Shown here piece after piece: positions 1-51,382 of a stretch of 51,382 nt of DNA. Position 1 is the stretch's first letter. Every line of letters starts with the position of its first letter. The notes beneath the pieces were generated by a model. The model saw nothing but the letters and a program-made list of their open reading frames with translations, was not told the DNA's origin and made no database searches. The stretch comes from Verrucomicrobiia bacterium (GTDB lineage Bacteria; Verrucomicrobiota; Verrucomicrobiia; Chthoniobacterales; CALDSX01): positions 1 through 51,382 of the forward strand of contig DAIRSW010000003.1 of NCBI GenBank assembly GCA_036804205.1. Reading direction: 5' to 3'. Position numbers and translations under genes: made by a program.

Positions 1-21
1 ATTTTGCCTGGCTAATGCCTT

Positions 22-903
22 ATGCAGCGTTGGATTTGGAGAAATATTAGCCTTGAGTTGCCTAAAGAGTGGGAACTTTTGCTTTTTTCTAAGAAGAGAA
101 AGGCAGGAAGCCTCACTTTTGCGGACCGCAAAAAGTACCGTTTGCAGCTGGCGTGGAGAGAGCTCAGTGGTCAACCGGATATACCCCGGATGGCGAGGGA
201 CTATGCGTCACAACTTCTGGCCAAGGATGCCCAATCTCGCCCGCAAGCAGAGCGGGTCGCTGGCTGGTGGGCCATCGGGCATCGTAGCGAGGGGATGAGT
301 TCAACCCGTTACGTCCGTTTTTTTATAGAACAGAATCTGTTGGTGGAAGCGATCGCCCCGCCAACGCCCTTGGCGCGAGATGGCCGCATCTCGGAAGAAG
401 TCTTGCAGTCTGTAAATTTGGAGACCCACCATATGGATGGTTTGGATGAGTGGTCCGCTTTCGGAATGCTCTGGCAAGCCCCCGGTTGCTGGGAATTAAC
501 CTCGGCGCAGGTTCAGCCGGCATCGGTTACCTTGGAGTTTGCTCCTGAAAAAGAAAAAGGAATGTACGACCGGGTAACGCGACGCGGCATGGTTCGCCAT
601 TGGCTGAAGGGAAGTGTCGCCGAGTGGCTGAAGCTGCAGATTCCATCGAACGCCGAGCGGGTGGTTGAAGCGACCCTTGAAAGCGAGGGTGTTAAGCGTT
701 GGAGTGTGAGTGGGCAGGTGAAGCCAAGTAGCTGGGGGCAAGGCGCCCAAGGTTGGAGAAAATTTTCCGCTTTAGCATGGATTTGCCCCGGGGATGGTCG
801 CTTGTTTTGCCATCAACGCATGGAGGGTATGAAGGAAGCGCCACCCGAGGGCTCACTGTGGTCTTGGGCTCGCTCACCAGTGAAGGAGTTCGCTTATGTC
901 TAA
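22..903 (+). CDS. hypothetical protein, first visible gene of the coupled operon
   Basis: 293-aa ATG ORF with no motif I recognise. Its TAA stop (901-903) overlaps the ATG (896) of the next gene by 8 nt. Only 21 nt of upstream sequence are in the window. Confidence 0.55.
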   Translation: MQRWIWRNISLELPKEWELLLFSKKRKAGSLTFADRKKYRLQLAWRELSGQPDIPRMARDYASQLLAKDAQSRPQAERVAGWWAIGHRSEGMSSTRYVRFFIEQNLLVEAIAPPTPLARDGRISEEVLQSVNLETHHMDGLDEWSAFGMLWQAPGCWELTSAQVQPASVTLEFAPEKEKGMYDRVTRRGMVRHWLKGSVAEWLKLQIPSNAERVVEATLESEGVKRWSVSGQVKPSSWGQGAQGWRKFSALAWICPGDGRLFCHQRMEGMKEAPPEGSLWSWARSPVKEFAYV

Positions 904-1312
904 GAGCCAAACGAGCGAAGCGGCAAGCCACGCAGTTCAGGAAGGGCAAGGCGATTGGAATAAATTGCTGAAAGGTTCTTTGTTGCACAACCATGCAGCC
1001 AAAGTGGGGCAACCGGCTGAGGGGTTCTTGCCGATTTCCATCGCTGTCCGTCGTCCGGCCTGGTATGTGCCCCCCCTCACGTGGTTCTTCCGCTTGAGTG
1101 ATCGGCGGGTGGTTAAACTGGATGAATTAGGGCAAAAGATATGGCGACAATGTGATGGGAAAATTAAAATCAGCGAAATGATTGACCAACTTGCAGGTGA
1201 GGAACAACTCACCTTTCATGAAGCGCGCGTGATGCTAACCAGCTATGTGCAACAGTTAGTGGCTCGAGGAGTTGTGGTGGCAGTATTGCATAAACAGGAG
1301 GCAAAATCATGA
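896..1312 (+). CDS. PqqD-family (RiPP-recognition-element-like) small protein
   Basis: 138 aa. The C-terminal ~75 aa (VVKLDELGQKIWRQCDGKIKISEMIDQLAGEEQLTFHEARVMLTSYVQQLVARGVVV) fit the PqqD pattern (Ln.tg..iW.l.DG.rt..ei...l......d..ea..dv..fl..L...gli). An ATGA overlap links it to the downstream permease gene. Confidence 0.6.
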   Translation: MSKSQTSEAASHAVQEGQGDWNKLLKGSLLHNHAAKVGQPAEGFLPISIAVRRPAWYVPPLTWFFRLSDRRVVKLDELGQKIWRQCDGKIKISEMIDQLAGEEQLTFHEARVMLTSYVQQLVARGVVVAVLHKQEAKS

Positions 1313-2763
1313 GTCGCCCTATTGATATTAAGCCTCAGCCAAACTTGGGTCTGACGCGTTTGGCGCAAATGACCTTAAACGGCATCCGCTACCGTCTGTT
1401 TCGCTCACTCGTCACCATGGTTGTGGTGACTGTGGCCATCGCTTTTTTGATGTATATTTTGTCAGAAAGCGTGACCAAACGTTCGATGGTTGAAGTCGGA
1501 ATGGAACGCCTTTCCAATTACCGTCTTGCTTCATTCTGGGCTTCGAAACTCAGCACCCCGGCATCAATGGAAGGGCTCCTTAAGGATTTTGCCCAGGCAT
1601 CCTCCGGTGATCCCGTGTCGTCGGAGTTAGAGTTTTTTGCAAACAGCGATGCATCTGAGGTCGCAGAGCTCTTGCCTGCAGTTCAGCAAGCCCATGGTTT
1701 TTTAGATTTCTTGCGACGACTCGACTATGGGCGACTCCGACTGTTGACCGCTGGCAGGGATACTTTCGAGGTTTTTGAGTTTTTGCGGGAGCCGGAAAAC
1801 TTGGAGAACTTTTTTCAACAAGCCTCGCAAATGGCCACTTTGCGAATGCCATTGAGCAACGATGAGCTCAGCGAGCTTTTATTGGTTTGGCCAAGCATCG
1901 AAGAGTTTTTGCGTCGCACCCGAGAGGGGCAACGTGCAGCTATCGCCGAGCTGCGTGGCAGCTTGGGAGATCGAGGAATGATGGGGGCGCTTTTGGAAGC
2001 TTCTGGTGAGTTTGGGGATACAGTTCGCGGACAGGGTTTTCAACTCAGCGAGGAAACCGCGGTGGCGCTGAGTGAGCAAGCCAACTTGATGATGGTCGAA
2101 GCGCAGGTGCTCGAGCAATTGAACCGCACCGATGTTCGTCAAGCCGCGGCAGTGCGTCTTAATGTGTTGCCTGCTGAAGTCACTCTCGCCGGGATGTGGC
2201 CTCTCTTAAGCTCAGACGCGGGCAGCCGTTGGTGGGTTGAGTCGACCAATATTTCAGAATCGCCCATTATATCCTCGTTGGCTCAGCAGCGTTTGGAAGA
2301 AGATCAATTGGCCGATGTTGAGCCTTTGCAGGCTCAGTTGGAAGGCGGACTTTTCGGAATGGGTGAGCGGGTGACGTGGTTGATCGCCTTATCTATGGTG
2401 GTCTGTGCGGTGGGCATCATGAACGCCATGCTGATGTCGGTGACCGAGCGTTACCGCGAGATTGCGACTTTTAAGTGTTTAGGAGCCTTGGACGGATCAA
2501 TCATGTGGATGTTTGTGATGGAAGCTGCTTTGATTGGCTTAGTCGGGGGTGTTTTAGGTGCTTTTTTGGGGGGGCTATTGGGTGCTTTGGCCATGACCGC
2601 AGGTTTTGGAATGTTAGCTCTGCAAAGCTTGCCTCTTATGCAGATGGTGGTCGCTGGGCTTTGTTGTGTTGCTGCAGGGGCTATTCTCGCGGCGGCTTCG
2701 TCTATTTATCCTTCCTACAAGGCAGCAAGGCTCGCCCCCATGGAAGCTATGCGCATTGATTAA
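1309..2763 (+). CDS. ABC transporter permease, MacB/FtsX type (type VII)
   Basis: 484 aa. It has an N-terminal TM helix (RSLVTMVVVTVAIAFLMYIL), a ~300-aa extracytoplasmic insert, and a C-terminal FtsX-like 3-TM block (MSVTERYREIATFKCLGALDGSIMWMF...SIYPSYKAARLAPMEAMR). Confidence 0.8.
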   Translation: MSRPIDIKPQPNLGLTRLAQMTLNGIRYRLFRSLVTMVVVTVAIAFLMYILSESVTKRSMVEVGMERLSNYRLASFWASKLSTPASMEGLLKDFAQASSGDPVSSELEFFANSDASEVAELLPAVQQAHGFLDFLRRLDYGRLRLLTAGRDTFEVFEFLREPENLENFFQQASQMATLRMPLSNDELSELLLVWPSIEEFLRRTREGQRAAIAELRGSLGDRGMMGALLEASGEFGDTVRGQGFQLSEETAVALSEQANLMMVEAQVLEQLNRTDVRQAAAVRLNVLPAEVTLAGMWPLLSSDAGSRWWVESTNISESPIISSLAQQRLEEDQLADVEPLQAQLEGGLFGMGERVTWLIALSMVVCAVGIMNAMLMSVTERYREIATFKCLGALDGSIMWMFVMEAALIGLVGGVLGAFLGGLLGALAMTAGFGMLALQSLPLMQMVVAGLCCVAAGAILAAASSIYPSYKAARLAPMEAMRID

Positions 2764-2767
2764 GAAC

Positions 2768-3571
2768 ATGACAGCCAACGCTCCTCCTGAAACCTCTCCA
2801 GAGGTTAAAGACCAGACCGCCAAAAAACTGCAAGATGAAGATCGTCGGGTCATCATCCGGACGGTTGGTCTTAAAAAGAGCTACGTGAAAGGCGGCGTAG
2901 AAACGGTGGCCTTAAAAGGCGTGAACGCGGAGATCTATTCAGGAGAGTTTATCTCTGTGATGGGCCCGTCGGGTTCTGGTAAGAGTACGTTCTTTAACAT
3001 GATCGGTGGCCTGGACAGGCCTTCTTTAGGTCGGGTGTTCATTGATGAGGTTGACGTAGCCCAGTTAACTGCCGTGGAGCTGGCCTTTTTGCGATGCCGC
3101 AAGATTGGCTATATTTTCCAAAGCTACAACCTGGTTCAGTACATGACTGCGCTAGAAAACGTGACCATACCGATGACTTTCGCTGGGTTGAATGCCGATG
3201 AAGCGCGGCGTCGAGGTATTGATATTCTGGATACTGTTGGTCTAAAGGAGCGATGGTTTCACCGGCCCATTGAGATGTCTGGAGGCCAGCAGCAGCGAGT
3301 TGCTATTGGCCGGTCGCTGGCGAATCGCCCGGCCATTCTCCTGTGCGATGAGCCGACTGCGAATCTGGATTTGAAGACCGGTCAAGAAATTTTGGAAATC
3401 TTGCAAAGACTCAACAAGGAGCGTGGCGTGACCATTATTTGCGCCACCCATGATCACCGCATGCTGAATATTTGCGATCGTCTCATGTGGATCCGCGATG
3501 GGGAAATTGAGCGTGTGGCGCAACGAAGTGAAGTGGAAATTGAACTAGGCTCGATCGGAGGCGAAGAATGA
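2768..3571 (+). CDS. ABC transporter ATP-binding protein (MacB/LolD/FtsE-like)
   Basis: Walker [10 protein letters not shown], signature [15 protein letters not shown], Walker [13 protein letters not shown] and H-loop ATHD. I chose the ATG at 2768, 4 nt after the permease stop; the tracked ORF start at 2666 would overlap the permease gene by ~100 nt. Confidence 0.9.
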   Translation: MTANAPPETSPEVKDQTAKKLQDEDRRVIIRTVGLKKSYVKGGVETVALKGVNAEIYSGEFISVMGPSGSGKSTFFNMIGGLDRPSLGRVFIDEVDVAQLTAVELAFLRCRKIGYIFQSYNLVQYMTALENVTIPMTFAGLNADEARRRGIDILDTVGLKERWFHRPIEMSGGQQQRVAIGRSLANRPAILLCDEPTANLDLKTGQEILEILQRLNKERGVTIICATHDHRMLNICDRLMWIRDGEIERVAQRSEVEIELGSIGGEE

Positions 3572-6500
3572 TGAATTGTATGAAAATTAGCACCCTAACT
3601 GCGGCGTTATTTCTGGTCGCTTGGGATTCACTCCTCATAGCGCAGGATGTGCCTCCTTTGACCGAGACCGAGCAAGTTGAAGTGGTTGAAGTGGTTGAAG
3701 TGGTTGAGGCGGCAAGTGCTCCATTAGAAGGCCCCCCGGTCAATCCCCAGTTTCTTCAGGATGTGGCTATGCTGACTCAACATCCCCATCGGATGGCTGG
3801 TAGTGTAGGTAACCTGGAGGCTACGGCCCATCTCGAGGAGCGGCTCAAAGAGTTGGGGGCCGAAGTGTTTGTTCAGGATTTTCCGTTAGCAAGACTAGAA
3901 ACAACTCGCTCCGAACTTTTGCAGGGTGGGCAAACTCTCCCTCTCAGTCCGATGCGACCGAATGGGTTGATTCCCCCAAGCACCGGTCCCGCCGGGGTTT
4001 CCGGAACTTTAATCTGGGCCGGAGATGGTCAACGCTCGTCGTACGGTGAGGCCGAGGTGGCCGGATCCATCGTGGTCATAGAAGCCTCTGCAAGCGATGC
4101 GTGGCGAGACGCCTTTCGTATGGGTGCCCAAGCGGTCATTCATGTTCGCAGCGAGGAAATGAGCTCAGCAGATATTCACTTTACGGAAGCCCACGCAAAT
4201 TTCCCTCGGTTTTATTATAACGGAGAGGCCGGTGACCTTGTGTTTGGCGAAGTCGCAACCGTTATCAATGAACAGCGTTGGACCGGTGGTGTCGGGCGAA
4301 ATGTTTTGGGTTTCTTTCCGGGTAGCGATCCCACGTTCTATTTTGGTCAAGAAGAGATGTTCGTCCTAGCGGCGCAGATTGATACGTTTGGTGCGGTTCC
4401 TGAAAAGGTGCGCGGGGCACGCATGGCCGCGAACATGGCCGGAGTACTGCAAATCGCCGAGCAGTGGAAAGAATCTGCGCCTCGGCGACATTTGTTGGTG
4501 GCGTTTCTCAATAATGAAGCCATGGGCTACGAGGGGGCCAGAAGGTTATACCGCAGTCTGGATCAAGACGGCACAACTCTGAATGCGTTGTCTGAGCGCC
4601 GAACCTCGCTCGTTCAGGAGAAAGCGTTCATTCGACAACTCTTGGACACCGTATCTACCGATCATCCAATGGAACTAGCGCATCCAAGTATCTACACCCA
4701 GTTGTTTAACCGGATGCGTTTGGTGACCGATGAAGAAATTGAAAATTCCCGGGCTTCCATGGGCGACATACGCCAGGCGCTTGATCGAATTCAGCGTGCT
4801 AGTCAGGATGGGGAGGTTGACGAAGCTCGGGCTGCGCCCTTAAGGGCAGAATTAGAGACCTTTCAGGAGCCACACTTGCGGCTCAATGATTTTCGGCGTG
4901 AACTCGCAACCCGAACTCTAGCCCCCCCAACTGAGGACGCCAACTACGCGCGGATTTTGAATATAGTCAGGCAAGAGCTGGGCACGCGTTCTGAGGAGTT
5001 AATTCTCGAGGAGCGTGCCCTTGAACACGACTCACGCATCTCGCAGGAGCTTGGGAAATATCGCATAGCACTGCATGCGACCGTAAACTATGGCAACGGC
5101 ACCGAACGCTGGGGACTGCATTTTGGAGGCAGCTCTCTGCAACGGTCGCTACGTGATCTGCCGGGTTTGTATAGTAGAGTGCTTTCTGTTTTCCGTGCTT
5201 GTGGTGAGAAGTTGCTCGAAAACGGGGCTCCGGTTGATAACTTTGAACGTAGCCTAACTTCGCCAGGCAGCCAATTGTTTGGGGGCGGGCGACTGATCCA
5301 TGGGGGCGAGATTGCTGGTCGCTACGGGGTCTTTAATTTTGTGTTGGGAACAGTATTCGACTTTTTCCCTAAAGATGGAACGCCAGCCGATGTGGTTGAA
5401 AACTTGGATCTCGCGACCATCGAAACTCAAATGAACTCGACAGGCTTGGTATTGGCGGAAGCTGCTAACCGGGAAGGCTTGTCGCTCAACTCGCCAATCG
5501 TCCGAGTGGTGCACTATTCTGAGCCACGCTTTCGCGACAGCAGGGTGACCGGATCGCTAGTTCTGCGTCGCACCCGAGGAAGTCCAACGGCCAACCGCTC
5601 GGCCATCGGAGCTGTGGTTGGTGTCTACCCAAGAAATCCCCAGGTCTTTAATCGTGGCTCACACGATCATCTGGGAGTTAGCATGAACAAGAGCAATATG
5701 TTTGTAGATTTGCAGGTGCAGCTGGTGAACGCGAATGGGGCCATCATGTTCGGCCCCGTTGACCCCTTGGCTAAACCAGGCTTAGGGATTGCGGCGCTGT
5801 TTAATGATTCCGGCCAGGTGGAGGCCATGACGGATCGAGTTTCCATAGCCGACGTCTCAAATCGATTAAATTTGTTTGTATCCAGGGGAGGGGCATTGAT
5901 CGCTCCACCCCATGTCCTGCCCAGTTTTTCTTTGGTCATGAACGGGCGGACCAACAGCGAGCTTGACGGTGCCCGGTCGATGTTCACAACACAGGATGGC
6001 GTCGTCTATTGGTATTCCGAAGCCAAGGTAGACTGGATTAAAGTTTTTGGCACCAGCTCAGTCGTGGCACTGAATATGGAGAGTGAAACAGGACAAGGCT
6101 TGTATGGCTCGGGGCTTCCACAAGGCGATGGGGGGTGGATCTTTCCTAGGCTCAACCAGCTCGGAGCCAATGACCTTTTGTCTATTAATGAGGAGCGATT
6201 GGAAACTGTAAGAAGCCGTGGCGTTTCAAACCTTTCTGTTGAGGAGCTGCACGCCAGGGCTGAGGACCTCAATCGTTTCGCGGAAGAGAGCCCCACTGTT
6301 GCCCGGAGCGAGGCGCTGCACACCTCCGCTTTTTTAGGAGCAATGCCGGTTTATCTAAACACCCGTCAGAACCTCGATGACTTGGTGCGATCCGTCTTGG
6401 TGCTGCTGGCTTTGGCGGTGCCATTTGCTTTTGCTTTGGAACGTCTCCTGATTGGATCACCCAGTATCTACCGACAACTGAGTTGGTTTACCGGCTTCTT

Positions 6501-8454
6501 CATCGCGGTATTTTTGTTGTTATACTTTACACATCCAGCGTTTGCAGTCTCTAATGCGCCGCTTATTATTTTCTTGGGCTTTACGATCATTACATTGTCG
6601 GTTTTGGTAATCTATATCATCATGCAGAAGTTTGAGGTGGAACTCAAACACTTGCAGGGAGTGGCCAGCACCGTGCATAGTGCTGATGTTTCGCGATTTA
6701 GTACGATGCTTGCTGCCATGACCATGGGCATTTCTACCATGCGACGTCGTCCGGTGCGAACGGCGCTAACCGCTACTACGATTATTCTGTTAACTTTCAC
6801 TATTTTGTGTTTTGCATCGTTCGGAGGCGCTCTTGGAGTCACTACACGATTTATCGGGCCTCTCCCTGGCCATGAAGGTGCCTACATTCATCGGATCAAT
6901 TGGGGACCTCTTGACCCCGCTCTGCAAGACACTCTAAAATACCGCTGGGAAGGGGAAGAAAAAGTGACGGGGCGATACTGGTTATCTCCGATGACGGTAG
7001 ACTCTCCCGCCCCCACGCTCGGGCAGGCTGATGGCACGAACCCAGTGGTGATTCAAGGTTTGTTGGGTCTTGACCAGGAAGAGTTGGAGCATCGGGACGA
7101 CCTCCGCGAGATCGTGCAGCAGGACGGAGTGCCATTCGACCAGGGTATATGGCTTAGCGAAGCAACCGGCAACTCCATGCAAGTGGAGGTCGGCGATGCC
7201 GTTCGTCTCAACGGGCGAGAGCTTACTGTGGCAGGCTTGTTTGATGCGAGTGCCTTTGCCGCAATTAGGGATATGGATGGCAGTAGTATCTTACCAGTGG
7301 ATTTTCTTGCCATGGAGCAGCTGTTACCTGAGGCACTTGACGACTCCGAAGGTTCCGGCGGTGCAATGAGCTGGGAGGTCTTGGCCCCAGATGGGGTTGT
7401 CATCGTATCGGCAGAAGTAGCACGTCAAATGGACGCCAGTCTGAGAGCCATTACCATTTACGCTGAAGACACCACCACAGCGACCAGGGTCGCCGAGGAT
7501 ACGGCGCGGCTTTTAGGGATCCCAATAGCTGGAACCCGCGAGGACAGTGTATACTACCACCGCTTTGGTACAACCTTAGCTGCAACCGGTTTGGGGGACT
7601 TGGTGATGCCGATTATCCTGGGTGGACTGGTGGTCTTTGGCACGATGTTAGGTTCTGTTGCAGATCGCGAGAAAGAGATTTACACATTTAGCGCGCTGGG
7701 CTTAGCCCCTCCCCACGTGGCAAGTTTGTTTTTCGCTGAAGCCCTAGTCTTTTCTGTCATAGGCGGACTAGGAGGTTACCTGACGGCGCAAGCTGTTTTG
7801 GAAGGGCTTAAATTTTTAGCGACTCTAGGTTTAGCAGTAGTCCCTGAAATCAATTATTCATCAACCAACTCGATCATCACGATTCTTATCGTGATGGGTA
7901 CTGTTATGATCTCTGCTGTGTATCCGGCGATAAAGGCCTCCCGCAGCGCCAACCCTGGAGTGATGCGATCATGGCAGTTGCCTGCGCCGGAAGGCGATGT
8001 CATGAAAATCGTCTTTCCTTTCACCGTATCCAGCTACGACATCACTGGTGTGGTGAGTTTCTTGAAGGAACACTTCGACAACTTCAAAGACACCAGCCTG
8101 GGGAGCTTTTTAGCTCGAAAAACGCGATTGCAGCTCGCTGATGCTGAACCACTGGGCATCGACTCGGAGTTAGCGCTGGCTCCATTTGACCTTGGCGTGA
8201 CTCAAAAATTCTCGCTTCGGAGTGCTCCGAGTGAGATTCCTGGAATCGATGAAGTTACCATCCGGTTGGAGCGTTTGTCCGGGCAGCCTAAAGACTGGAA
8301 GCGATTAAACAAAATTCTGTTGGATGATCTACGGAAACAATTTCTTATCTGGCGTTCGCTGCCAGAAGAAACCATGGAGCAATACCGCGAGCGGACCCTC
8401 CTCGCGCGAACCCAGCCTAGCCAGACAGATACCGAGGAAGAAAGCAACTCATGA
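3568..8454 (+). CDS. giant fusion protein: signal peptide + M28/PA-like (apparently degenerate) ectodomain + extra TM helices + MacB/FtsX-type permease module + ~165-aa C-terminal tail
   Basis: 1628 aa.
- N-terminal signal-like helix: MKISTLTAALFLVAWDSLLIAQ.
- aa ~60-330 resemble an M28 peptidase with a PA insert (HPHRMAGSVGNLEATAHLEERLKELG...; NVLGFFPG...VLAAQIDTFG...GARMAANMAGVLQIAE...VAFLNNEAMGYEGARRLY).
- TM cluster at aa ~985-1030.
- FtsX N-terminal helix from aa 1058 (MRRRPVRTALTATTIILLTFTILCFASFGG).
- ~300-aa loop, then an FtsX 3-TM block (SVADREKEIYTFSALGLAPPHVASLFFAEALVFSVIGGLGGY...VYPAIKASRSANP).
- ATGA overlaps at both ends of the gene. Confidence 0.8.
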   Translation: MMNCMKISTLTAALFLVAWDSLLIAQDVPPLTETEQVEVVEVVEVVEAASAPLEGPPVNPQFLQDVAMLTQHPHRMAGSVGNLEATAHLEERLKELGAEVFVQDFPLARLETTRSELLQGGQTLPLSPMRPNGLIPPSTGPAGVSGTLIWAGDGQRSSYGEAEVAGSIVVIEASASDAWRDAFRMGAQAVIHVRSEEMSSADIHFTEAHANFPRFYYNGEAGDLVFGEVATVINEQRWTGGVGRNVLGFFPGSDPTFYFGQEEMFVLAAQIDTFGAVPEKVRGARMAANMAGVLQIAEQWKESAPRRHLLVAFLNNEAMGYEGARRLYRSLDQDGTTLNALSERRTSLVQEKAFIRQLLDTVSTDHPMELAHPSIYTQLFNRMRLVTDEEIENSRASMGDIRQALDRIQRASQDGEVDEARAAPLRAELETFQEPHLRLNDFRRELATRTLAPPTEDANYARILNIVRQELGTRSEELILEERALEHDSRISQELGKYRIALHATVNYGNGTERWGLHFGGSSLQRSLRDLPGLYSRVLSVFRACGEKLLENGAPVDNFERSLTSPGSQLFGGGRLIHGGEIAGRYGVFNFVLGTVFDFFPKDGTPADVVENLDLATIETQMNSTGLVLAEAANREGLSLNSPIVRVVHYSEPRFRDSRVTGSLVLRRTRGSPTANRSAIGAVVGVYPRNPQVFNRGSHDHLGVSMNKSNMFVDLQVQLVNANGAIMFGPVDPLAKPGLGIAALFNDSGQVEAMTDRVSIADVSNRLNLFVSRGGALIAPPHVLPSFSLVMNGRTNSELDGARSMFTTQDGVVYWYSEAKVDWIKVFGTSSVVALNMESETGQGLYGSGLPQGDGGWIFPRLNQLGANDLLSINEERLETVRSRGVSNLSVEELHARAEDLNRFAEESPTVARSEALHTSAFLGAMPVYLNTRQNLDDLVRSVLVLLALAVPFAFALERLLIGSPSIYRQLSWFTGFFIAVFLLLYFTHPAFAVSNAPLIIFLGFTIITLSVLVIYIIMQKFEVELKHLQGVASTVHSADVSRFSTMLAAMTMGISTMRRRPVRTALTATTIILLTFTILCFASFGGALGVTTRFIGPLPGHEGAYIHRINWGPLDPALQDTLKYRWEGEEKVTGRYWLSPMTVDSPAPTLGQADGTNPVVIQGLLGLDQEELEHRDDLREIVQQDGVPFDQGIWLSEATGNSMQVEVGDAVRLNGRELTVAGLFDASAFAAIRDMDGSSILPVDFLAMEQLLPEALDDSEGSGGAMSWEVLAPDGVVIVSAEVARQMDASLRAITIYAEDTTTATRVAEDTARLLGIPIAGTREDSVYYHRFGTTLAATGLGDLVMPIILGGLVVFGTMLGSVADREKEIYTFSALGLAPPHVASLFFAEALVFSVIGGLGGYLTAQAVLEGLKFLATLGLAVVPEINYSSTNSIITILIVMGTVMISAVYPAIKASRSANPGVMRSWQLPAPEGDVMKIVFPFTVSSYDITGVVSFLKEHFDNFKDTSLGSFLARKTRLQLADAEPLGIDSELALAPFDLGVTQKFSLRSAPSEIPGIDEVTIRLERLSGQPKDWKRLNKILLDDLRKQFLIWRSLPEETMEQYRERTLLARTQPSQTDTEEESNS
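3676..3708 (+). repeat. in-frame 9-bp tandem repeat (GTTGAAGTG x3 plus a partial copy) encoding (VEV)n
   Basis: Read directly: gttgaagtg gttgaagtg gttgaagtg gttgag, just after the predicted signal peptide of the giant protein. Confidence 0.9.
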
Positions 8455-10451
8455 CCAAGCCAAAAGAAAAAGTCGAAAGGGTCGATCGCGAGGTCGAAGA
8501 GTTTCGCAACATGATGCAGGTGCCCTCCACTTTTGAGGACGGGTTCAATTGGCTGTCGCTCATGGGCGCTTTGTTCATCGCGTTTGTGATGATTCCGGGC
8601 TCGATTTACATGGGCTTGCTGGCGGGCGAACAAAACATTGGCCCGGCGGCTCAGTGGGTGACGGTGATTCTGTTCCTTGAGGTAGCTCGACGGGCGCAAA
8701 GAAATCTTAAAAAACCCGAAATCTTCACCCTCTTTTTTATGGCGGGTGCGGCGATGCAATTGCCGTTCTCGGGACTGATCTGGCATCAGTATTACATGCA
8801 AAGCGATGCCGCGCTGGCTTACGGCATCGCAGAGCACCTGCCGGACTGGTTCGCTCCGCCGGCAGACTCGGAGTCCTACGCCCTGCGCACGTTTTTTCAC
8901 CCCGATTGGTTGCCGGTCATTTTTCTGGTTATCTTCAGCACTTTTTTTGGCCAACTCAGCAACTTGGTTCTTGGCTATGGGCTGTTTCGCTTGACCAGTG
9001 ACATTGAAAAGTTGCCATTTCCCATGGCCCCTATTGGAGCTCAAGGGATGACCGCTTTGGCTGAGGATGTGGATGAAACCAATGCGGGAACCAACGAGCG
9101 ATCCTGGCGATGGCGGGTGTTTTCCATCGGAGGAGCAATAGGACTATTCTTTGGAGCCATTTATCTTGGTCTCCCGACCATAACCGGCATGATCACCGGC
9201 ACGCCGATCATGATTTTCCCGATTCCCTTCGTGGATTTGACCGACAAAACGCAGGGCATTCTCCCGGCTGTAGCGACAGGTATCACTTGGGATCTCGGTA
9301 ACCTCATCATCGGTATGGTGCTCCCATTCTTTGCCATGCTGGGAAGTTTTATCGGCTTGTTGATGACTTTTGTCGCCAACCCGATTTTGTATGAATTCCA
9401 AATTCTGAACTCGTGGTTGCCGGGTGATAACTTGGTAGTCACCACCTTTAAAAATAACATCGATTTTTATTTTAGCTTCACGATTGGGGTCTCCCTGGCG
9501 ATTGCAATAGCTGGTTTTTGGGAGGTCTATGTTGGGATGAAAAAGCGAGCCCGGCAGGCCAGGGACAAGTCGATGGTGATTAACACCTCTGCGCCACCAG
9601 GACGTGGGGATATCAAGCCATGGATTATTATTGGCTGCTACTTTTTTGTCACGGCCGCTTACATCACTGTGTCGGGCTTCTTGATTGGGTGGCATCCTGG
9701 GGTGATGATAGCTCTGCTCTTCTTTGGATTTGTCTACACTCCTTTGATTAGTTATGTCACTGCACGTTTGGAGGGGATTGCCGGGCAGGTGGTTGAAATT
9801 CCAATGATCCGTGAGGCCAGCTTGATCCTCAGTGGATATCAAGGGGTTAAGGTGTGGTTTTTGCCGCTCCCGGTGGCTAACTATGGCATTATGACGGTGC
9901 AGTATCGTATGGCCGAGCTGACCGGAACCAAATTCATTAGTCTTTGGAAAACTAAGTTGGTCCTGTATCCTATCATTCTGGGTTCTTCGATCCTGTTCGC
10001 GAGCTTTATTTGGAGTTTGGCTGAGGTTCCATCCTCTGTTTACCCATTTGCCCAGAAAATGTGGGAACTCGAAGCCATGAACCGGTCGATCATCTATTCA
10101 GCGACGCTCGGAGAGTACAGTCTTTTTGAGGATGCCTTCCGTTGGGACTATCTTGGCTGGGGCGCAGGATTTGGTGTTCTCTTATTTGGCGTTCTGAATG
10201 GGGTGGGCGCACCGATTTTTCTCACCTATGGAGTGGTGCGAGGTCTTGGGCAGAGTTTGCCCCAAATGATCATCCCTCAAATGATTGGTGCCCTGATTGG
10301 CAAATACTACTTCCAGAAGAAGCTAGGGCTAAAATGGAGGCAATACGTGCCGGTTGTCGCGGCGGGCTTCTTGTGCGGCACAGGACTTGTGACCGTCGCA
10401 AGTGTTGGGATAAACTTCTTGAGTAAAGCCGTAATCCAACTGCCTTTTTAG
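8451..10451 (+). CDS. polytopic membrane protein, OPT-superfamily-like (putative peptide transporter)
   Basis: 666 aa with more than 12 hydrophobic segments. KLPFPMAPIGAQGMTAL resembles the OPT L-x-FPSG-x-A motif, and MAELTGTKFISLWKTKL resembles the OPT D-x-K-T-G-x-L-x-G-x-x-P-x-x-Q segment. An ATGA overlap links it to the giant gene. The family call is tentative. Confidence 0.5.
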   Translation: MTKPKEKVERVDREVEEFRNMMQVPSTFEDGFNWLSLMGALFIAFVMIPGSIYMGLLAGEQNIGPAAQWVTVILFLEVARRAQRNLKKPEIFTLFFMAGAAMQLPFSGLIWHQYYMQSDAALAYGIAEHLPDWFAPPADSESYALRTFFHPDWLPVIFLVIFSTFFGQLSNLVLGYGLFRLTSDIEKLPFPMAPIGAQGMTALAEDVDETNAGTNERSWRWRVFSIGGAIGLFFGAIYLGLPTITGMITGTPIMIFPIPFVDLTDKTQGILPAVATGITWDLGNLIIGMVLPFFAMLGSFIGLLMTFVANPILYEFQILNSWLPGDNLVVTTFKNNIDFYFSFTIGVSLAIAIAGFWEVYVGMKKRARQARDKSMVINTSAPPGRGDIKPWIIIGCYFFVTAAYITVSGFLIGWHPGVMIALLFFGFVYTPLISYVTARLEGIAGQVVEIPMIREASLILSGYQGVKVWFLPLPVANYGIMTVQYRMAELTGTKFISLWKTKLVLYPIILGSSILFASFIWSLAEVPSSVYPFAQKMWELEAMNRSIIYSATLGEYSLFEDAFRWDYLGWGAGFGVLLFGVLNGVGAPIFLTYGVVRGLGQSLPQMIIPQMIGALIGKYYFQKKLGLKWRQYVPVVAAGFLCGTGLVTVASVGINFLSKAVIQLPF

Positions 10452-10478
10452 GCCGCAGTCTAACCAATCCAAAAGCTA

Positions 10479-11204
10479 GTGAGCAAAGACGTTTTAATTG
10501 AAGTACGAGAGCTAAGTAAGGTGTTTAACCTTGGCAAGATCGTGGTGCGCGCCTTAGACGACATTCATCTTGATATTTTTCGCTCGGAGTATCTTTCCAT
10601 TATGGGTCCTTCGGGATCAGGAAAGAGCACCCTCTTTAACATGGTCGGAGCCCTGGATCGTCCGTCCACAGGGCACGTAACAGTCGCATCTGTCGATCTT
10701 ACCAAGCTCAGTAGTCGTGAGTTGGCCTATTTTCGGGGTAACCACATTGGATATATCTTCCAGAGTTACAATTTAATTCCAGCTTACACAGCCATAGATA
10801 ACGTAGCCATGCCCCTCCTCTTTAGTGGTGTTGGTCTTGAGGCTGCTCATGAACGCGCTAAGGAAGTCCTCACTCGGGTGGGTCTTGGCCATCGGATGGA
10901 CCATCGTCCGGGTGAGCTTTCTGGTGGGCAGCAACAGCGTGTAGCCATTGCACGCGCTTTGGCAAACCGTCCGGCCATCATTTTGGCGGATGAGCCTACC
11001 GCTAACCTGGATTTGAAAACAGGGGAGGAGATTATTGGGTTGCTTCAAGAGTTGTGTCACGAAGAAAAAGTGACCATCATTACCGCAACTCACGACCATA
11101 AAATGCTGGCCGCTTCGGATCGTATTGTGTGGATCAAGGACGGCAGAATCGATAAGGTTCAAACGGCAGCTGAAGCGAATATTAAAGTTGGTGCAGTGCA
11201 CTAA
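10479..11204 (+). CDS. ABC transporter ATP-binding protein (MacB/LolD/FtsE-like), paralog of 2768..3571
   Basis: GTG start. Walker [36 protein letters not shown] and ATHD. It is closely similar along its length to the first ATPase. Confidence 0.9.
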
Positions 11205-11281
11205 ACACCGACCGGCAAATATTGGCCTGGGTTCTAAACGTCCAGGTTGCAGGTGAAGGCGTTACCAGGCAAAGTAATGCT

Positions 11282-13465
11282 ATGGGTTTCCAACTTTCCA
11301 GCCACTACACACCGCAAGGCGACCAAGGCCGAGCGATTGAGCAGCTGTGCCGCTCGTTGGCTGCAGACAACCGCCACCAAACCCTTTTGGGCGTTACGGG
11401 CAGTGGGAAGACATTTACGGTGGCAAACGTCCTTCAGGAAATGGAGCGCCCAACCCTGATTATTTCTCACAACAAAACCTTGGCGGCCCAGCTCTACTCG
11501 GAGTTTAAGCAGTTCTTTCCCCACAACGCGGTTGAGTATTTTGTGAGCTACTTTGACTATTACCAACCGGAAGCATACATCCCCCGCACCGACACCTATA
11601 TCGAAAAGGATTCGGCGATTAACGAAGAAATTGAGAGGCTTCGACTGTCGGCCACCAGCGCTCTTCTAACCAGGAGGGATGTGATTGTTGTCGCCAGTGT
11701 TTCGTGCATTTACGGTTTAGGTTCACCGGATGATTACCAGCAGATGATGTATCCTATCAGCGCGGGTCAAAGTCTTTCACGAGAGACGTTTTTGTCTCAA
11801 TTGGTGGAAATGTTGTATGAGCGCAACGACATTGCTTTTAGTCGAGGAAAATTTCGAGTCCGCGGGGATGTGGTGGAGGTCCACCCTGCGCAGTTGGATG
11901 AAGAAGGCATCCGGGTGGAGTTTTTTGGAGACGAGGTCGATCGTTTGAGTCGTTTTGACCCACTGACCGGAGATGTGATTGAGCAGGTCAAGGTGGCAAC
12001 TTTTTTCCCGGCCAAGCAGTTTGTGACTCCGCAGGACAAGTTGCGGGCGGCCATGACTAGCATTCGTCAGGAACTCACCGAGCGGGTGGCCTGGTTCGAG
12101 AAAGAAGGCAAGCTTTTGGAAGCCCAGAGGATCAAGATGCGCACAGAGTATGACCTGGAGATGATGCAGGAGATGGGATTTTGCAATGGTATTGAAAACT
12201 ATTCACGCCATCTAACCGGACGTCCACCCGGAGCGCGTCCTTACACTCTCCTGGATTTCTTTCCAGATGATTTTGTGACTGTGATTGACGAATCGCATGC
12301 CACCATTCCTCAGATTGGCGGCATGTATGAAGGCGACCATTCCCGGAAAATGGTGTTGGTCGACCATGGGTTTCGCTTGCCCAGCGCCTTGGATAATCGC
12401 CCTCTGCGTTTCCCAGAGTTTATGGGCATGACCAAGCAGTTACTGTATGTGAGCGCGACACCAGCAGAGTTTGAGTTGGTGAATAGCCGGGTGGGGATTA
12501 CGGACTACATTCCACATCGCCGGGATCGGGTGGGTCAGGAGGAGCCCATCCCAGCAGCTTTGCCTGGCCTAGGTGGTGAAAGCTCGGTTTTCGATCCTCT
12601 AACGCCTGGATCCCCACTGGTGGTGGAGCAAATCATTCGGCCTACGGGCTTACTTGATCCAGTGGTCCAGATTCGTCCGTTAAAAGGGCAGATCGACGAA
12701 ACGATTGAGCTATGCCGACAGCGGGTCGAGAAGGGACAGCGTGTTTTGATCACAACGCTAACCAAGCGCACGGCTGAGGACCTTGCTGATTACTTGCGCG
12801 ATGTCGGCCTCAAGGTGAGATACCTGCACAGCGAAATTGACACGATCGAACGGGTTGAAATCCTTCGTGCCTTGAGGAGGGGCGAGTTTGATATCCTGGT
12901 CGGGATCAATTTGTTGCGAGAAGGCTTAGACCTGCCGGAGGTGAGCTTGGTCTGCATACTGGACGCGGACAAAGAAGGCTATCTGCGAAGCCGAACATCT
13001 CTGATTCAGACTGCGGGCCGAGCTGCGCGTCATATTGACGGTCAAGTGATGTTATTCGCGGATTCCGTTACCGAGAGTATGCAAGCCTTAATCGACGTGT
13101 CAGATTACCGCAGGGCAAGGCAGCAAGCATATAATGAGGAGCACGGCATCACTCCTCAAAGCGTGGTGCGTGGTGAACAGGAGAGTCTTCACATGATTTT
13201 AAAAGGCAAAGCTCGCCAGGTCGAAGCCTCGGTTATTCAGGAAGCGGGGGGTGATTTTGATGTGCAAGAGCTGATCCGCGAGCTTTCGCAAGAAATGGAA
13301 GAGGCCTCTGGCAAGTTGGAGTTCGAGCGGGCGGCACTTTTGCGGGATCAAATTAATGAGTTGCAGGGAGGGCAGGTAAGCGGCAAAAGTCAGGTCAGCT
13401 ACAGAAAGACCAGTGGCAGACTTGGCAGGAGTAGTGGTGGCGGACGACGGAAGGCGAAAGCGTAA
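11282..13465 (+). CDS. uvrB: excinuclease ABC subunit B
   Basis: [26 protein letters not shown]-like block, [35 protein letters not shown], and a C-terminal UVR motif ([17 protein letters not shown]). I chose the ATG at 11282 over the tracked TTG at 11222. Confidence 0.95.
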
Positions 13466-13580
13466 TCCTTCCGACCCTTGGACCGCAGTCAATCTGGCTA
13501 ATCGATCAAAGCCTTTGATTCTTAGGACACAAATGACAAAGACTTGAGTCTTAGCGTTTTTCAGTGAATATCTTCAGCAC

Positions 13581-14375
13581 ATGGCTGTGAACCCTACTAA
13601 ACCTCCGCTTCTAGTTCGTTTTTGGCGAATGCTTGAGACCGTTAACTGGCGCGCTCTTTTGGGAACACTAAGGAACCGGCTTCTAGCAGGTCTCCTGGTG
13701 AGCGTTCCCTTGATCGTTAGTCTGATCGTACTCATGGTGGCGTTTCAGTTCATCAGCAACATGAGCACACCGCTGCTTGCTGCTATTGGGATTAGTGAGC
13801 CTATCCCAGGTCTTCCATTTGTTATCACGCTTCTTCTCATTCTTGGAATGGGTTTTATGGCCACCAACGTTCTGGGGGCGCGCATTATTTCTTGGTTCGA
13901 AGGGGTTATGTTGAGGATTCCGGTGGTCGCAACGATTTATTCGGCCACCAAGCAGGTCATTGATAGTGTAAAGGCGTTTCGTGGCACGCAGTCCTTTCAA
14001 AGGGTTGTTTGGATTCCCTACCCGGACTTTGAGGGGTATCGGTTGCTGGCTTTCGTGACTGGACAATATTTTGATGATCATCTGGAGCGCGAAGTTACCT
14101 GTGTTTTTCTGCCTACCTCGCCCAACCCTTTGACCGGGTTCACCTTGCTCATTGATAGCGATAAAGTCACGAATTGTGCCTTAAGCCTAGAGGAAGCATC
14201 TAAGCTGGTTGTCTCAGCCGGCTTGGTTTCCCCAAAACGTCCGGGAACAGTGACGCCGGAGATGATGACGCCGTTTCCTCAGGTCGCCCCCTCCCCGGTT
14301 GAGATGGAAACTAGCTCGTCGGAATCGGGTGCTCCGAAAACTGCAGATCGGGATTCTTATCTTCCAAAAAACTAA
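13581..14375 (+). CDS. DUF502-family membrane protein
   Basis: Two N-terminal TM helices, then a conserved block (IPVVATIYSATKQVIDSV ... VFLPTSPNPLTGFTLLI ... SLEEASKLVVSAG) typical of DUF502. Confidence 0.7.
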   Translation: MAVNPTKPPLLVRFWRMLETVNWRALLGTLRNRLLAGLLVSVPLIVSLIVLMVAFQFISNMSTPLLAAIGISEPIPGLPFVITLLLILGMGFMATNVLGARIISWFEGVMLRIPVVATIYSATKQVIDSVKAFRGTQSFQRVVWIPYPDFEGYRLLAFVTGQYFDDHLEREVTCVFLPTSPNPLTGFTLLIDSDKVTNCALSLEEASKLVVSAGLVSPKRPGTVTPEMMTPFPQVAPSPVEMETSSSESGAPKTADRDSYLPKN

Positions 14376-15897
14376 TTGCCCAACTGCTAGCGAGAAGCAC
14401 CACCCATTGCCCCAAAATATCGCGTCCTAAGGCTGAGCCGGTGGGTAAACTGACGTCCGGACGGTCATCCTGGGCTCCGCCGGAGATCCACCGGATGATT
14501 TGGTAGGGGGCGGTTTCAAAACGGCACTCCGCAAGATACTCGGTTTCCAATCGATGCTGCATCACTTCAAACTGGAGTGGGCCAACCGCGCCGAGGAGCG
14601 GTATGCGGACCAGGGCGTCAGGCAATTCAAAATGTTGGGCCACACCCTCCTTTAACAACTGGTCGAGGCCCTCTCGAAAGCGCTTAAACTTAGCCGTGCT
14701 TTTATTGTGCAAAAAAGCAAAGCACTCTGGAGCAAACCTGGGGATTTCCTGAAAAACCACCCCCGGTTTTTCGCTCACGGTGTCGCCAATCAAAAAATCA
14801 TAGTTCCCAACAATGCCGAGCACATCGCCGGCGTAAGCTTCGTCGAGGGTCTCCCGTTCTTGGGCGAAAAGTCGTTGAGAATTGGCGAGCCGCACAGTTT
14901 TGCCAGTGCGCGGGTGCGTGACGGTCATGTCTCGTTTAAAGGCACCCGAAACAACCCGCATAAAAGCCACCCGATCGCGGTGCTTAGGATTCATGTTGGC
15001 TTGGATTTTAAAAACAAACGCAGAGAAATCTTCGTCGTCTGGTTGAACGAAGGTATCCCCGCTTCGCCGCGCTTGGGGTGGAGGCGACATCTCCAAAAAG
15101 CGTTGCAGAAGAAGCTCAACACCGAAGTTATTCATAGCGCTCCCGAAAAAAACCGGGGACAGTTTTCCCGCAGCCACCTCTTGCAGGTCAAACTCGGCTC
15201 CTGCTCCTTCGAGTAGCGATAGCTCTTCCTTAACGCGTTCGTGGATATCTGCAGGCAAACTATCTTTAACTCTTGCATCCTCAATTCCGGAGACCTCAAC
15301 CGGTGCCCGATACGCGCCTTTTGGTGTTTTTTCAAACAGATGCACCTGCTTGAGTTCGCGATCAAAAATCCCTCGAAAAAAGGGGCCATCACCAAGCGGC
15401 CAGGTGACCGGAAAGGCATTAATTCCTAGAACGGATTCGAGTTCATCAAGCAGATCCAGCGGCGGCCGGGAGGGGCGATCCAGCTTGTTAATAAAAGTAA
15501 AAATCGGCACCCCGCGTTGGCGACAAACTTCAAATAGCTTCCGTGTCTGGGTTTCGATCCCTTTGCCGGCGTCGATGACCATAACCGCGGCGTCGACGGC
15601 GGTGAGCACGCGGTAGGTGTCTTCGGAAAAATCTTTGTGACCGGGTGTGTCGAGTAGATTGACGACCCGGTTATCGTACTCAAATTGCAGCACGGTGGAG
15701 CTGATCGATATGCCCCGTTGTTTCTCCAGTTCCATCCAATCGCTAGCGGTGGCACGTTGGTTTTTCCGCGCGGTCACCGATCCGGCCAAATGCAGGGCTC
15801 CACCGTAAAGAAGAAATTTCTCAGTTAGGGTCGTTTTGCCTGCGTCGGGATGGGAAATGATCGCAAAAGTTCGTCGTCGAGAGATAGGGTCGGGCAT
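14311..15897 (-). CDS. prfC: peptide chain release factor 3
   Basis: RRTFAIISHPDAGKTTLTEK, NLLDTPGHKDFSEDTYR, FINKLDR; 528 aa. Confidence 0.95.
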   Translation of the reverse strand: MPDPISRRRTFAIISHPDAGKTTLTEKFLLYGGALHLAGSVTARKNQRATASDWMELEKQRGISISSTVLQFEYDNRVVNLLDTPGHKDFSEDTYRVLTAVDAAVMVIDAGKGIETQTRKLFEVCRQRGVPIFTFINKLDRPSRPPLDLLDELESVLGINAFPVTWPLGDGPFFRGIFDRELKQVHLFEKTPKGAYRAPVEVSGIEDARVKDSLPADIHERVKEELSLLEGAGAEFDLQEVAAGKLSPVFFGSAMNNFGVELLLQRFLEMSPPPQARRSGDTFVQPDDEDFSAFVFKIQANMNPKHRDRVAFMRVVSGAFKRDMTVTHPRTGKTVRLANSQRLFAQERETLDEAYAGDVLGIVGNYDFLIGDTVSEKPGVVFQEIPRFAPECFAFLHNKSTAKFKRFREGLDQLLKEGVAQHFELPDALVRIPLLGAVGPLQFEVMQHRLETEYLAECRFETAPYQIIRWISGGAQDDRPDVSLPTGSALGRDILGQWVVLLASSWAISFLEDKNPDLQFSEHPIPTS

Positions 15898-15922
15898 ATT
15901 CGAGAAGGCCTAAAAGAAGGCG

Positions 15923-16303
15923 TTAGTCGTCGAGAGAGTGCTCTTGAAGAACGGACAGGGAAATGACCTCTAGAGTCCGTTGATGCGTCGCCGCCAAGTG
16001 AACCCGAGGGGCCACGCCTGCTTCCCATGCCTCTTTCCAGCGCATCGCACAAAGGCACCAGCGGTCGCCTTCTTTGAGCCCAGGAAATTGGTATTCCGGT
16101 CGTGGGGTAATCAGGTCATTACCCTTCAACTGAGAAAATTCGAGAAAGGCCTCAGTAACTACCACGCACACGGTGTGCCGGCCTAAGTCTTCGGGGCAGG
16201 TGTTACAATGGCCATCGCGAAAAAAACCGGTCAAAGGCTTGGTGCTGCAAGGGCTTAAGGGTTCGCCGATGACATTCAATGAGGGATCAGGTTCAGGATG
16301 CAC
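15923..16303 (-). CDS. DUF2237-family protein
   Basis: 126 aa. The pattern NVIGEPLSPCS..PLTGFFRDGHC.T...D.G.HTVC..VT.EFL...GNDL...PGLKEGDRWCLCA.RW matches my memory of DUF2237. Confidence 0.6.
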   Translation of the reverse strand: MHPEPDPSLNVIGEPLSPCSTKPLTGFFRDGHCNTCPEDLGRHTVCVVVTEAFLEFSQLKGNDLITPRPEYQFPGLKEGDRWCLCAMRWKEAWEAGVAPRVHLAATHQRTLEVISLSVLQEHSLDD

Positions 16304-16385
16304 CTAGAAAGTTGGCACGCCATCGCTTTTCTGGCAAAGCCGCATTTTTGACCAAACAAGGAAAGCGGTCGTTTTGGCTCCTCCG

Positions 16386-17663
16386 TCAGAGAGGCCGCAA
16401 GGCGCTTGTTTTTGGCAAAACGATAATTGCATCGTAGCGCTCTGCGGCAACGCTTGGCACGTAGTTTCGAGCTTCGTGCTCCGGTTGAAATACCACCCCA
16501 ACCGCTCGATGACCGAGAGCTTCCCTAAGTTGCGGCCAGTCCACTTTTTGCGTTAAGAAAAAGTAAGGCTCCTGCTTTTGCTCATAGAGAAAAGCATCCA
16601 AACTCTCAGTGCTTGCAGGCACGAGCGGCATTGCCTCCGGTCGAGCGTCCCAAGCCCGTCCGGCAATGGCTTCTCCCTGGTAAGTGCTAAAGCCGACGAT
16701 AAAAGCTTGATCCGGCCCATATTTTTGTCGAGCCATTTGGCCGATGTTTCTTTGAAGCACCTCGCTCATGGAAGTGGCCCGAGCATCGCCAACATGGGTG
16801 TTGTGAGCCCAAAAAATACCGCGTGCATCCTCACCATAAGACCGCAGTCTGCGTGTCGCGGCCGATTTCATGTGATCAGCACGGGCGTTCCACGACTCGG
16901 CGCCGCCCAGGGCCATAGTGCGAAAGTGTCGCTCAGCGCTGGCGACCACATGGGCGTGTTCCTTAGCTGTCCACGCTGCTCGCTGCTCGGCTTCGGGGAG
17001 GGCTTCTAGGTGGGCCTTTAGCTTTTCAACCGCCTGCTGAACTTCTGGCGCAAAATACGCTTCAAAATTGTATGCCGCGCGTGCGTAACCATGTCCATCG
17101 TTGCGATACGCGGCGAGGCCGGAGTGTAAATCCCGGATGGTTTGAGCAAGATCTTCGTCGGCGGTCTCCAAGTACTCTTGCAGCATATCAAACGACCGGG
17201 CCCACCCATACACATCGAGCCCGTAAAGGCCGACTTGTTTTTCAGCCGGCTGGTCTGCGTTCCAGTCTTTCAGCCACTCCACAAAGTCGGCGAACTCATG
17301 ATTCGCCCACATCCATTGTGGCCAACGATCAAAGGACTTGAGGATATCAACGGCCGAGCTCGACTCTTGATCACGTCCAAGCACATAGTCATTCACCGAC
17401 AACAGAGCGGCCCAGTCGCCTTCCACCGCCACAAAAGAGATGTTCTGTTCGGAAATCAGGCGGCGACTTAGCTGATCCCGCCAAGAATAAAACTCGGACG
17501 TTCCATGGGTGGACTCGCCGAGCAGAACAAGCCTCGCTTCTGCTGCCGCAGTGACAAGCGGGCTCAGGGACTCCGCATCGGTCAAGGGGTGAACTTGCGC
17601 TTGCGTAGAGAACTGTGCGCTCACGAAAAACCAAAGCACCAAGAAAATTGCCTGCGTCTTCAT
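16386..17663 (-). CDS. erythromycin esterase family protein, secreted
   Basis: Signal peptide MKTQAIFLVLWFFVSAQFSTQAQ. The LLGESTHGTSEFY...FVAVEGDWAA...WPQWMWAN block is typical of the Ere/ChaN-like family. Confidence 0.7.
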   Translation of the reverse strand: MKTQAIFLVLWFFVSAQFSTQAQVHPLTDAESLSPLVTAAAEARLVLLGESTHGTSEFYSWRDQLSRRLISEQNISFVAVEGDWAALLSVNDYVLGRDQESSSAVDILKSFDRWPQWMWANHEFADFVEWLKDWNADQPAEKQVGLYGLDVYGWARSFDMLQEYLETADEDLAQTIRDLHSGLAAYRNDGHGYARAAYNFEAYFAPEVQQAVEKLKAHLEALPEAEQRAAWTAKEHAHVVASAERHFRTMALGGAESWNARADHMKSAATRRLRSYGEDARGIFWAHNTHVGDARATSMSEVLQRNIGQMARQKYGPDQAFIVGFSTYQGEAIAGRAWDARPEAMPLVPASTESLDAFLYEQKQEPYFFLTQKVDWPQLREALGHRAVGVVFQPEHEARNYVPSVAAERYDAIIVLPKTSALRPL

Positions 17664-17812
17664 ACTTGCACCCTAGCCCAAATTTTGGGCCGTGCTGAAG
17701 TCGATTGTGAAAAAATTCACAAATACAACTTGTCATCCTTCCAGATTGGTCTTGACTGGCCAACGATCGTTTAGCAAGCCCCTCGTTCTTTTCAACGGTC
17801 ATCCCTTTAAAT

Positions 17813-18700
17813 TTGATGGAGTTTGTCCCGTCCATAGCTGCTGCGCCCTTACTTTCGTTCTTCGACTCCGCCTCGTTCTTGGCCGCCGTCGACATGTCGG
17901 CGCTGCGTTTCACCGACGAAGTGCCTTGGTTCAGTAACTCGACGTTTGTGGGTCTCGTGGTCGCGTTGCTCTTCATTATCTTTGGATTAAGAGCTGGCTC
18001 AAAGCCCCAGGCCATCCCGGAAAGAGGTTCGAGCAATCTTTTTGAAGCAATCGTCGAAAAACTCTACGACATGCTCGAAGGCATCGTTGGCCATCACATG
18101 GTGGGAAAAGTCCTTCCGCTACTGGCCACCATTTTTCTCTTTGTTGTTCTCAGCAACTGGTCCGGCCTCTTTCCTGGGGTTGGCACGATCGGGGCAGGTT
18201 ACGAGCCTCCAGGAGATTTCCGACAGGTCGATTACGTCAGCAAGCCGATTTTGCGTCCTATGACTTCCGATCTCAATGGCACTTTGGCGGTTGCGGCCAT
18301 GTTCATGTTTTTGTGGCTCTGGTGGACCATTCGGGAATTGGGTTTCATGGGATTCTTGTCCCATCTTTTCGCTCCGAAGGGCAACTTAAGCCCATTGCTA
18401 ACAGTGGTGCTGGCACCTATATTTTTGTTTGTCGGCTTTATCGAGATTATCTCAATTAGCTTTCGTCCGCTATCACTCTCTCTGCGTCTTTATGGGAACA
18501 TCTATGCGGGGGAAAGCCTCTTGCACACGATGGCCCAACTGGGCTCGGCCTTGCCGCCGGTATTTTCATTTGCCCTGAGTGTACTAGCCCCTTTGCCGTT
18601 TTATTTTCTTGAAGTCTTGATTGGTTTGTTGCAAGGCCTTGTGTTCATGTTGCTCTGCGCGGTCTACATCCGCTTGAGCACCAGTCATGACGACCATTAA
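17813..18700 (+). CDS. atpB: F0F1 ATP synthase subunit a
   Basis: Polytopic, with the conserved LSLRLYGNIYAGE motif. First gene of the atp operon. The exact start is uncertain. Confidence 0.9.
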   Translation: MMEFVPSIAAAPLLSFFDSASFLAAVDMSALRFTDEVPWFSNSTFVGLVVALLFIIFGLRAGSKPQAIPERGSSNLFEAIVEKLYDMLEGIVGHHMVGKVLPLLATIFLFVVLSNWSGLFPGVGTIGAGYEPPGDFRQVDYVSKPILRPMTSDLNGTLAVAAMFMFLWLWWTIRELGFMGFLSHLFAPKGNLSPLLTVVLAPIFLFVGFIEIISISFRPLSLSLRLYGNIYAGESLLHTMAQLGSALPPVFSFALSVLAPLPFYFLEVLIGLLQGLVFMLLCAVYIRLSTSHDDH

Positions 18701-18789
18701 TCGATTTGCCATCACGCTAAAACATTTTTCTCCCTCAAATCCTTTGTCGATTTGTTAATCGACTCTCACCCTAACACACAACACATTCT

Positions 18790-19029
18790 ATGCTCCACAT
18801 GCTTCTTCCACTCGCTGAAACTTCCATCAACATTTCTGGCAACCTAGGTCTCGCCATTGCAGGTTCTGCTGCTGCCATTGGCGTTGCCATGGTCGGCTCC
18901 AAAGCTGTTGAGGCCGTCGGCCGCAACCCCAGTGCCTCAGGCCAAGTGCTTACCTTGGCCATTATTGGCATGGCGCTCGCCGAAGCTATCGCGATTTACG
19001 CCTTGGTCTTAGCCCTACTTCAAGGCTAA
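18790..19029 (+). CDS. atpE: F0F1 ATP synthase subunit c
   Basis: 79-aa hairpin protein: GAAAIGVAMVG...GRNPS loop ...IGMALAEAIAIYALV, with the carboxylate Glu in TM2. Confidence 0.95.
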   Translation: MLHMLLPLAETSINISGNLGLAIAGSAAAIGVAMVGSKAVEAVGRNPSASGQVLTLAIIGMALAEAIAIYALVLALLQG

Positions 19030-19090
19030 TCCCGCACCTCGGGGAAGGCTTCATTCCTTTTCCGTTGCGCCCACTGGGTGAGACCATTGC

Positions 19091-19134
19091 CGACTGGTTT
19101 TCGTTTAAGTCATTCGACTTAAACGAAACCGTCG
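19091..19134 (+). promoter_or_regulatory. long imperfect hairpin between atpE and atpF
   Basis: cgac-t-ggttttcgtttaagtc [attc] gacttaaacgaaacc-gtcg gives ~19 bp of pairing with a one-T bulge and a 4-nt loop. No U-tract follows. The structure is read directly; its function is inferred. Confidence 0.5.
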
Positions 19135-19201
19135 GCTAAGCCTCCGTGCCGATCCTTGCTCAGTCGTTCTTTCTCGAACCGCTTCACCTCAAAACTTACT
19201 T

Positions 19202-19711
19202 ATGGAACCGCTTCTCGACTTTCTCCAATTGGTCGGTGTTAACTGGCCGCAGTTCATTGCGCAGTGCCTGGTCTTTTTAGTCGTTTACCTCGTTTTAGAG
19301 CGCTTCGCTTTTCGTCCGGTCATTGCGAACCTTGAAGAGCGCAAACGGCGAATCGCTGCCAGTGAAGAGCAGATCCAAGCCATCCGCAAGCAGATGGAAG
19401 AAGCCGATGTTCGATATGCAGAGACTCTCAAAAAGGCCAACCAAGAAGCGCAGCGTCTCATCGATGAAGCCCGTGGTAGTAGTTCCGCGCTAGCCGAACG
19501 CAAAAAACAAGAAGCTATCGCTGAGGCAGAAAAAATCATCACCAAAGCCCAAGAGACCAGTCGTCTGGAACACGAGCAGATGATGCAAGACCTTAAAGCA
19601 CAGATTGGACATCTGGTCATTGATACCACCAGCAAAGTGGCCGGCAAGGTGCTCAGTCCCGAAGATCAAAAACGCTTAAGCGAAGAAGCGGCACGTCGGG
19701 TGGCCGCCTAG
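19202..19711 (+). CDS. atpF: F0F1 ATP synthase subunit b
   Basis: A single N-terminal TM helix followed by a long charged coiled-coil; position in the operon. Confidence 0.9.
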   Translation: MEPLLDFLQLVGVNWPQFIAQCLVFLVVYLVLERFAFRPVIANLEERKRRIAASEEQIQAIRKQMEEADVRYAETLKKANQEAQRLIDEARGSSSALAERKKQEAIAEAEKIITKAQETSRLEHEQMMQDLKAQIGHLVIDTTSKVAGKVLSPEDQKRLSEEAARRVAA

Positions 19712-19730
19712 TCTCCCAAACGATTCTCCC

Positions 19731-20132
19731 ATGAAAGTCACCAAAGAAGCCCGCCAACTCGCTCGACGACTGCTGCGTTTTAGCATGCGGGACGATCGTG
19801 TGGAGCGCGATCGAGTTTCGGCGGTGTTGAAGTGGCTTCAACAGAATCCGCCACGGCAGAACCTGGCCACCTTGCAAGAGTATCATCGTCTACTACGCCT
19901 TGAGCTGAGCAAATGGCAAGCCGTGGTAGAAACCGCCGTAGTCTTGAGCGAAACAAGCTGCGCACAAGTGCTCCAACAAATTCAAAGCCGCTACGGCGAT
20001 CAAGTCACCGCCGTGTTTCGTGAAAACGCAGCACTCATCGGTGGCATTCGTATTCGGGTCGGCAGTGATGTTTGGGACGGCAGCATTCGCGGTCGTCTTG
20101 AGAAGCTCGAAGCAGAGTTCATTCGTCAATAG
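19731..20132 (+). CDS. atpH: F0F1 ATP synthase subunit delta (short form)
   Basis: The C-terminal OSCP-like motif LIGGIRIRVGSDVWDGSIRGRLEKL and the operon position. Only 133 aa. Confidence 0.8.
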   Translation: MKVTKEARQLARRLLRFSMRDDRVERDRVSAVLKWLQQNPPRQNLATLQEYHRLLRLELSKWQAVVETAVVLSETSCAQVLQQIQSRYGDQVTAVFRENAALIGGIRIRVGSDVWDGSIRGRLEKLEAEFIRQ

Positions 20133-20180
20133 CCCGAAACATTTTCCAATTCCCTTTATCTCTCTTATCCTCTTTGCCCT

Positions 20181-21716
20181 ATGAGCAACGCCATTCTTCA
20201 AGAACTAGAAACCCAAATCGCCAGCCTAAAAACCTCGACCACACGCCAAAACGTTGGCACGGTGCGCTCCTGCGGAGATGGCGTGGCCAAAATTGAAGGG
20301 CTTAGCGACGTCATGCTCAACGAGATGGTTGAATTCCCTGGCGGCGTTTATGGGATCGCACTCAACCTCGAAGAAAACGAGGTAGGAGTCATTGTCTTAG
20401 GAGACCACACTTCCGTTGGCGAAGGTGATGAAGTTCGCACCACAGGCCGTTTGCTCGAAGTGCCGGTCGGCAAAGCTCTGCTGGGTCGAGTTGTCAACTC
20501 TCTGGGCCAGCCCATTGATGGCAAAGGTCCCATCAAAAGCGAGGACTTTTACCCTGTCGAAAAAATTGCCCCGGGCATCGTCAAACGTCAGTCGGTCAGT
20601 CAGCCCGTGCAGACCGGTATTATGGGGATCGACGCCATGATTCCAATTGGTCGAGGCCAACGCGAATTGATCATTGGCGACCGGTCAACCGGTAAGACCA
20701 CCATCGCCATCGACACCATTCTTTCTCAAGCCCGCGCCAACCGCGATGGCGAAGCGTCCGGTGATGAAAAATTTCGACCGCTCTATTGTATCTACGTGGC
20801 CATTGGACAGAAAAATGCCAACGTCGCCCGTGCGGTCGATGTTTTGGAAGCCGGTGGAGCGATGCCCTACACCATCGTGGTCAGTGCTCCGGCCGCAGAT
20901 AGTGCGACCAACCAATATTTGGCTCCGTTCGCCGGGGCCGCCATGGGCGAATGGTTCATGGACCGGAACATGGATGCCCTAATTGTTTATGATGACCTTT
21001 CCAAACACGCGGTGGCCTATCGGCAAGTTTCCTTGGTGCTCCGCCGTCCATCCGGACGCGAGGCCTATCCTGGAGACGTTTTCTACTTACACAGCCGTCT
21101 ACTTGAGCGCGCCGCTCGTCTAAGCCCTGAGGCAGGCGGCGGGTCCTTGACAGCTCTCCCAATTATTGAAACACAGGCTGGTGACGTATCGGCTTACATT
21201 CCCACCAACGTGATTTCCATCACTGACGGACAGATTTATTTGGAAACAGACCTCTTTTATCAAGGGGTTCGACCCGCCATCTCCATCGGTTTGTCCGTCA
21301 GCCGGGTTGGTTCCGCCGCGCAAATTAAAGCTGTGAAGCAAGTGGCTGGTAAGCTGAAAGGGGAGCTGGCTCAGTTCCGTGAGCTAGCCGCCTTCGCGCA
21401 ATTTGGTTCCGACCTGGATGCCAAAACCAAGGCCTTGATTGATCGTGGTCAGCGCATTGTGGAAATGTTTAAGCAAAACCAATACCGCCCCTACTCGGTG
21501 GAAATGATGGTCGCCATCATCTGGTCCATGCAAAATGGCTTTTTCGATCCGGTTCCTGTCGAGCGCGTGCAAGAATTTCGCGAAAAACTCCAAGAATACC
21601 TGGAGAACCGCAAATCCGCGTTGCTCGGAAAAATCCTCAGCAAAAAAAGTTTAGACGACGAAATCCAAAGCGAGCTTAAACAAGCTCTCGAAGATTTCGC
21701 GGGCACCTGGAGCTAA
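20181..21716 (+). CDS. atpA: F0F1 ATP synthase subunit alpha
   Basis: [31 protein letters not shown], and [19 protein letters not shown]. Confidence 0.97.
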
Positions 21717-21729
21717 TCAACTCGGCACT

Positions 21730-22596
21730 ATGGCAAACAACACCCGCGAAATTCGGCGACGCATCAAGTCTGTTAAAAGCACGGCCCAAATTACTAAGGC
21801 CATGCAGATGGTGGCGTCGTCAAAAATGCGGAAAGCCCAACAGGCCGCCCTGGCTAGTCGCCCCTTTGCCAATCAACTGCATCGACTGCTCGTAGGCATT
21901 CGAGGATCCACCTCTTCTCAAGCGCATCCTCTTTTGCAAGAGCGCGAGCTCAAAAAAGAATTGGTTCTTGTGATCAGCACCGACAAAGGTCTCTGCGGTC
22001 CGTTGAACACTAATCTTTTTCGAGAGCTGCTCCGCTTTGATCCTGCCCAAACCGATTTTGTGGTGCTTGGCAACAAAGCGCGCCAAACCTTGATGCGTTT
22101 GCAGCGCAACATCGTGGCGGATTTTCCTTTGAAAGACTCTCCGAGTTTCCGGGAAGTGCGCCAAATCTCCAAGCATCTTCAGGAAGCATTCTTGAATGGG
22201 CGCTGCGATAAAGTGACCGTTCTTTACACCCACTTCAAGAACACCCTGAGCCAAATACCCACCGTGACGACTCTGCTTCCTATCTCAAGCGCGCAGCTTC
22301 CGGGTGCCGACGAAGCAGAGCTGGAAGCGGACGGCGTGCAGGAATATTTGTTCGAACCTGGTCGGGATCAAATTTTGTCGTCCTTGCTTCCGCACTATGT
22401 GGACTTCATCGTCTACGGCTTGGTCCTTGATGCGCGCGCGTCTGAACACAGCGCCCGGATGGTAGCAATGAAAAACGCCACCGACAACGCCAAAGAACTT
22501 ATTAAAAGTCTCACCCTCGAATACAACAAAGTGCGGCAAGCTAGCATTACCGCAGAAATTCTCGAAATTTCCTCCGCCCAAATGGCTATGGAGTAA
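21730..22596 (+). CDS. atpG: F0F1 ATP synthase subunit gamma
   Basis: IRRRIKSVKSTAQITKAMQMVASSKMRKAQ at the N-terminus and NKVRQASITAEILEI at the C-terminus. Confidence 0.95.
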   Translation: MANNTREIRRRIKSVKSTAQITKAMQMVASSKMRKAQQAALASRPFANQLHRLLVGIRGSTSSQAHPLLQERELKKELVLVISTDKGLCGPLNTNLFRELLRFDPAQTDFVVLGNKARQTLMRLQRNIVADFPLKDSPSFREVRQISKHLQEAFLNGRCDKVTVLYTHFKNTLSQIPTVTTLLPISSAQLPGADEAELEADGVQEYLFEPGRDQILSSLLPHYVDFIVYGLVLDARASEHSARMVAMKNATDNAKELIKSLTLEYNKVRQASITAEILEISSAQMAME

Positions 22597-24039
<1,443 letters not shown>

Positions 24040-24065
24040 TCGAGCTCCTTTCGCAAAACATCGCT

Positions 24066-24485
24066 ATGGCCGACACCTTGACCTTAGAAATCATCACTCC
24101 CGAGAAAGCTGCCTACTCAGCTCCGGTTGAGATGGTCATTTTGCCTGGCGTAGAAGGCGAGCTTGGCATTTTGCCGCGCCACATCCCCTTGGTCACCGAG
24201 ATCAAATCGGGCGATCTGGTCATTACCAAAGACGGCAAACAAGAATACCTAGCCGTCGGCGAAGGCTTCGTGGAAGTCACCGGCGACCGTTGTGTGGTGC
24301 TCACCAGCATGGCCCTTGAGGAAAGCGAAATTGACGAAGACGCCGCCGCCAAAGCGATAGAACGCGCGCAAAAAGCGATGGAAGAAAAGCTAACCGACGA
24401 AGATCAAGCGGCTTACCAGGCAGAGCTACTCCGGTCGATGGCCATGCTCAACCTCAAGCGTCGCCGCCGCGGAGCCAAGGCCTAG
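24066..24485 (+). CDS. atpC: F0F1 ATP synthase subunit epsilon
   Basis: 139 aa. LEIITPEK... and GILPRHIPLVT motifs; last gene of the operon. Confidence 0.92.
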   Translation: MADTLTLEIITPEKAAYSAPVEMVILPGVEGELGILPRHIPLVTEIKSGDLVITKDGKQEYLAVGEGFVEVTGDRCVVLTSMALEESEIDEDAAAKAIERAQKAMEEKLTDEDQAAYQAELLRSMAMLNLKRRRRGAKA

Positions 24486-24516
24486 TTTATTTGTGAACGG
24501 TCTGATCAAAAAAACA

Positions 24517-24588
24517 AGCCGGTGAGGGGATTTGAACCCCTGACCTGCTGATTACGAATCAGCTGCTCTACCCCTGAGCTACACCGGC
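24517..24588 (-). tRNA. tRNA-Thr (anticodon CGT)
   Basis: The hand-folded cloverleaf of GCCGGTGTAGCTCAGGGGTAGAGCAGCTGATTCGTAATCAGCAGGTCAGGGGTTCAAATCCCCTCACCGGCT has all four arms paired and anticodon loop TTCGTAA. CCA is not encoded. Confidence 0.9.
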
Positions 24589-24691
24589 GTTTGCGGTTAG
24601 CTAAATTAAGTGGAACCTGGCAGAGTTCAACAGATTTTCCTCGGCGGATGATGTGTAGAGAAGAAAGGTGCGAAGATAGGCTGGCTTTCAG

Positions 24692-25831
24692 CTAGGCTCT
24701 AAGGCCTATTGATGGCAGCACAGCACCGCCTTCTATTGCCAGCTGGCGCCAGTCTGCGACGATCGGGGCCATCACTTCATCGTTGGGAAAAGAAATCCAT
24801 GCGCGGTCGACAGATGCTTTCCATGCGGCTTCCCATTGCGCATCAGTCCAATCCAGCGTGCCATTGATCAGGCTGGCGGCTTGTTCTACCGAATGATAAA
24901 GTGCTCCTGCATTGCCTAAATAACGGTAAGCGCCATGCAGCCCGGGCACCACGGGCCAGGCGCCGGTTGCCATGGCTTCTTGGATCGAAATAGGCATTCC
25001 GAATACCGAGTTTGCATTGAGGGTAAAGAGGTAAATTCCTGCGGTCCCCATGAGCGCCGCCATTTCGTCGTGTTGCAGGGCGACTTTGATTTCAACGGGC
25101 GCCTGCATTTCATCGCGCCAACTGATGATGTCTTCGATACAGTTTTCGCGTAGCATGACGGGTGAGATTGCCAGGACAAAACGGAAATCTGGGCAGACCT
25201 TTGCGGTGGCAAAAAAATCACGCAATCCCTTGTTGGGAAGCCCAGCAGCGGTGCGAAGGACAAGGCGTCGATCTTTCTCCTGCCATGGTTTTGGTGGATA
25301 GAGCTTCGGCAGGAAGGAACTCGTCGAGTTGCGAAACTTCGGGGAAGTCCACCCGACCTTTGCCCGTAAGTGTTCGAACAGATACAGACGCGCCGTGGCG
25401 GGATGGGCTTCGAGTTTGCGCAGCAGATCGTCCTGAAACTCAAAGCCATGAACTTTGCAGGTGTGCGGCAAGCGATGGCGACGCACGGAATCTGAATAAT
25501 TCAAAGCAGAGTTGAGCCAATAGGTGTGCACGATGTGGGGTTGAAAGGCAGCAATGGCCTCGTCGAAGCTCCCGAGGTGAATCTTGACGTTGTTGGGGTG
25601 CTGAACGGTGGCCTCGTGTTCGGCCCAGACTTCAACTTCAACACCAAGGTCACGGGCGCCTTCCAAGTCTGAGCGGATGTAGGATTCGGAAAGTTGCGGA
25701 TAATGCCAAAGCGCCCACAGCACCCGCAGACCGACACCGACTTGCTCCCGCCGAGGGCTGCGCACGGCGTACAAGGATGGTCCCAGCGGATGCTTGCAAG
25801 TGATTCGGTCTTGGCCGGGCCTGGGTGCCAT
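24692..25831 (-). CDS. glycosyltransferase, GT-B fold (GT4/GT1-like)
   Basis: The C-terminal motif GMPISIQEAMATGAWPVV is E-x7-E-like. An N-terminal LRVLWALWHYPQLSESY segment resembles the start of WcaL-like transferases. The start is uncertain: ATG at 25831, GTG at 25876, or further downstream. Confidence 0.7.
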   Translation of the reverse strand: MAPRPGQDRITCKHPLGPSLYAVRSPRREQVGVGLRVLWALWHYPQLSESYIRSDLEGARDLGVEVEVWAEHEATVQHPNNVKIHLGSFDEAIAAFQPHIVHTYWLNSALNYSDSVRRHRLPHTCKVHGFEFQDDLLRKLEAHPATARLYLFEHLRAKVGWTSPKFRNSTSSFLPKLYPPKPWQEKDRRLVLRTAAGLPNKGLRDFFATAKVCPDFRFVLAISPVMLRENCIEDIISWRDEMQAPVEIKVALQHDEMAALMGTAGIYLFTLNANSVFGMPISIQEAMATGAWPVVPGLHGAYRYLGNAGALYHSVEQAASLINGTLDWTDAQWEAAWKASVDRAWISFPNDEVMAPIVADWRQLAIEGGAVLPSIGLRA

Positions 25832-26756
25832 AGGAGCCGCCCATGATCGGTAGCGCGCGCACAGCTGCTTGATCACTAATTTTCAAGATGTAGTCCCAGT
25901 CGATCAATCGCTCCAACGTCGCATCGAACTCTGCCCGCACTTCTTTGCGGTGAAGAAACACATTGAGGTCGATGAAATTCTGCCGTTGCAAAGCTGCGGC
26001 ATCGTAGCTAGGCCAACTCAGCTTGACGCCATGGGTTTCACTGATGAGCTGGGCCGCGTAGGCGGCTTTGAGCGTGTCATCGGTGCGAAACCACCAAGCG
26101 GCGTCCTCCAAAAATTCAGGCGCGAAAGTATTGTCGGAGTCCAAAAATGCGATCACTTCGCCCGAGGCATGGGCGAGCCCTTGATTGCGCGCCGCGCCGG
26201 CACCACCTTGCATGGGTTGAGTCACGACACGAACGCGTGGCTCGGATTCTTGCCAACGAGCAAGAACTCTTGCAGTCTCGTCGGTGCTGCCATCGTCGAC
26301 GACAATGGCTTCCCAACTCGGGAGAGTTTGGAGCTGAAGTGAACTTAAAGCCTGATCAACAAGATCGGCGCGATTGTGCACTGGGACGATCACCGAAAAA
26401 TACGGGCTGCGCTCGGCGCTGAGTGGAGGCAACGGGAAGCGGCAGCGCTTCCACGCCTCGTGGATCGCGACAAAATCCGACTCGCTCGGATGATCCGTGC
26501 CGGGGACGCGCTTGCGTAGCGGATCGTTGGATGAGACGGAAACGGAAGCGCTATCCCCGCCTTCCAGCCCCACTTCCGTCAGCTTGGCCATTCCGCGCTC
26601 AACGCCCTCGATGCGTTTGCCTACTTTCTTCAACTCTTTTTCAATTCGAATCGCGCTTTTTTCCGAAGACCGTTTCAACTGTTCAGTCATTTGGAGTGCT
26701 CGTTTGGAGCGAGTATTCTTTAATTTTTGCCAAAAGGATTGTTTGGGTGCTGTCAT
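25650..26756 (-). CDS. glycosyltransferase family 2 protein with N-terminal coiled-coil extension
   Basis: FSVIVPVHNRADLVDQALSSLQLQT...VVDDGSTDET...FLDSDN (DxD) ...DWDYILK. The last ~55 aa are Arg/Ala-rich and overlap the next gene, so the 3' end is suspect. Confidence 0.75.
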   Translation of the reverse strand: MTAPKQSFWQKLKNTRSKRALQMTEQLKRSSEKSAIRIEKELKKVGKRIEGVERGMAKLTEVGLEGGDSASVSVSSNDPLRKRVPGTDHPSESDFVAIHEAWKRCRFPLPPLSAERSPYFSVIVPVHNRADLVDQALSSLQLQTLPSWEAIVVDDGSTDETARVLARWQESEPRVRVVTQPMQGGAGAARNQGLAHASGEVIAFLDSDNTFAPEFLEDAAWWFRTDDTLKAAYAAQLISETHGVKLSWPSYDAAALQRQNFIDLNVFLHRKEVRAEFDATLERLIDWDYILKISDQAAVRALPIMGGSYGTQARPRPNHLQASAGTILVRRAQPSAGASRCRSAGAVGALALSATFRILHPLRLGRRP

Positions 26757-26789
26757 GGGATTCGAAAGGGCAGGACCGTATAGCGGTGC

Positions 26790-27185
26790 GGCTTTTGGTT
26801 GACCTTACGAAGCTTGCTTAGAAATTGGACTGCGCAAGCAGAATGTCAGGCGAGTCAGGCTCTTTGCCTGGCTCGGACGGTGTCGGGCATCGCGGGATCG
26901 GCGGTGCGATCGCGAGTGGGCAGGTCGCGTATTTGGTTGCCCCTGGCGGCGGGTTTATTCCGGCTGACCGCACCGGATGTGGTAAGCCGCGGGCTAGCCG
27001 GGTTGGTAGCTGGGACTCGGATCCGGGGTTGTTCTTTAGACTGTCGATGATTAACACGCAAGCGGCGCGGTTGCTCCCAATCTCGGGGATTAAAGTCCCA
27101 CCCAGCCGACTGGGAGGGCAAAGCCCGGCTGTGCACGGTTGTGTCTAGGACCCACAGAAAACGGCAACGGATCGCTTGTTTATAC
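26790..27185. other. GC-rich, stem-rich non-coding spacer (candidate structured RNA, class unknown)
   Basis: No protein-like ORF is present. Several local helices can be read directly, for example GAGTCAGGC/GCCTGGCTC, GCGGC...GCCGC enclosing CCGG...CCGG, and CCCAG-ccga-CTGGG. Confidence 0.25.
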
Positions 27186-27187
27186 GA

Positions 27188-28120
27188 TTATCGGCCTTTC
27201 ATAGAGACTGTGTAAGGGTCTGGAATCACAAGTGCGGTCAGTTGGGCTAACACGTCCTTTAACGGAGTTTTAGAGAGGTTGATCCGTGGCCACTGAGAAA
27301 AGCGCCCGCGAATCCAGGTCATTTGACGTTTCGCGTAATGTCGAGTGGCCTGCTTCCAACGTTCCCGGAGTTCGGCTAAGCCAAGTTCACCTTGGAGATG
27401 CTGACAGATCAGGTTGAAACCAAGCATTTGTCGAAATGTGGTCGAAAGCGGCTGATCCTGCAAAGCAGCGACCTCGTCGATAGCCCCTGCGCTAATCATG
27501 GCTTCGACCCGGGCGTGGATTCTGTGCGTTAGGTCTTCGCGATCGCGCTCCAGCACGCAGACGCCGCGGAGGTCACCGGGCTTTGGGGGCTGAGGTTCGT
27601 GTCCGGCCCAGGCGTGGAGGAGAGCGCGTTCGACTCTCCGACGATTGGCACAGTCGATGTTTTTGGCTTTTTCAGGGGCGGTTTGCCGCAGCTGGGCAGT
27701 GAGTTCCTCCAAAGACAGGGAAGCTAAGAGCTGTTGTTGTTCTGCGCTTGGGGTCGGGCCAGGGTCTAGCCCTTGCCACAGCGTTTGGAGGTAGAGACCG
27801 GTTCCCCCGACGACGAGGGGAAGGCAGTTTTGCCGCTGAAGATCTTGACAAGTTTTATGGGCCAACTCCGCATAGCGCTGCACGGAGTTGCTCTCGGTCT
27901 CGGCGAGCTCGCCGATGATGTAGTGGGGCAGTCGCTGGCGTAGATCTGCCTCAGGAGCACCAGAAAGAATGGGGGCTGCTCGATACATTTGCATCGAGTC
28001 AGCCCCCAAGATTGCTGATGAAAAAGGAAGGGAGATGGCTAGCTCAACGAGGAGCTGGCTTTTTCCAATGGCTGTGGGCCCCATGATCAGCACACGAGGC
28101 TGAGGGAGAGGGGCAATCAC
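27188..28120 (-). CDS. miaA: tRNA dimethylallyltransferase
   Basis: An N-terminal P-loop (IMGPTAIGKS), a PLVVGGTGLY block, and a C-terminal YAKRQMTW motif. Confidence 0.92.
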   Translation of the reverse strand: MIAPLPQPRVLIMGPTAIGKSQLLVELAISLPFSSAILGADSMQMYRAAPILSGAPEADLRQRLPHYIIGELAETESNSVQRYAELAHKTCQDLQRQNCLPLVVGGTGLYLQTLWQGLDPGPTPSAEQQQLLASLSLEELTAQLRQTAPEKAKNIDCANRRRVERALLHAWAGHEPQPPKPGDLRGVCVLERDREDLTHRIHARVEAMISAGAIDEVAALQDQPLSTTFRQMLGFNLICQHLQGELGLAELRERWKQATRHYAKRQMTWIRGRFSQWPRINLSKTPLKDVLAQLTALVIPDPYTVSMKGR

Positions 28121-28155
28121 GCCGGAACGGAAAAGCGCAGAGCCAGATCGATCAA

Positions 28156-28770
28156 TTAGTCGCGCTCTTCGCGGTCGGAACGATGGCCACCACCGCCACC
28201 ACGGCTTGGTCGATTGTCATCGCGGTCTGAACGATTGTCTTCTCGCGCTCCGCTGACAACGAGCTTGCGTCCCAGAAACTCTTTATCATGGAGTTCTTCG
28301 ACGGCACGCTGCGCTTCATCAATGTTGTCCATTTGAACGAAGGCAAATCCTTTGGAACGGTGGGTGTCTCGGAAGCTTACCACTTCTGCGTTTTGCACTT
28401 TGCCGACTCCATTGAAAAGTTCAAAGAGATCACTCTCGGTGGCTTCGTAGGATAGATTGCCGACATAAAGACGGGGGCTGATCACCGGTTCAACGACCGG
28501 TGGAGAAGAAGGTCGGCTGCTGCGACGTTCTTTGCTTGGTGGAGCGCCGGAGCGGCGATTATCTGATTGGTGTGGTCGTGGTTTGGGCATGGATTTATTA
28601 GAGAAAAGTCCTAGAAACCATCCCCAAAGGCCTTTGCTCTTTGGGGGCGATTTTCGAGAACGACTTTTGCCAGAGGGTTTGTAGGAATCTGAGGAATGGT
28701 GGCGTGGCCCGCCGCGTCCGCGACTTTTGGGGCGACGTCCTCGATTGGTCGAGGTGTTTGGGTAACTCAT
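28156..28770 (-). CDS. RRM-domain RNA-binding protein with long basic low-complexity N-terminal extension
   Basis: RNP-2 (LYVGNL) and RNP-1 (KGFAFVQM) motifs with a Gly/Arg-rich tail. I chose the ATG at 28770 (MSYPNTS...); the tracked ORF extends to 28917. Confidence 0.85.
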   Translation of the reverse strand: MSYPNTSTNRGRRPKSRGRGGPRHHSSDSYKPSGKSRSRKSPPKSKGLWGWFLGLFSNKSMPKPRPHQSDNRRSGAPPSKERRSSRPSSPPVVEPVISPRLYVGNLSYEATESDLFELFNGVGKVQNAEVVSFRDTHRSKGFAFVQMDNIDEAQRAVEELHDKEFLGRKLVVSGAREDNRSDRDDNRPSRGGGGGHRSDREERD

Positions 28771-29530
28771 TGTGAAACAGGATACTGGTGTTGTAGATAT
28801 TAGTGCTGGTGCCGGCTCGCAAAGCAAGATTGGCGGCGTGATGGGTTCTTGAACTCTCAAAAGAAGAATCAGCTTGTGAGTTCGGGTTGGCTGTCGGTTC
28901 TCCGAAGTTGCGTACACTGCGGTGAACTGAGAGCCTGAGACGATGGTTGTCTCTCCAAGTGGTCAACCCAGATCCACTTGAACGCCCATCCCGAAAGTCC
29001 GAAATCCGTGCGTGAAGCGTTTTGGGCAGCCAGGAACGTGGCTCCAGAACAATTCGTTTTTCAGGAGTTCGCATACACGAAGCCCCCTGAAGCGACAAAT
29101 GAGATGTCTGGTTCGAAGCGAGCACGGGTTGTAACGGGTGGAGGGCAAATTGCATTAGGCTCAATACGTCAGTTCATTAGAAAAAAGAGAATCGTTCAGT
29201 CATCAATTTGAGCTGAGGCTGCGTGACATTAGAAATTTCACCAACACTAAGCTCAGAGGAATTTTGAACCTCTCTTGCTAGCTAACCTGAAGGCGGCAGT
29301 CCGAAGATTGCACCGCCACAGGACGTGACCTAAGAAAGATTGACGGCTAAACCGAACACAATTCGATGAATTAATAGAGCAGTTCCGGACAAGTCGCAAG
29401 CGAGGAGTTCAATGATCTCAAAATACTGATCGGGACAAAGCAAAACCTCAGCTTCCTGATACACTCCGAGTTTGTTCGATTTGTCGAAGAAAATATTAAA
29501 TTTTTTTACTCGACCTGACGTCTCAAACTC

Positions 29531-29992
29531 GTGAACATGATTTTTATGAATAGCCGTTTGACCCTTTGTGTCGTGGTCTTTGCCCTTGTCTCCTCGCATG
29601 CATTTGCCGGGGAAGAATACAAAAACCGATTCTCCTCCTCGGCTTATGTCACAGAAGCCGCGCTTGCCAAAGCTCCTGTGGCCTATTCCGGCGAGCACTC
29701 TGCTTACCCCCTGCCACCAGTGCTATGGCAAAGGGCAGGTCTGGCCAGCGACGAGGAGTTAGATCTTATCGCGGCTAACCTCATCGTGCCTCTTTTAAAA
29801 GAATCAACTCGGCCAATAGCTTCCTTTATGGTCGAGTTTGATGAAGATCCGAGTACGGTTGTGTTTACGGTTCTTTACACCGAAGGATTCTTTCAAAGCC
29901 AGCTGCTCAAGCGTACTCCTGAGCTGGGCGTTTCTGCTGAAGACTACCTATCCATTTTGGCGATGGAATACGGAGAAGGCTGCTCTCAATAA
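29531..29992 (+). CDS. hypothetical secreted protein
   Basis: 153 aa with a signal peptide (LTLCVVVFALVSSHAFAGE). No family recognised. Confidence 0.5.
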   Translation: MNMIFMNSRLTLCVVVFALVSSHAFAGEEYKNRFSSSAYVTEAALAKAPVAYSGEHSAYPLPPVLWQRAGLASDEELDLIAANLIVPLLKESTRPIASFMVEFDEDPSTVVFTVLYTEGFFQSQLLKRTPELGVSAEDYLSILAMEYGEGCSQ

Positions 29993-30036
29993 GATTTTTT
30001 ATTAGACATCATCCCGAAACCGGGAAGCATGGGCAC

Positions 30037-30759
30037 ATGAGCTTCAAACCCATTATTGCCTTTCTCGCTGCGGCCTTGCCTTGCGGCCTTTTTGCCTCAA
30101 CCGCTTCAGCTCAAGACTTCGTCCTGGCTGAATGGGATTTTGGAGACCCCGTTCATTATCCGAGGCCGGATGATCAGCCCAAACCATCGTTCGGGGACGC
30201 CACAGCCAGCGCTAAAGTCATTGGCATGCAGCCTTCGACGGACTTTGAAGAGGACACTGATGGCTTGCGAGCCTGGAGGGTTCGCGGCGAAAATGGATGG
30301 GATGAGCATGCCGCTCCGGGACAGCAAGGGATTCAGGTGATGGTCGATACCAGCGCGGCAGAGGGGGCGCTTGTTCTTGAGATGAGCTGGTGGGCCACAA
30401 AAAATGCGGTCAAGCACGGACAGCTTTGGCTTACTGTTGATGGAGGAAAGCAATGGACTCTTTTTGGAGAACCCCAGGTGGCCGGAGGCGTGGATCACTT
30501 TTCCGATGGTTCAGAGTCCTGGTATGAGTTGCGATGGCAATTTCAAGATTTACCCGAAGCGTCAGGCAACCCTGAGTTTGGATTTCGCTTTGTCTCCGCT
30601 TACGCCCCCGTGGAGTTTGTTGACAGTCAAGGCCATTCGGCGGAGGCGAACAGCGCATACATGAAAGCTCGATACGAACAGCAAGACGACATAACCCCCT
30701 ATCATGGGGAGGACGGCAACTGGCGAATTCAGCGCATTCGCTTAAGCAGTCCTCGTTGA
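30037..30759 (+). CDS. hypothetical secreted protein
   Basis: 240 aa with a signal peptide (IIAFLAAALPCGLFASTASAQ). Composition is protein-like and Trp-rich. No family recognised. Confidence 0.6.
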   Translation: MSFKPIIAFLAAALPCGLFASTASAQDFVLAEWDFGDPVHYPRPDDQPKPSFGDATASAKVIGMQPSTDFEEDTDGLRAWRVRGENGWDEHAAPGQQGIQVMVDTSAAEGALVLEMSWWATKNAVKHGQLWLTVDGGKQWTLFGEPQVAGGVDHFSDGSESWYELRWQFQDLPEASGNPEFGFRFVSAYAPVEFVDSQGHSAEANSAYMKARYEQQDDITPYHGEDGNWRIQRIRLSSPR

Positions 30760-30872
30760 GCGCTAGACAAAAAAAGTGCCACCAAAAAAGTCCCACCCTA
30801 AGCCACATGAGCACGTAATCAGATATGCCCAGCAGATACGTCCATATGTAGCCATATCTAGGGGTGGAAAAA

Positions 30873-30954
30873 TGCCCGAGGAGGGACTCGAACCCACACT
30901 CCTTGCAGAACCAGATCCTAAATCTGGCGCGTCTACCAATTTCGCCACCCGGGC
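30873..30954 (-). tRNA. tRNA-Leu (anticodon TAG)
   Basis: GCCCGGGTGGCGAAATTGGTAGACGCGCCAGATTTAGGATCTGGTTCTGCAAGGAGTGTGGGTTCGAGTCCCTCCTCGGGCA is a type II tRNA with a long variable arm and anticodon loop TTTAGGA. There is one U-U mismatch in the T stem. CCA is not encoded. Confidence 0.85.
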
Positions 30955-31076
30955 AGGTGCTGAGCTAAAGAGTATTCCAGAACTCAACCCGACTTGCAAG
31001 AGCAGATCGTGATTCCTTAAAAAGTCTTGGGAGGAGCGCCGAATCTAGGAGGTAACAAGTCGGCAGGCCGGTAACC

Positions 31077-31352
31077 TTATTCGATGCGGGTTTGGGTGAT
31101 ATCGGTCAGTTGCAGGTTTCCCGTATTCGCACCGAGATTCACAAAGGCGAAACGCCTGTTACTTACAGTTGCTTCAACCATTAGCTGCACCTCATGTTGC
31201 ACCCAGTTCTGGTCGGCTACTAGGTCGAAACGTCCGGCAAGCGGTGTATGAGGGTCCATTAAGGCGACTCCGAATACTCGATAAGGCTCGGCTTTTGTCC
31301 AGAAAGATAGATCCTCTGGGATGCGAACGCCCGGAGCATCAAGCCAACCCAT
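31077..31352 (-). CDS. hypothetical small protein
   Basis: 91-aa ORF with plausible composition and no recognisable motif. Confidence 0.35.
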   Translation of the reverse strand: MGWLDAPGVRIPEDLSFWTKAEPYRVFGVALMDPHTPLAGRFDLVADQNWVQHEVQLMVEATVSNRRFAFVNLGANTGNLQLTDITQTRIE

Positions 31353-31526
31353 AGTGCGCTCCAGATGACCGACCGCGTAAGAATGGATGCCACTTTTGAA
31401 ATGTGTCCTGACTTAGATCATTCAGATAAAGCAACCGACCCTGATTCAAGCCACGCTGCGATACCACTCCTCCTACTGATTCTTAAGCTCTGGCTCAAGA
31501 AGATTTCACATGAATGACACCATGGT

Positions 31527-32372
31527 CTACGGATCGAGACGACTCAAATTTTGGATTTCCTCCTGCAACTGTCGATGCGCGGTGAGGTAGCTATTAAGGA
31601 GGGCTGGCAACTGCGGGTCAGGGCTTTCTTGCGCCTGAGTGTAGAGAATGTTTAGGCGTCGGTGCGCCAATTTCAGGTCGTACAATCTGGCGGTAATCAA
31701 AAAGGATCTTTCGTTAAAATCACCGCCGGCTTCGTCTGGTTCATAGGTGGGTGGCGGAGGAATATCCACCCAGGTTAAAGTGCCAACTTCGTCCTCGGAT
31801 GAACCTAAGTTCGCCAGAAGTTCATCCACTTTTTGCGCGGAAAAAGCCTTGATGTCGTCCGCACGACTCTCAATCCATTGTGGCAGTGGGATCAAAGTGA
31901 CCCACAGCCACAGGCATAAAAACCCGGCTCGGATAGAACCCGCTACCAGGCGTCGAGCTTCCATGTTGGGCGTGTCGGTGGCCTCAATACTGCGAGCCAA
32001 GGTGAAACCGGTGATGACAAAAACGATTCCGAAAAACACGTAGCCAAGCAGCGACAAGGCGCCGTCTCCAACAACCATTTGTCCAACCGCGTAGGCCACG
32101 ATGCCTAGGACGATACTGAGCAAAAAGCTCGTAAAGCTATCCCACGAGCTCATTTGCAACCCGCCCGTGCCTAGCCGGAAGGTAAGATACTGCACCAAAA
32201 GCACGCTGCCGAGCAGCATGCCAATCAATCCAAAACCCAAAACAACATAGGTTCCAGCAACCTCAAAGGACCCCAAAAAATCATCCAATTCGGAGAAATC
32301 GGGCATGGCCTGAGCAAGGAAAGTAAAGCAAGCCATAGGTTTCATCGTTTTCGGATCTTCTGGCTTGAACAA
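31527..32372 (-). CDS. hypothetical membrane protein
   Basis: Four to five hydrophobic helices followed by a ~110-aa soluble C-terminal region. No family recognised, and the start is uncertain. Confidence 0.55.
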   Translation of the reverse strand: MFKPEDPKTMKPMACFTFLAQAMPDFSELDDFLGSFEVAGTYVVLGFGLIGMLLGSVLLVQYLTFRLGTGGLQMSSWDSFTSFLLSIVLGIVAYAVGQMVVGDGALSLLGYVFFGIVFVITGFTLARSIEATDTPNMEARRLVAGSIRAGFLCLWLWVTLIPLPQWIESRADDIKAFSAQKVDELLANLGSSEDEVGTLTWVDIPPPPTYEPDEAGGDFNERSFLITARLYDLKLAHRRLNILYTQAQESPDPQLPALLNSYLTAHRQLQEEIQNLSRLDP

Positions 32373-32403
32373 ACTAAAGAAAGCCAGGCACAGGATAGAG
32401 AGA

Positions 32404-32479
32404 TGGCGTCCCCGGCTGGGCTCGAACCAGCAGTCTACGGTTTAGAAGACCGTTGCTTTATCCATTAAGCTACAGGGAC
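32404..32479 (-). tRNA. tRNA-Arg (anticodon TCT)
   Basis: GTCCCTGTAGCTTAATGGATAAAGCAACGGTCTTCTAAACCGTAGACTGCTGGTTCGAGCCCAGCCGGGGACGCCA folds cleanly. The anticodon loop is CTTCTAA and the 3' CCA is encoded. Confidence 0.92.
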
Positions 32480-32652
32480 TTTTCGCAAGCAAATATCTGC
32501 CACAAGACCGGGTAAGGTCAACCACCAATCCCATTGATTCAGCATCCGACCTACGCCGGCATAACCAGTCCAGCGGAGGCTTGATTCCCCAGATATATCC
32601 TTCAGCCCTTACTTGACGAAAAGCCAGTCCAGGGTTGAAGTGATGCATAAGC

Positions 32653-33594
32653 ATGGCCGTCATCGAAGTTGAACAACTTACCAAAAAATACCCTGGCACG
32701 ACTGCGATCAAAGACCTTTCTTTTGAAGTCCATCAAGGAGAAGTGGTAGGATTTTTGGGCGCCAACGGGGCAGGCAAGACCACAACGATGCGGATCCTGA
32801 GTGGGTTTATGCCGCCCAGCTCCGGCACAGCGAGAGTGGCCGGATACGATGTTTTTTTAAACAGCAAAGAAGCGCGCTCCCGAGTGGGTTACATGCCAGA
32901 GAATGTGCCTCTTTACTCTGAAATGCGCGTCGAAGAATACCTTCGTTACCGGGCTGCCTTAAAAGGAATCCCGGCCAGACGGATGAGCGAGCGTTTGCAA
33001 GATGTGGAAGAGCTTTGCAATCTGCAACAAGTCATGCGCAAACGAATCGGCGTTTTGTCTAAGGGCTATCGTCAAAGGGTAGGCCTGGCAGATGCCTTAA
33101 TCCATGAGCCCTCCCTATTGATTTTGGACGAGCCAACCATCGGGCTTGATCCTAACCAAATCCGGCAGGTGCGCGAACTCATCCGCAATCTTGGACGGCG
33201 ACACACCATTCTTCTGAGTACCCATATTCTTTCTGAAGTGGAAATGACTTGCTCTCGTGTGATCATCTTGCACCGCGGAAAAATTGAAGCATCCGGAACG
33301 CCAAGTCAGCTTCGTGAGAAATTTCAGGAGCAAGACATGGTGCGGATGGAGTTTCTTGCGAAAGACCCAACCGCTCGTTCTAAGGTGGAGGAACTTGATG
33401 AGGTTCTTTCCGTAGAATGGTCAAAAACCTTGGATGAATGGATCCGTGCCGATATCCGGGTTGAACCACAAAAAGATATTCGAGAGTCCCTATACCAGCT
33501 GGCCCGTACGGAAAATTGGAAACTCCGCGAACTCGCCGCCAGCGGAGCGACCCTCGAAGACGTGTTCGTCGAATTGACTCATAATGATGTTTAG
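32653..33594 (+). CDS. ABC transporter ATP-binding protein (ABC-2/GldA-like)
   Basis: GANGAGKTTT, LSKGYRQRVGLADAL, and LILDEPTIGLDP, with a ~90-aa C-terminal extension. Confidence 0.9.
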   Translation: MAVIEVEQLTKKYPGTTAIKDLSFEVHQGEVVGFLGANGAGKTTTMRILSGFMPPSSGTARVAGYDVFLNSKEARSRVGYMPENVPLYSEMRVEEYLRYRAALKGIPARRMSERLQDVEELCNLQQVMRKRIGVLSKGYRQRVGLADALIHEPSLLILDEPTIGLDPNQIRQVRELIRNLGRRHTILLSTHILSEVEMTCSRVIILHRGKIEASGTPSQLREKFQEQDMVRMEFLAKDPTARSKVEELDEVLSVEWSKTLDEWIRADIRVEPQKDIRESLYQLARTENWKLRELAASGATLEDVFVELTHNDV

Positions 33595-33606
33595 CCCCAT
33601 TGCTTC

Positions 33607-34359
33607 ATGAGAAAATTTTTTGTCCTCTACGACCGGGAACTCAAATCCTTTTTCCATTCACCCATCGCTTATGTGGTGATGTTTTGTTTTCTCTTTCTGT
33701 CCGGTCTCAGCTTCTGGTTTGCTGTGCAAGCCATGAACGGGAAAATGGTGACCGTGAGCTTGCTGCAAGTTTTCTTCCAGTTCGTGATGTGGTTCGGTTT
33801 TGTGCTAGTTTTCCCATTGTTAACCATGCGACTGTTTTCCGAGGAATTTAAGCTCGGCACAATTGAACCGTTGATGACCGCTCCGGTTAGTGACTGGGCC
33901 ATCGTGCTTTCGAAATACTTCGCGTCACTGACTTTTTACGCGGTGCTTTGGGCACCGACTGCATTATACTTTTGGATCTACCGCGAAGTGTCCGGGGAGG
34001 CAGTTGTCTCCAGTTCAGAAACCTACTGGGCAGCGTACCTCTTGGTGCTCTTGTTGGGCATGGCCTACCTTTCAATAGGTCTGTTGGCCTCTGCCCTGAG
34101 CGCAAATCAGGTGGTGGCTGCGGTGCTGGCCTTCTCGGTCATCAGTGGTGTGTTCTATCTCGGGCTACTAGGAGGGTTGGTTCTTGATGCCTCTCCCTAT
34201 GTGCGAGATCTTCTCGCATATGTTTCCGCCCCAGAACACATGAACATGTTTCTGCGTGGCATCATCGACACTCGAGCCATGGTTTATTACCTGACCATCA
34301 CCATCTTCGCTCTATTCTTGACCCGTGAAGTGCTTCAGTACCGGAGGTGGAAAGCATGA
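33607..34359 (+). CDS. ABC-2 type transporter permease (GldF-like)
   Basis: 250 aa with six hydrophobic segments and an N-terminal FFHSPIAYVV motif typical of this family. Confidence 0.75.
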   Translation: MRKFFVLYDRELKSFFHSPIAYVVMFCFLFLSGLSFWFAVQAMNGKMVTVSLLQVFFQFVMWFGFVLVFPLLTMRLFSEEFKLGTIEPLMTAPVSDWAIVLSKYFASLTFYAVLWAPTALYFWIYREVSGEAVVSSSETYWAAYLLVLLLGMAYLSIGLLASALSANQVVAAVLAFSVISGVFYLGLLGGLVLDASPYVRDLLAYVSAPEHMNMFLRGIIDTRAMVYYLTITIFALFLTREVLQYRRWKA

Positions 34360-35840
34360 GCGCCGATGCCTTCGAACCAGTCGTTCCTCCGAAAAAGGTC
34401 CGTCTACCCCGCGCCAGTCTGGCGTTTCATGTGACCGCCCAGTGCGTTCTTCTGGGGCTTATTCTCCTAGCCATCAACTATCTGAGCTTCCAATATTATA
34501 AACGCTGGGATGTTAGCAGGGATGCTCGGCAGCAGCTAACTCCGCAGACCAAAAATCTGCTCAATAGACTCGATCAAGAGGTTCGTTTTATCGTGCTTTT
34601 TCAACCGGGCAACATTCTTGCCGCAGAGATTGAAAATCTTATAAAAGAATACCAGCACGCTTCTGACCGGATGATCCGAGTAGAATATGTGTCTCCGTTT
34701 TTAAACCACTCACGAGCCTTAGAGCTACAAACTCGGTATGGGTTTCAACTGAATGAAGACGGAGTAGTAGTCGCCACTGATCAGGCGCATAAATTTATAC
34801 GGGCCCACCAAATGGCCGAGTTTGACACCAGTGGTTTGGCTATGGGGCAGCGTCCGCAGATCACCGCGTTCTTAGGAGAGAGCGCCATTTCTTCGGCAAT
34901 CCTTGAAGTCACCGAACAAGAGAAACCGGTTGTTTACTTTATTGAAGGTCACGGAGAGTCTGCCCCGCCACCCCAAGGAACTGCGGGAATGTTTTTCCAG
35001 CGCTTAGCTCAGCAAAACATCGAGCTGCGGCCACTCAACCTCTACGACGTCGATGCTATTCCTGCGGATGCCTCGGCGGTTCTCGTTGCCGGTCCTAAGT
35101 ATGACCTGACCGAGCGAGAGGTTACCCAACTGCAAGCATACTGGGCTCAAAATGGACGTATCTTCGCTCTCACCTGGACCGGGGGAGCAACGGTAAATTA
35201 CGATGCCTTTCTCAGCTGGATCGGACTTACGCCACGCGCTGATCAGCTTGTCGCGCTGCGGCAAGACGCCTTGACCCGGCGGGTTGTTCGAGACGTGATT
35301 GCGATTCCGGTTAATGATGAGCATCAGATAACCCGCCGCTTTCGTGGGCTCAACGTGCTGCTGCAAGGCCTAACCCAATCCATTCACCTTGCAGAAGCCC
35401 CGGCGGGTACAGAGATAGTTCCGCTTCTAGCTGCCGCAGAAGGATATTGGGGAGAAGTCGACTGGGAAATCGATCAAACCCCAAGCTTTGAAGAAGGTCG
35501 TGACTTTGGTCCACCCCTTGTGTTGGCCGCGTCTGTGGAACGCGGCGGAATGGGAGATGGCCGGCTTGAGATGCGCTCCGCCCGACTATTTCTGGTCGGC
35601 AACGCTTTTGCCATCGAAGACCAAGGAATTACCGATAGCTCTCTCGATTTTCTTGCCAGCGGCATGAATTGGCTTCTGAATCGTGGCGACCTCATTGGAA
35701 TCGGGCCAAAGCCTGCTCGAGTTTACGCTCCAAGACTCGATGAGGACCAGCTGCGGCGCATCGCAACCGTGTGTGTGGTGGCATTTCCCAGTGCGGCGGT
35801 TGTTCTCGGCCTTCTAATGTTCTGGATTCGTAGACGCTGA
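34356..35840 (+). CDS. GldG-family ABC-transport auxiliary protein
   Basis: TM helices at both the N- and C-termini flank a large ectodomain. Its position after the GldA/GldF-like genes fits the family. I chose the ATG at 34356 (ATGA overlap) over the tracked GTG at 34347. Confidence 0.65.
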   Translation: MSADAFEPVVPPKKVRLPRASLAFHVTAQCVLLGLILLAINYLSFQYYKRWDVSRDARQQLTPQTKNLLNRLDQEVRFIVLFQPGNILAAEIENLIKEYQHASDRMIRVEYVSPFLNHSRALELQTRYGFQLNEDGVVVATDQAHKFIRAHQMAEFDTSGLAMGQRPQITAFLGESAISSAILEVTEQEKPVVYFIEGHGESAPPPQGTAGMFFQRLAQQNIELRPLNLYDVDAIPADASAVLVAGPKYDLTEREVTQLQAYWAQNGRIFALTWTGGATVNYDAFLSWIGLTPRADQLVALRQDALTRRVVRDVIAIPVNDEHQITRRFRGLNVLLQGLTQSIHLAEAPAGTEIVPLLAAAEGYWGEVDWEIDQTPSFEEGRDFGPPLVLAASVERGGMGDGRLEMRSARLFLVGNAFAIEDQGITDSSLDFLASGMNWLLNRGDLIGIGPKPARVYAPRLDEDQLRRIATVCVVAFPSAAVVLGLLMFWIRRR

Positions 35841-35863
35841 TTCTAGCAACCGGGAGCGACTCA

Positions 35864-37708
35864 ATGAAAAAGCAACTGTCCACTTGGCTCCTTCTTATCG
35901 TTGCCATTGCCCTAGTGGTTGGCATCCCGATGCTAGAGCGGGCTCGGGAGAGTCCTCGCGCCAGCATGCTCCGTGGGGGCATTCTCTTTGAATGGGATCG
36001 GCGACAGGTGGAGGCACTTGAGCTAGTCCACGCGGGTCGCAGCACCCGTTTTGAAAGGCGGGATTGGCAATGGTGGCTCACCCAACCCTTTGAAGACCGC
36101 GCTGACCCGAACGCTTTGCATGAACTCTTTACCGCGCTAGAAACGCTCGCCGTTGAACAAGAATTTGCGCTGAAAAACCAAGATGCTTGGGCAGAATATG
36201 GACTCTCCCAGCCTCGGATTTCGATGAAAGTCGAACTCGACGATCGGGTGGAGGAATTGTGGGTCGGACGTGATAGCGCTTATCAGGCTCTGGTTTTTGC
36301 CCGACACTCTCCGAATGACAACGTCCTGGTGATTCAAGATAGTCTTCGTGCTCAAATTTTGCGCGAGCCAGAAAGCTTTCGAGATCGGCGAGTGCTTCCT
36401 TGGCGACCCGACGACATTATTCGAGTGCTCCTACGACGACCGGGTGGAGAAATTGAATTGGCAAGTCAACACCCCGGTCAATGGGATTTGGTGAAACCTC
36501 AGGGAGCACGAGCGAACACTCAGAAAGTTAATGCTTGGCTAGCGCAGGTAGCCGGAGCACAAGCGAGTGGTTTTGTGCACTCGGAGGCTCGGGGTGACAT
36601 GGCGCGTCTGGAGTTAGTCGATTCCCTTGGAACGATCAAGGTGCAAAACGAGTTTGGCCAGGAACTCGAGCTCGCATTCGCACGGCAGGGCCGTCCCACT
36701 TCGCCTAGTGACACTGAAGAATCGTCACCCGCAACGACTCTTCTCGTTTCCATGTCGGATCGGCAAGTTATCACCGAGGTTAGCTCCGGTCTGGCCAATC
36801 TTTTTGATTCCACTCCAAGAGACTTTCGTGATCCCGCCCTTGCCCGGATCGAGCCTGAGGCGGTTGATCGCATACATATTGCGTCGGACGGAAAGGAAGT
36901 GATTCTTCATCGACGCGATCTCGACAGTTGGGAGGTTCAAACGGAGGCTCAGACGTGGGAAACCGCCTCCCCAGGCCTTGTACAGATTCTCCTCTCTTTG
37001 GCATCACGTCGCGATGACACCGAGTTTATCGAAGATAGTCTTGTGAACGAAGCAGAATACGGGCTTCGTCAGTCTTCGCTCTCGATCACCTGGAAGAGTT
37101 TTCTTTCTGAACAAACCCTCAGCCACGAACCGGGCGAGAGCCCCCTGGCAACAGTGGTTTTTGGTTCAGATGCAAACGAACGAACCTATGCCAAGCTCGA
37201 AGGAGAGCCTTTCATCGTCTCGATCCCGTCCAAGTGGCTCCTCTGGCTTCCACGTGAGCCTCAGGGTTGGGTTGATGACGTTCTTCAACATTTCGATGCT
37301 CAAGCCATCACAAGCATCCGAGTGGAAGCTGATGGCCAGGTGGTCGCATTGGAGTTGGGTGAGGGCGAGCAATGGACCATCAAGGCCGGCCAAGGGGTTC
37401 TTGAGGAAACCGCGCTTACAAATTATCTAGGTGTATTAGCGCATTTAAATTATTGGCCGGGTGACGCTCCGGCGGATGCAGAAACACGATTCGATGAAGG
37501 CAGGCGTCTCCGGCTGATTGAATTTGAAGTGGCAGATGAAACACGAGGTGAGGAGGTGATTATAGTAACCTTGGAAGAATGGGTTGCGGAAGAAGATGGC
37601 AGTCACTGGTATGCCTTGACGGTTGGGGATGAGCTTCAACGGGATTTTTTCATGCTTCACCCTCTCCAAGTGCAAGTCTTGCAAGAGCCGCTGCTCACTA
37701 TTGAGTAG
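35864..37708 (+). CDS. DUF4340-like protein
   Basis: A single N-terminal TM helix and then a 590-aa repetitive beta-rich ectodomain. DUF4340 proteins canonically follow GldG-like genes. The call is made mainly from context. Confidence 0.5.
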   Translation: MKKQLSTWLLLIVAIALVVGIPMLERARESPRASMLRGGILFEWDRRQVEALELVHAGRSTRFERRDWQWWLTQPFEDRADPNALHELFTALETLAVEQEFALKNQDAWAEYGLSQPRISMKVELDDRVEELWVGRDSAYQALVFARHSPNDNVLVIQDSLRAQILREPESFRDRRVLPWRPDDIIRVLLRRPGGEIELASQHPGQWDLVKPQGARANTQKVNAWLAQVAGAQASGFVHSEARGDMARLELVDSLGTIKVQNEFGQELELAFARQGRPTSPSDTEESSPATTLLVSMSDRQVITEVSSGLANLFDSTPRDFRDPALARIEPEAVDRIHIASDGKEVILHRRDLDSWEVQTEAQTWETASPGLVQILLSLASRRDDTEFIEDSLVNEAEYGLRQSSLSITWKSFLSEQTLSHEPGESPLATVVFGSDANERTYAKLEGEPFIVSIPSKWLLWLPREPQGWVDDVLQHFDAQAITSIRVEADGQVVALELGEGEQWTIKAGQGVLEETALTNYLGVLAHLNYWPGDAPADAETRFDEGRRLRLIEFEVADETRGEEVIIVTLEEWVAEEDGSHWYALTVGDELQRDFFMLHPLQVQVLQEPLLTIE

Positions 37709-37762
37709 CCGGGTGCCCTCGTTTGCCAAAAGGGAGGCTCAGCTCGGTAGATGGCGGGTCAA

Positions 37763-38134
37763 TTATCCAATTCCTCGCTTAATAAGGTCGTCTTCTTCAT
37801 AGCCGAGGTAATGTCCTAGCTCGTGAAGAAAGGTCAGCTGCACCTCGTCTCGAAATCGCTGCGCATCTGCCTCAGCTTCCCACCAAAGGTTTTCTAAAAA
37901 CAAAGTAATCCGCGGAGGCAATTCACCTTCCCCTGCCAAATAATCTTCTCGGCCTGGTCCTTCAAAAAGCCCGAGCAGGTCTTCCTCCTCGGGATTGTTC
38001 TCATCGGCTTCCCACTGATAAATAAGGGTTACTTCTCTGGCAAAAGGTCGCAGCGTCTCGTCGAGCTGGGCAAAATATTCGACCATGGCGTCCTCCGCCC
38101 AAGATTCCAACTCCGCTGGCAAATCATCATCCAT
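37763..38134 (-). CDS. small metallopeptidase-family (minimal zincin, DUF1025-like) protein
   Basis: 123 aa, very acidic, with a C-terminal HELGHYLG zinc-binding motif. Confidence 0.65.
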   Translation of the reverse strand: MDDDLPAELESWAEDAMVEYFAQLDETLRPFAREVTLIYQWEADENNPEEEDLLGLFEGPGREDYLAGEGELPPRITLFLENLWWEAEADAQRFRDEVQLTFLHELGHYLGYEEDDLIKRGIG

Positions 38135-38942
38135 GCAGCTCTCCTTCCTTCATTTCGATCAGAGCGTAGGCGTTGTGGTTATGAATGCTCTCGAAATTCT
38201 CTGCCTCCACGCGATACCAAGATATGCGCGGATCGTGCGAGACTTTGATAGCAATGGCTCGAACTAAGTCTTCGACAAAAACCGGGCTGTCATAGGCCTT
38301 CTCGGTCACCACTTTTTCATCCGGTCGCTTCAGGAGGCTGTAAAGTTCACTGCTCGCGCTGGACTCAACCATCTCAATCAGCTCCTCAATCCACACTAGC
38401 TTCTGAGCCCTCACCGACAAGCGCACTTCACCTCGTTGATTGTGAGCGCCTTGGGTACTGATGGCTTTTGAGCATGGACACAAAGTCGTTACCCCTACTT
38501 TGACGGTGGTCACCAGATCAAAGTCTTTTGGCCCAAGCGTTGCATCAAATGTGGCAACATAGTCCATCAGGCCCACGGCTCCAGTGGCTGGGGCAGACTT
38601 TTCCATGAAGTAAGGGAACTCAACCTGCACATGAGCTTCCTGAGCGGCCAGGCGGTTTTTGAGTTCCTGACAAAGCTCCTTCACGTTGTCCACATCAAGC
38701 AGCCGCCCGTGACTATTGAGCACCTCCACAAACCGGCTCATATGCGTGCCTTTAAAGTGATGTGGCAAGTCCACCGTCAGAGCTACGGTAGCGACCGTGC
38801 TTTGCACATTGTGATCGCGATCTCGAACCCGCAAAGGAAAACGCAATTGCCTGACTCCAACCCGGTCGATCGGGAGATTTCGTGAGTCGTGAGAGTTTTG
38901 GGTGTCTTCAAGTTGCATAGTCGAGCCAAAAAGAATCTTCAT
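38127..38942 (-). CDS. folE2: GTP cyclohydrolase I type 2
   Basis: PIDRVGV..LRFPL, KGTHMSRFVEVLN, CPCSK and GAHNQRG motifs. It overlaps the downstream zincin gene by 8 nt. Confidence 0.85.
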   Translation of the reverse strand: MKILFGSTMQLEDTQNSHDSRNLPIDRVGVRQLRFPLRVRDRDHNVQSTVATVALTVDLPHHFKGTHMSRFVEVLNSHGRLLDVDNVKELCQELKNRLAAQEAHVQVEFPYFMEKSAPATGAVGLMDYVATFDATLGPKDFDLVTTVKVGVTTLCPCSKAISTQGAHNQRGEVRLSVRAQKLVWIEELIEMVESSASSELYSLLKRPDEKVVTEKAYDSPVFVEDLVRAIAIKVSHDPRISWYRVEAENFESIHNHNAYALIEMKEGELHG

Positions 38943-38966
38943 CGGATGAAATCACCTGTGCAAGGT

Positions 38967-39335
38967 CTATGTCAGCACCTTGCGCCCAAAAGAATGGCCG
39001 ATCCAAACGGCAAGGACAGAGACAACAACGGTAAAAAGCATGTATGCTAGGCCAATAAAAACCTCTGATCGCTCGACAAATACAGCGCTCTGTAGGCTCA
39101 GCAGGGAAAAGGATGTGAATCCTCCGCAAACACCCGTCGCCAGAAACGCGCGCCATCGACCGCTCAATGCTGCCGCAGCTAGAAAACCGACCACTCCAGA
39201 ACCCAGTGCATTGACCAGCAATAAGCCCCACGTGCTTTCTATCGGGGATTGCACTATGGCCAGCCTGAGCAGCCCACCGAGACTGGTACCTAGGAAAACG
39301 GCGAGTGAATAAACGAGAAATTCGGGCCGTTTCAT
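38967..39335 (-). CDS. crcB: fluoride channel CrcB/Fluc family protein (copy 2)
   Basis: 122 aa with four TM helices. Motifs GGLLR, LLVNALGSGVVGF and GGFTSFS. Confidence 0.8.
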   Translation of the reverse strand: MKRPEFLVYSLAVFLGTSLGGLLRLAIVQSPIESTWGLLLVNALGSGVVGFLAAAALSGRWRAFLATGVCGGFTSFSLLSLQSAVFVERSEVFIGLAYMLFTVVVSVLAVWIGHSFGRKVLT

Positions 39336-39342
39336 AGTAAGC

Positions 39343-39705
39343 TCAACCGGCTAAGGCTAAGCCAAGCCACGCAGCTCCCAGGCAAGCCATTGCCGAACCG
39401 CTAACGTTGGCCAGCGCAAGGGAAACTCGGTTGTTTTGCAGTAACACCAAAGTCTCGAGAGAAAAGGTTGATACTGTGGTGTAACCTCCCAAAAAACCGA
39501 ACAGCACCACTTGATAAAGGAATTCCCCTCCTGGCCCGACAAAGCCTAAGGCCAAGGCGGCGGCCATTGAACCGGTGGTGTTGATCGCAAAAGTGGCCCA
39601 CGGAAAAGACCCCGGCTGGCATGGGAAAACGTGCCCGATCGCAAAACGACACCATCCTCCCAACCCTGATGCGAGAGTGGTGAATACCATGACAAGGCCA
39701 TCCAT
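39343..39705 (-). CDS. crcB: fluoride channel CrcB/Fluc family protein (copy 1)
   Basis: 120 aa with four TM helices. Motifs GGWCR, FAINTTGSMAAAL and GGYTTVSTFS. Confidence 0.8.
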   Translation of the reverse strand: MDGLVMVFTTLASGLGGWCRFAIGHVFPCQPGSFPWATFAINTTGSMAAALALGFVGPGGEFLYQVVLFGFLGGYTTVSTFSLETLVLLQNNRVSLALANVSGSAMACLGAAWLGLALAG

Positions 39706-39777
39706 CTCGTTATCCGGTCGAAGGTGAGAGATGTTTTGTCCCTGCTGTCCGGACTTGGAGCCAGGAAGGCCTGCTGC

Positions 39778-41637
39778 TTAGGATGACTTGGAAGCGCGTT
39801 TTCTTACGTTCGCGTCCAGAATCTTTTTGCGCAGTCGCAATGCCGAAGGTGTGACTTCGACAAACTCGTCGTCCGCAATAAATTCCAGGGACCGCTCCAA
39901 GCTTAGTCGTACCGGCGGATCAAGCATGATGCCTTTTCCGTCACCTTGGCTACGCATGTTGGTCAGATGCTTGGCTTTGCAAGGGTTCACGATCAGATCG
40001 TCGGCCCGCGAGTTTTCGCCCACCAACATGCCTTCGTAAATGCTTTCGCCCGCGCCAACAAAAAGCGTGCCACGTTCTTGGGTGCTACTCAAGGCGTAGG
40101 CCGTGCTCACACCGGTCTCCATGGCCACCAGGGCTCCGCTCTTGCGGCTTACGATTTCACCCTTGAATTTAGTATACTCCTTAAAGATATGGCTCATGAT
40201 GCCCATGCCTTTGGTCAGGTTAATCAGCTCCGTTTCAAAACCGATCAAACCACGAGTGGGCGCCAGCGCTTCCACCGAAACAGTGGTGGGATGGTGATGC
40301 ATGTTGGTGACTTCACCTTTTCGCGCCGCTAAAGATTGTAAAACATCACCAAGATTCTCGGAGGGCACTTCCACATACACAATCTCAAGAGGTTCCAGCA
40401 CGGCACCGTCTTCGCCTTCTTTAAAGATAACTGTTGGTCGAGAAACCAGCAGCTCAAAGCCTTCGCGACGCATGCTCTCCACCAGCACCGCAATCTGCAT
40501 CTGCCCGCGTGCACTCACTGCAAACACGCCGGCCGTCTCGGTTTCTTCTACGGACAACGAAACATTGGTCCGCGTTTCCCGAATCAAACGCTCCCGAATG
40601 TGGCGAGCAGTGAGAAACTTTCCTTCTTTGCCGGCCATCGGACCGTCGTTCACCGCGATCCGCATTGAGATGGTTGGTGGATCAATGAGAGTGTATGGCA
40701 GGGGCGAAAGCTCTGGGTTGCTATTCAGGGTGTCTCCAATAAAAACTTCCTCAAATCCGGTCAGCCCGATAATATCACCCGCGTCGGCATCTTTGATGTC
40801 GATCCGCGCCAAGCCTTGATGGCCAAACAAAGCGCTCACCGTGCCTTTGAGCCGCGATCCATCAGTGCGGTGGAGGTGCAACACGTCACCCACCTTGACT
40901 TTTCCGCTGACGATCCGCCCTAGGGCGATTCGTCCCAGGTAGTCGCTGTAGTCAAGATTGGAGACCAGCATTTGAAACTCCGGACGATCTTCCACCCGTG
41001 GCGGTGGTACTTCGCGCACAATAGCTTCGAATAAAGGCGTCATATCCACCCGCTCATCTTCCAGCTCCTTCACGGCATAACCATCGCGTGCGCTAGCGTA
41101 AATGACCGGAAAATCCAGCTGCTCATCCGTGGCATGCAGTTCCAGGAACAATTCAAAAACCATGTCCAACACCGCATGGGGTCGAGCGTTTTCGCGGTCG
41201 ATCTTATTGATCACCACCACGGCGCGCGCGCCGTTTTCCAGAGCTTTGCGCAGCACAAATTTGGTTTGCGCTTGGGGCCCGTCATGCGCGTCCACCAAAA
41301 GAAAAACCCCGTCGATCATCTTCATGATCCGCTCCACTTCCCCTCCGAAATCGGCGTGGCCTGGAGTATCAACGATGTTGATGTGATAACCGTTCCAATC
41401 GAAAGACGCGTTCTTGGCTTTAATGGTAATGCCTTTTTCGCGTTCCAAATCCATAGAATCCATCACCCGCTCTTCGACCTTTTGATTCGAGCGAAAAGTT
41501 CCGCTTTGACGCAATAGCGCATCCACCAAAGTCGTTTTGCCATGATCAACGTGGGCAATGATGGCGATGTTACGCATTTTGACCTTGTCCTTGGTATTCA
41601 CGGGATCGGCTTGTGCGGGAAGGGTTGAGGTGCTCAT
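39778..41637 (-). CDS. typA: translational GTPase TypA/BipA
   Basis: RNIAIIAHVDHGKTTLVDALL, NIVDTPGHADFGGEVER and VINKIDR. I chose the ATG at 41637 (MSTSTLPA...); the tracked ORF begins at 41745. Confidence 0.93.
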   Translation of the reverse strand: MSTSTLPAQADPVNTKDKVKMRNIAIIAHVDHGKTTLVDALLRQSGTFRSNQKVEERVMDSMDLEREKGITIKAKNASFDWNGYHINIVDTPGHADFGGEVERIMKMIDGVFLLVDAHDGPQAQTKFVLRKALENGARAVVVINKIDRENARPHAVLDMVFELFLELHATDEQLDFPVIYASARDGYAVKELEDERVDMTPLFEAIVREVPPPRVEDRPEFQMLVSNLDYSDYLGRIALGRIVSGKVKVGDVLHLHRTDGSRLKGTVSALFGHQGLARIDIKDADAGDIIGLTGFEEVFIGDTLNSNPELSPLPYTLIDPPTISMRIAVNDGPMAGKEGKFLTARHIRERLIRETRTNVSLSVEETETAGVFAVSARGQMQIAVLVESMRREGFELLVSRPTVIFKEGEDGAVLEPLEIVYVEVPSENLGDVLQSLAARKGEVTNMHHHPTTVSVEALAPTRGLIGFETELINLTKGMGIMSHIFKEYTKFKGEIVSRKSGALVAMETGVSTAYALSSTQERGTLFVGAGESIYEGMLVGENSRADDLIVNPCKAKHLTNMRSQGDGKGIMLDPPVRLSLERSLEFIADDEFVEVTPSALRLRKKILDANVRKRASKSS

Positions 41638-42001
41638 AAGAGATGAAACGGGAGTGTGAGAGAATAGAAGCGACGCGAAAGTATCGGAACAGTGTGATCG
41701 CTTAGGTTGAGGGCGATCAAAACATTGCGGAAGGCCTTGCTTCACAAAACTCTGTGAAAGGCAAAAAGGCGACCTAGGAGGGGGACGCTACGAGCGGCTA
41801 TTGTCCCACAGCCGCCCCATTCGTCAACCAGTAAGTTGGGCGGGGCGATTTATCCCTCGCTACGAGGCGTTGCTCCGCACGATCTGCTTTACCGAGCACA
41901 GGCGAGCGTTTTCGCAAATCCAGAGCTGCTGCTTACCGGGCTCGGCATCGCCGTGGGCCCTGATTCGCGGTTGCCCCATGTGGCTTAACCTCCCTGTGGG
42001 T

Positions 42002-42424
42002 CTACTCAACCGTAAACATCACACGAGAGGTTTTGCCGCCGAACGCAATGTTCATGCCATAAAGACCAGGATCGAGCTTGCTGCCATCCAGGGTATTGTC
42101 GAGTTTCACGGTCTTTTCTCCGTTCTGGTTAAGAATGATCTTGGTCTTCGCTGCGGCGTCCTCCGTAACTTCGCCCGTTTCCAGAACAGGGAAGACGTTA
42201 ATGACGATCGATTCCCCTGCTCCTACAACCTCAATTTCGGCATTTGCTGGGACTGGGTCTTTTACTTTTGCAAATATAGCGAGCTCAGGATTCGTTTCTT
42301 CGATCACCGCAAGCTGACCATTGACCTTGACGTCAAACGGATAGATTGGGGCGCGGAGTTGCTCGGCGTTTAGAATCGGTGCACACAGACTGATTAAGAA
42401 AAGGCTTGGCTGCAGCAAAGGCAT
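42002..42424 (-). CDS. hypothetical secreted protein
   Basis: 140 aa from the ATG at 42424, with signal peptide MPLLQPSLFLISLCAPILNA. Composition is beta-rich. No family recognised. Confidence 0.5.
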   Translation of the reverse strand: MPLLQPSLFLISLCAPILNAEQLRAPIYPFDVKVNGQLAVIEETNPELAIFAKVKDPVPANAEIEVVGAGESIVINVFPVLETGEVTEDAAAKTKIILNQNGEKTVKLDNTLDGSKLDPGLYGMNIAFGGKTSRVMFTVE

Positions 42425-42651
42425 CAGGGTTTTTGTTGTCACGAAAGAAGATTCGTCTTCCCAGGTTCTCCGCGTCAATCCCATTATTGTTACAAAATCG
42501 CTCCGCTGGCCTGATGTGCTGCCTGATATTTTGGGACTCTCGGTAGTCATCGTATCGGCCATTCATCTTTATTGCCGAAACCCATTCCTCGAGTCGTGAT
42601 ATTTCACAACAGAGACCCATACGGGATCATCTGGCGTTGCGAAGCTCTCGC

Positions 42652-42690
42652 CGGCGAACCCGCGTAGTTTGCTTTTGCGGCCTTTCGCCG
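42652..42690 (+). promoter_or_regulatory. 5'-leader hairpin immediately upstream of the SPS-like gene start
   Basis: CGGCGAA-CCGC ... GCGG-(cct)-TTCGCCG ends 12 nt before the ATG at 42703, next to an AAGGCAGGGG Shine-Dalgarno-like element. The function is speculative. Confidence 0.3.
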
Positions 42691-42702
42691 CTAAGGCAGG
42701 GG

Positions 42703-44046
42703 ATGATGAAAGAACGTAAAGAGGGTAGGAAATTTTTGAAAAAACGGGCGCCGCGCATCGCCATGGTCTCGACCCATGGCTACGTCGCCGCGAGTGCCCC
42801 GCTTGGTGCGCCCGATACTGGGGGGCAAGTGGTGTTTGTTTTGGAGTTGTCCAAAAAATTGGCTCAGCTCGGCTATCAAGTCGATATTTGGACTCGACAA
42901 TTTGAAGATCAAGCCGCCATCGAACCGGTGGATGACGGGGTGCAAATCATTCGCATGCCTTGCGGGGGTAAGGAGTTTATCCCTAAAGAGTATCTTTATA
43001 AAAAATTGCCGGAATGGGGCGAGAACGCTCTGCGCTTTATCCAAGAAAAAGGGTATCAATACCAATTCATCAATAGCCACTACTGGGATGCGGGTTTAGC
43101 CAGTCAACATCTAGCCGAAGTGTTGGATGTTCCGCACATTCATACGCCGCATTCGATTGGCAGCTGGAAGCTGGAACAAATGTCGCAGGATAGTGATCGC
43201 TCCACAGAAGAATTGGAGAGGCAATTTAATTTTTCTCGCCGGATCCATCATGAAACGAATTTATATCGCGAGTGTCAGATGGTGGTGGCGACGTCCCCGC
43301 CCCAATACGACCGGATCTTAAAGCAATACGAGGTGCCCAAGGCAAAGGTCAAAATGATCCCGCCCGGCTATGACGATAACCGGTTTTTCCCGATGAGCGA
43401 AGAGAGTCGGCAAGCGCTGCGACAACAGCATGGCTATGAAGGGGCGGTGATTGCTTCGATCGGTCGCTTGGCGCGGAATAAAGGGTTTGATCTGCTGGTG
43501 GATGCGTTTGCGGTGACCCATGCCCGCGAAAACCTCGCCCGGCTCCGGATTGCCTGTGGGGTGGAATCGTCTGACCCTGGAGATAACGAAATTTTTGCCG
43601 AGATGCAGGCAAAAGTGAAACAGCACGGTATTGAGGATGTGGTCAAGTTTGCGCCTTCTCTAGCTGACGAAGAAATGGCCGACTTTTACCGGATGGCCGA
43701 TGTGTTTGCTTTATCGAGTCGCTATGAACCGTTTGGAATGACCGCGATCGAAGCGATGGCTTGTGGCACGCCCACTGTGGTCACCACGCATGGTGGGTTG
43801 TATCGGGCTATGGACTTTGGGCAGCACGCCCTCTATGCGGATACCCTGGATGCGCAGGAGTTTGGGGTGACCCTACTCCAAGTGCTGAAATATCCGCGCT
43901 TACGCCAGAGGCTGGCGCGTGAGGGAGCGCATCGGGTGCGGAGTTTGTTTACTTGGACCGGGATTGCCCAGCAATTGCTCAGTGCGGTCGAAGCAAGGAC
44001 CTCGCCCACTTTCCAATTATCTGGTATTGAGGATGCTTACGGCTGA
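42703..44046 (+). CDS. sucrose-phosphate-synthase-like glycosyltransferase (GT4)
   Basis: The N-terminus RIAMVSTHGYVAASAPLGAPDTGGQVVFVLELSKKLAQLGYQVDIWTR is characteristic of SPS or mannosylfructose-phosphate-synthase type enzymes. A C-terminal EPFGMTAIEAMACGTP motif is also present. No phosphatase domain is fused. Confidence 0.7.
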   Translation: MMKERKEGRKFLKKRAPRIAMVSTHGYVAASAPLGAPDTGGQVVFVLELSKKLAQLGYQVDIWTRQFEDQAAIEPVDDGVQIIRMPCGGKEFIPKEYLYKKLPEWGENALRFIQEKGYQYQFINSHYWDAGLASQHLAEVLDVPHIHTPHSIGSWKLEQMSQDSDRSTEELERQFNFSRRIHHETNLYRECQMVVATSPPQYDRILKQYEVPKAKVKMIPPGYDDNRFFPMSEESRQALRQQHGYEGAVIASIGRLARNKGFDLLVDAFAVTHARENLARLRIACGVESSDPGDNEIFAEMQAKVKQHGIEDVVKFAPSLADEEMADFYRMADVFALSSRYEPFGMTAIEAMACGTPTVVTTHGGLYRAMDFGQHALYADTLDAQEFGVTLLQVLKYPRLRQRLAREGAHRVRSLFTWTGIAQQLLSAVEARTSPTFQLSGIEDAYG

Positions 44047-44846
44047 GCGGGCTCCGTGGCGGAAGGTTGGACCGCTTTCGTAGATTCTTCGGTAGGCGGG
44101 ATATGCGCTGACGTGGTTTTCCAAAGCCGCATCGCTAAGCGCCCGAGTGCCCAGGTGAGCCCAAGAGAAAATAAAAGCCCCGAGATCCAGATGGCATGCC
44201 CTTGCCAACCGAGGTCGAGGGTGCCGCGCATCCATTGCACTCCAAGATCACCCAGGCTGCCAAGATACGCGTAGAGGAGAAGGCCGGGAGACTGGCCTAT
44301 GGCAATCCAACCGAGGCAGGGCCAGAACTTAATGCAGGTTGCCCCATAAAGATAGTTGATGAGGCTAGTGGGGAAAAGGGGGTTAAGCTGACTGAGCACC
44401 ACAATTTTGCCTCCTTCCTTAGCGATAGCTGTATCGAGAGAACTCCAACGTGGGGTGTGAAGAAAGCGTTTCTCGACAAAGCGCCTGGCATAACGGCGGG
44501 TGATGGTGATGGCCACCGCCGCGCCTAGGGTCGTGCCTAGCAAAACCAGCACCCAGCCTTGCCAGACTCCAAAAAGATACCCGGCTACCAGACTGATAAT
44601 GCCTCCCGGTAGCAAGAGAACATTGACCAAGGCTAACGCAAAGGGAATGATTAGCAGGGCGAGAAACCCAAAGGACTGGGCTTTATGCTTGAGCTCCTCC
44701 GCCCAGGTGAGGAGGGGAAATTCTCGAGCCACCCAAATGATGCCAACAAGAAAAGCTGCCACGATGAGACCTTGCCCGACACGAACAGTTTGCCGAACGA
44801 GGTTACTTGCCGCAGGCACGGTGATGGGTGGGAGTGGCTCGTTCAT
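44037..44846 (-). CDS. TVP38/TMEM64 (DedA-related) family membrane protein
   Basis: LLPGGIISLVAGYLFGVWQG...LGTTLGAAVAITITRRYARRFV. Its end overlaps the SPS-like gene by 10 nt in convergent orientation. Confidence 0.7.
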   Translation of the reverse strand: MNEPLPPITVPAASNLVRQTVRVGQGLIVAAFLVGIIWVAREFPLLTWAEELKHKAQSFGFLALLIIPFALALVNVLLLPGGIISLVAGYLFGVWQGWVLVLLGTTLGAAVAITITRRYARRFVEKRFLHTPRWSSLDTAIAKEGGKIVVLSQLNPLFPTSLINYLYGATCIKFWPCLGWIAIGQSPGLLLYAYLGSLGDLGVQWMRGTLDLGWQGHAIWISGLLFSLGLTWALGRLAMRLWKTTSAHIPPTEESTKAVQPSATEPAQP

Positions 44847-45130
44847 GCTGGAGCAATGGGATAAAATCAGACGGGCAGGATCAGGAGCTTGAAAAAAAAA
44901 TTTACAAAATTTGCCGAGCCAGCAGACGCCCCGACTAGCAAACGAAACAGTTGCTAAGTAAATAAAGCATAAGCATTAACGACGTTGTCCAATACGGGTT
45001 GAGGGCAAAAGCCAGTTAGAGTTCTCCCACAGGTTTGTAGGGCTTCGCAAGCTTGATTGTTGCAGAAAATCCAAGCCTAGCTCATACTGGATAGGTCCCA
45101 TTCATGCAGTTTGTCCCTTAGTCCTCCCCT

Positions 45131-47746
45131 ATGGGCGGTGTTTACGAGAAACCGAGAGAACACACCGGGCATGGTAGTGGGATTGCATCTCTGCGGGTGC
45201 CAAATTCCGTACTAAGTCTTTGTACGTCAACAACATGCAGAGTTCCCATGTCTTCCTGCTTTCCTTTAATGTCCCCAAACCAACCGCTTTTTCGCACTTC
45301 CAACTTCGTTCAATCCAGCTTTACACGAGAGCCGAAGTCCTCTCCACCACTCGAAAAAAAGGCTCTGGTGATTCACGAGCCCAGCCTGCTGGTGGTGGGG
45401 CCGGATAATCGGATTGTCACCGTTTTGGATTCTCATGAGATGCTGCCCGAAGCCAGTCTTCTAGGGCACCCGCTATCGGTGGCCGGCCTGAAGCTTACGC
45501 CTGATCAAGCTAAGGAAGGGATTCCCCTGCACGATCCGCAGCAGCTCAGCGAATCGAAGCTATATTCGGTGACGATTGAAGTCGGGCAGGAACGGACAGT
45601 TCATAGCGCCAGGGTGCGTCGTGTTCCCCTGAGCGCCTCAGCAAGTGGAGCGGGGCAGCTTTTAATGCTTTATCCAAGTGATGAGCACAAGTCAGAGGCG
45701 CTTGTGCAGAATGTTTCGGCAATGATCAATGAGTTGCTAAGCAACCGGCACGATTGCAACCTCGGCCCTTTGGATTTTTTGCGAAGACTCACAGAAACTT
45801 TCGGGGCGAATCATGCTTGGATCTGGCGTTTGGCCACTCGCTCCACGTTGATGGACGTAACCCCGCGCACCGAGGTGATGGGTGCTCACTATCCGCATCA
45901 TGCGGTTTCATACTCAACCGATCCGGCTGCTTGGCTTGGTATGGCGCAGCAAGCTTTGGAACAAGAAAAAAAGGTCTCCTGCTTTCGAGGCCCCGCCCCG
46001 CACGCTGATCGACCGGGCACAATGGCCGATTACCTGTGTGTTCGATTACACGTTTTTGATTCAGCCGGTTGGTTGTTGATCATGGAGCGTGGTCAGAACG
46101 ACCGTCCTTGGGCTCCGAGTGAGATCGAGGCCTTGGAGTCGACTCATCTCATATTGAGCCTTTTGTTTGAAGGCATCTTTATTAACATTCGCAACACCCA
46201 GACCAATCTGTACTTGGAGAACCTTTTGAGGGCAGCCGATATTGGGGTATTGTTTATCAGTCATCGCGAGGGGCGAGAAGTTGTGGAGCTGGTCAACGAC
46301 CAGTTTTGTCACTTGTTCCGTGTGAATCGAGCCGACATCAACCGTAAAGGGCCGCAGAAGGTCGGAGAACTTTTCTCGGAGCAGCTCGGTAACAAACCTT
46401 ATGAGGAAGGCTTGCTTAAGCAATTGTTAGATCATCCGGAGCTGCAACATACCGACGAGGTTTTTCTTAAAGCTGGAGAGCGGGTTTTACGACGTTTTTC
46501 GACTCCGGCTTATGACCGACTCGGTGCGATCATTGGGAGGATGTTTTTCTTTCGAGACATTACTCATGATAAAGAGATGGAAAGTCAGCTGGTCCACTCG
46601 CAAAAAATGGAGAGCATTGGCACCTTAGCGGGTGGGGTCGCGCACGACTTTAATAATTTGCTAACCACCATGCTCGGATACGCCGAGCTGAGTCGGTCGG
46701 AGCTTGAGCCGGAGCATCCGGTTGGGGAAAAGCTTCAACAGATCGAAAAAGCTGCACGCCGAGCCGCTGAGTTAACCCGGAATCTCCTGGCTTTCAGCCG
46801 GCGCACTCCCACCATGCTCCAGGTATTGAATTTGAGTCTTTTGGTACGCGACACGGCGGCCATGATTCGACTCGGGATTCCGAGCATTGTCGAAGTTACT
46901 TACAAGCTGGATGATGCTTTGCCCTGTGTGGAAGCGGATGAGACACAAATTCAGCAAGTGATCATGAATCTCCTCTTTAATGCCCGGGATGCTTTGCTCG
47001 ACGAGAAAGGCAAAATTCAGGTAACCACCCGATCTTTCCTCTCGAAGTCAGACGGCGAGAACAGCCCCAGCGAGTATGTGGTTATTGATGTGGAGGACAG
47101 CGGAACGGGTATTCCAAGTGACGATTTGCACAGAATCTTTGAGCCGTTCTACACCACCAAGGAAGTGGGTAAAGGCACCGGGCTTGGTTTATCCATGGTC
47201 TACGGAATTATTAAACAGCATGGTGGCTTTATTGAGGTTTCGACCGCTCCCGGTGATGGTTCGGTGTTTTCTATCTTTTTGCCGGCCACAAAGAAACCCA
47301 TGCCCGAAGCATTGATGCCGCCGGTTTCCATCGTCCGGGAGGAGGGCGTCGAAGAGGGCCGACGCGAGGTGCGCATCCTGGTGGTGGATGATGAAAAAGA
47401 ACTCGCAGAGTTCTCGGCACTCACCCTTTCACGCACCTGCAAAGAGGTTGTGGTGGCCCATGATGGAGTGGAAGCGCTGAGCCTTTTCAAGGCAAACGCC
47501 AACTTTGATTTGGTGCTGTTAGACTTGACGATGCCACGAATGGGAGGGGTTGAGTGCTTTCAAGAGCTGCGCAAACTTGACCCCACTTTGCCAATCGTGG
47601 TTTGCAGCGGATACAGTGTGGAGGCAGGAGCTAAAGATCTTATTTCTCAGCCGGGAACAGCCTTCCTCCAGAAACCGTTCATGGCGGACGAATTGTTGCT
47701 GATCGTGGGCAAGACTTTAGACCAGAAGAGGTTGCGATCACCGTGA
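45131..47746 (+). CDS. hybrid sensor histidine kinase/response regulator, no TM helix evident
   Basis: H-box SIGTLAGGVAHDFNNLL (~46610), N-box NLLFNARDA, G-boxes DSGTGI and GTGLGLS, and a C-terminal receiver (ILVVDDE...LVLLDLTMP...). The ~480-aa N-terminal sensory region is probably GAF/PAS-like. The start codon is uncertain. Confidence 0.85.
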   Translation: MGGVYEKPREHTGHGSGIASLRVPNSVLSLCTSTTCRVPMSSCFPLMSPNQPLFRTSNFVQSSFTREPKSSPPLEKKALVIHEPSLLVVGPDNRIVTVLDSHEMLPEASLLGHPLSVAGLKLTPDQAKEGIPLHDPQQLSESKLYSVTIEVGQERTVHSARVRRVPLSASASGAGQLLMLYPSDEHKSEALVQNVSAMINELLSNRHDCNLGPLDFLRRLTETFGANHAWIWRLATRSTLMDVTPRTEVMGAHYPHHAVSYSTDPAAWLGMAQQALEQEKKVSCFRGPAPHADRPGTMADYLCVRLHVFDSAGWLLIMERGQNDRPWAPSEIEALESTHLILSLLFEGIFINIRNTQTNLYLENLLRAADIGVLFISHREGREVVELVNDQFCHLFRVNRADINRKGPQKVGELFSEQLGNKPYEEGLLKQLLDHPELQHTDEVFLKAGERVLRRFSTPAYDRLGAIIGRMFFFRDITHDKEMESQLVHSQKMESIGTLAGGVAHDFNNLLTTMLGYAELSRSELEPEHPVGEKLQQIEKAARRAAELTRNLLAFSRRTPTMLQVLNLSLLVRDTAAMIRLGIPSIVEVTYKLDDALPCVEADETQIQQVIMNLLFNARDALLDEKGKIQVTTRSFLSKSDGENSPSEYVVIDVEDSGTGIPSDDLHRIFEPFYTTKEVGKGTGLGLSMVYGIIKQHGGFIEVSTAPGDGSVFSIFLPATKKPMPEALMPPVSIVREEGVEEGRREVRILVVDDEKELAEFSALTLSRTCKEVVVAHDGVEALSLFKANANFDLVLLDLTMPRMGGVECFQELRKLDPTLPIVVCSGYSVEAGAKDLISQPGTAFLQKPFMADELLLIVGKTLDQKRLRSP

Positions 47747-47768
47747 GCTTAGCCCAAAGTTGAGCTTC

Positions 47769-48899
47769 ATGAGTTCTGATAATGTACCCGTAGTTTTGCC
47801 ACCGCCCAAGAGACCATTGAAGGTGGTGGTTGCTTGTGGAGGAACAGGGGGCCACTTGTTTCCTGGTCTGGCCGTCGCGCAGGTTTTGCACGATCGCGGT
47901 CACGAACTCTTAATTTTCATCAGCGAGAAGCCTATCGATACATTGGCGGCAAAAGAGGCGGATCATTTTGAGTATCGACGGCTGGCTGCGATCGGGCTGC
48001 CGAAAGGCTTGTCTTGGCAGCATGTGATATTTTGGATGCGTTTGCAGGAGAGCATTGGGCAGTGTCAGAAAATTTATCGGGAGTTTCAACCCGATGCGAT
48101 TTTGGGAATGGGCGGCTTTACATCCCTAGCGCCAGCCTGGGCGGGCCGTAGGCAAAAAAAACCGGTGCTTTTGCACGAGAGCAACGTCATTCCTGGCAAA
48201 GCCAACCGATTTGGAGCTCGATTTGCCACGCGGATCTTGGTCGGCTTTGAAGAATGTAAGAAAGCCTTTTCCAATCGTCCGGTCACAGTAACCGGAACAC
48301 CGATTCGCGCGAAAGTAAAAAGGCGACCGGATCCAGAGGAGGCTTGGGATTTCTTTAAGTTACAACCTGATCGCCCGGTTCTTTTGGTGATGGGCGGCAG
48401 TCAAGGGGCCCATGGGGTAAACCAGTTGTTAGTCCGGATGCTTCCCAAGCTGGCTACCGAAGGATGGCAGGCCATCCATTTCACCGGAGCACAGGATGAA
48501 CGGTTCGTCGCAGAAAATTACCGTCGAGCAGAGATGCCCGCGTTTGTAGCGGCGTTTTCTGATCGGGTGGAGCTGGCCTACGCAATCTCGCGAGTGGCCA
48601 TTGCCCGTGCCGGAGCGGCAAGTTTAGCAGAGCTTTCTTATTGGGGCATTCCAACCACGCTAATCCCGTATCCGTTCGCGGCGGACGATCATCAGACCGT
48701 GAATGCCGAAATCGCAGTAGCCGCCGGTGGAGCATTTGCCGCTACCGAAGCTCAGACCAGCCCGGACGACCTTGTCCGAATGGTTCAGCAAATGCATGAA
48801 GCGGGCACCCATCATCGAATGAGTCAAAGCATGAAAAGTCTCTGCCCCGCCGATGCAGATTGGAACGTGGCACACGCAGTAGAAGAGGCGGCTGGATGA
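47769..48899 (+). CDS. murG: undecaprenyldiphospho-muramoylpentapeptide beta-N-acetylglucosaminyltransferase
   Basis: VVVACGGTGGHLFPGLAVA, VMGGSQGA and ARAGAASLAEL. I chose the ATG at 47769 over the tracked TTG at 47760. Confidence 0.92.
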   Translation: MSSDNVPVVLPPPKRPLKVVVACGGTGGHLFPGLAVAQVLHDRGHELLIFISEKPIDTLAAKEADHFEYRRLAAIGLPKGLSWQHVIFWMRLQESIGQCQKIYREFQPDAILGMGGFTSLAPAWAGRRQKKPVLLHESNVIPGKANRFGARFATRILVGFEECKKAFSNRPVTVTGTPIRAKVKRRPDPEEAWDFFKLQPDRPVLLVMGGSQGAHGVNQLLVRMLPKLATEGWQAIHFTGAQDERFVAENYRRAEMPAFVAAFSDRVELAYAISRVAIARAGAASLAELSYWGIPTTLIPYPFAADDHQTVNAEIAVAAGGAFAATEAQTSPDDLVRMVQQMHEAGTHHRMSQSMKSLCPADADWNVAHAVEEAAG

Positions 48900-51199
48900 G
48901 TGCGACGCTTTCCCTGGAAGAACTGGCGACGTTTCTTAAAACCGGACGGCGAAGGATTCATCTTCTAGGCGTCGCTGGCTCCGGCATGAGCGGCTTAGCT
49001 GCGCTTTTCTTGGAGTTGGGGCATGAGGTGGCTGGCGCAGACCGTGCCACCACCAAAGAAACCGAGCGCTTAGAACGGTTAGGTCTAGAATTTCATTTGG
49101 AGCAGCGAGCCCGGTGGGTCCGACAAGCGGATTTGGTGATTTACTCTTCGGCGATTCGAGAGGCCCACCCAGCCATGCAGGAAGCCCGCCGGCTTGGTAT
49201 CCCTTGTTTCCGACGAGCAGAAGCTTTGGCTGCGCTGCTGAGTCTGAAGTCCGGGATTGTGATCGCCGGGACTCACGGAAAAACAACAACCTCAGCCATG
49301 ACCGCGCACCTTTTGCGTTGCGCGGATTTGAAGGCCTCGCATTATGTCGGAGCCGAAATTCCGATCTTAGGCACCAACGCCTCTTGGGATCGTGAAGGCG
49401 CATTCTTTGTAGCCGAGGGTGATGAAAGCGATGGCACCCTGGCACTTTACCATCCGGAACACTTGGTGGTCTTGAACATTGAGGCTGAGCATCTCGACTT
49501 TTATTCCGACCTATCTGCCATAGAAGACGTTTTTCGACAGGTGATGGGGCAGACGCATGGCACGATTTTTGTGTGCGCTGACGATCCGGTTGGCATGCGC
49601 TTGGCGAAGGACTTCAAAACGTATGTAAGCTTTGGTTTTGATCAGCAAGCCGACTACCGCGTCAGCGACATCACTACTGGCGCGTTCTGTAGCGAGTTTT
49701 CGCTGTGGCACCAGGGAGTGTTGCTGGGGCGCATTGAACTGGGTGTGCCCGGTCGGCACAATTGTAGCAATGCGTCCGCTGCCATAGCGGTGGCCTTAGA
49801 ATGCGGTGCTTCATGGGACACCGTGCAAAAAGGTCTGAAAGAATTTCGCGGAGCCCGACGTCGCATGGAGGTCAAGTATCAGAGCGAGCGGTTTTTGGTA
49901 GTGGACGACTACGGGCATCACCCCACCGAAATACGGGCAACTCTTAACTCACTCGCTGATGCCGTGACTGGGCAGGTGCGGGTATTGTTTCAGCCGCATC
50001 GCTTTTCTCGGACCAAACTTTTGAGGGATGAATTTTCCAACGCGTTTGCTGAAGCGGATCAAGTTGCGGTGACACACATTTACCCGGCGAGTGAAGATCC
50101 GATCCCAGGCATTGATGCCCAATTTTTGGCGGCGGCCATACAGGAAAGCGGACACCCGGCTGTGGAGGCTTGTGGCGAGTTAGCGTTGGGGCGGTATGCC
50201 TTGGCGCGAAAGCTCAAAACAGGGGATCTTTTTCTTACCTTGGGTGCAGGGAATGTGCATGAGGAAGGCAAAGCTTTAGCACGAGATTTGTTGTTATGGG
50301 AGAAGTTGGCCGACCGCTTGGGCGAAGAACGGGTGCGACTTTATGAGCCGATGGCCAAGCACACCACTCTGCGCGTGGGCGGTCCGGCTCAGTTTTGGAT
50401 CGAGCTGGACCGTGAGACGCAGCTCGCCGTAGCCTTGTCCTTTGCTGCTGAAGAAGGGTTACCCTGGATGGTGGTCGGACGGGGTTCTAATCTGCTGGTG
50501 CGGGACGGGGGAATTCCAGGATTGGTTTTGCGCCTGGATGGTGGCGAGTTTGAAGAAGTGGAAGTGGACGGCGACTTCATTCGCGCCGGAGCAGGAATTC
50601 GATTTAAACAGTTGGCTGCCCTGGCGAGAACATCCGGGTTAGCCGGGTTTGAGTGGATGGAAGGAATCCCCGGCTCCGTGGGTGGGGGTTTGCGAATGAA
50701 TGCTGGGGCGATGGGTGTGGAGACTTTTAGTCAGATCGAGGTTGTAAGAACCATGGGCCTGGGAGGAAGGGTCTATGACCGGCGAGCCGAAGATCTGGAG
50801 GTGGGCTATCGCCAAGCGGCCAAGCTGGATAGTGAGATTGCCATGAGTGCGGTGTTTCGAGGGCAACCGGATAGAGAGGAGCAAATCCGCGAGCGAATGA
50901 ACGAAATGTCCGGGAAACGAAAAAGTTCACAACCGGTCAGCTCAAGTGCTGGTTGTATTTTCAGAAATCCCGAGGCGATACCGGCGGGAAAACTTATCGA
51001 GGAGCTGGGCCTCAAAAACCAGGCCATTGGTGATGCCAGAATTTCGGAAGTACACGCCAATTTCATAGTAAATGATGGCCGGGCGAGTGCCAGAGATGTG
51101 TTAGAATTAATTGCTTTGGTCCAAGAAAAAGCCATGCGGGAAAGACAGATCAGTCTGCACCCCGAAGTAAGAATTGTGGGCATTGATACAGCTGTGTAG
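48896..51199 (+). CDS. murC/murB: bifunctional UDP-N-acetylmuramate--L-alanine ligase / UDP-N-acetylenolpyruvoylglucosamine reductase (MurC-MurB fusion)
   Basis: The N-terminal ~470 aa are MurC (HLLGVAGSGMSGLA, GTHGKTTTSAM, DDYGHHPTEI). The C-terminal ~290 aa are MurB (HTTLRVGGPA..., VGRGSNLLV, GSVGGGLRMNAGA, SAGCIFRNP). An ATGA overlap links the start to the murG stop. Confidence 0.9.
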   Translation: MSATLSLEELATFLKTGRRRIHLLGVAGSGMSGLAALFLELGHEVAGADRATTKETERLERLGLEFHLEQRARWVRQADLVIYSSAIREAHPAMQEARRLGIPCFRRAEALAALLSLKSGIVIAGTHGKTTTSAMTAHLLRCADLKASHYVGAEIPILGTNASWDREGAFFVAEGDESDGTLALYHPEHLVVLNIEAEHLDFYSDLSAIEDVFRQVMGQTHGTIFVCADDPVGMRLAKDFKTYVSFGFDQQADYRVSDITTGAFCSEFSLWHQGVLLGRIELGVPGRHNCSNASAAIAVALECGASWDTVQKGLKEFRGARRRMEVKYQSERFLVVDDYGHHPTEIRATLNSLADAVTGQVRVLFQPHRFSRTKLLRDEFSNAFAEADQVAVTHIYPASEDPIPGIDAQFLAAAIQESGHPAVEACGELALGRYALARKLKTGDLFLTLGAGNVHEEGKALARDLLLWEKLADRLGEERVRLYEPMAKHTTLRVGGPAQFWIELDRETQLAVALSFAAEEGLPWMVVGRGSNLLVRDGGIPGLVLRLDGGEFEEVEVDGDFIRAGAGIRFKQLAALARTSGLAGFEWMEGIPGSVGGGLRMNAGAMGVETFSQIEVVRTMGLGGRVYDRRAEDLEVGYRQAAKLDSEIAMSAVFRGQPDREEQIRERMNEMSGKRKSSQPVSSSAGCIFRNPEAIPAGKLIEELGLKNQAIGDARISEVHANFIVNDGRASARDVLELIALVQEKAMRERQISLHPEVRIVGIDTAV

Positions 51200-51382
51200 C
51201 TGGCCATGAGCATGTAGCGGAACTCGGAACGAGTTTCGGTGGGGGAATATCGCGCCTAGGCAAGAGGTGTCGAACCTATTGAAAAACGTTTTCCCAGACG
51301 TGAAGAGTGCCGCCGTAACCCCCAAGCTCATTGAGCAGTTCTTCGCATCGAGTGCGCCAGCGCTCTAGGTCGGGCGGACCAG

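Follow-up and report, generated by a model that had tools for sequence, protein, structure and literature searches.

The type VII ABC systems are among the closest described counterparts of the locus analysed here. Mechanotransmission is established for MacB, LolCDE, FtsEX and YbbAP, and some peptides are exported by MacB-type pumps. EnvC, associated with FtsEX, is a degenerate LytM protein. The OPT transporters are proton-coupled secondary carriers, and MacB-like pumps and OPT importers each function alone in other bacteria. Mechanotransmission is generally accepted as the feature that defines the type VII class (bioRxiv 10.1101/2025.05.16.654284).

The window, i.e. the whole stretch of 51,382 nucleotides analysed from a Verrucomicrobiia bacterium, begins with seven real ORFs on the + strand (Table 1). 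All their junctions agree with the original prediction. The first two ORFs overlap by 8 nt (ATG 896 / TAA 901-903) and three other junctions are ATGA overlaps (1309, 3568 and 8451). The small permease gene is separated from the ATPase 1 gene by a 4-nt gap (2764-2767) and the OPT-like gene from the ATPase 2 gene by a 27-nt gap (10452-10478). Promoter-like and terminator-like sites within the seven-ORF region are not more frequent than in shuffled sequence, and the single coupled operon that had been predicted is supported. The operon extends upstream of base 22, as the window start truncates a DUF6785/DUF6784 gene. The window bases 1-15 agree with the "...NILPG" C-terminus encoded by the gene 7093-9120 of the locus L001, and a 6-nt spacer separates the stop codon from the ORF at 22. 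In L001, this protein of 675 amino acids is recognized by Pfam as DUF6785 (E=1.7e-74) and DUF6784 (E=4.6e-17). The seven ORFs and the DUF6785/6784 gene constitute an eight-gene module. Text searches of the literature recovered no description of it, in agreement with the earlier statement that the gene content fits no described cluster type. We give about an even chance to the reading of this module as a composite type VII (MacB/FtsX-type) ABC envelope machine, forming one conserved functional unit of the PVC superphylum. An ATP-driven envelope machine, already proposed in the original prediction, is the most economical reading.

Table 1. Features of the eight-gene module in the window.
Feature	Position	Strand	Evidence
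DUF6785/DUF6784 polytopic membrane protein gene, 3' end (codons ILPG + stop)	1..15	+	Match to L001 C-terminus
p293, tandem PsbP/Mog1/DUF1795-like protein	22..903	+	AlphaFold2 and Foldseek
PqqD/RRE-like protein, 138 aa	896..1312	+	PF05402
Small FtsX-type permease, 484 aa	1309..2763	+	Pfam FtsX, hydropathy
ATPase 1, 267 aa, MacB/LolD/FtsE class	2768..3571	+	ABC_tran E=2.2e-29
Giant permease, 1628 aa	3568..8454	+	Domain, hydropathy and alignment evidence
Predicted Sec signal peptide, giant residues 1-26 (...LLIA/QD)	3568..3645	+	Hydrophobic segment, residues 7-25
M28 + PA pseudo-peptidase module, giant residues about 60-350	3745..4617	+	Profile against PDB sequences
Ectodomain remainder, giant residues about 351-935	4618..6372	+	Alignment A3
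Three extra TM helices preceding the FtsX module, giant residues 939-1018	6382..6621	+	Hydropathy
MacB-like module: TM1, periplasmic core-like domain, TM2-4	6745..7968	+	FtsX and PDB matches
Cytoplasmic C-terminal domain, giant residues about 1470-1612	7975..8403	+	Ortholog conservation
OPT/YSL-fold polytopic membrane protein, 666 aa	8451..10451	+	PF03169 in relatives, predicted fold
ATPase 2, 241 aa, GTG start, MacB/LolD/FtsE class	10479..11204	+	ABC_tran E=7.4e-34

The small permease is detected by the Pfam family FtsX (66.4 bits, E=3e-18) and displays a conserved N-terminal peptide, TM1, an extracytoplasmic domain of ~300 residues and TM2-4. Its family profile matches MacB, LolF, LolC/E, YtrF and FtsX only at residues about 320-490, and the same search detected no relatives of the extracytoplasmic domain. 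The two ATPases are only 53% identical, yet each paralog is retained across phyla, the orthologs of ATPase 1 being 70-84% identical. The best NCBIfam matches of both are LolD, MacB, DevA, DarD, FtsE and YbbA, none of which reaches its equivalog cut-off.

The giant permease begins with a signal peptide and a catalytically dead M28/PA ectodomain, followed by three extra TM helices, the MacB-like FtsX module and a cytoplasmic C-terminal domain. Cleavage of the signal peptide is presumed at ...LLIA/QD, and the whole ectodomain comprises ~930 residues. The giant protein of the window, used alone, has no significant match to M28/PA (PDB 2ek8, E=0.046). The profile of 18 orthologs (alignment A4) matches the PDB sequences of 2ek8 (E=3.3e-15), YwaD (1.6e-8), nicastrin (2.4e-7) and transferrin receptor (2.6e-7), and PF04389 is matched by 12 of 18 orthologs. 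In the metal-ligand columns of 64 orthologs, we observe the His in 6 sequences, the bridging Asp in none, the catalytic Glu in 1 and the ligand Glu in 7. Judged from these columns, the head is catalytically dead and has lost its metal ligands, as in nicastrin and transferrin receptor. The nicastrin match ends at about residue 354; the remainder of the ectodomain has no further family match, contains a variable helical insert and beta-rich segments (alignment A3) and shows the lowest conservation within the protein (28-45% identity). The region of the extra TM helices is highly conserved, with invariant columns between 938 and 1031 (alignment A3). In the MacB-like module, FtsX is matched with 32.2 bits (and in 18 of 18 orthologs), MacB_PCD with 19.8 bits, below its gathering score of 27, and 5xu1, MacB and LolF among the PDB sequences; it includes the coupling-helix motif DREKEIYTFSALG. 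The C-terminal domain displays 25 invariant columns (alignment A7), has no match in PDB sequences or Pfam and is also present in distant stand-alone giants. That this domain and the extracytoplasmic domain of the small permease resemble nothing known in profile and database searches speaks against the machine reading.

The OPT-like protein is the most conserved component of the module, with more than 4236 homologs of which the top 120 are at least 65% identical. The window protein scores 20.4 bits with OPT (PF03169), below the gathering score of 25.8, and 22 of 27 relatives match this family (best E=1.9e-10). With the AlphaFold2 model (pLDDT 77.6, pTM 0.81), Foldseek recovered only barley HvYS1 (7wst/7wsr, E about 4e-9, TM-score 0.64/0.70). 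We know of no OPT transporter with an ABC partner, an observation unfavourable to the machine reading. The domain assignments of the original prediction hold directly for PqqD, FtsX and ABC, through the family profile for M28/PA, and through relatives and the predicted fold for OPT. The pair of type VII ABC modules, the fusion of a pseudo-peptidase to a permease and the OPT-like protein proposed there are supported.

The same components could form a PVC-specific counterpart of FtsEX-EnvC. In that case, the dead M28/PA head, switched by the ABC motors, would activate or position a cell-wall hydrolase encoded elsewhere, and peptides released from the peptidoglycan would be taken up by the OPT-like protein and sensed by the cytoplasmic RRE pair. 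In its favour, both permeases and both ATPases belong to the type VII class, the degenerate peptidase domain and its adjoining helical insert recall the logic of EnvC, oligopeptides are carried by the OPT family and the core-genome-like conservation suits a cell-wall function. However, no conserved hydrolase gene adjoins the cluster, the head is M28/PA and not LytM, the equivalog cut-offs are widely missed (FtsE 194-202 bits versus 265, FtsX 21-31 versus 225-255), and two motors and extra membrane proteins are absent from FtsEX. We consider this alternative unlikely.

On the cytoplasmic side, the protein p293, left unnamed in the original prediction, is predicted to fold into two tandem alpha/beta sandwich domains of the PsbP/Mog1/DUF1795-like type (AlphaFold2 model with pLDDT 90.5 and pTM 0.86). 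Foldseek matched it to PsbP (E=1.5e-5), BT_1490, TplEi/Tsi3, DcrB, SciW and Mog1, and searches of Pfam, NCBIfam and PDB sequences, with the profile included, gave no match. The p293 family comprises 488 representative clusters, and most members contain an extra Cys/His motif, C-P-x-D-G-R ... CC, that is probably metal-binding. No transmembrane segment was seen in p293, a soluble cytoplasmic protein that is probably a partner of the PqqD-like protein. The latter scores 31.5 bits with PqqD (PF05402; gathering score 23.4), matches the PqqD families of NCBIfam weakly and carries an N-terminal extension of ~60 residues conserved in the ortholog alignment, W..ML.A.P.RN.AA ... RP.W.VPP(I/L)SW. In the loci, its gene immediately precedes either the small FtsX gene or DUF6785. 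Both proteins are soluble and lack a signal peptide, and their genes are adjacent in the loci; because natural fusions exist in some genomes (P0245, P0240), they probably represent one cytoplasmic binding unit.

The fold of p293 is common to the Eag/SciW chaperones, which bind transmembrane helices, and to the lipoprotein-like DcrB and LpqN. It would suit a LolCDE-, DevBCA-, HrtBA- or YbbAP-like extractor of a lipoprotein, a glycolipid or another hydrophobic molecule from the inner membrane, the permeases being a LolC/LolE-like heterodimer and the DUF1795-like protein shielding hydrophobic segments. Two unlike permeases in one operon indeed recall LolC/LolE, LolD, DevA and YbbA are among the best matches of the ATPases, and the giant permease matches DevC and ADOP weakly in NCBIfam. 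Nevertheless, all Lol scores fall well short of the equivalog thresholds (lolCE 45.7 bits versus 362; LolD 210 bits for ATPase 1 and 237 for ATPase 2 versus 308), the cluster contains neither a LolA-like carrier nor a membrane-fusion protein, and the OPT-fold protein, the RRE and the aminopeptidase-like head are left unexplained. Such an extractor is unlikely, and somewhat less probable than a counterpart of FtsEX-EnvC.

At least 479 relatives were detected, and 80 PVC loci were fetched and compared; the co-linearity counts include only the loci long enough to score a given position. The module is retained in 80 of 80 loci, and its core genes follow one nearly invariant order: FtsX, ATPase, giant permease, OPT-like protein, ATPase. 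In 60 of 60 loci, the OPT-like gene comes right after the giant gene, and it is followed by an ATPase gene in 62 of 66. Upstream of the giant gene are found the other ATPase gene (56 of 57) and the small FtsX permease gene (54 of 55). Only the DUF6785, p293 and PqqD genes are permuted in position among loci, their linkage being kept. Of the 46 full-length loci, 35 have DUF6785 linked to the cluster and 11, chiefly from Lentisphaeria, lack it; a few genomes (e.g. L011) have p293/PqqD apart from the module. These three components may therefore be accessory, a point against the machine reading. The identity between orthologs is 60-85% for the OPT-like protein, 65-84% for the ATPases, 50-65% for the TM/FtsX region of the giant permease and 60-76% for its C-terminal domain; the ectodomains evolve fast (28-45%). 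Co-localisation of the homologs elsewhere, on which the original prediction depended, is thus found across whole phyla.

Independent transporters lying side by side, namely a MacB-like efflux pump, a second pump and an OPT peptide importer, would be compatible with the fact that every module type works alone in other bacteria and that distant giant-permease relatives (28% identity) are encoded apart from the rest of the module. This is very unlikely in view of a co-linearity far above chance and near-perfect across Verrucomicrobiota, Kiritimatiellia, Lentisphaeria, Planctomycetota and Omnitrophota, of the overlaps linking the genes by translational coupling, of the OPT-like gene wedged between the giant permease and ATPase genes, and of the rearranged Planctomycetales loci (L057, L074), where the module genes remain together.

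Beyond the upstream DUF6785/6784 gene are found tRNA-Thr, yajC and metabolic genes, and the cluster is surrounded by housekeeping genes (uvrB, prfC, the F1Fo ATP synthase operon and miaA). The original prediction suggested that a precursor peptide or a maturase may lie just outside the window; this is not the case, the DUF6785/6784 membrane protein gene being localized there. The upstream 10 kb contain no rSAM, YcaO, cyclase, lanthipeptide synthetase or C39 peptidase, and no conserved flanking gene or upstream small ORF occurs across the 80 loci; because of this and of the housekeeping surroundings, a RiPP-type role of the RRE-like protein is unlikely. The implicit model of the original prediction, a RiPP or peptide natural-product export or immunity cluster with precursor and maturase outside the window, accounts for the PqqD/RRE-like protein, for MacB-type pumps as known exporters of some peptides and for ATPases resembling the darobactin exporter ATPase DarD (200-208 bits, below the 375-bit cut-off), but it is largely refuted by these same absences and by a cross-phylum housekeeping conservation unlike that of patchy biosynthetic clusters, and is very unlikely. 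The best reading is a housekeeping envelope function, with no natural-product role.

If the module is a type VII envelope machine, ATP binding and hydrolysis by the two ATPases would be transmitted by the FtsX helices to the periplasmic domains. This motion would drive the dead-peptidase head, acting in the periplasm as a receptor or clamp for the end of a peptide or protein, and the OPT-fold protein, perhaps with the DUF6785 protein, would offer the ligand a path across the inner membrane. At the cytoplasmic face, the RRE/PsbP-like pair would bind either the ligand or one of the machine's conserved tails, and would gate or target the process. By analogy with OPT, with the aminopeptidase-like pocket and with the RRE, we infer that the ligand is peptide- or protein-like. 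The cluster contains no outer-membrane or periplasmic adaptor gene, which counts against the machine.

The module has in common with MacAB-TolC, LolCDE-LolA, FtsEX-EnvC, BceAB and YbbAP-TesA the FtsX-type four-helix permeases whose TM1 and TM2 flank a large extracytoplasmic domain, the ATPases of the MacB/LolD/FtsE class, the coupling-helix motif E/D-R-x-(K/R)-E-I-x-x-x-x-x-x-G and a periplasmic partner domain expected to move upon ATP hydrolysis. Contrary to these systems, it brings together two distinct permeases and two distinct ATPases; its giant permease has three extra TM helices, the ~930-residue N-terminal ectodomain and a C-terminal cytoplasmic domain; its small permease has an extracytoplasmic domain that is not of the Porter/Sabre type; genes for a membrane-fusion protein, LolA or EnvC are absent; and the neighbours comprise two cytoplasmic binding proteins besides the OPT-fold and DUF6785/6784 proteins. 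As in FtsEX-EnvC, an ABC motor is coupled to a dead peptidase-fold domain beside a helical segment, but this domain is M28/PA instead of LytM (M23), is fused in cis to the permease, and the FtsE/FtsX equivalog scores are not reached.

The giant head shares with nicastrin (gamma-secretase) and the transferrin receptor/GCPII family an M28 protease-like domain carrying an inserted PA/apical domain, lost metal ligands, anchoring in the membrane and a presumed role as a receptor and not an enzyme (profile matches at E about 2e-7). It differs from these proteins in being bacterial and fused to an ABC permease, with no presenilin-like protease partner detected. A PqqD-fold protein beside a MacB-type ABC system is reminiscent of RREs (PqqD, lasso B1, RRE-containing maturases) and of the exporter DarBCD; here the distribution is core-genome-like, precursor and maturase are lacking, and the partner is a non-enzymatic tandem PsbP/DUF1795-like protein. 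Each half of p293 has the alpha/beta sandwich fold of the Eag/DUF1795 chaperones (SciW, EagT6), PsbP, Mog1, DcrB and Tsi3/TplEi, its tandem arrangement resembles TplEi and BT_1490, and the Eag chaperones also lack a signal peptide; p293 nevertheless shares no sequence similarity with the Eag/DUF1795/PsbP/Mog1 proteins, lies outside any T6SS context and has an RRE as partner. Finally, the OPT-like protein shares with the OPT/YSL transporters (barley YS1, 7wst) the whole-protein fold, a weak PF03169 match and the motif L-P-(F/Y)-P, whereas its identity with them is of 13-14%, its gene sits inside an ABC operon and its sequence is extremely conserved in the PVC group.

The seven ORFs of the cluster lie on the forward strand and follow each other closely (see the table). 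The sequence agrees with the junctions described in the original prediction: the ATG at 896 lies within the last codons of the preceding gene, ATGA overlaps are present at 1309, 3568 and 8451, and gaps of 4 nt and 27 nt precede the ATG at 2768 and the GTG at 10479, respectively. Promoter and terminator consensus matches are not more frequent within the cluster region than in shuffled sequence. An exact-sequence look-up located this locus again on a contig of 56.6 kb from the Verrucomicrobiales MAG GCA_050329435.1 (locus L001), where a 675-aa gene whose product matches DUF6785 (E=1.7e-74) and DUF6784 (E=4.6e-17) is found directly 5' of the cluster, with a spacer of 6 nt. Bases 1-15 of the window are the final four codons and the stop codon of this DUF6785 gene, and the operon is truncated by the window start. 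Further upstream, L001 carries a doubtful 91-codon ORF, an opposite-strand tRNA-Thr, yajC and metabolic genes. The 91-codon ORF is an annotated gene in the public record and shares an ATGA overlap with the DUF6785 start; it has neither a family match nor detectable conservation, so that a genuine gene is improbable here. The promoter of the operon is expected in the region of this ORF, between the tRNA-Thr and the DUF6785 gene. On the other side of the cluster, the window contains uvrB, DUF502, prfC, an erythromycin-esterase-like gene, the F1Fo ATP synthase operon and miaA; the neighbourhood is housekeeping. Elsewhere in the window, a 779-aa ORF containing Mur ligase (MurC-like) and MurB domains (FAD_binding_4, MurB_C) is a MurC-MurB fusion. 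Four same-strand ORFs of 313, 250, 497 and 614 aa may represent another ABC-type envelope module; the last of them, the sole one scanned, matches DUF4340 (E=2e-43).

Coordinates of the cluster, of its surroundings and of related features in other loci
Feature	Sequence	Position	Strand	Remark
p293	window	22-903	+	
PqqD-like protein	window	896-1312	+	138 aa
Small FtsX permease	window	1309-2763	+	
ATPase 1	window	2768-3571	+	
Giant permease	window	3568-8454	+	1628 aa
OPT-like protein	window	8451-10451	+	666 aa
ATPase 2	window	10479-11204	+	
uvrB	window	11222-13465		next gene after the cluster, unrelated
9-bp tandem repeat	window	3676-3707		within the giant permease gene
Four-ORF set	window	32653-37708		
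MurC-MurB fusion	window	48860-51199		
tRNA-Thr	L001	6634-6709	minus	
91-codon ORF	L001	6821-7096		
9-bp repeat region	L001	12665-12910		
9-bp repeat region	L002	5813-6120		
Distant giant relative	L004	7270-11733		
Distant giant relative	L006	3055-7767		
PF05635 insertion	L027	7344-7877		

A word-index search recovered few relatives of the giant permease; in a JGI contig and in a Sumerlaeia MAG these have matching gene neighbours. The OPT-like protein is strikingly conserved: it has more than 4236 homologs, the best 120 of which are at least 65% identical and are distributed across Verrucomicrobia, Planctomycetota, Phycisphaerae and others. One genome per species was then scanned with an alignment of these proteins; at least 479 relatives were detected and the best 80 loci were fetched. 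The hosts of these 80 loci all belong to the PVC group or to Omnitrophota, and include the cultured Oligosphaera ethanolica DSM 24202. The loci were compared by tblastn with all cluster proteins, each position being scored in sufficiently long loci only. The neighbourhood seen in the window is conserved: in the fetched loci, the order small FtsX permease, ATPase 1, giant permease, OPT-like protein and ATPase 2 is nearly invariant. The giant permease gene is immediately ahead of the OPT-like gene in 60/60 scorable loci, an ATPase gene is located 3' of the OPT-like gene in 62/66, ATPase 1 precedes the giant in 56/57 and the small FtsX gene is found upstream in 54/55. The PqqD gene is positioned just 5' of this core, and DUF6785 and p293 occupy alternative positions. 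Ahead of PqqD are found p293, or DUF6785 then p293; DUF6785 may also be placed between PqqD and the small FtsX gene, or 3' of ATPase 2, where in one locus (L022) it is followed by p293. In the Planctomycetales loci the order is permuted and the genes are still together. DUF6785 is absent from the locus in 11/46 cases, mostly Lentisphaeria; in the loci seemingly devoid of p293, a clipped ORF at the locus edge corresponds to its C-terminal half. The membrane and cytoplasmic parts are the most similar to those of the window proteins, and the ectodomain is the least similar (28-45% identity).

The sole recurrent break in the core order is a gene for a ~175-aa 23S rRNA-intervening-sequence protein (PF05635, E=9e-22), inserted between the OPT-like and ATPase 2 genes in six loci, including L027, L053, L059 and L066. 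Two cluster copies come from one MAG in two cases (L024 and L052 from NYZC01, L035 and L046 from VGYV01), which could be due to true duplication, strain mixture or bin contamination.

Both permeases match the FtsX family PF02687 (gathering score 25.5), the small one with 66.4 bits and the giant with 32.2 bits, and this match was found in 18/18 giant orthologs. The profile of the small-permease family matches MacB, LolF, LolC/E, YtrF and FtsX, with E down to 8e-20. The permeases contain the four-helix FtsX module (TM1, extracytoplasmic domain, TM2-4) that characterizes type VII ABC systems; they score far under the NCBIfam cut-offs for Lol, MacB and FtsX. MacB_PCD (PF12704) gives 19.8 bits for the giant against a gathering score of 27, and 3/18 orthologs match. 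The extracytoplasmic domain of the small permease (300 residues) had no match, PDB sequences included. At its N-terminus the small permease has the conserved stretch IDIxxQPxLS, and ATPase 1 carries an N-terminal extension. Both ATPases match ABC_tran in Pfam and display Walker A, LSGGQ/MSGGQ, Walker B (DEPT) and H-loop motifs. Their top NCBIfam matches are LolD, MacB, DevA, DarD, FtsE and YbbA (184-237 bits, all below the equivalog cut-offs), which corresponds to nucleotide-binding subunits of the MacB/LolD/FtsE class. The two ATPases are paralogs with 53% identity, and the FtsX modules of the two permeases are 30% identical across 139 residues.

The N-terminal head of the giant permease was analysed with a profile of 379 positions, built from the first ~380-400 residues of 18 orthologs. 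This profile matches the M28+PA aminopeptidase 2ek8 (E=3.3e-15, profile positions 23-309), and further YwaD, nicastrin (2.4e-7) and the transferrin receptor (2.6e-7). PF04389 is matched by 12/18 orthologs, Nicastrin by 2/18 and PA by 1/18. The profile similarity is significant over the protease-like and PA domains, as in a non-catalytic M28/PA fold of the nicastrin/transferrin-receptor type. In the columns aligned to the 2ek8 ligands (64 orthologs, the two C-terminal ligands left out), 6 sequences retain the His, 1 retains the catalytic Glu and 7 retain the ligand Glu. None has the bridging Asp, whose column is preceded by a near-invariant Arg. The co-catalytic zinc ligands and the catalytic Glu of an active M28 peptidase are missing, and these losses across the 64 orthologs imply that the head is a dead peptidase family-wide. 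According to hydropathy and alignment, the giant consists of a signal peptide, an ectodomain extending to ~residue 935 and three conserved TM helices, followed by a cytoplasmic linker, FtsX TM1, a periplasmic core-like domain, TM2-4 and a 140-residue cytoplasmic domain. This last domain is 60-76% identical across phyla; it matched nothing known, PDB sequences included, and no similarity to it was found in p293 or PqqD.

Just past the signal peptide of the giant, the gene contains the in-frame 9-bp tandem repeat GTTGAAGTG (V-E-V), with 3.6 copies in the window, more copies and variant units in L001, and an unresolved N run in the corresponding region of L002. Either the copy number of this repeat is polymorphic or the site is unstable in assembly. 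Loci L004, L005 and L006 contain distant relatives of the giant (~28% identity) with the same M28 head and C-terminal domain, unaccompanied by genes for an OPT-like protein, PqqD, p293 or paired ATPases. In two of them, L004 and L005, the giant relative and an ordinary MacB_PCD/FtsX permease gene are divergent. The neighbours of these three relatives are unrelated and therefore uninformative on the function of the cluster.

The OPT-like protein of the window scores 20.4 bits with PF03169 (gathering score 25.8), and 22/27 of its close relatives match this family at E up to 1 (the best match having E=1.9e-10). Its AlphaFold2 model, obtained from 87 sequences (pLDDT 77.6, pTM 0.81), retrieved with Foldseek the barley Yellow Stripe 1 transporter HvYS1 (7wst/7wsr; E ~4e-9, TM-score 0.64/0.70) and no other credible match. 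On the strength of this predicted structure, which has the OPT fold, we regard the protein as a divergent member of the OPT/YSL fold. DUF6785 shows a weak BLASTP similarity to it (E=0.018) and a common E(K/Q)LP(F/Y)P motif. We do not claim that the two are paralogs: the hhalign probabilities are 0.4% and 4%, and PF03169 matches 0 DUF6785 members.

The 138-aa PqqD-like protein matches PF05402 with 31.5 bits (gathering score 23.4), as expected for a recognition element, and has a conserved N-terminal extension. The protein p293 has no Pfam match, no sequence relatives found outside its own family, and no visible signal peptide or TM segment. A word-indexed search retrieved p293 alone, and an exhaustive HMMER search yielded 488 representative clusters for its family. 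The p293 model (67 sequences, pLDDT 90.5, pTM 0.86) contains two tandem alpha/beta sandwiches. Foldseek matched it with a probability of 1.0 to PsbP (E=1.5e-5, TM-score by target 0.50-0.59), BT_1490, Tsi3/TplEi, DcrB, SciW, which is an Eag chaperone, and Mog1. The assignment to the PsbP/Mog1/DUF1795-like fold is structural, with no membership at the sequence level; this fold serves binding, not catalysis. The p293 domain is naturally fused to a complete PqqD-like protein in P0245 (426 aa) and P0240 (507 aa), and from these fusions the two proteins very probably act as a single unit. Most p293 relatives retain a His and the pattern C-P-x-D-G-R ... L-x-C-C (family alignments A2 and A5; window-residue columns 224, 255-260 and 279-282); the window protein lacks the near-invariant His and the terminal CC. 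A Cys-His-Asp catalytic triad in the style of the lasso B2 protease was rejected on account of these absences (the His being that of column 224) and of the fold, which is neither papain- nor transglutaminase-like. From the alignments, a structural metal site is a likelier explanation of the Cys/His pattern than a catalytic triad.

Taken together, the cluster most likely encodes one type VII ABC machine that is conserved and built of several subunits. The two ATPases would power the two permeases, which would form a LolC/LolE-like heterodimer or two homodimers. Like nicastrin or EnvC, the dead M28/PA head would have the role of a receptor or clamp, and the OPT-fold protein would offer an inner-membrane route for a peptide-like ligand. 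In the cytoplasm, the RRE/PsbP-like pair would bind this ligand or a conserved tail of the machine. Within this general mechanism, an FtsEX-EnvC-like role at the cell wall is possible, as is a Lol/Dev/YbbAP-like role in extraction. A RiPP pathway is largely excluded: no maturase (rSAM, YcaO, lasso B2/C, lanthipeptide synthetase) and no precursor were found in the cluster or in 10 kb upstream, and the distribution is core-genome-like. Where a precursor or maturase had been suspected just upstream, the DUF6785 gene is found instead, and the upstream part of L001 is without rSAM, YcaO, cyclase or peptidase. Across the loci, no other flanking gene is conserved, and a search for shared flanking ORFs (45 aa or longer) and for a conserved upstream coding signal found none, very short unconserved ORFs being outside this scope. 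Independent transporters that are merely adjacent are contradicted by the synteny. A bolder and rather unlikely version of the single-machine reading is a hitherto unrecognised core-genome PVC envelope machine, in which two type VII mechanotransducers would be physically coupled to OPT-fold channels and a nicastrin-like head and served by the cytoplasmic RRE/DUF1795-like pair. It would constitute a new class of trans-envelope peptide or protein handling, in which an RRE would for the first time have a non-RiPP task and an OPT protein would for the first time be coupled to an ABC system. Such a machine may be essential and connected with the unusual cell plan of the PVC group.

The cluster is common to Verrucomicrobiota (Kiritimatiellia and Lentisphaeria included) and Planctomycetota, phyla of ecological and medical relevance whose cell envelope is debated. 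Conserved multi-gene envelope systems without a function are now few, and this cluster is one of them. A literature search with DUF names and combinations of domain names found no description of it, and a Planctopirus paper cites FtsE/FtsX merely among divisome proteins. The parts come from known families; their combination and phylum-wide conservation appear undescribed, and there is a substantial chance that the cluster defines a new type of envelope system. For coevolution analysis, more than 400 ortholog sets are available, and O. ethanolica DSM 24202 is a cultured carrier.

Type VII ABC systems perform mechanical work in the periplasm and do not carry substrates through their own helices, examples being FtsEX-EnvC, LolCDE-LolA, MacAB-TolC, BceAB and YbbAP-TesA (bioRxiv 10.1101/2025.05.16.654284). 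The cluster differs from MacAB-TolC in that no HlyD-type membrane-fusion gene was found in the window cluster, in 10 kb upstream or in the conserved flanks. It differs from LolCDE by scores below the cut-offs (lolCE 45.7 bits vs 362, LolD 210 and 237 vs 308), and likewise from FtsEX (FtsE 194 and 202 bits vs 265, FtsX models 21-31 vs 225-255). Should the proteins assemble into one complex, it would show type VII ABC motors at work with a secondary-transporter fold, and the uses of the RRE domain would reach past RiPP biosynthesis. The head would then be a bacterial analogue of nicastrin and the transferrin receptor, in which a dead aminopeptidase is reused as a receptor.
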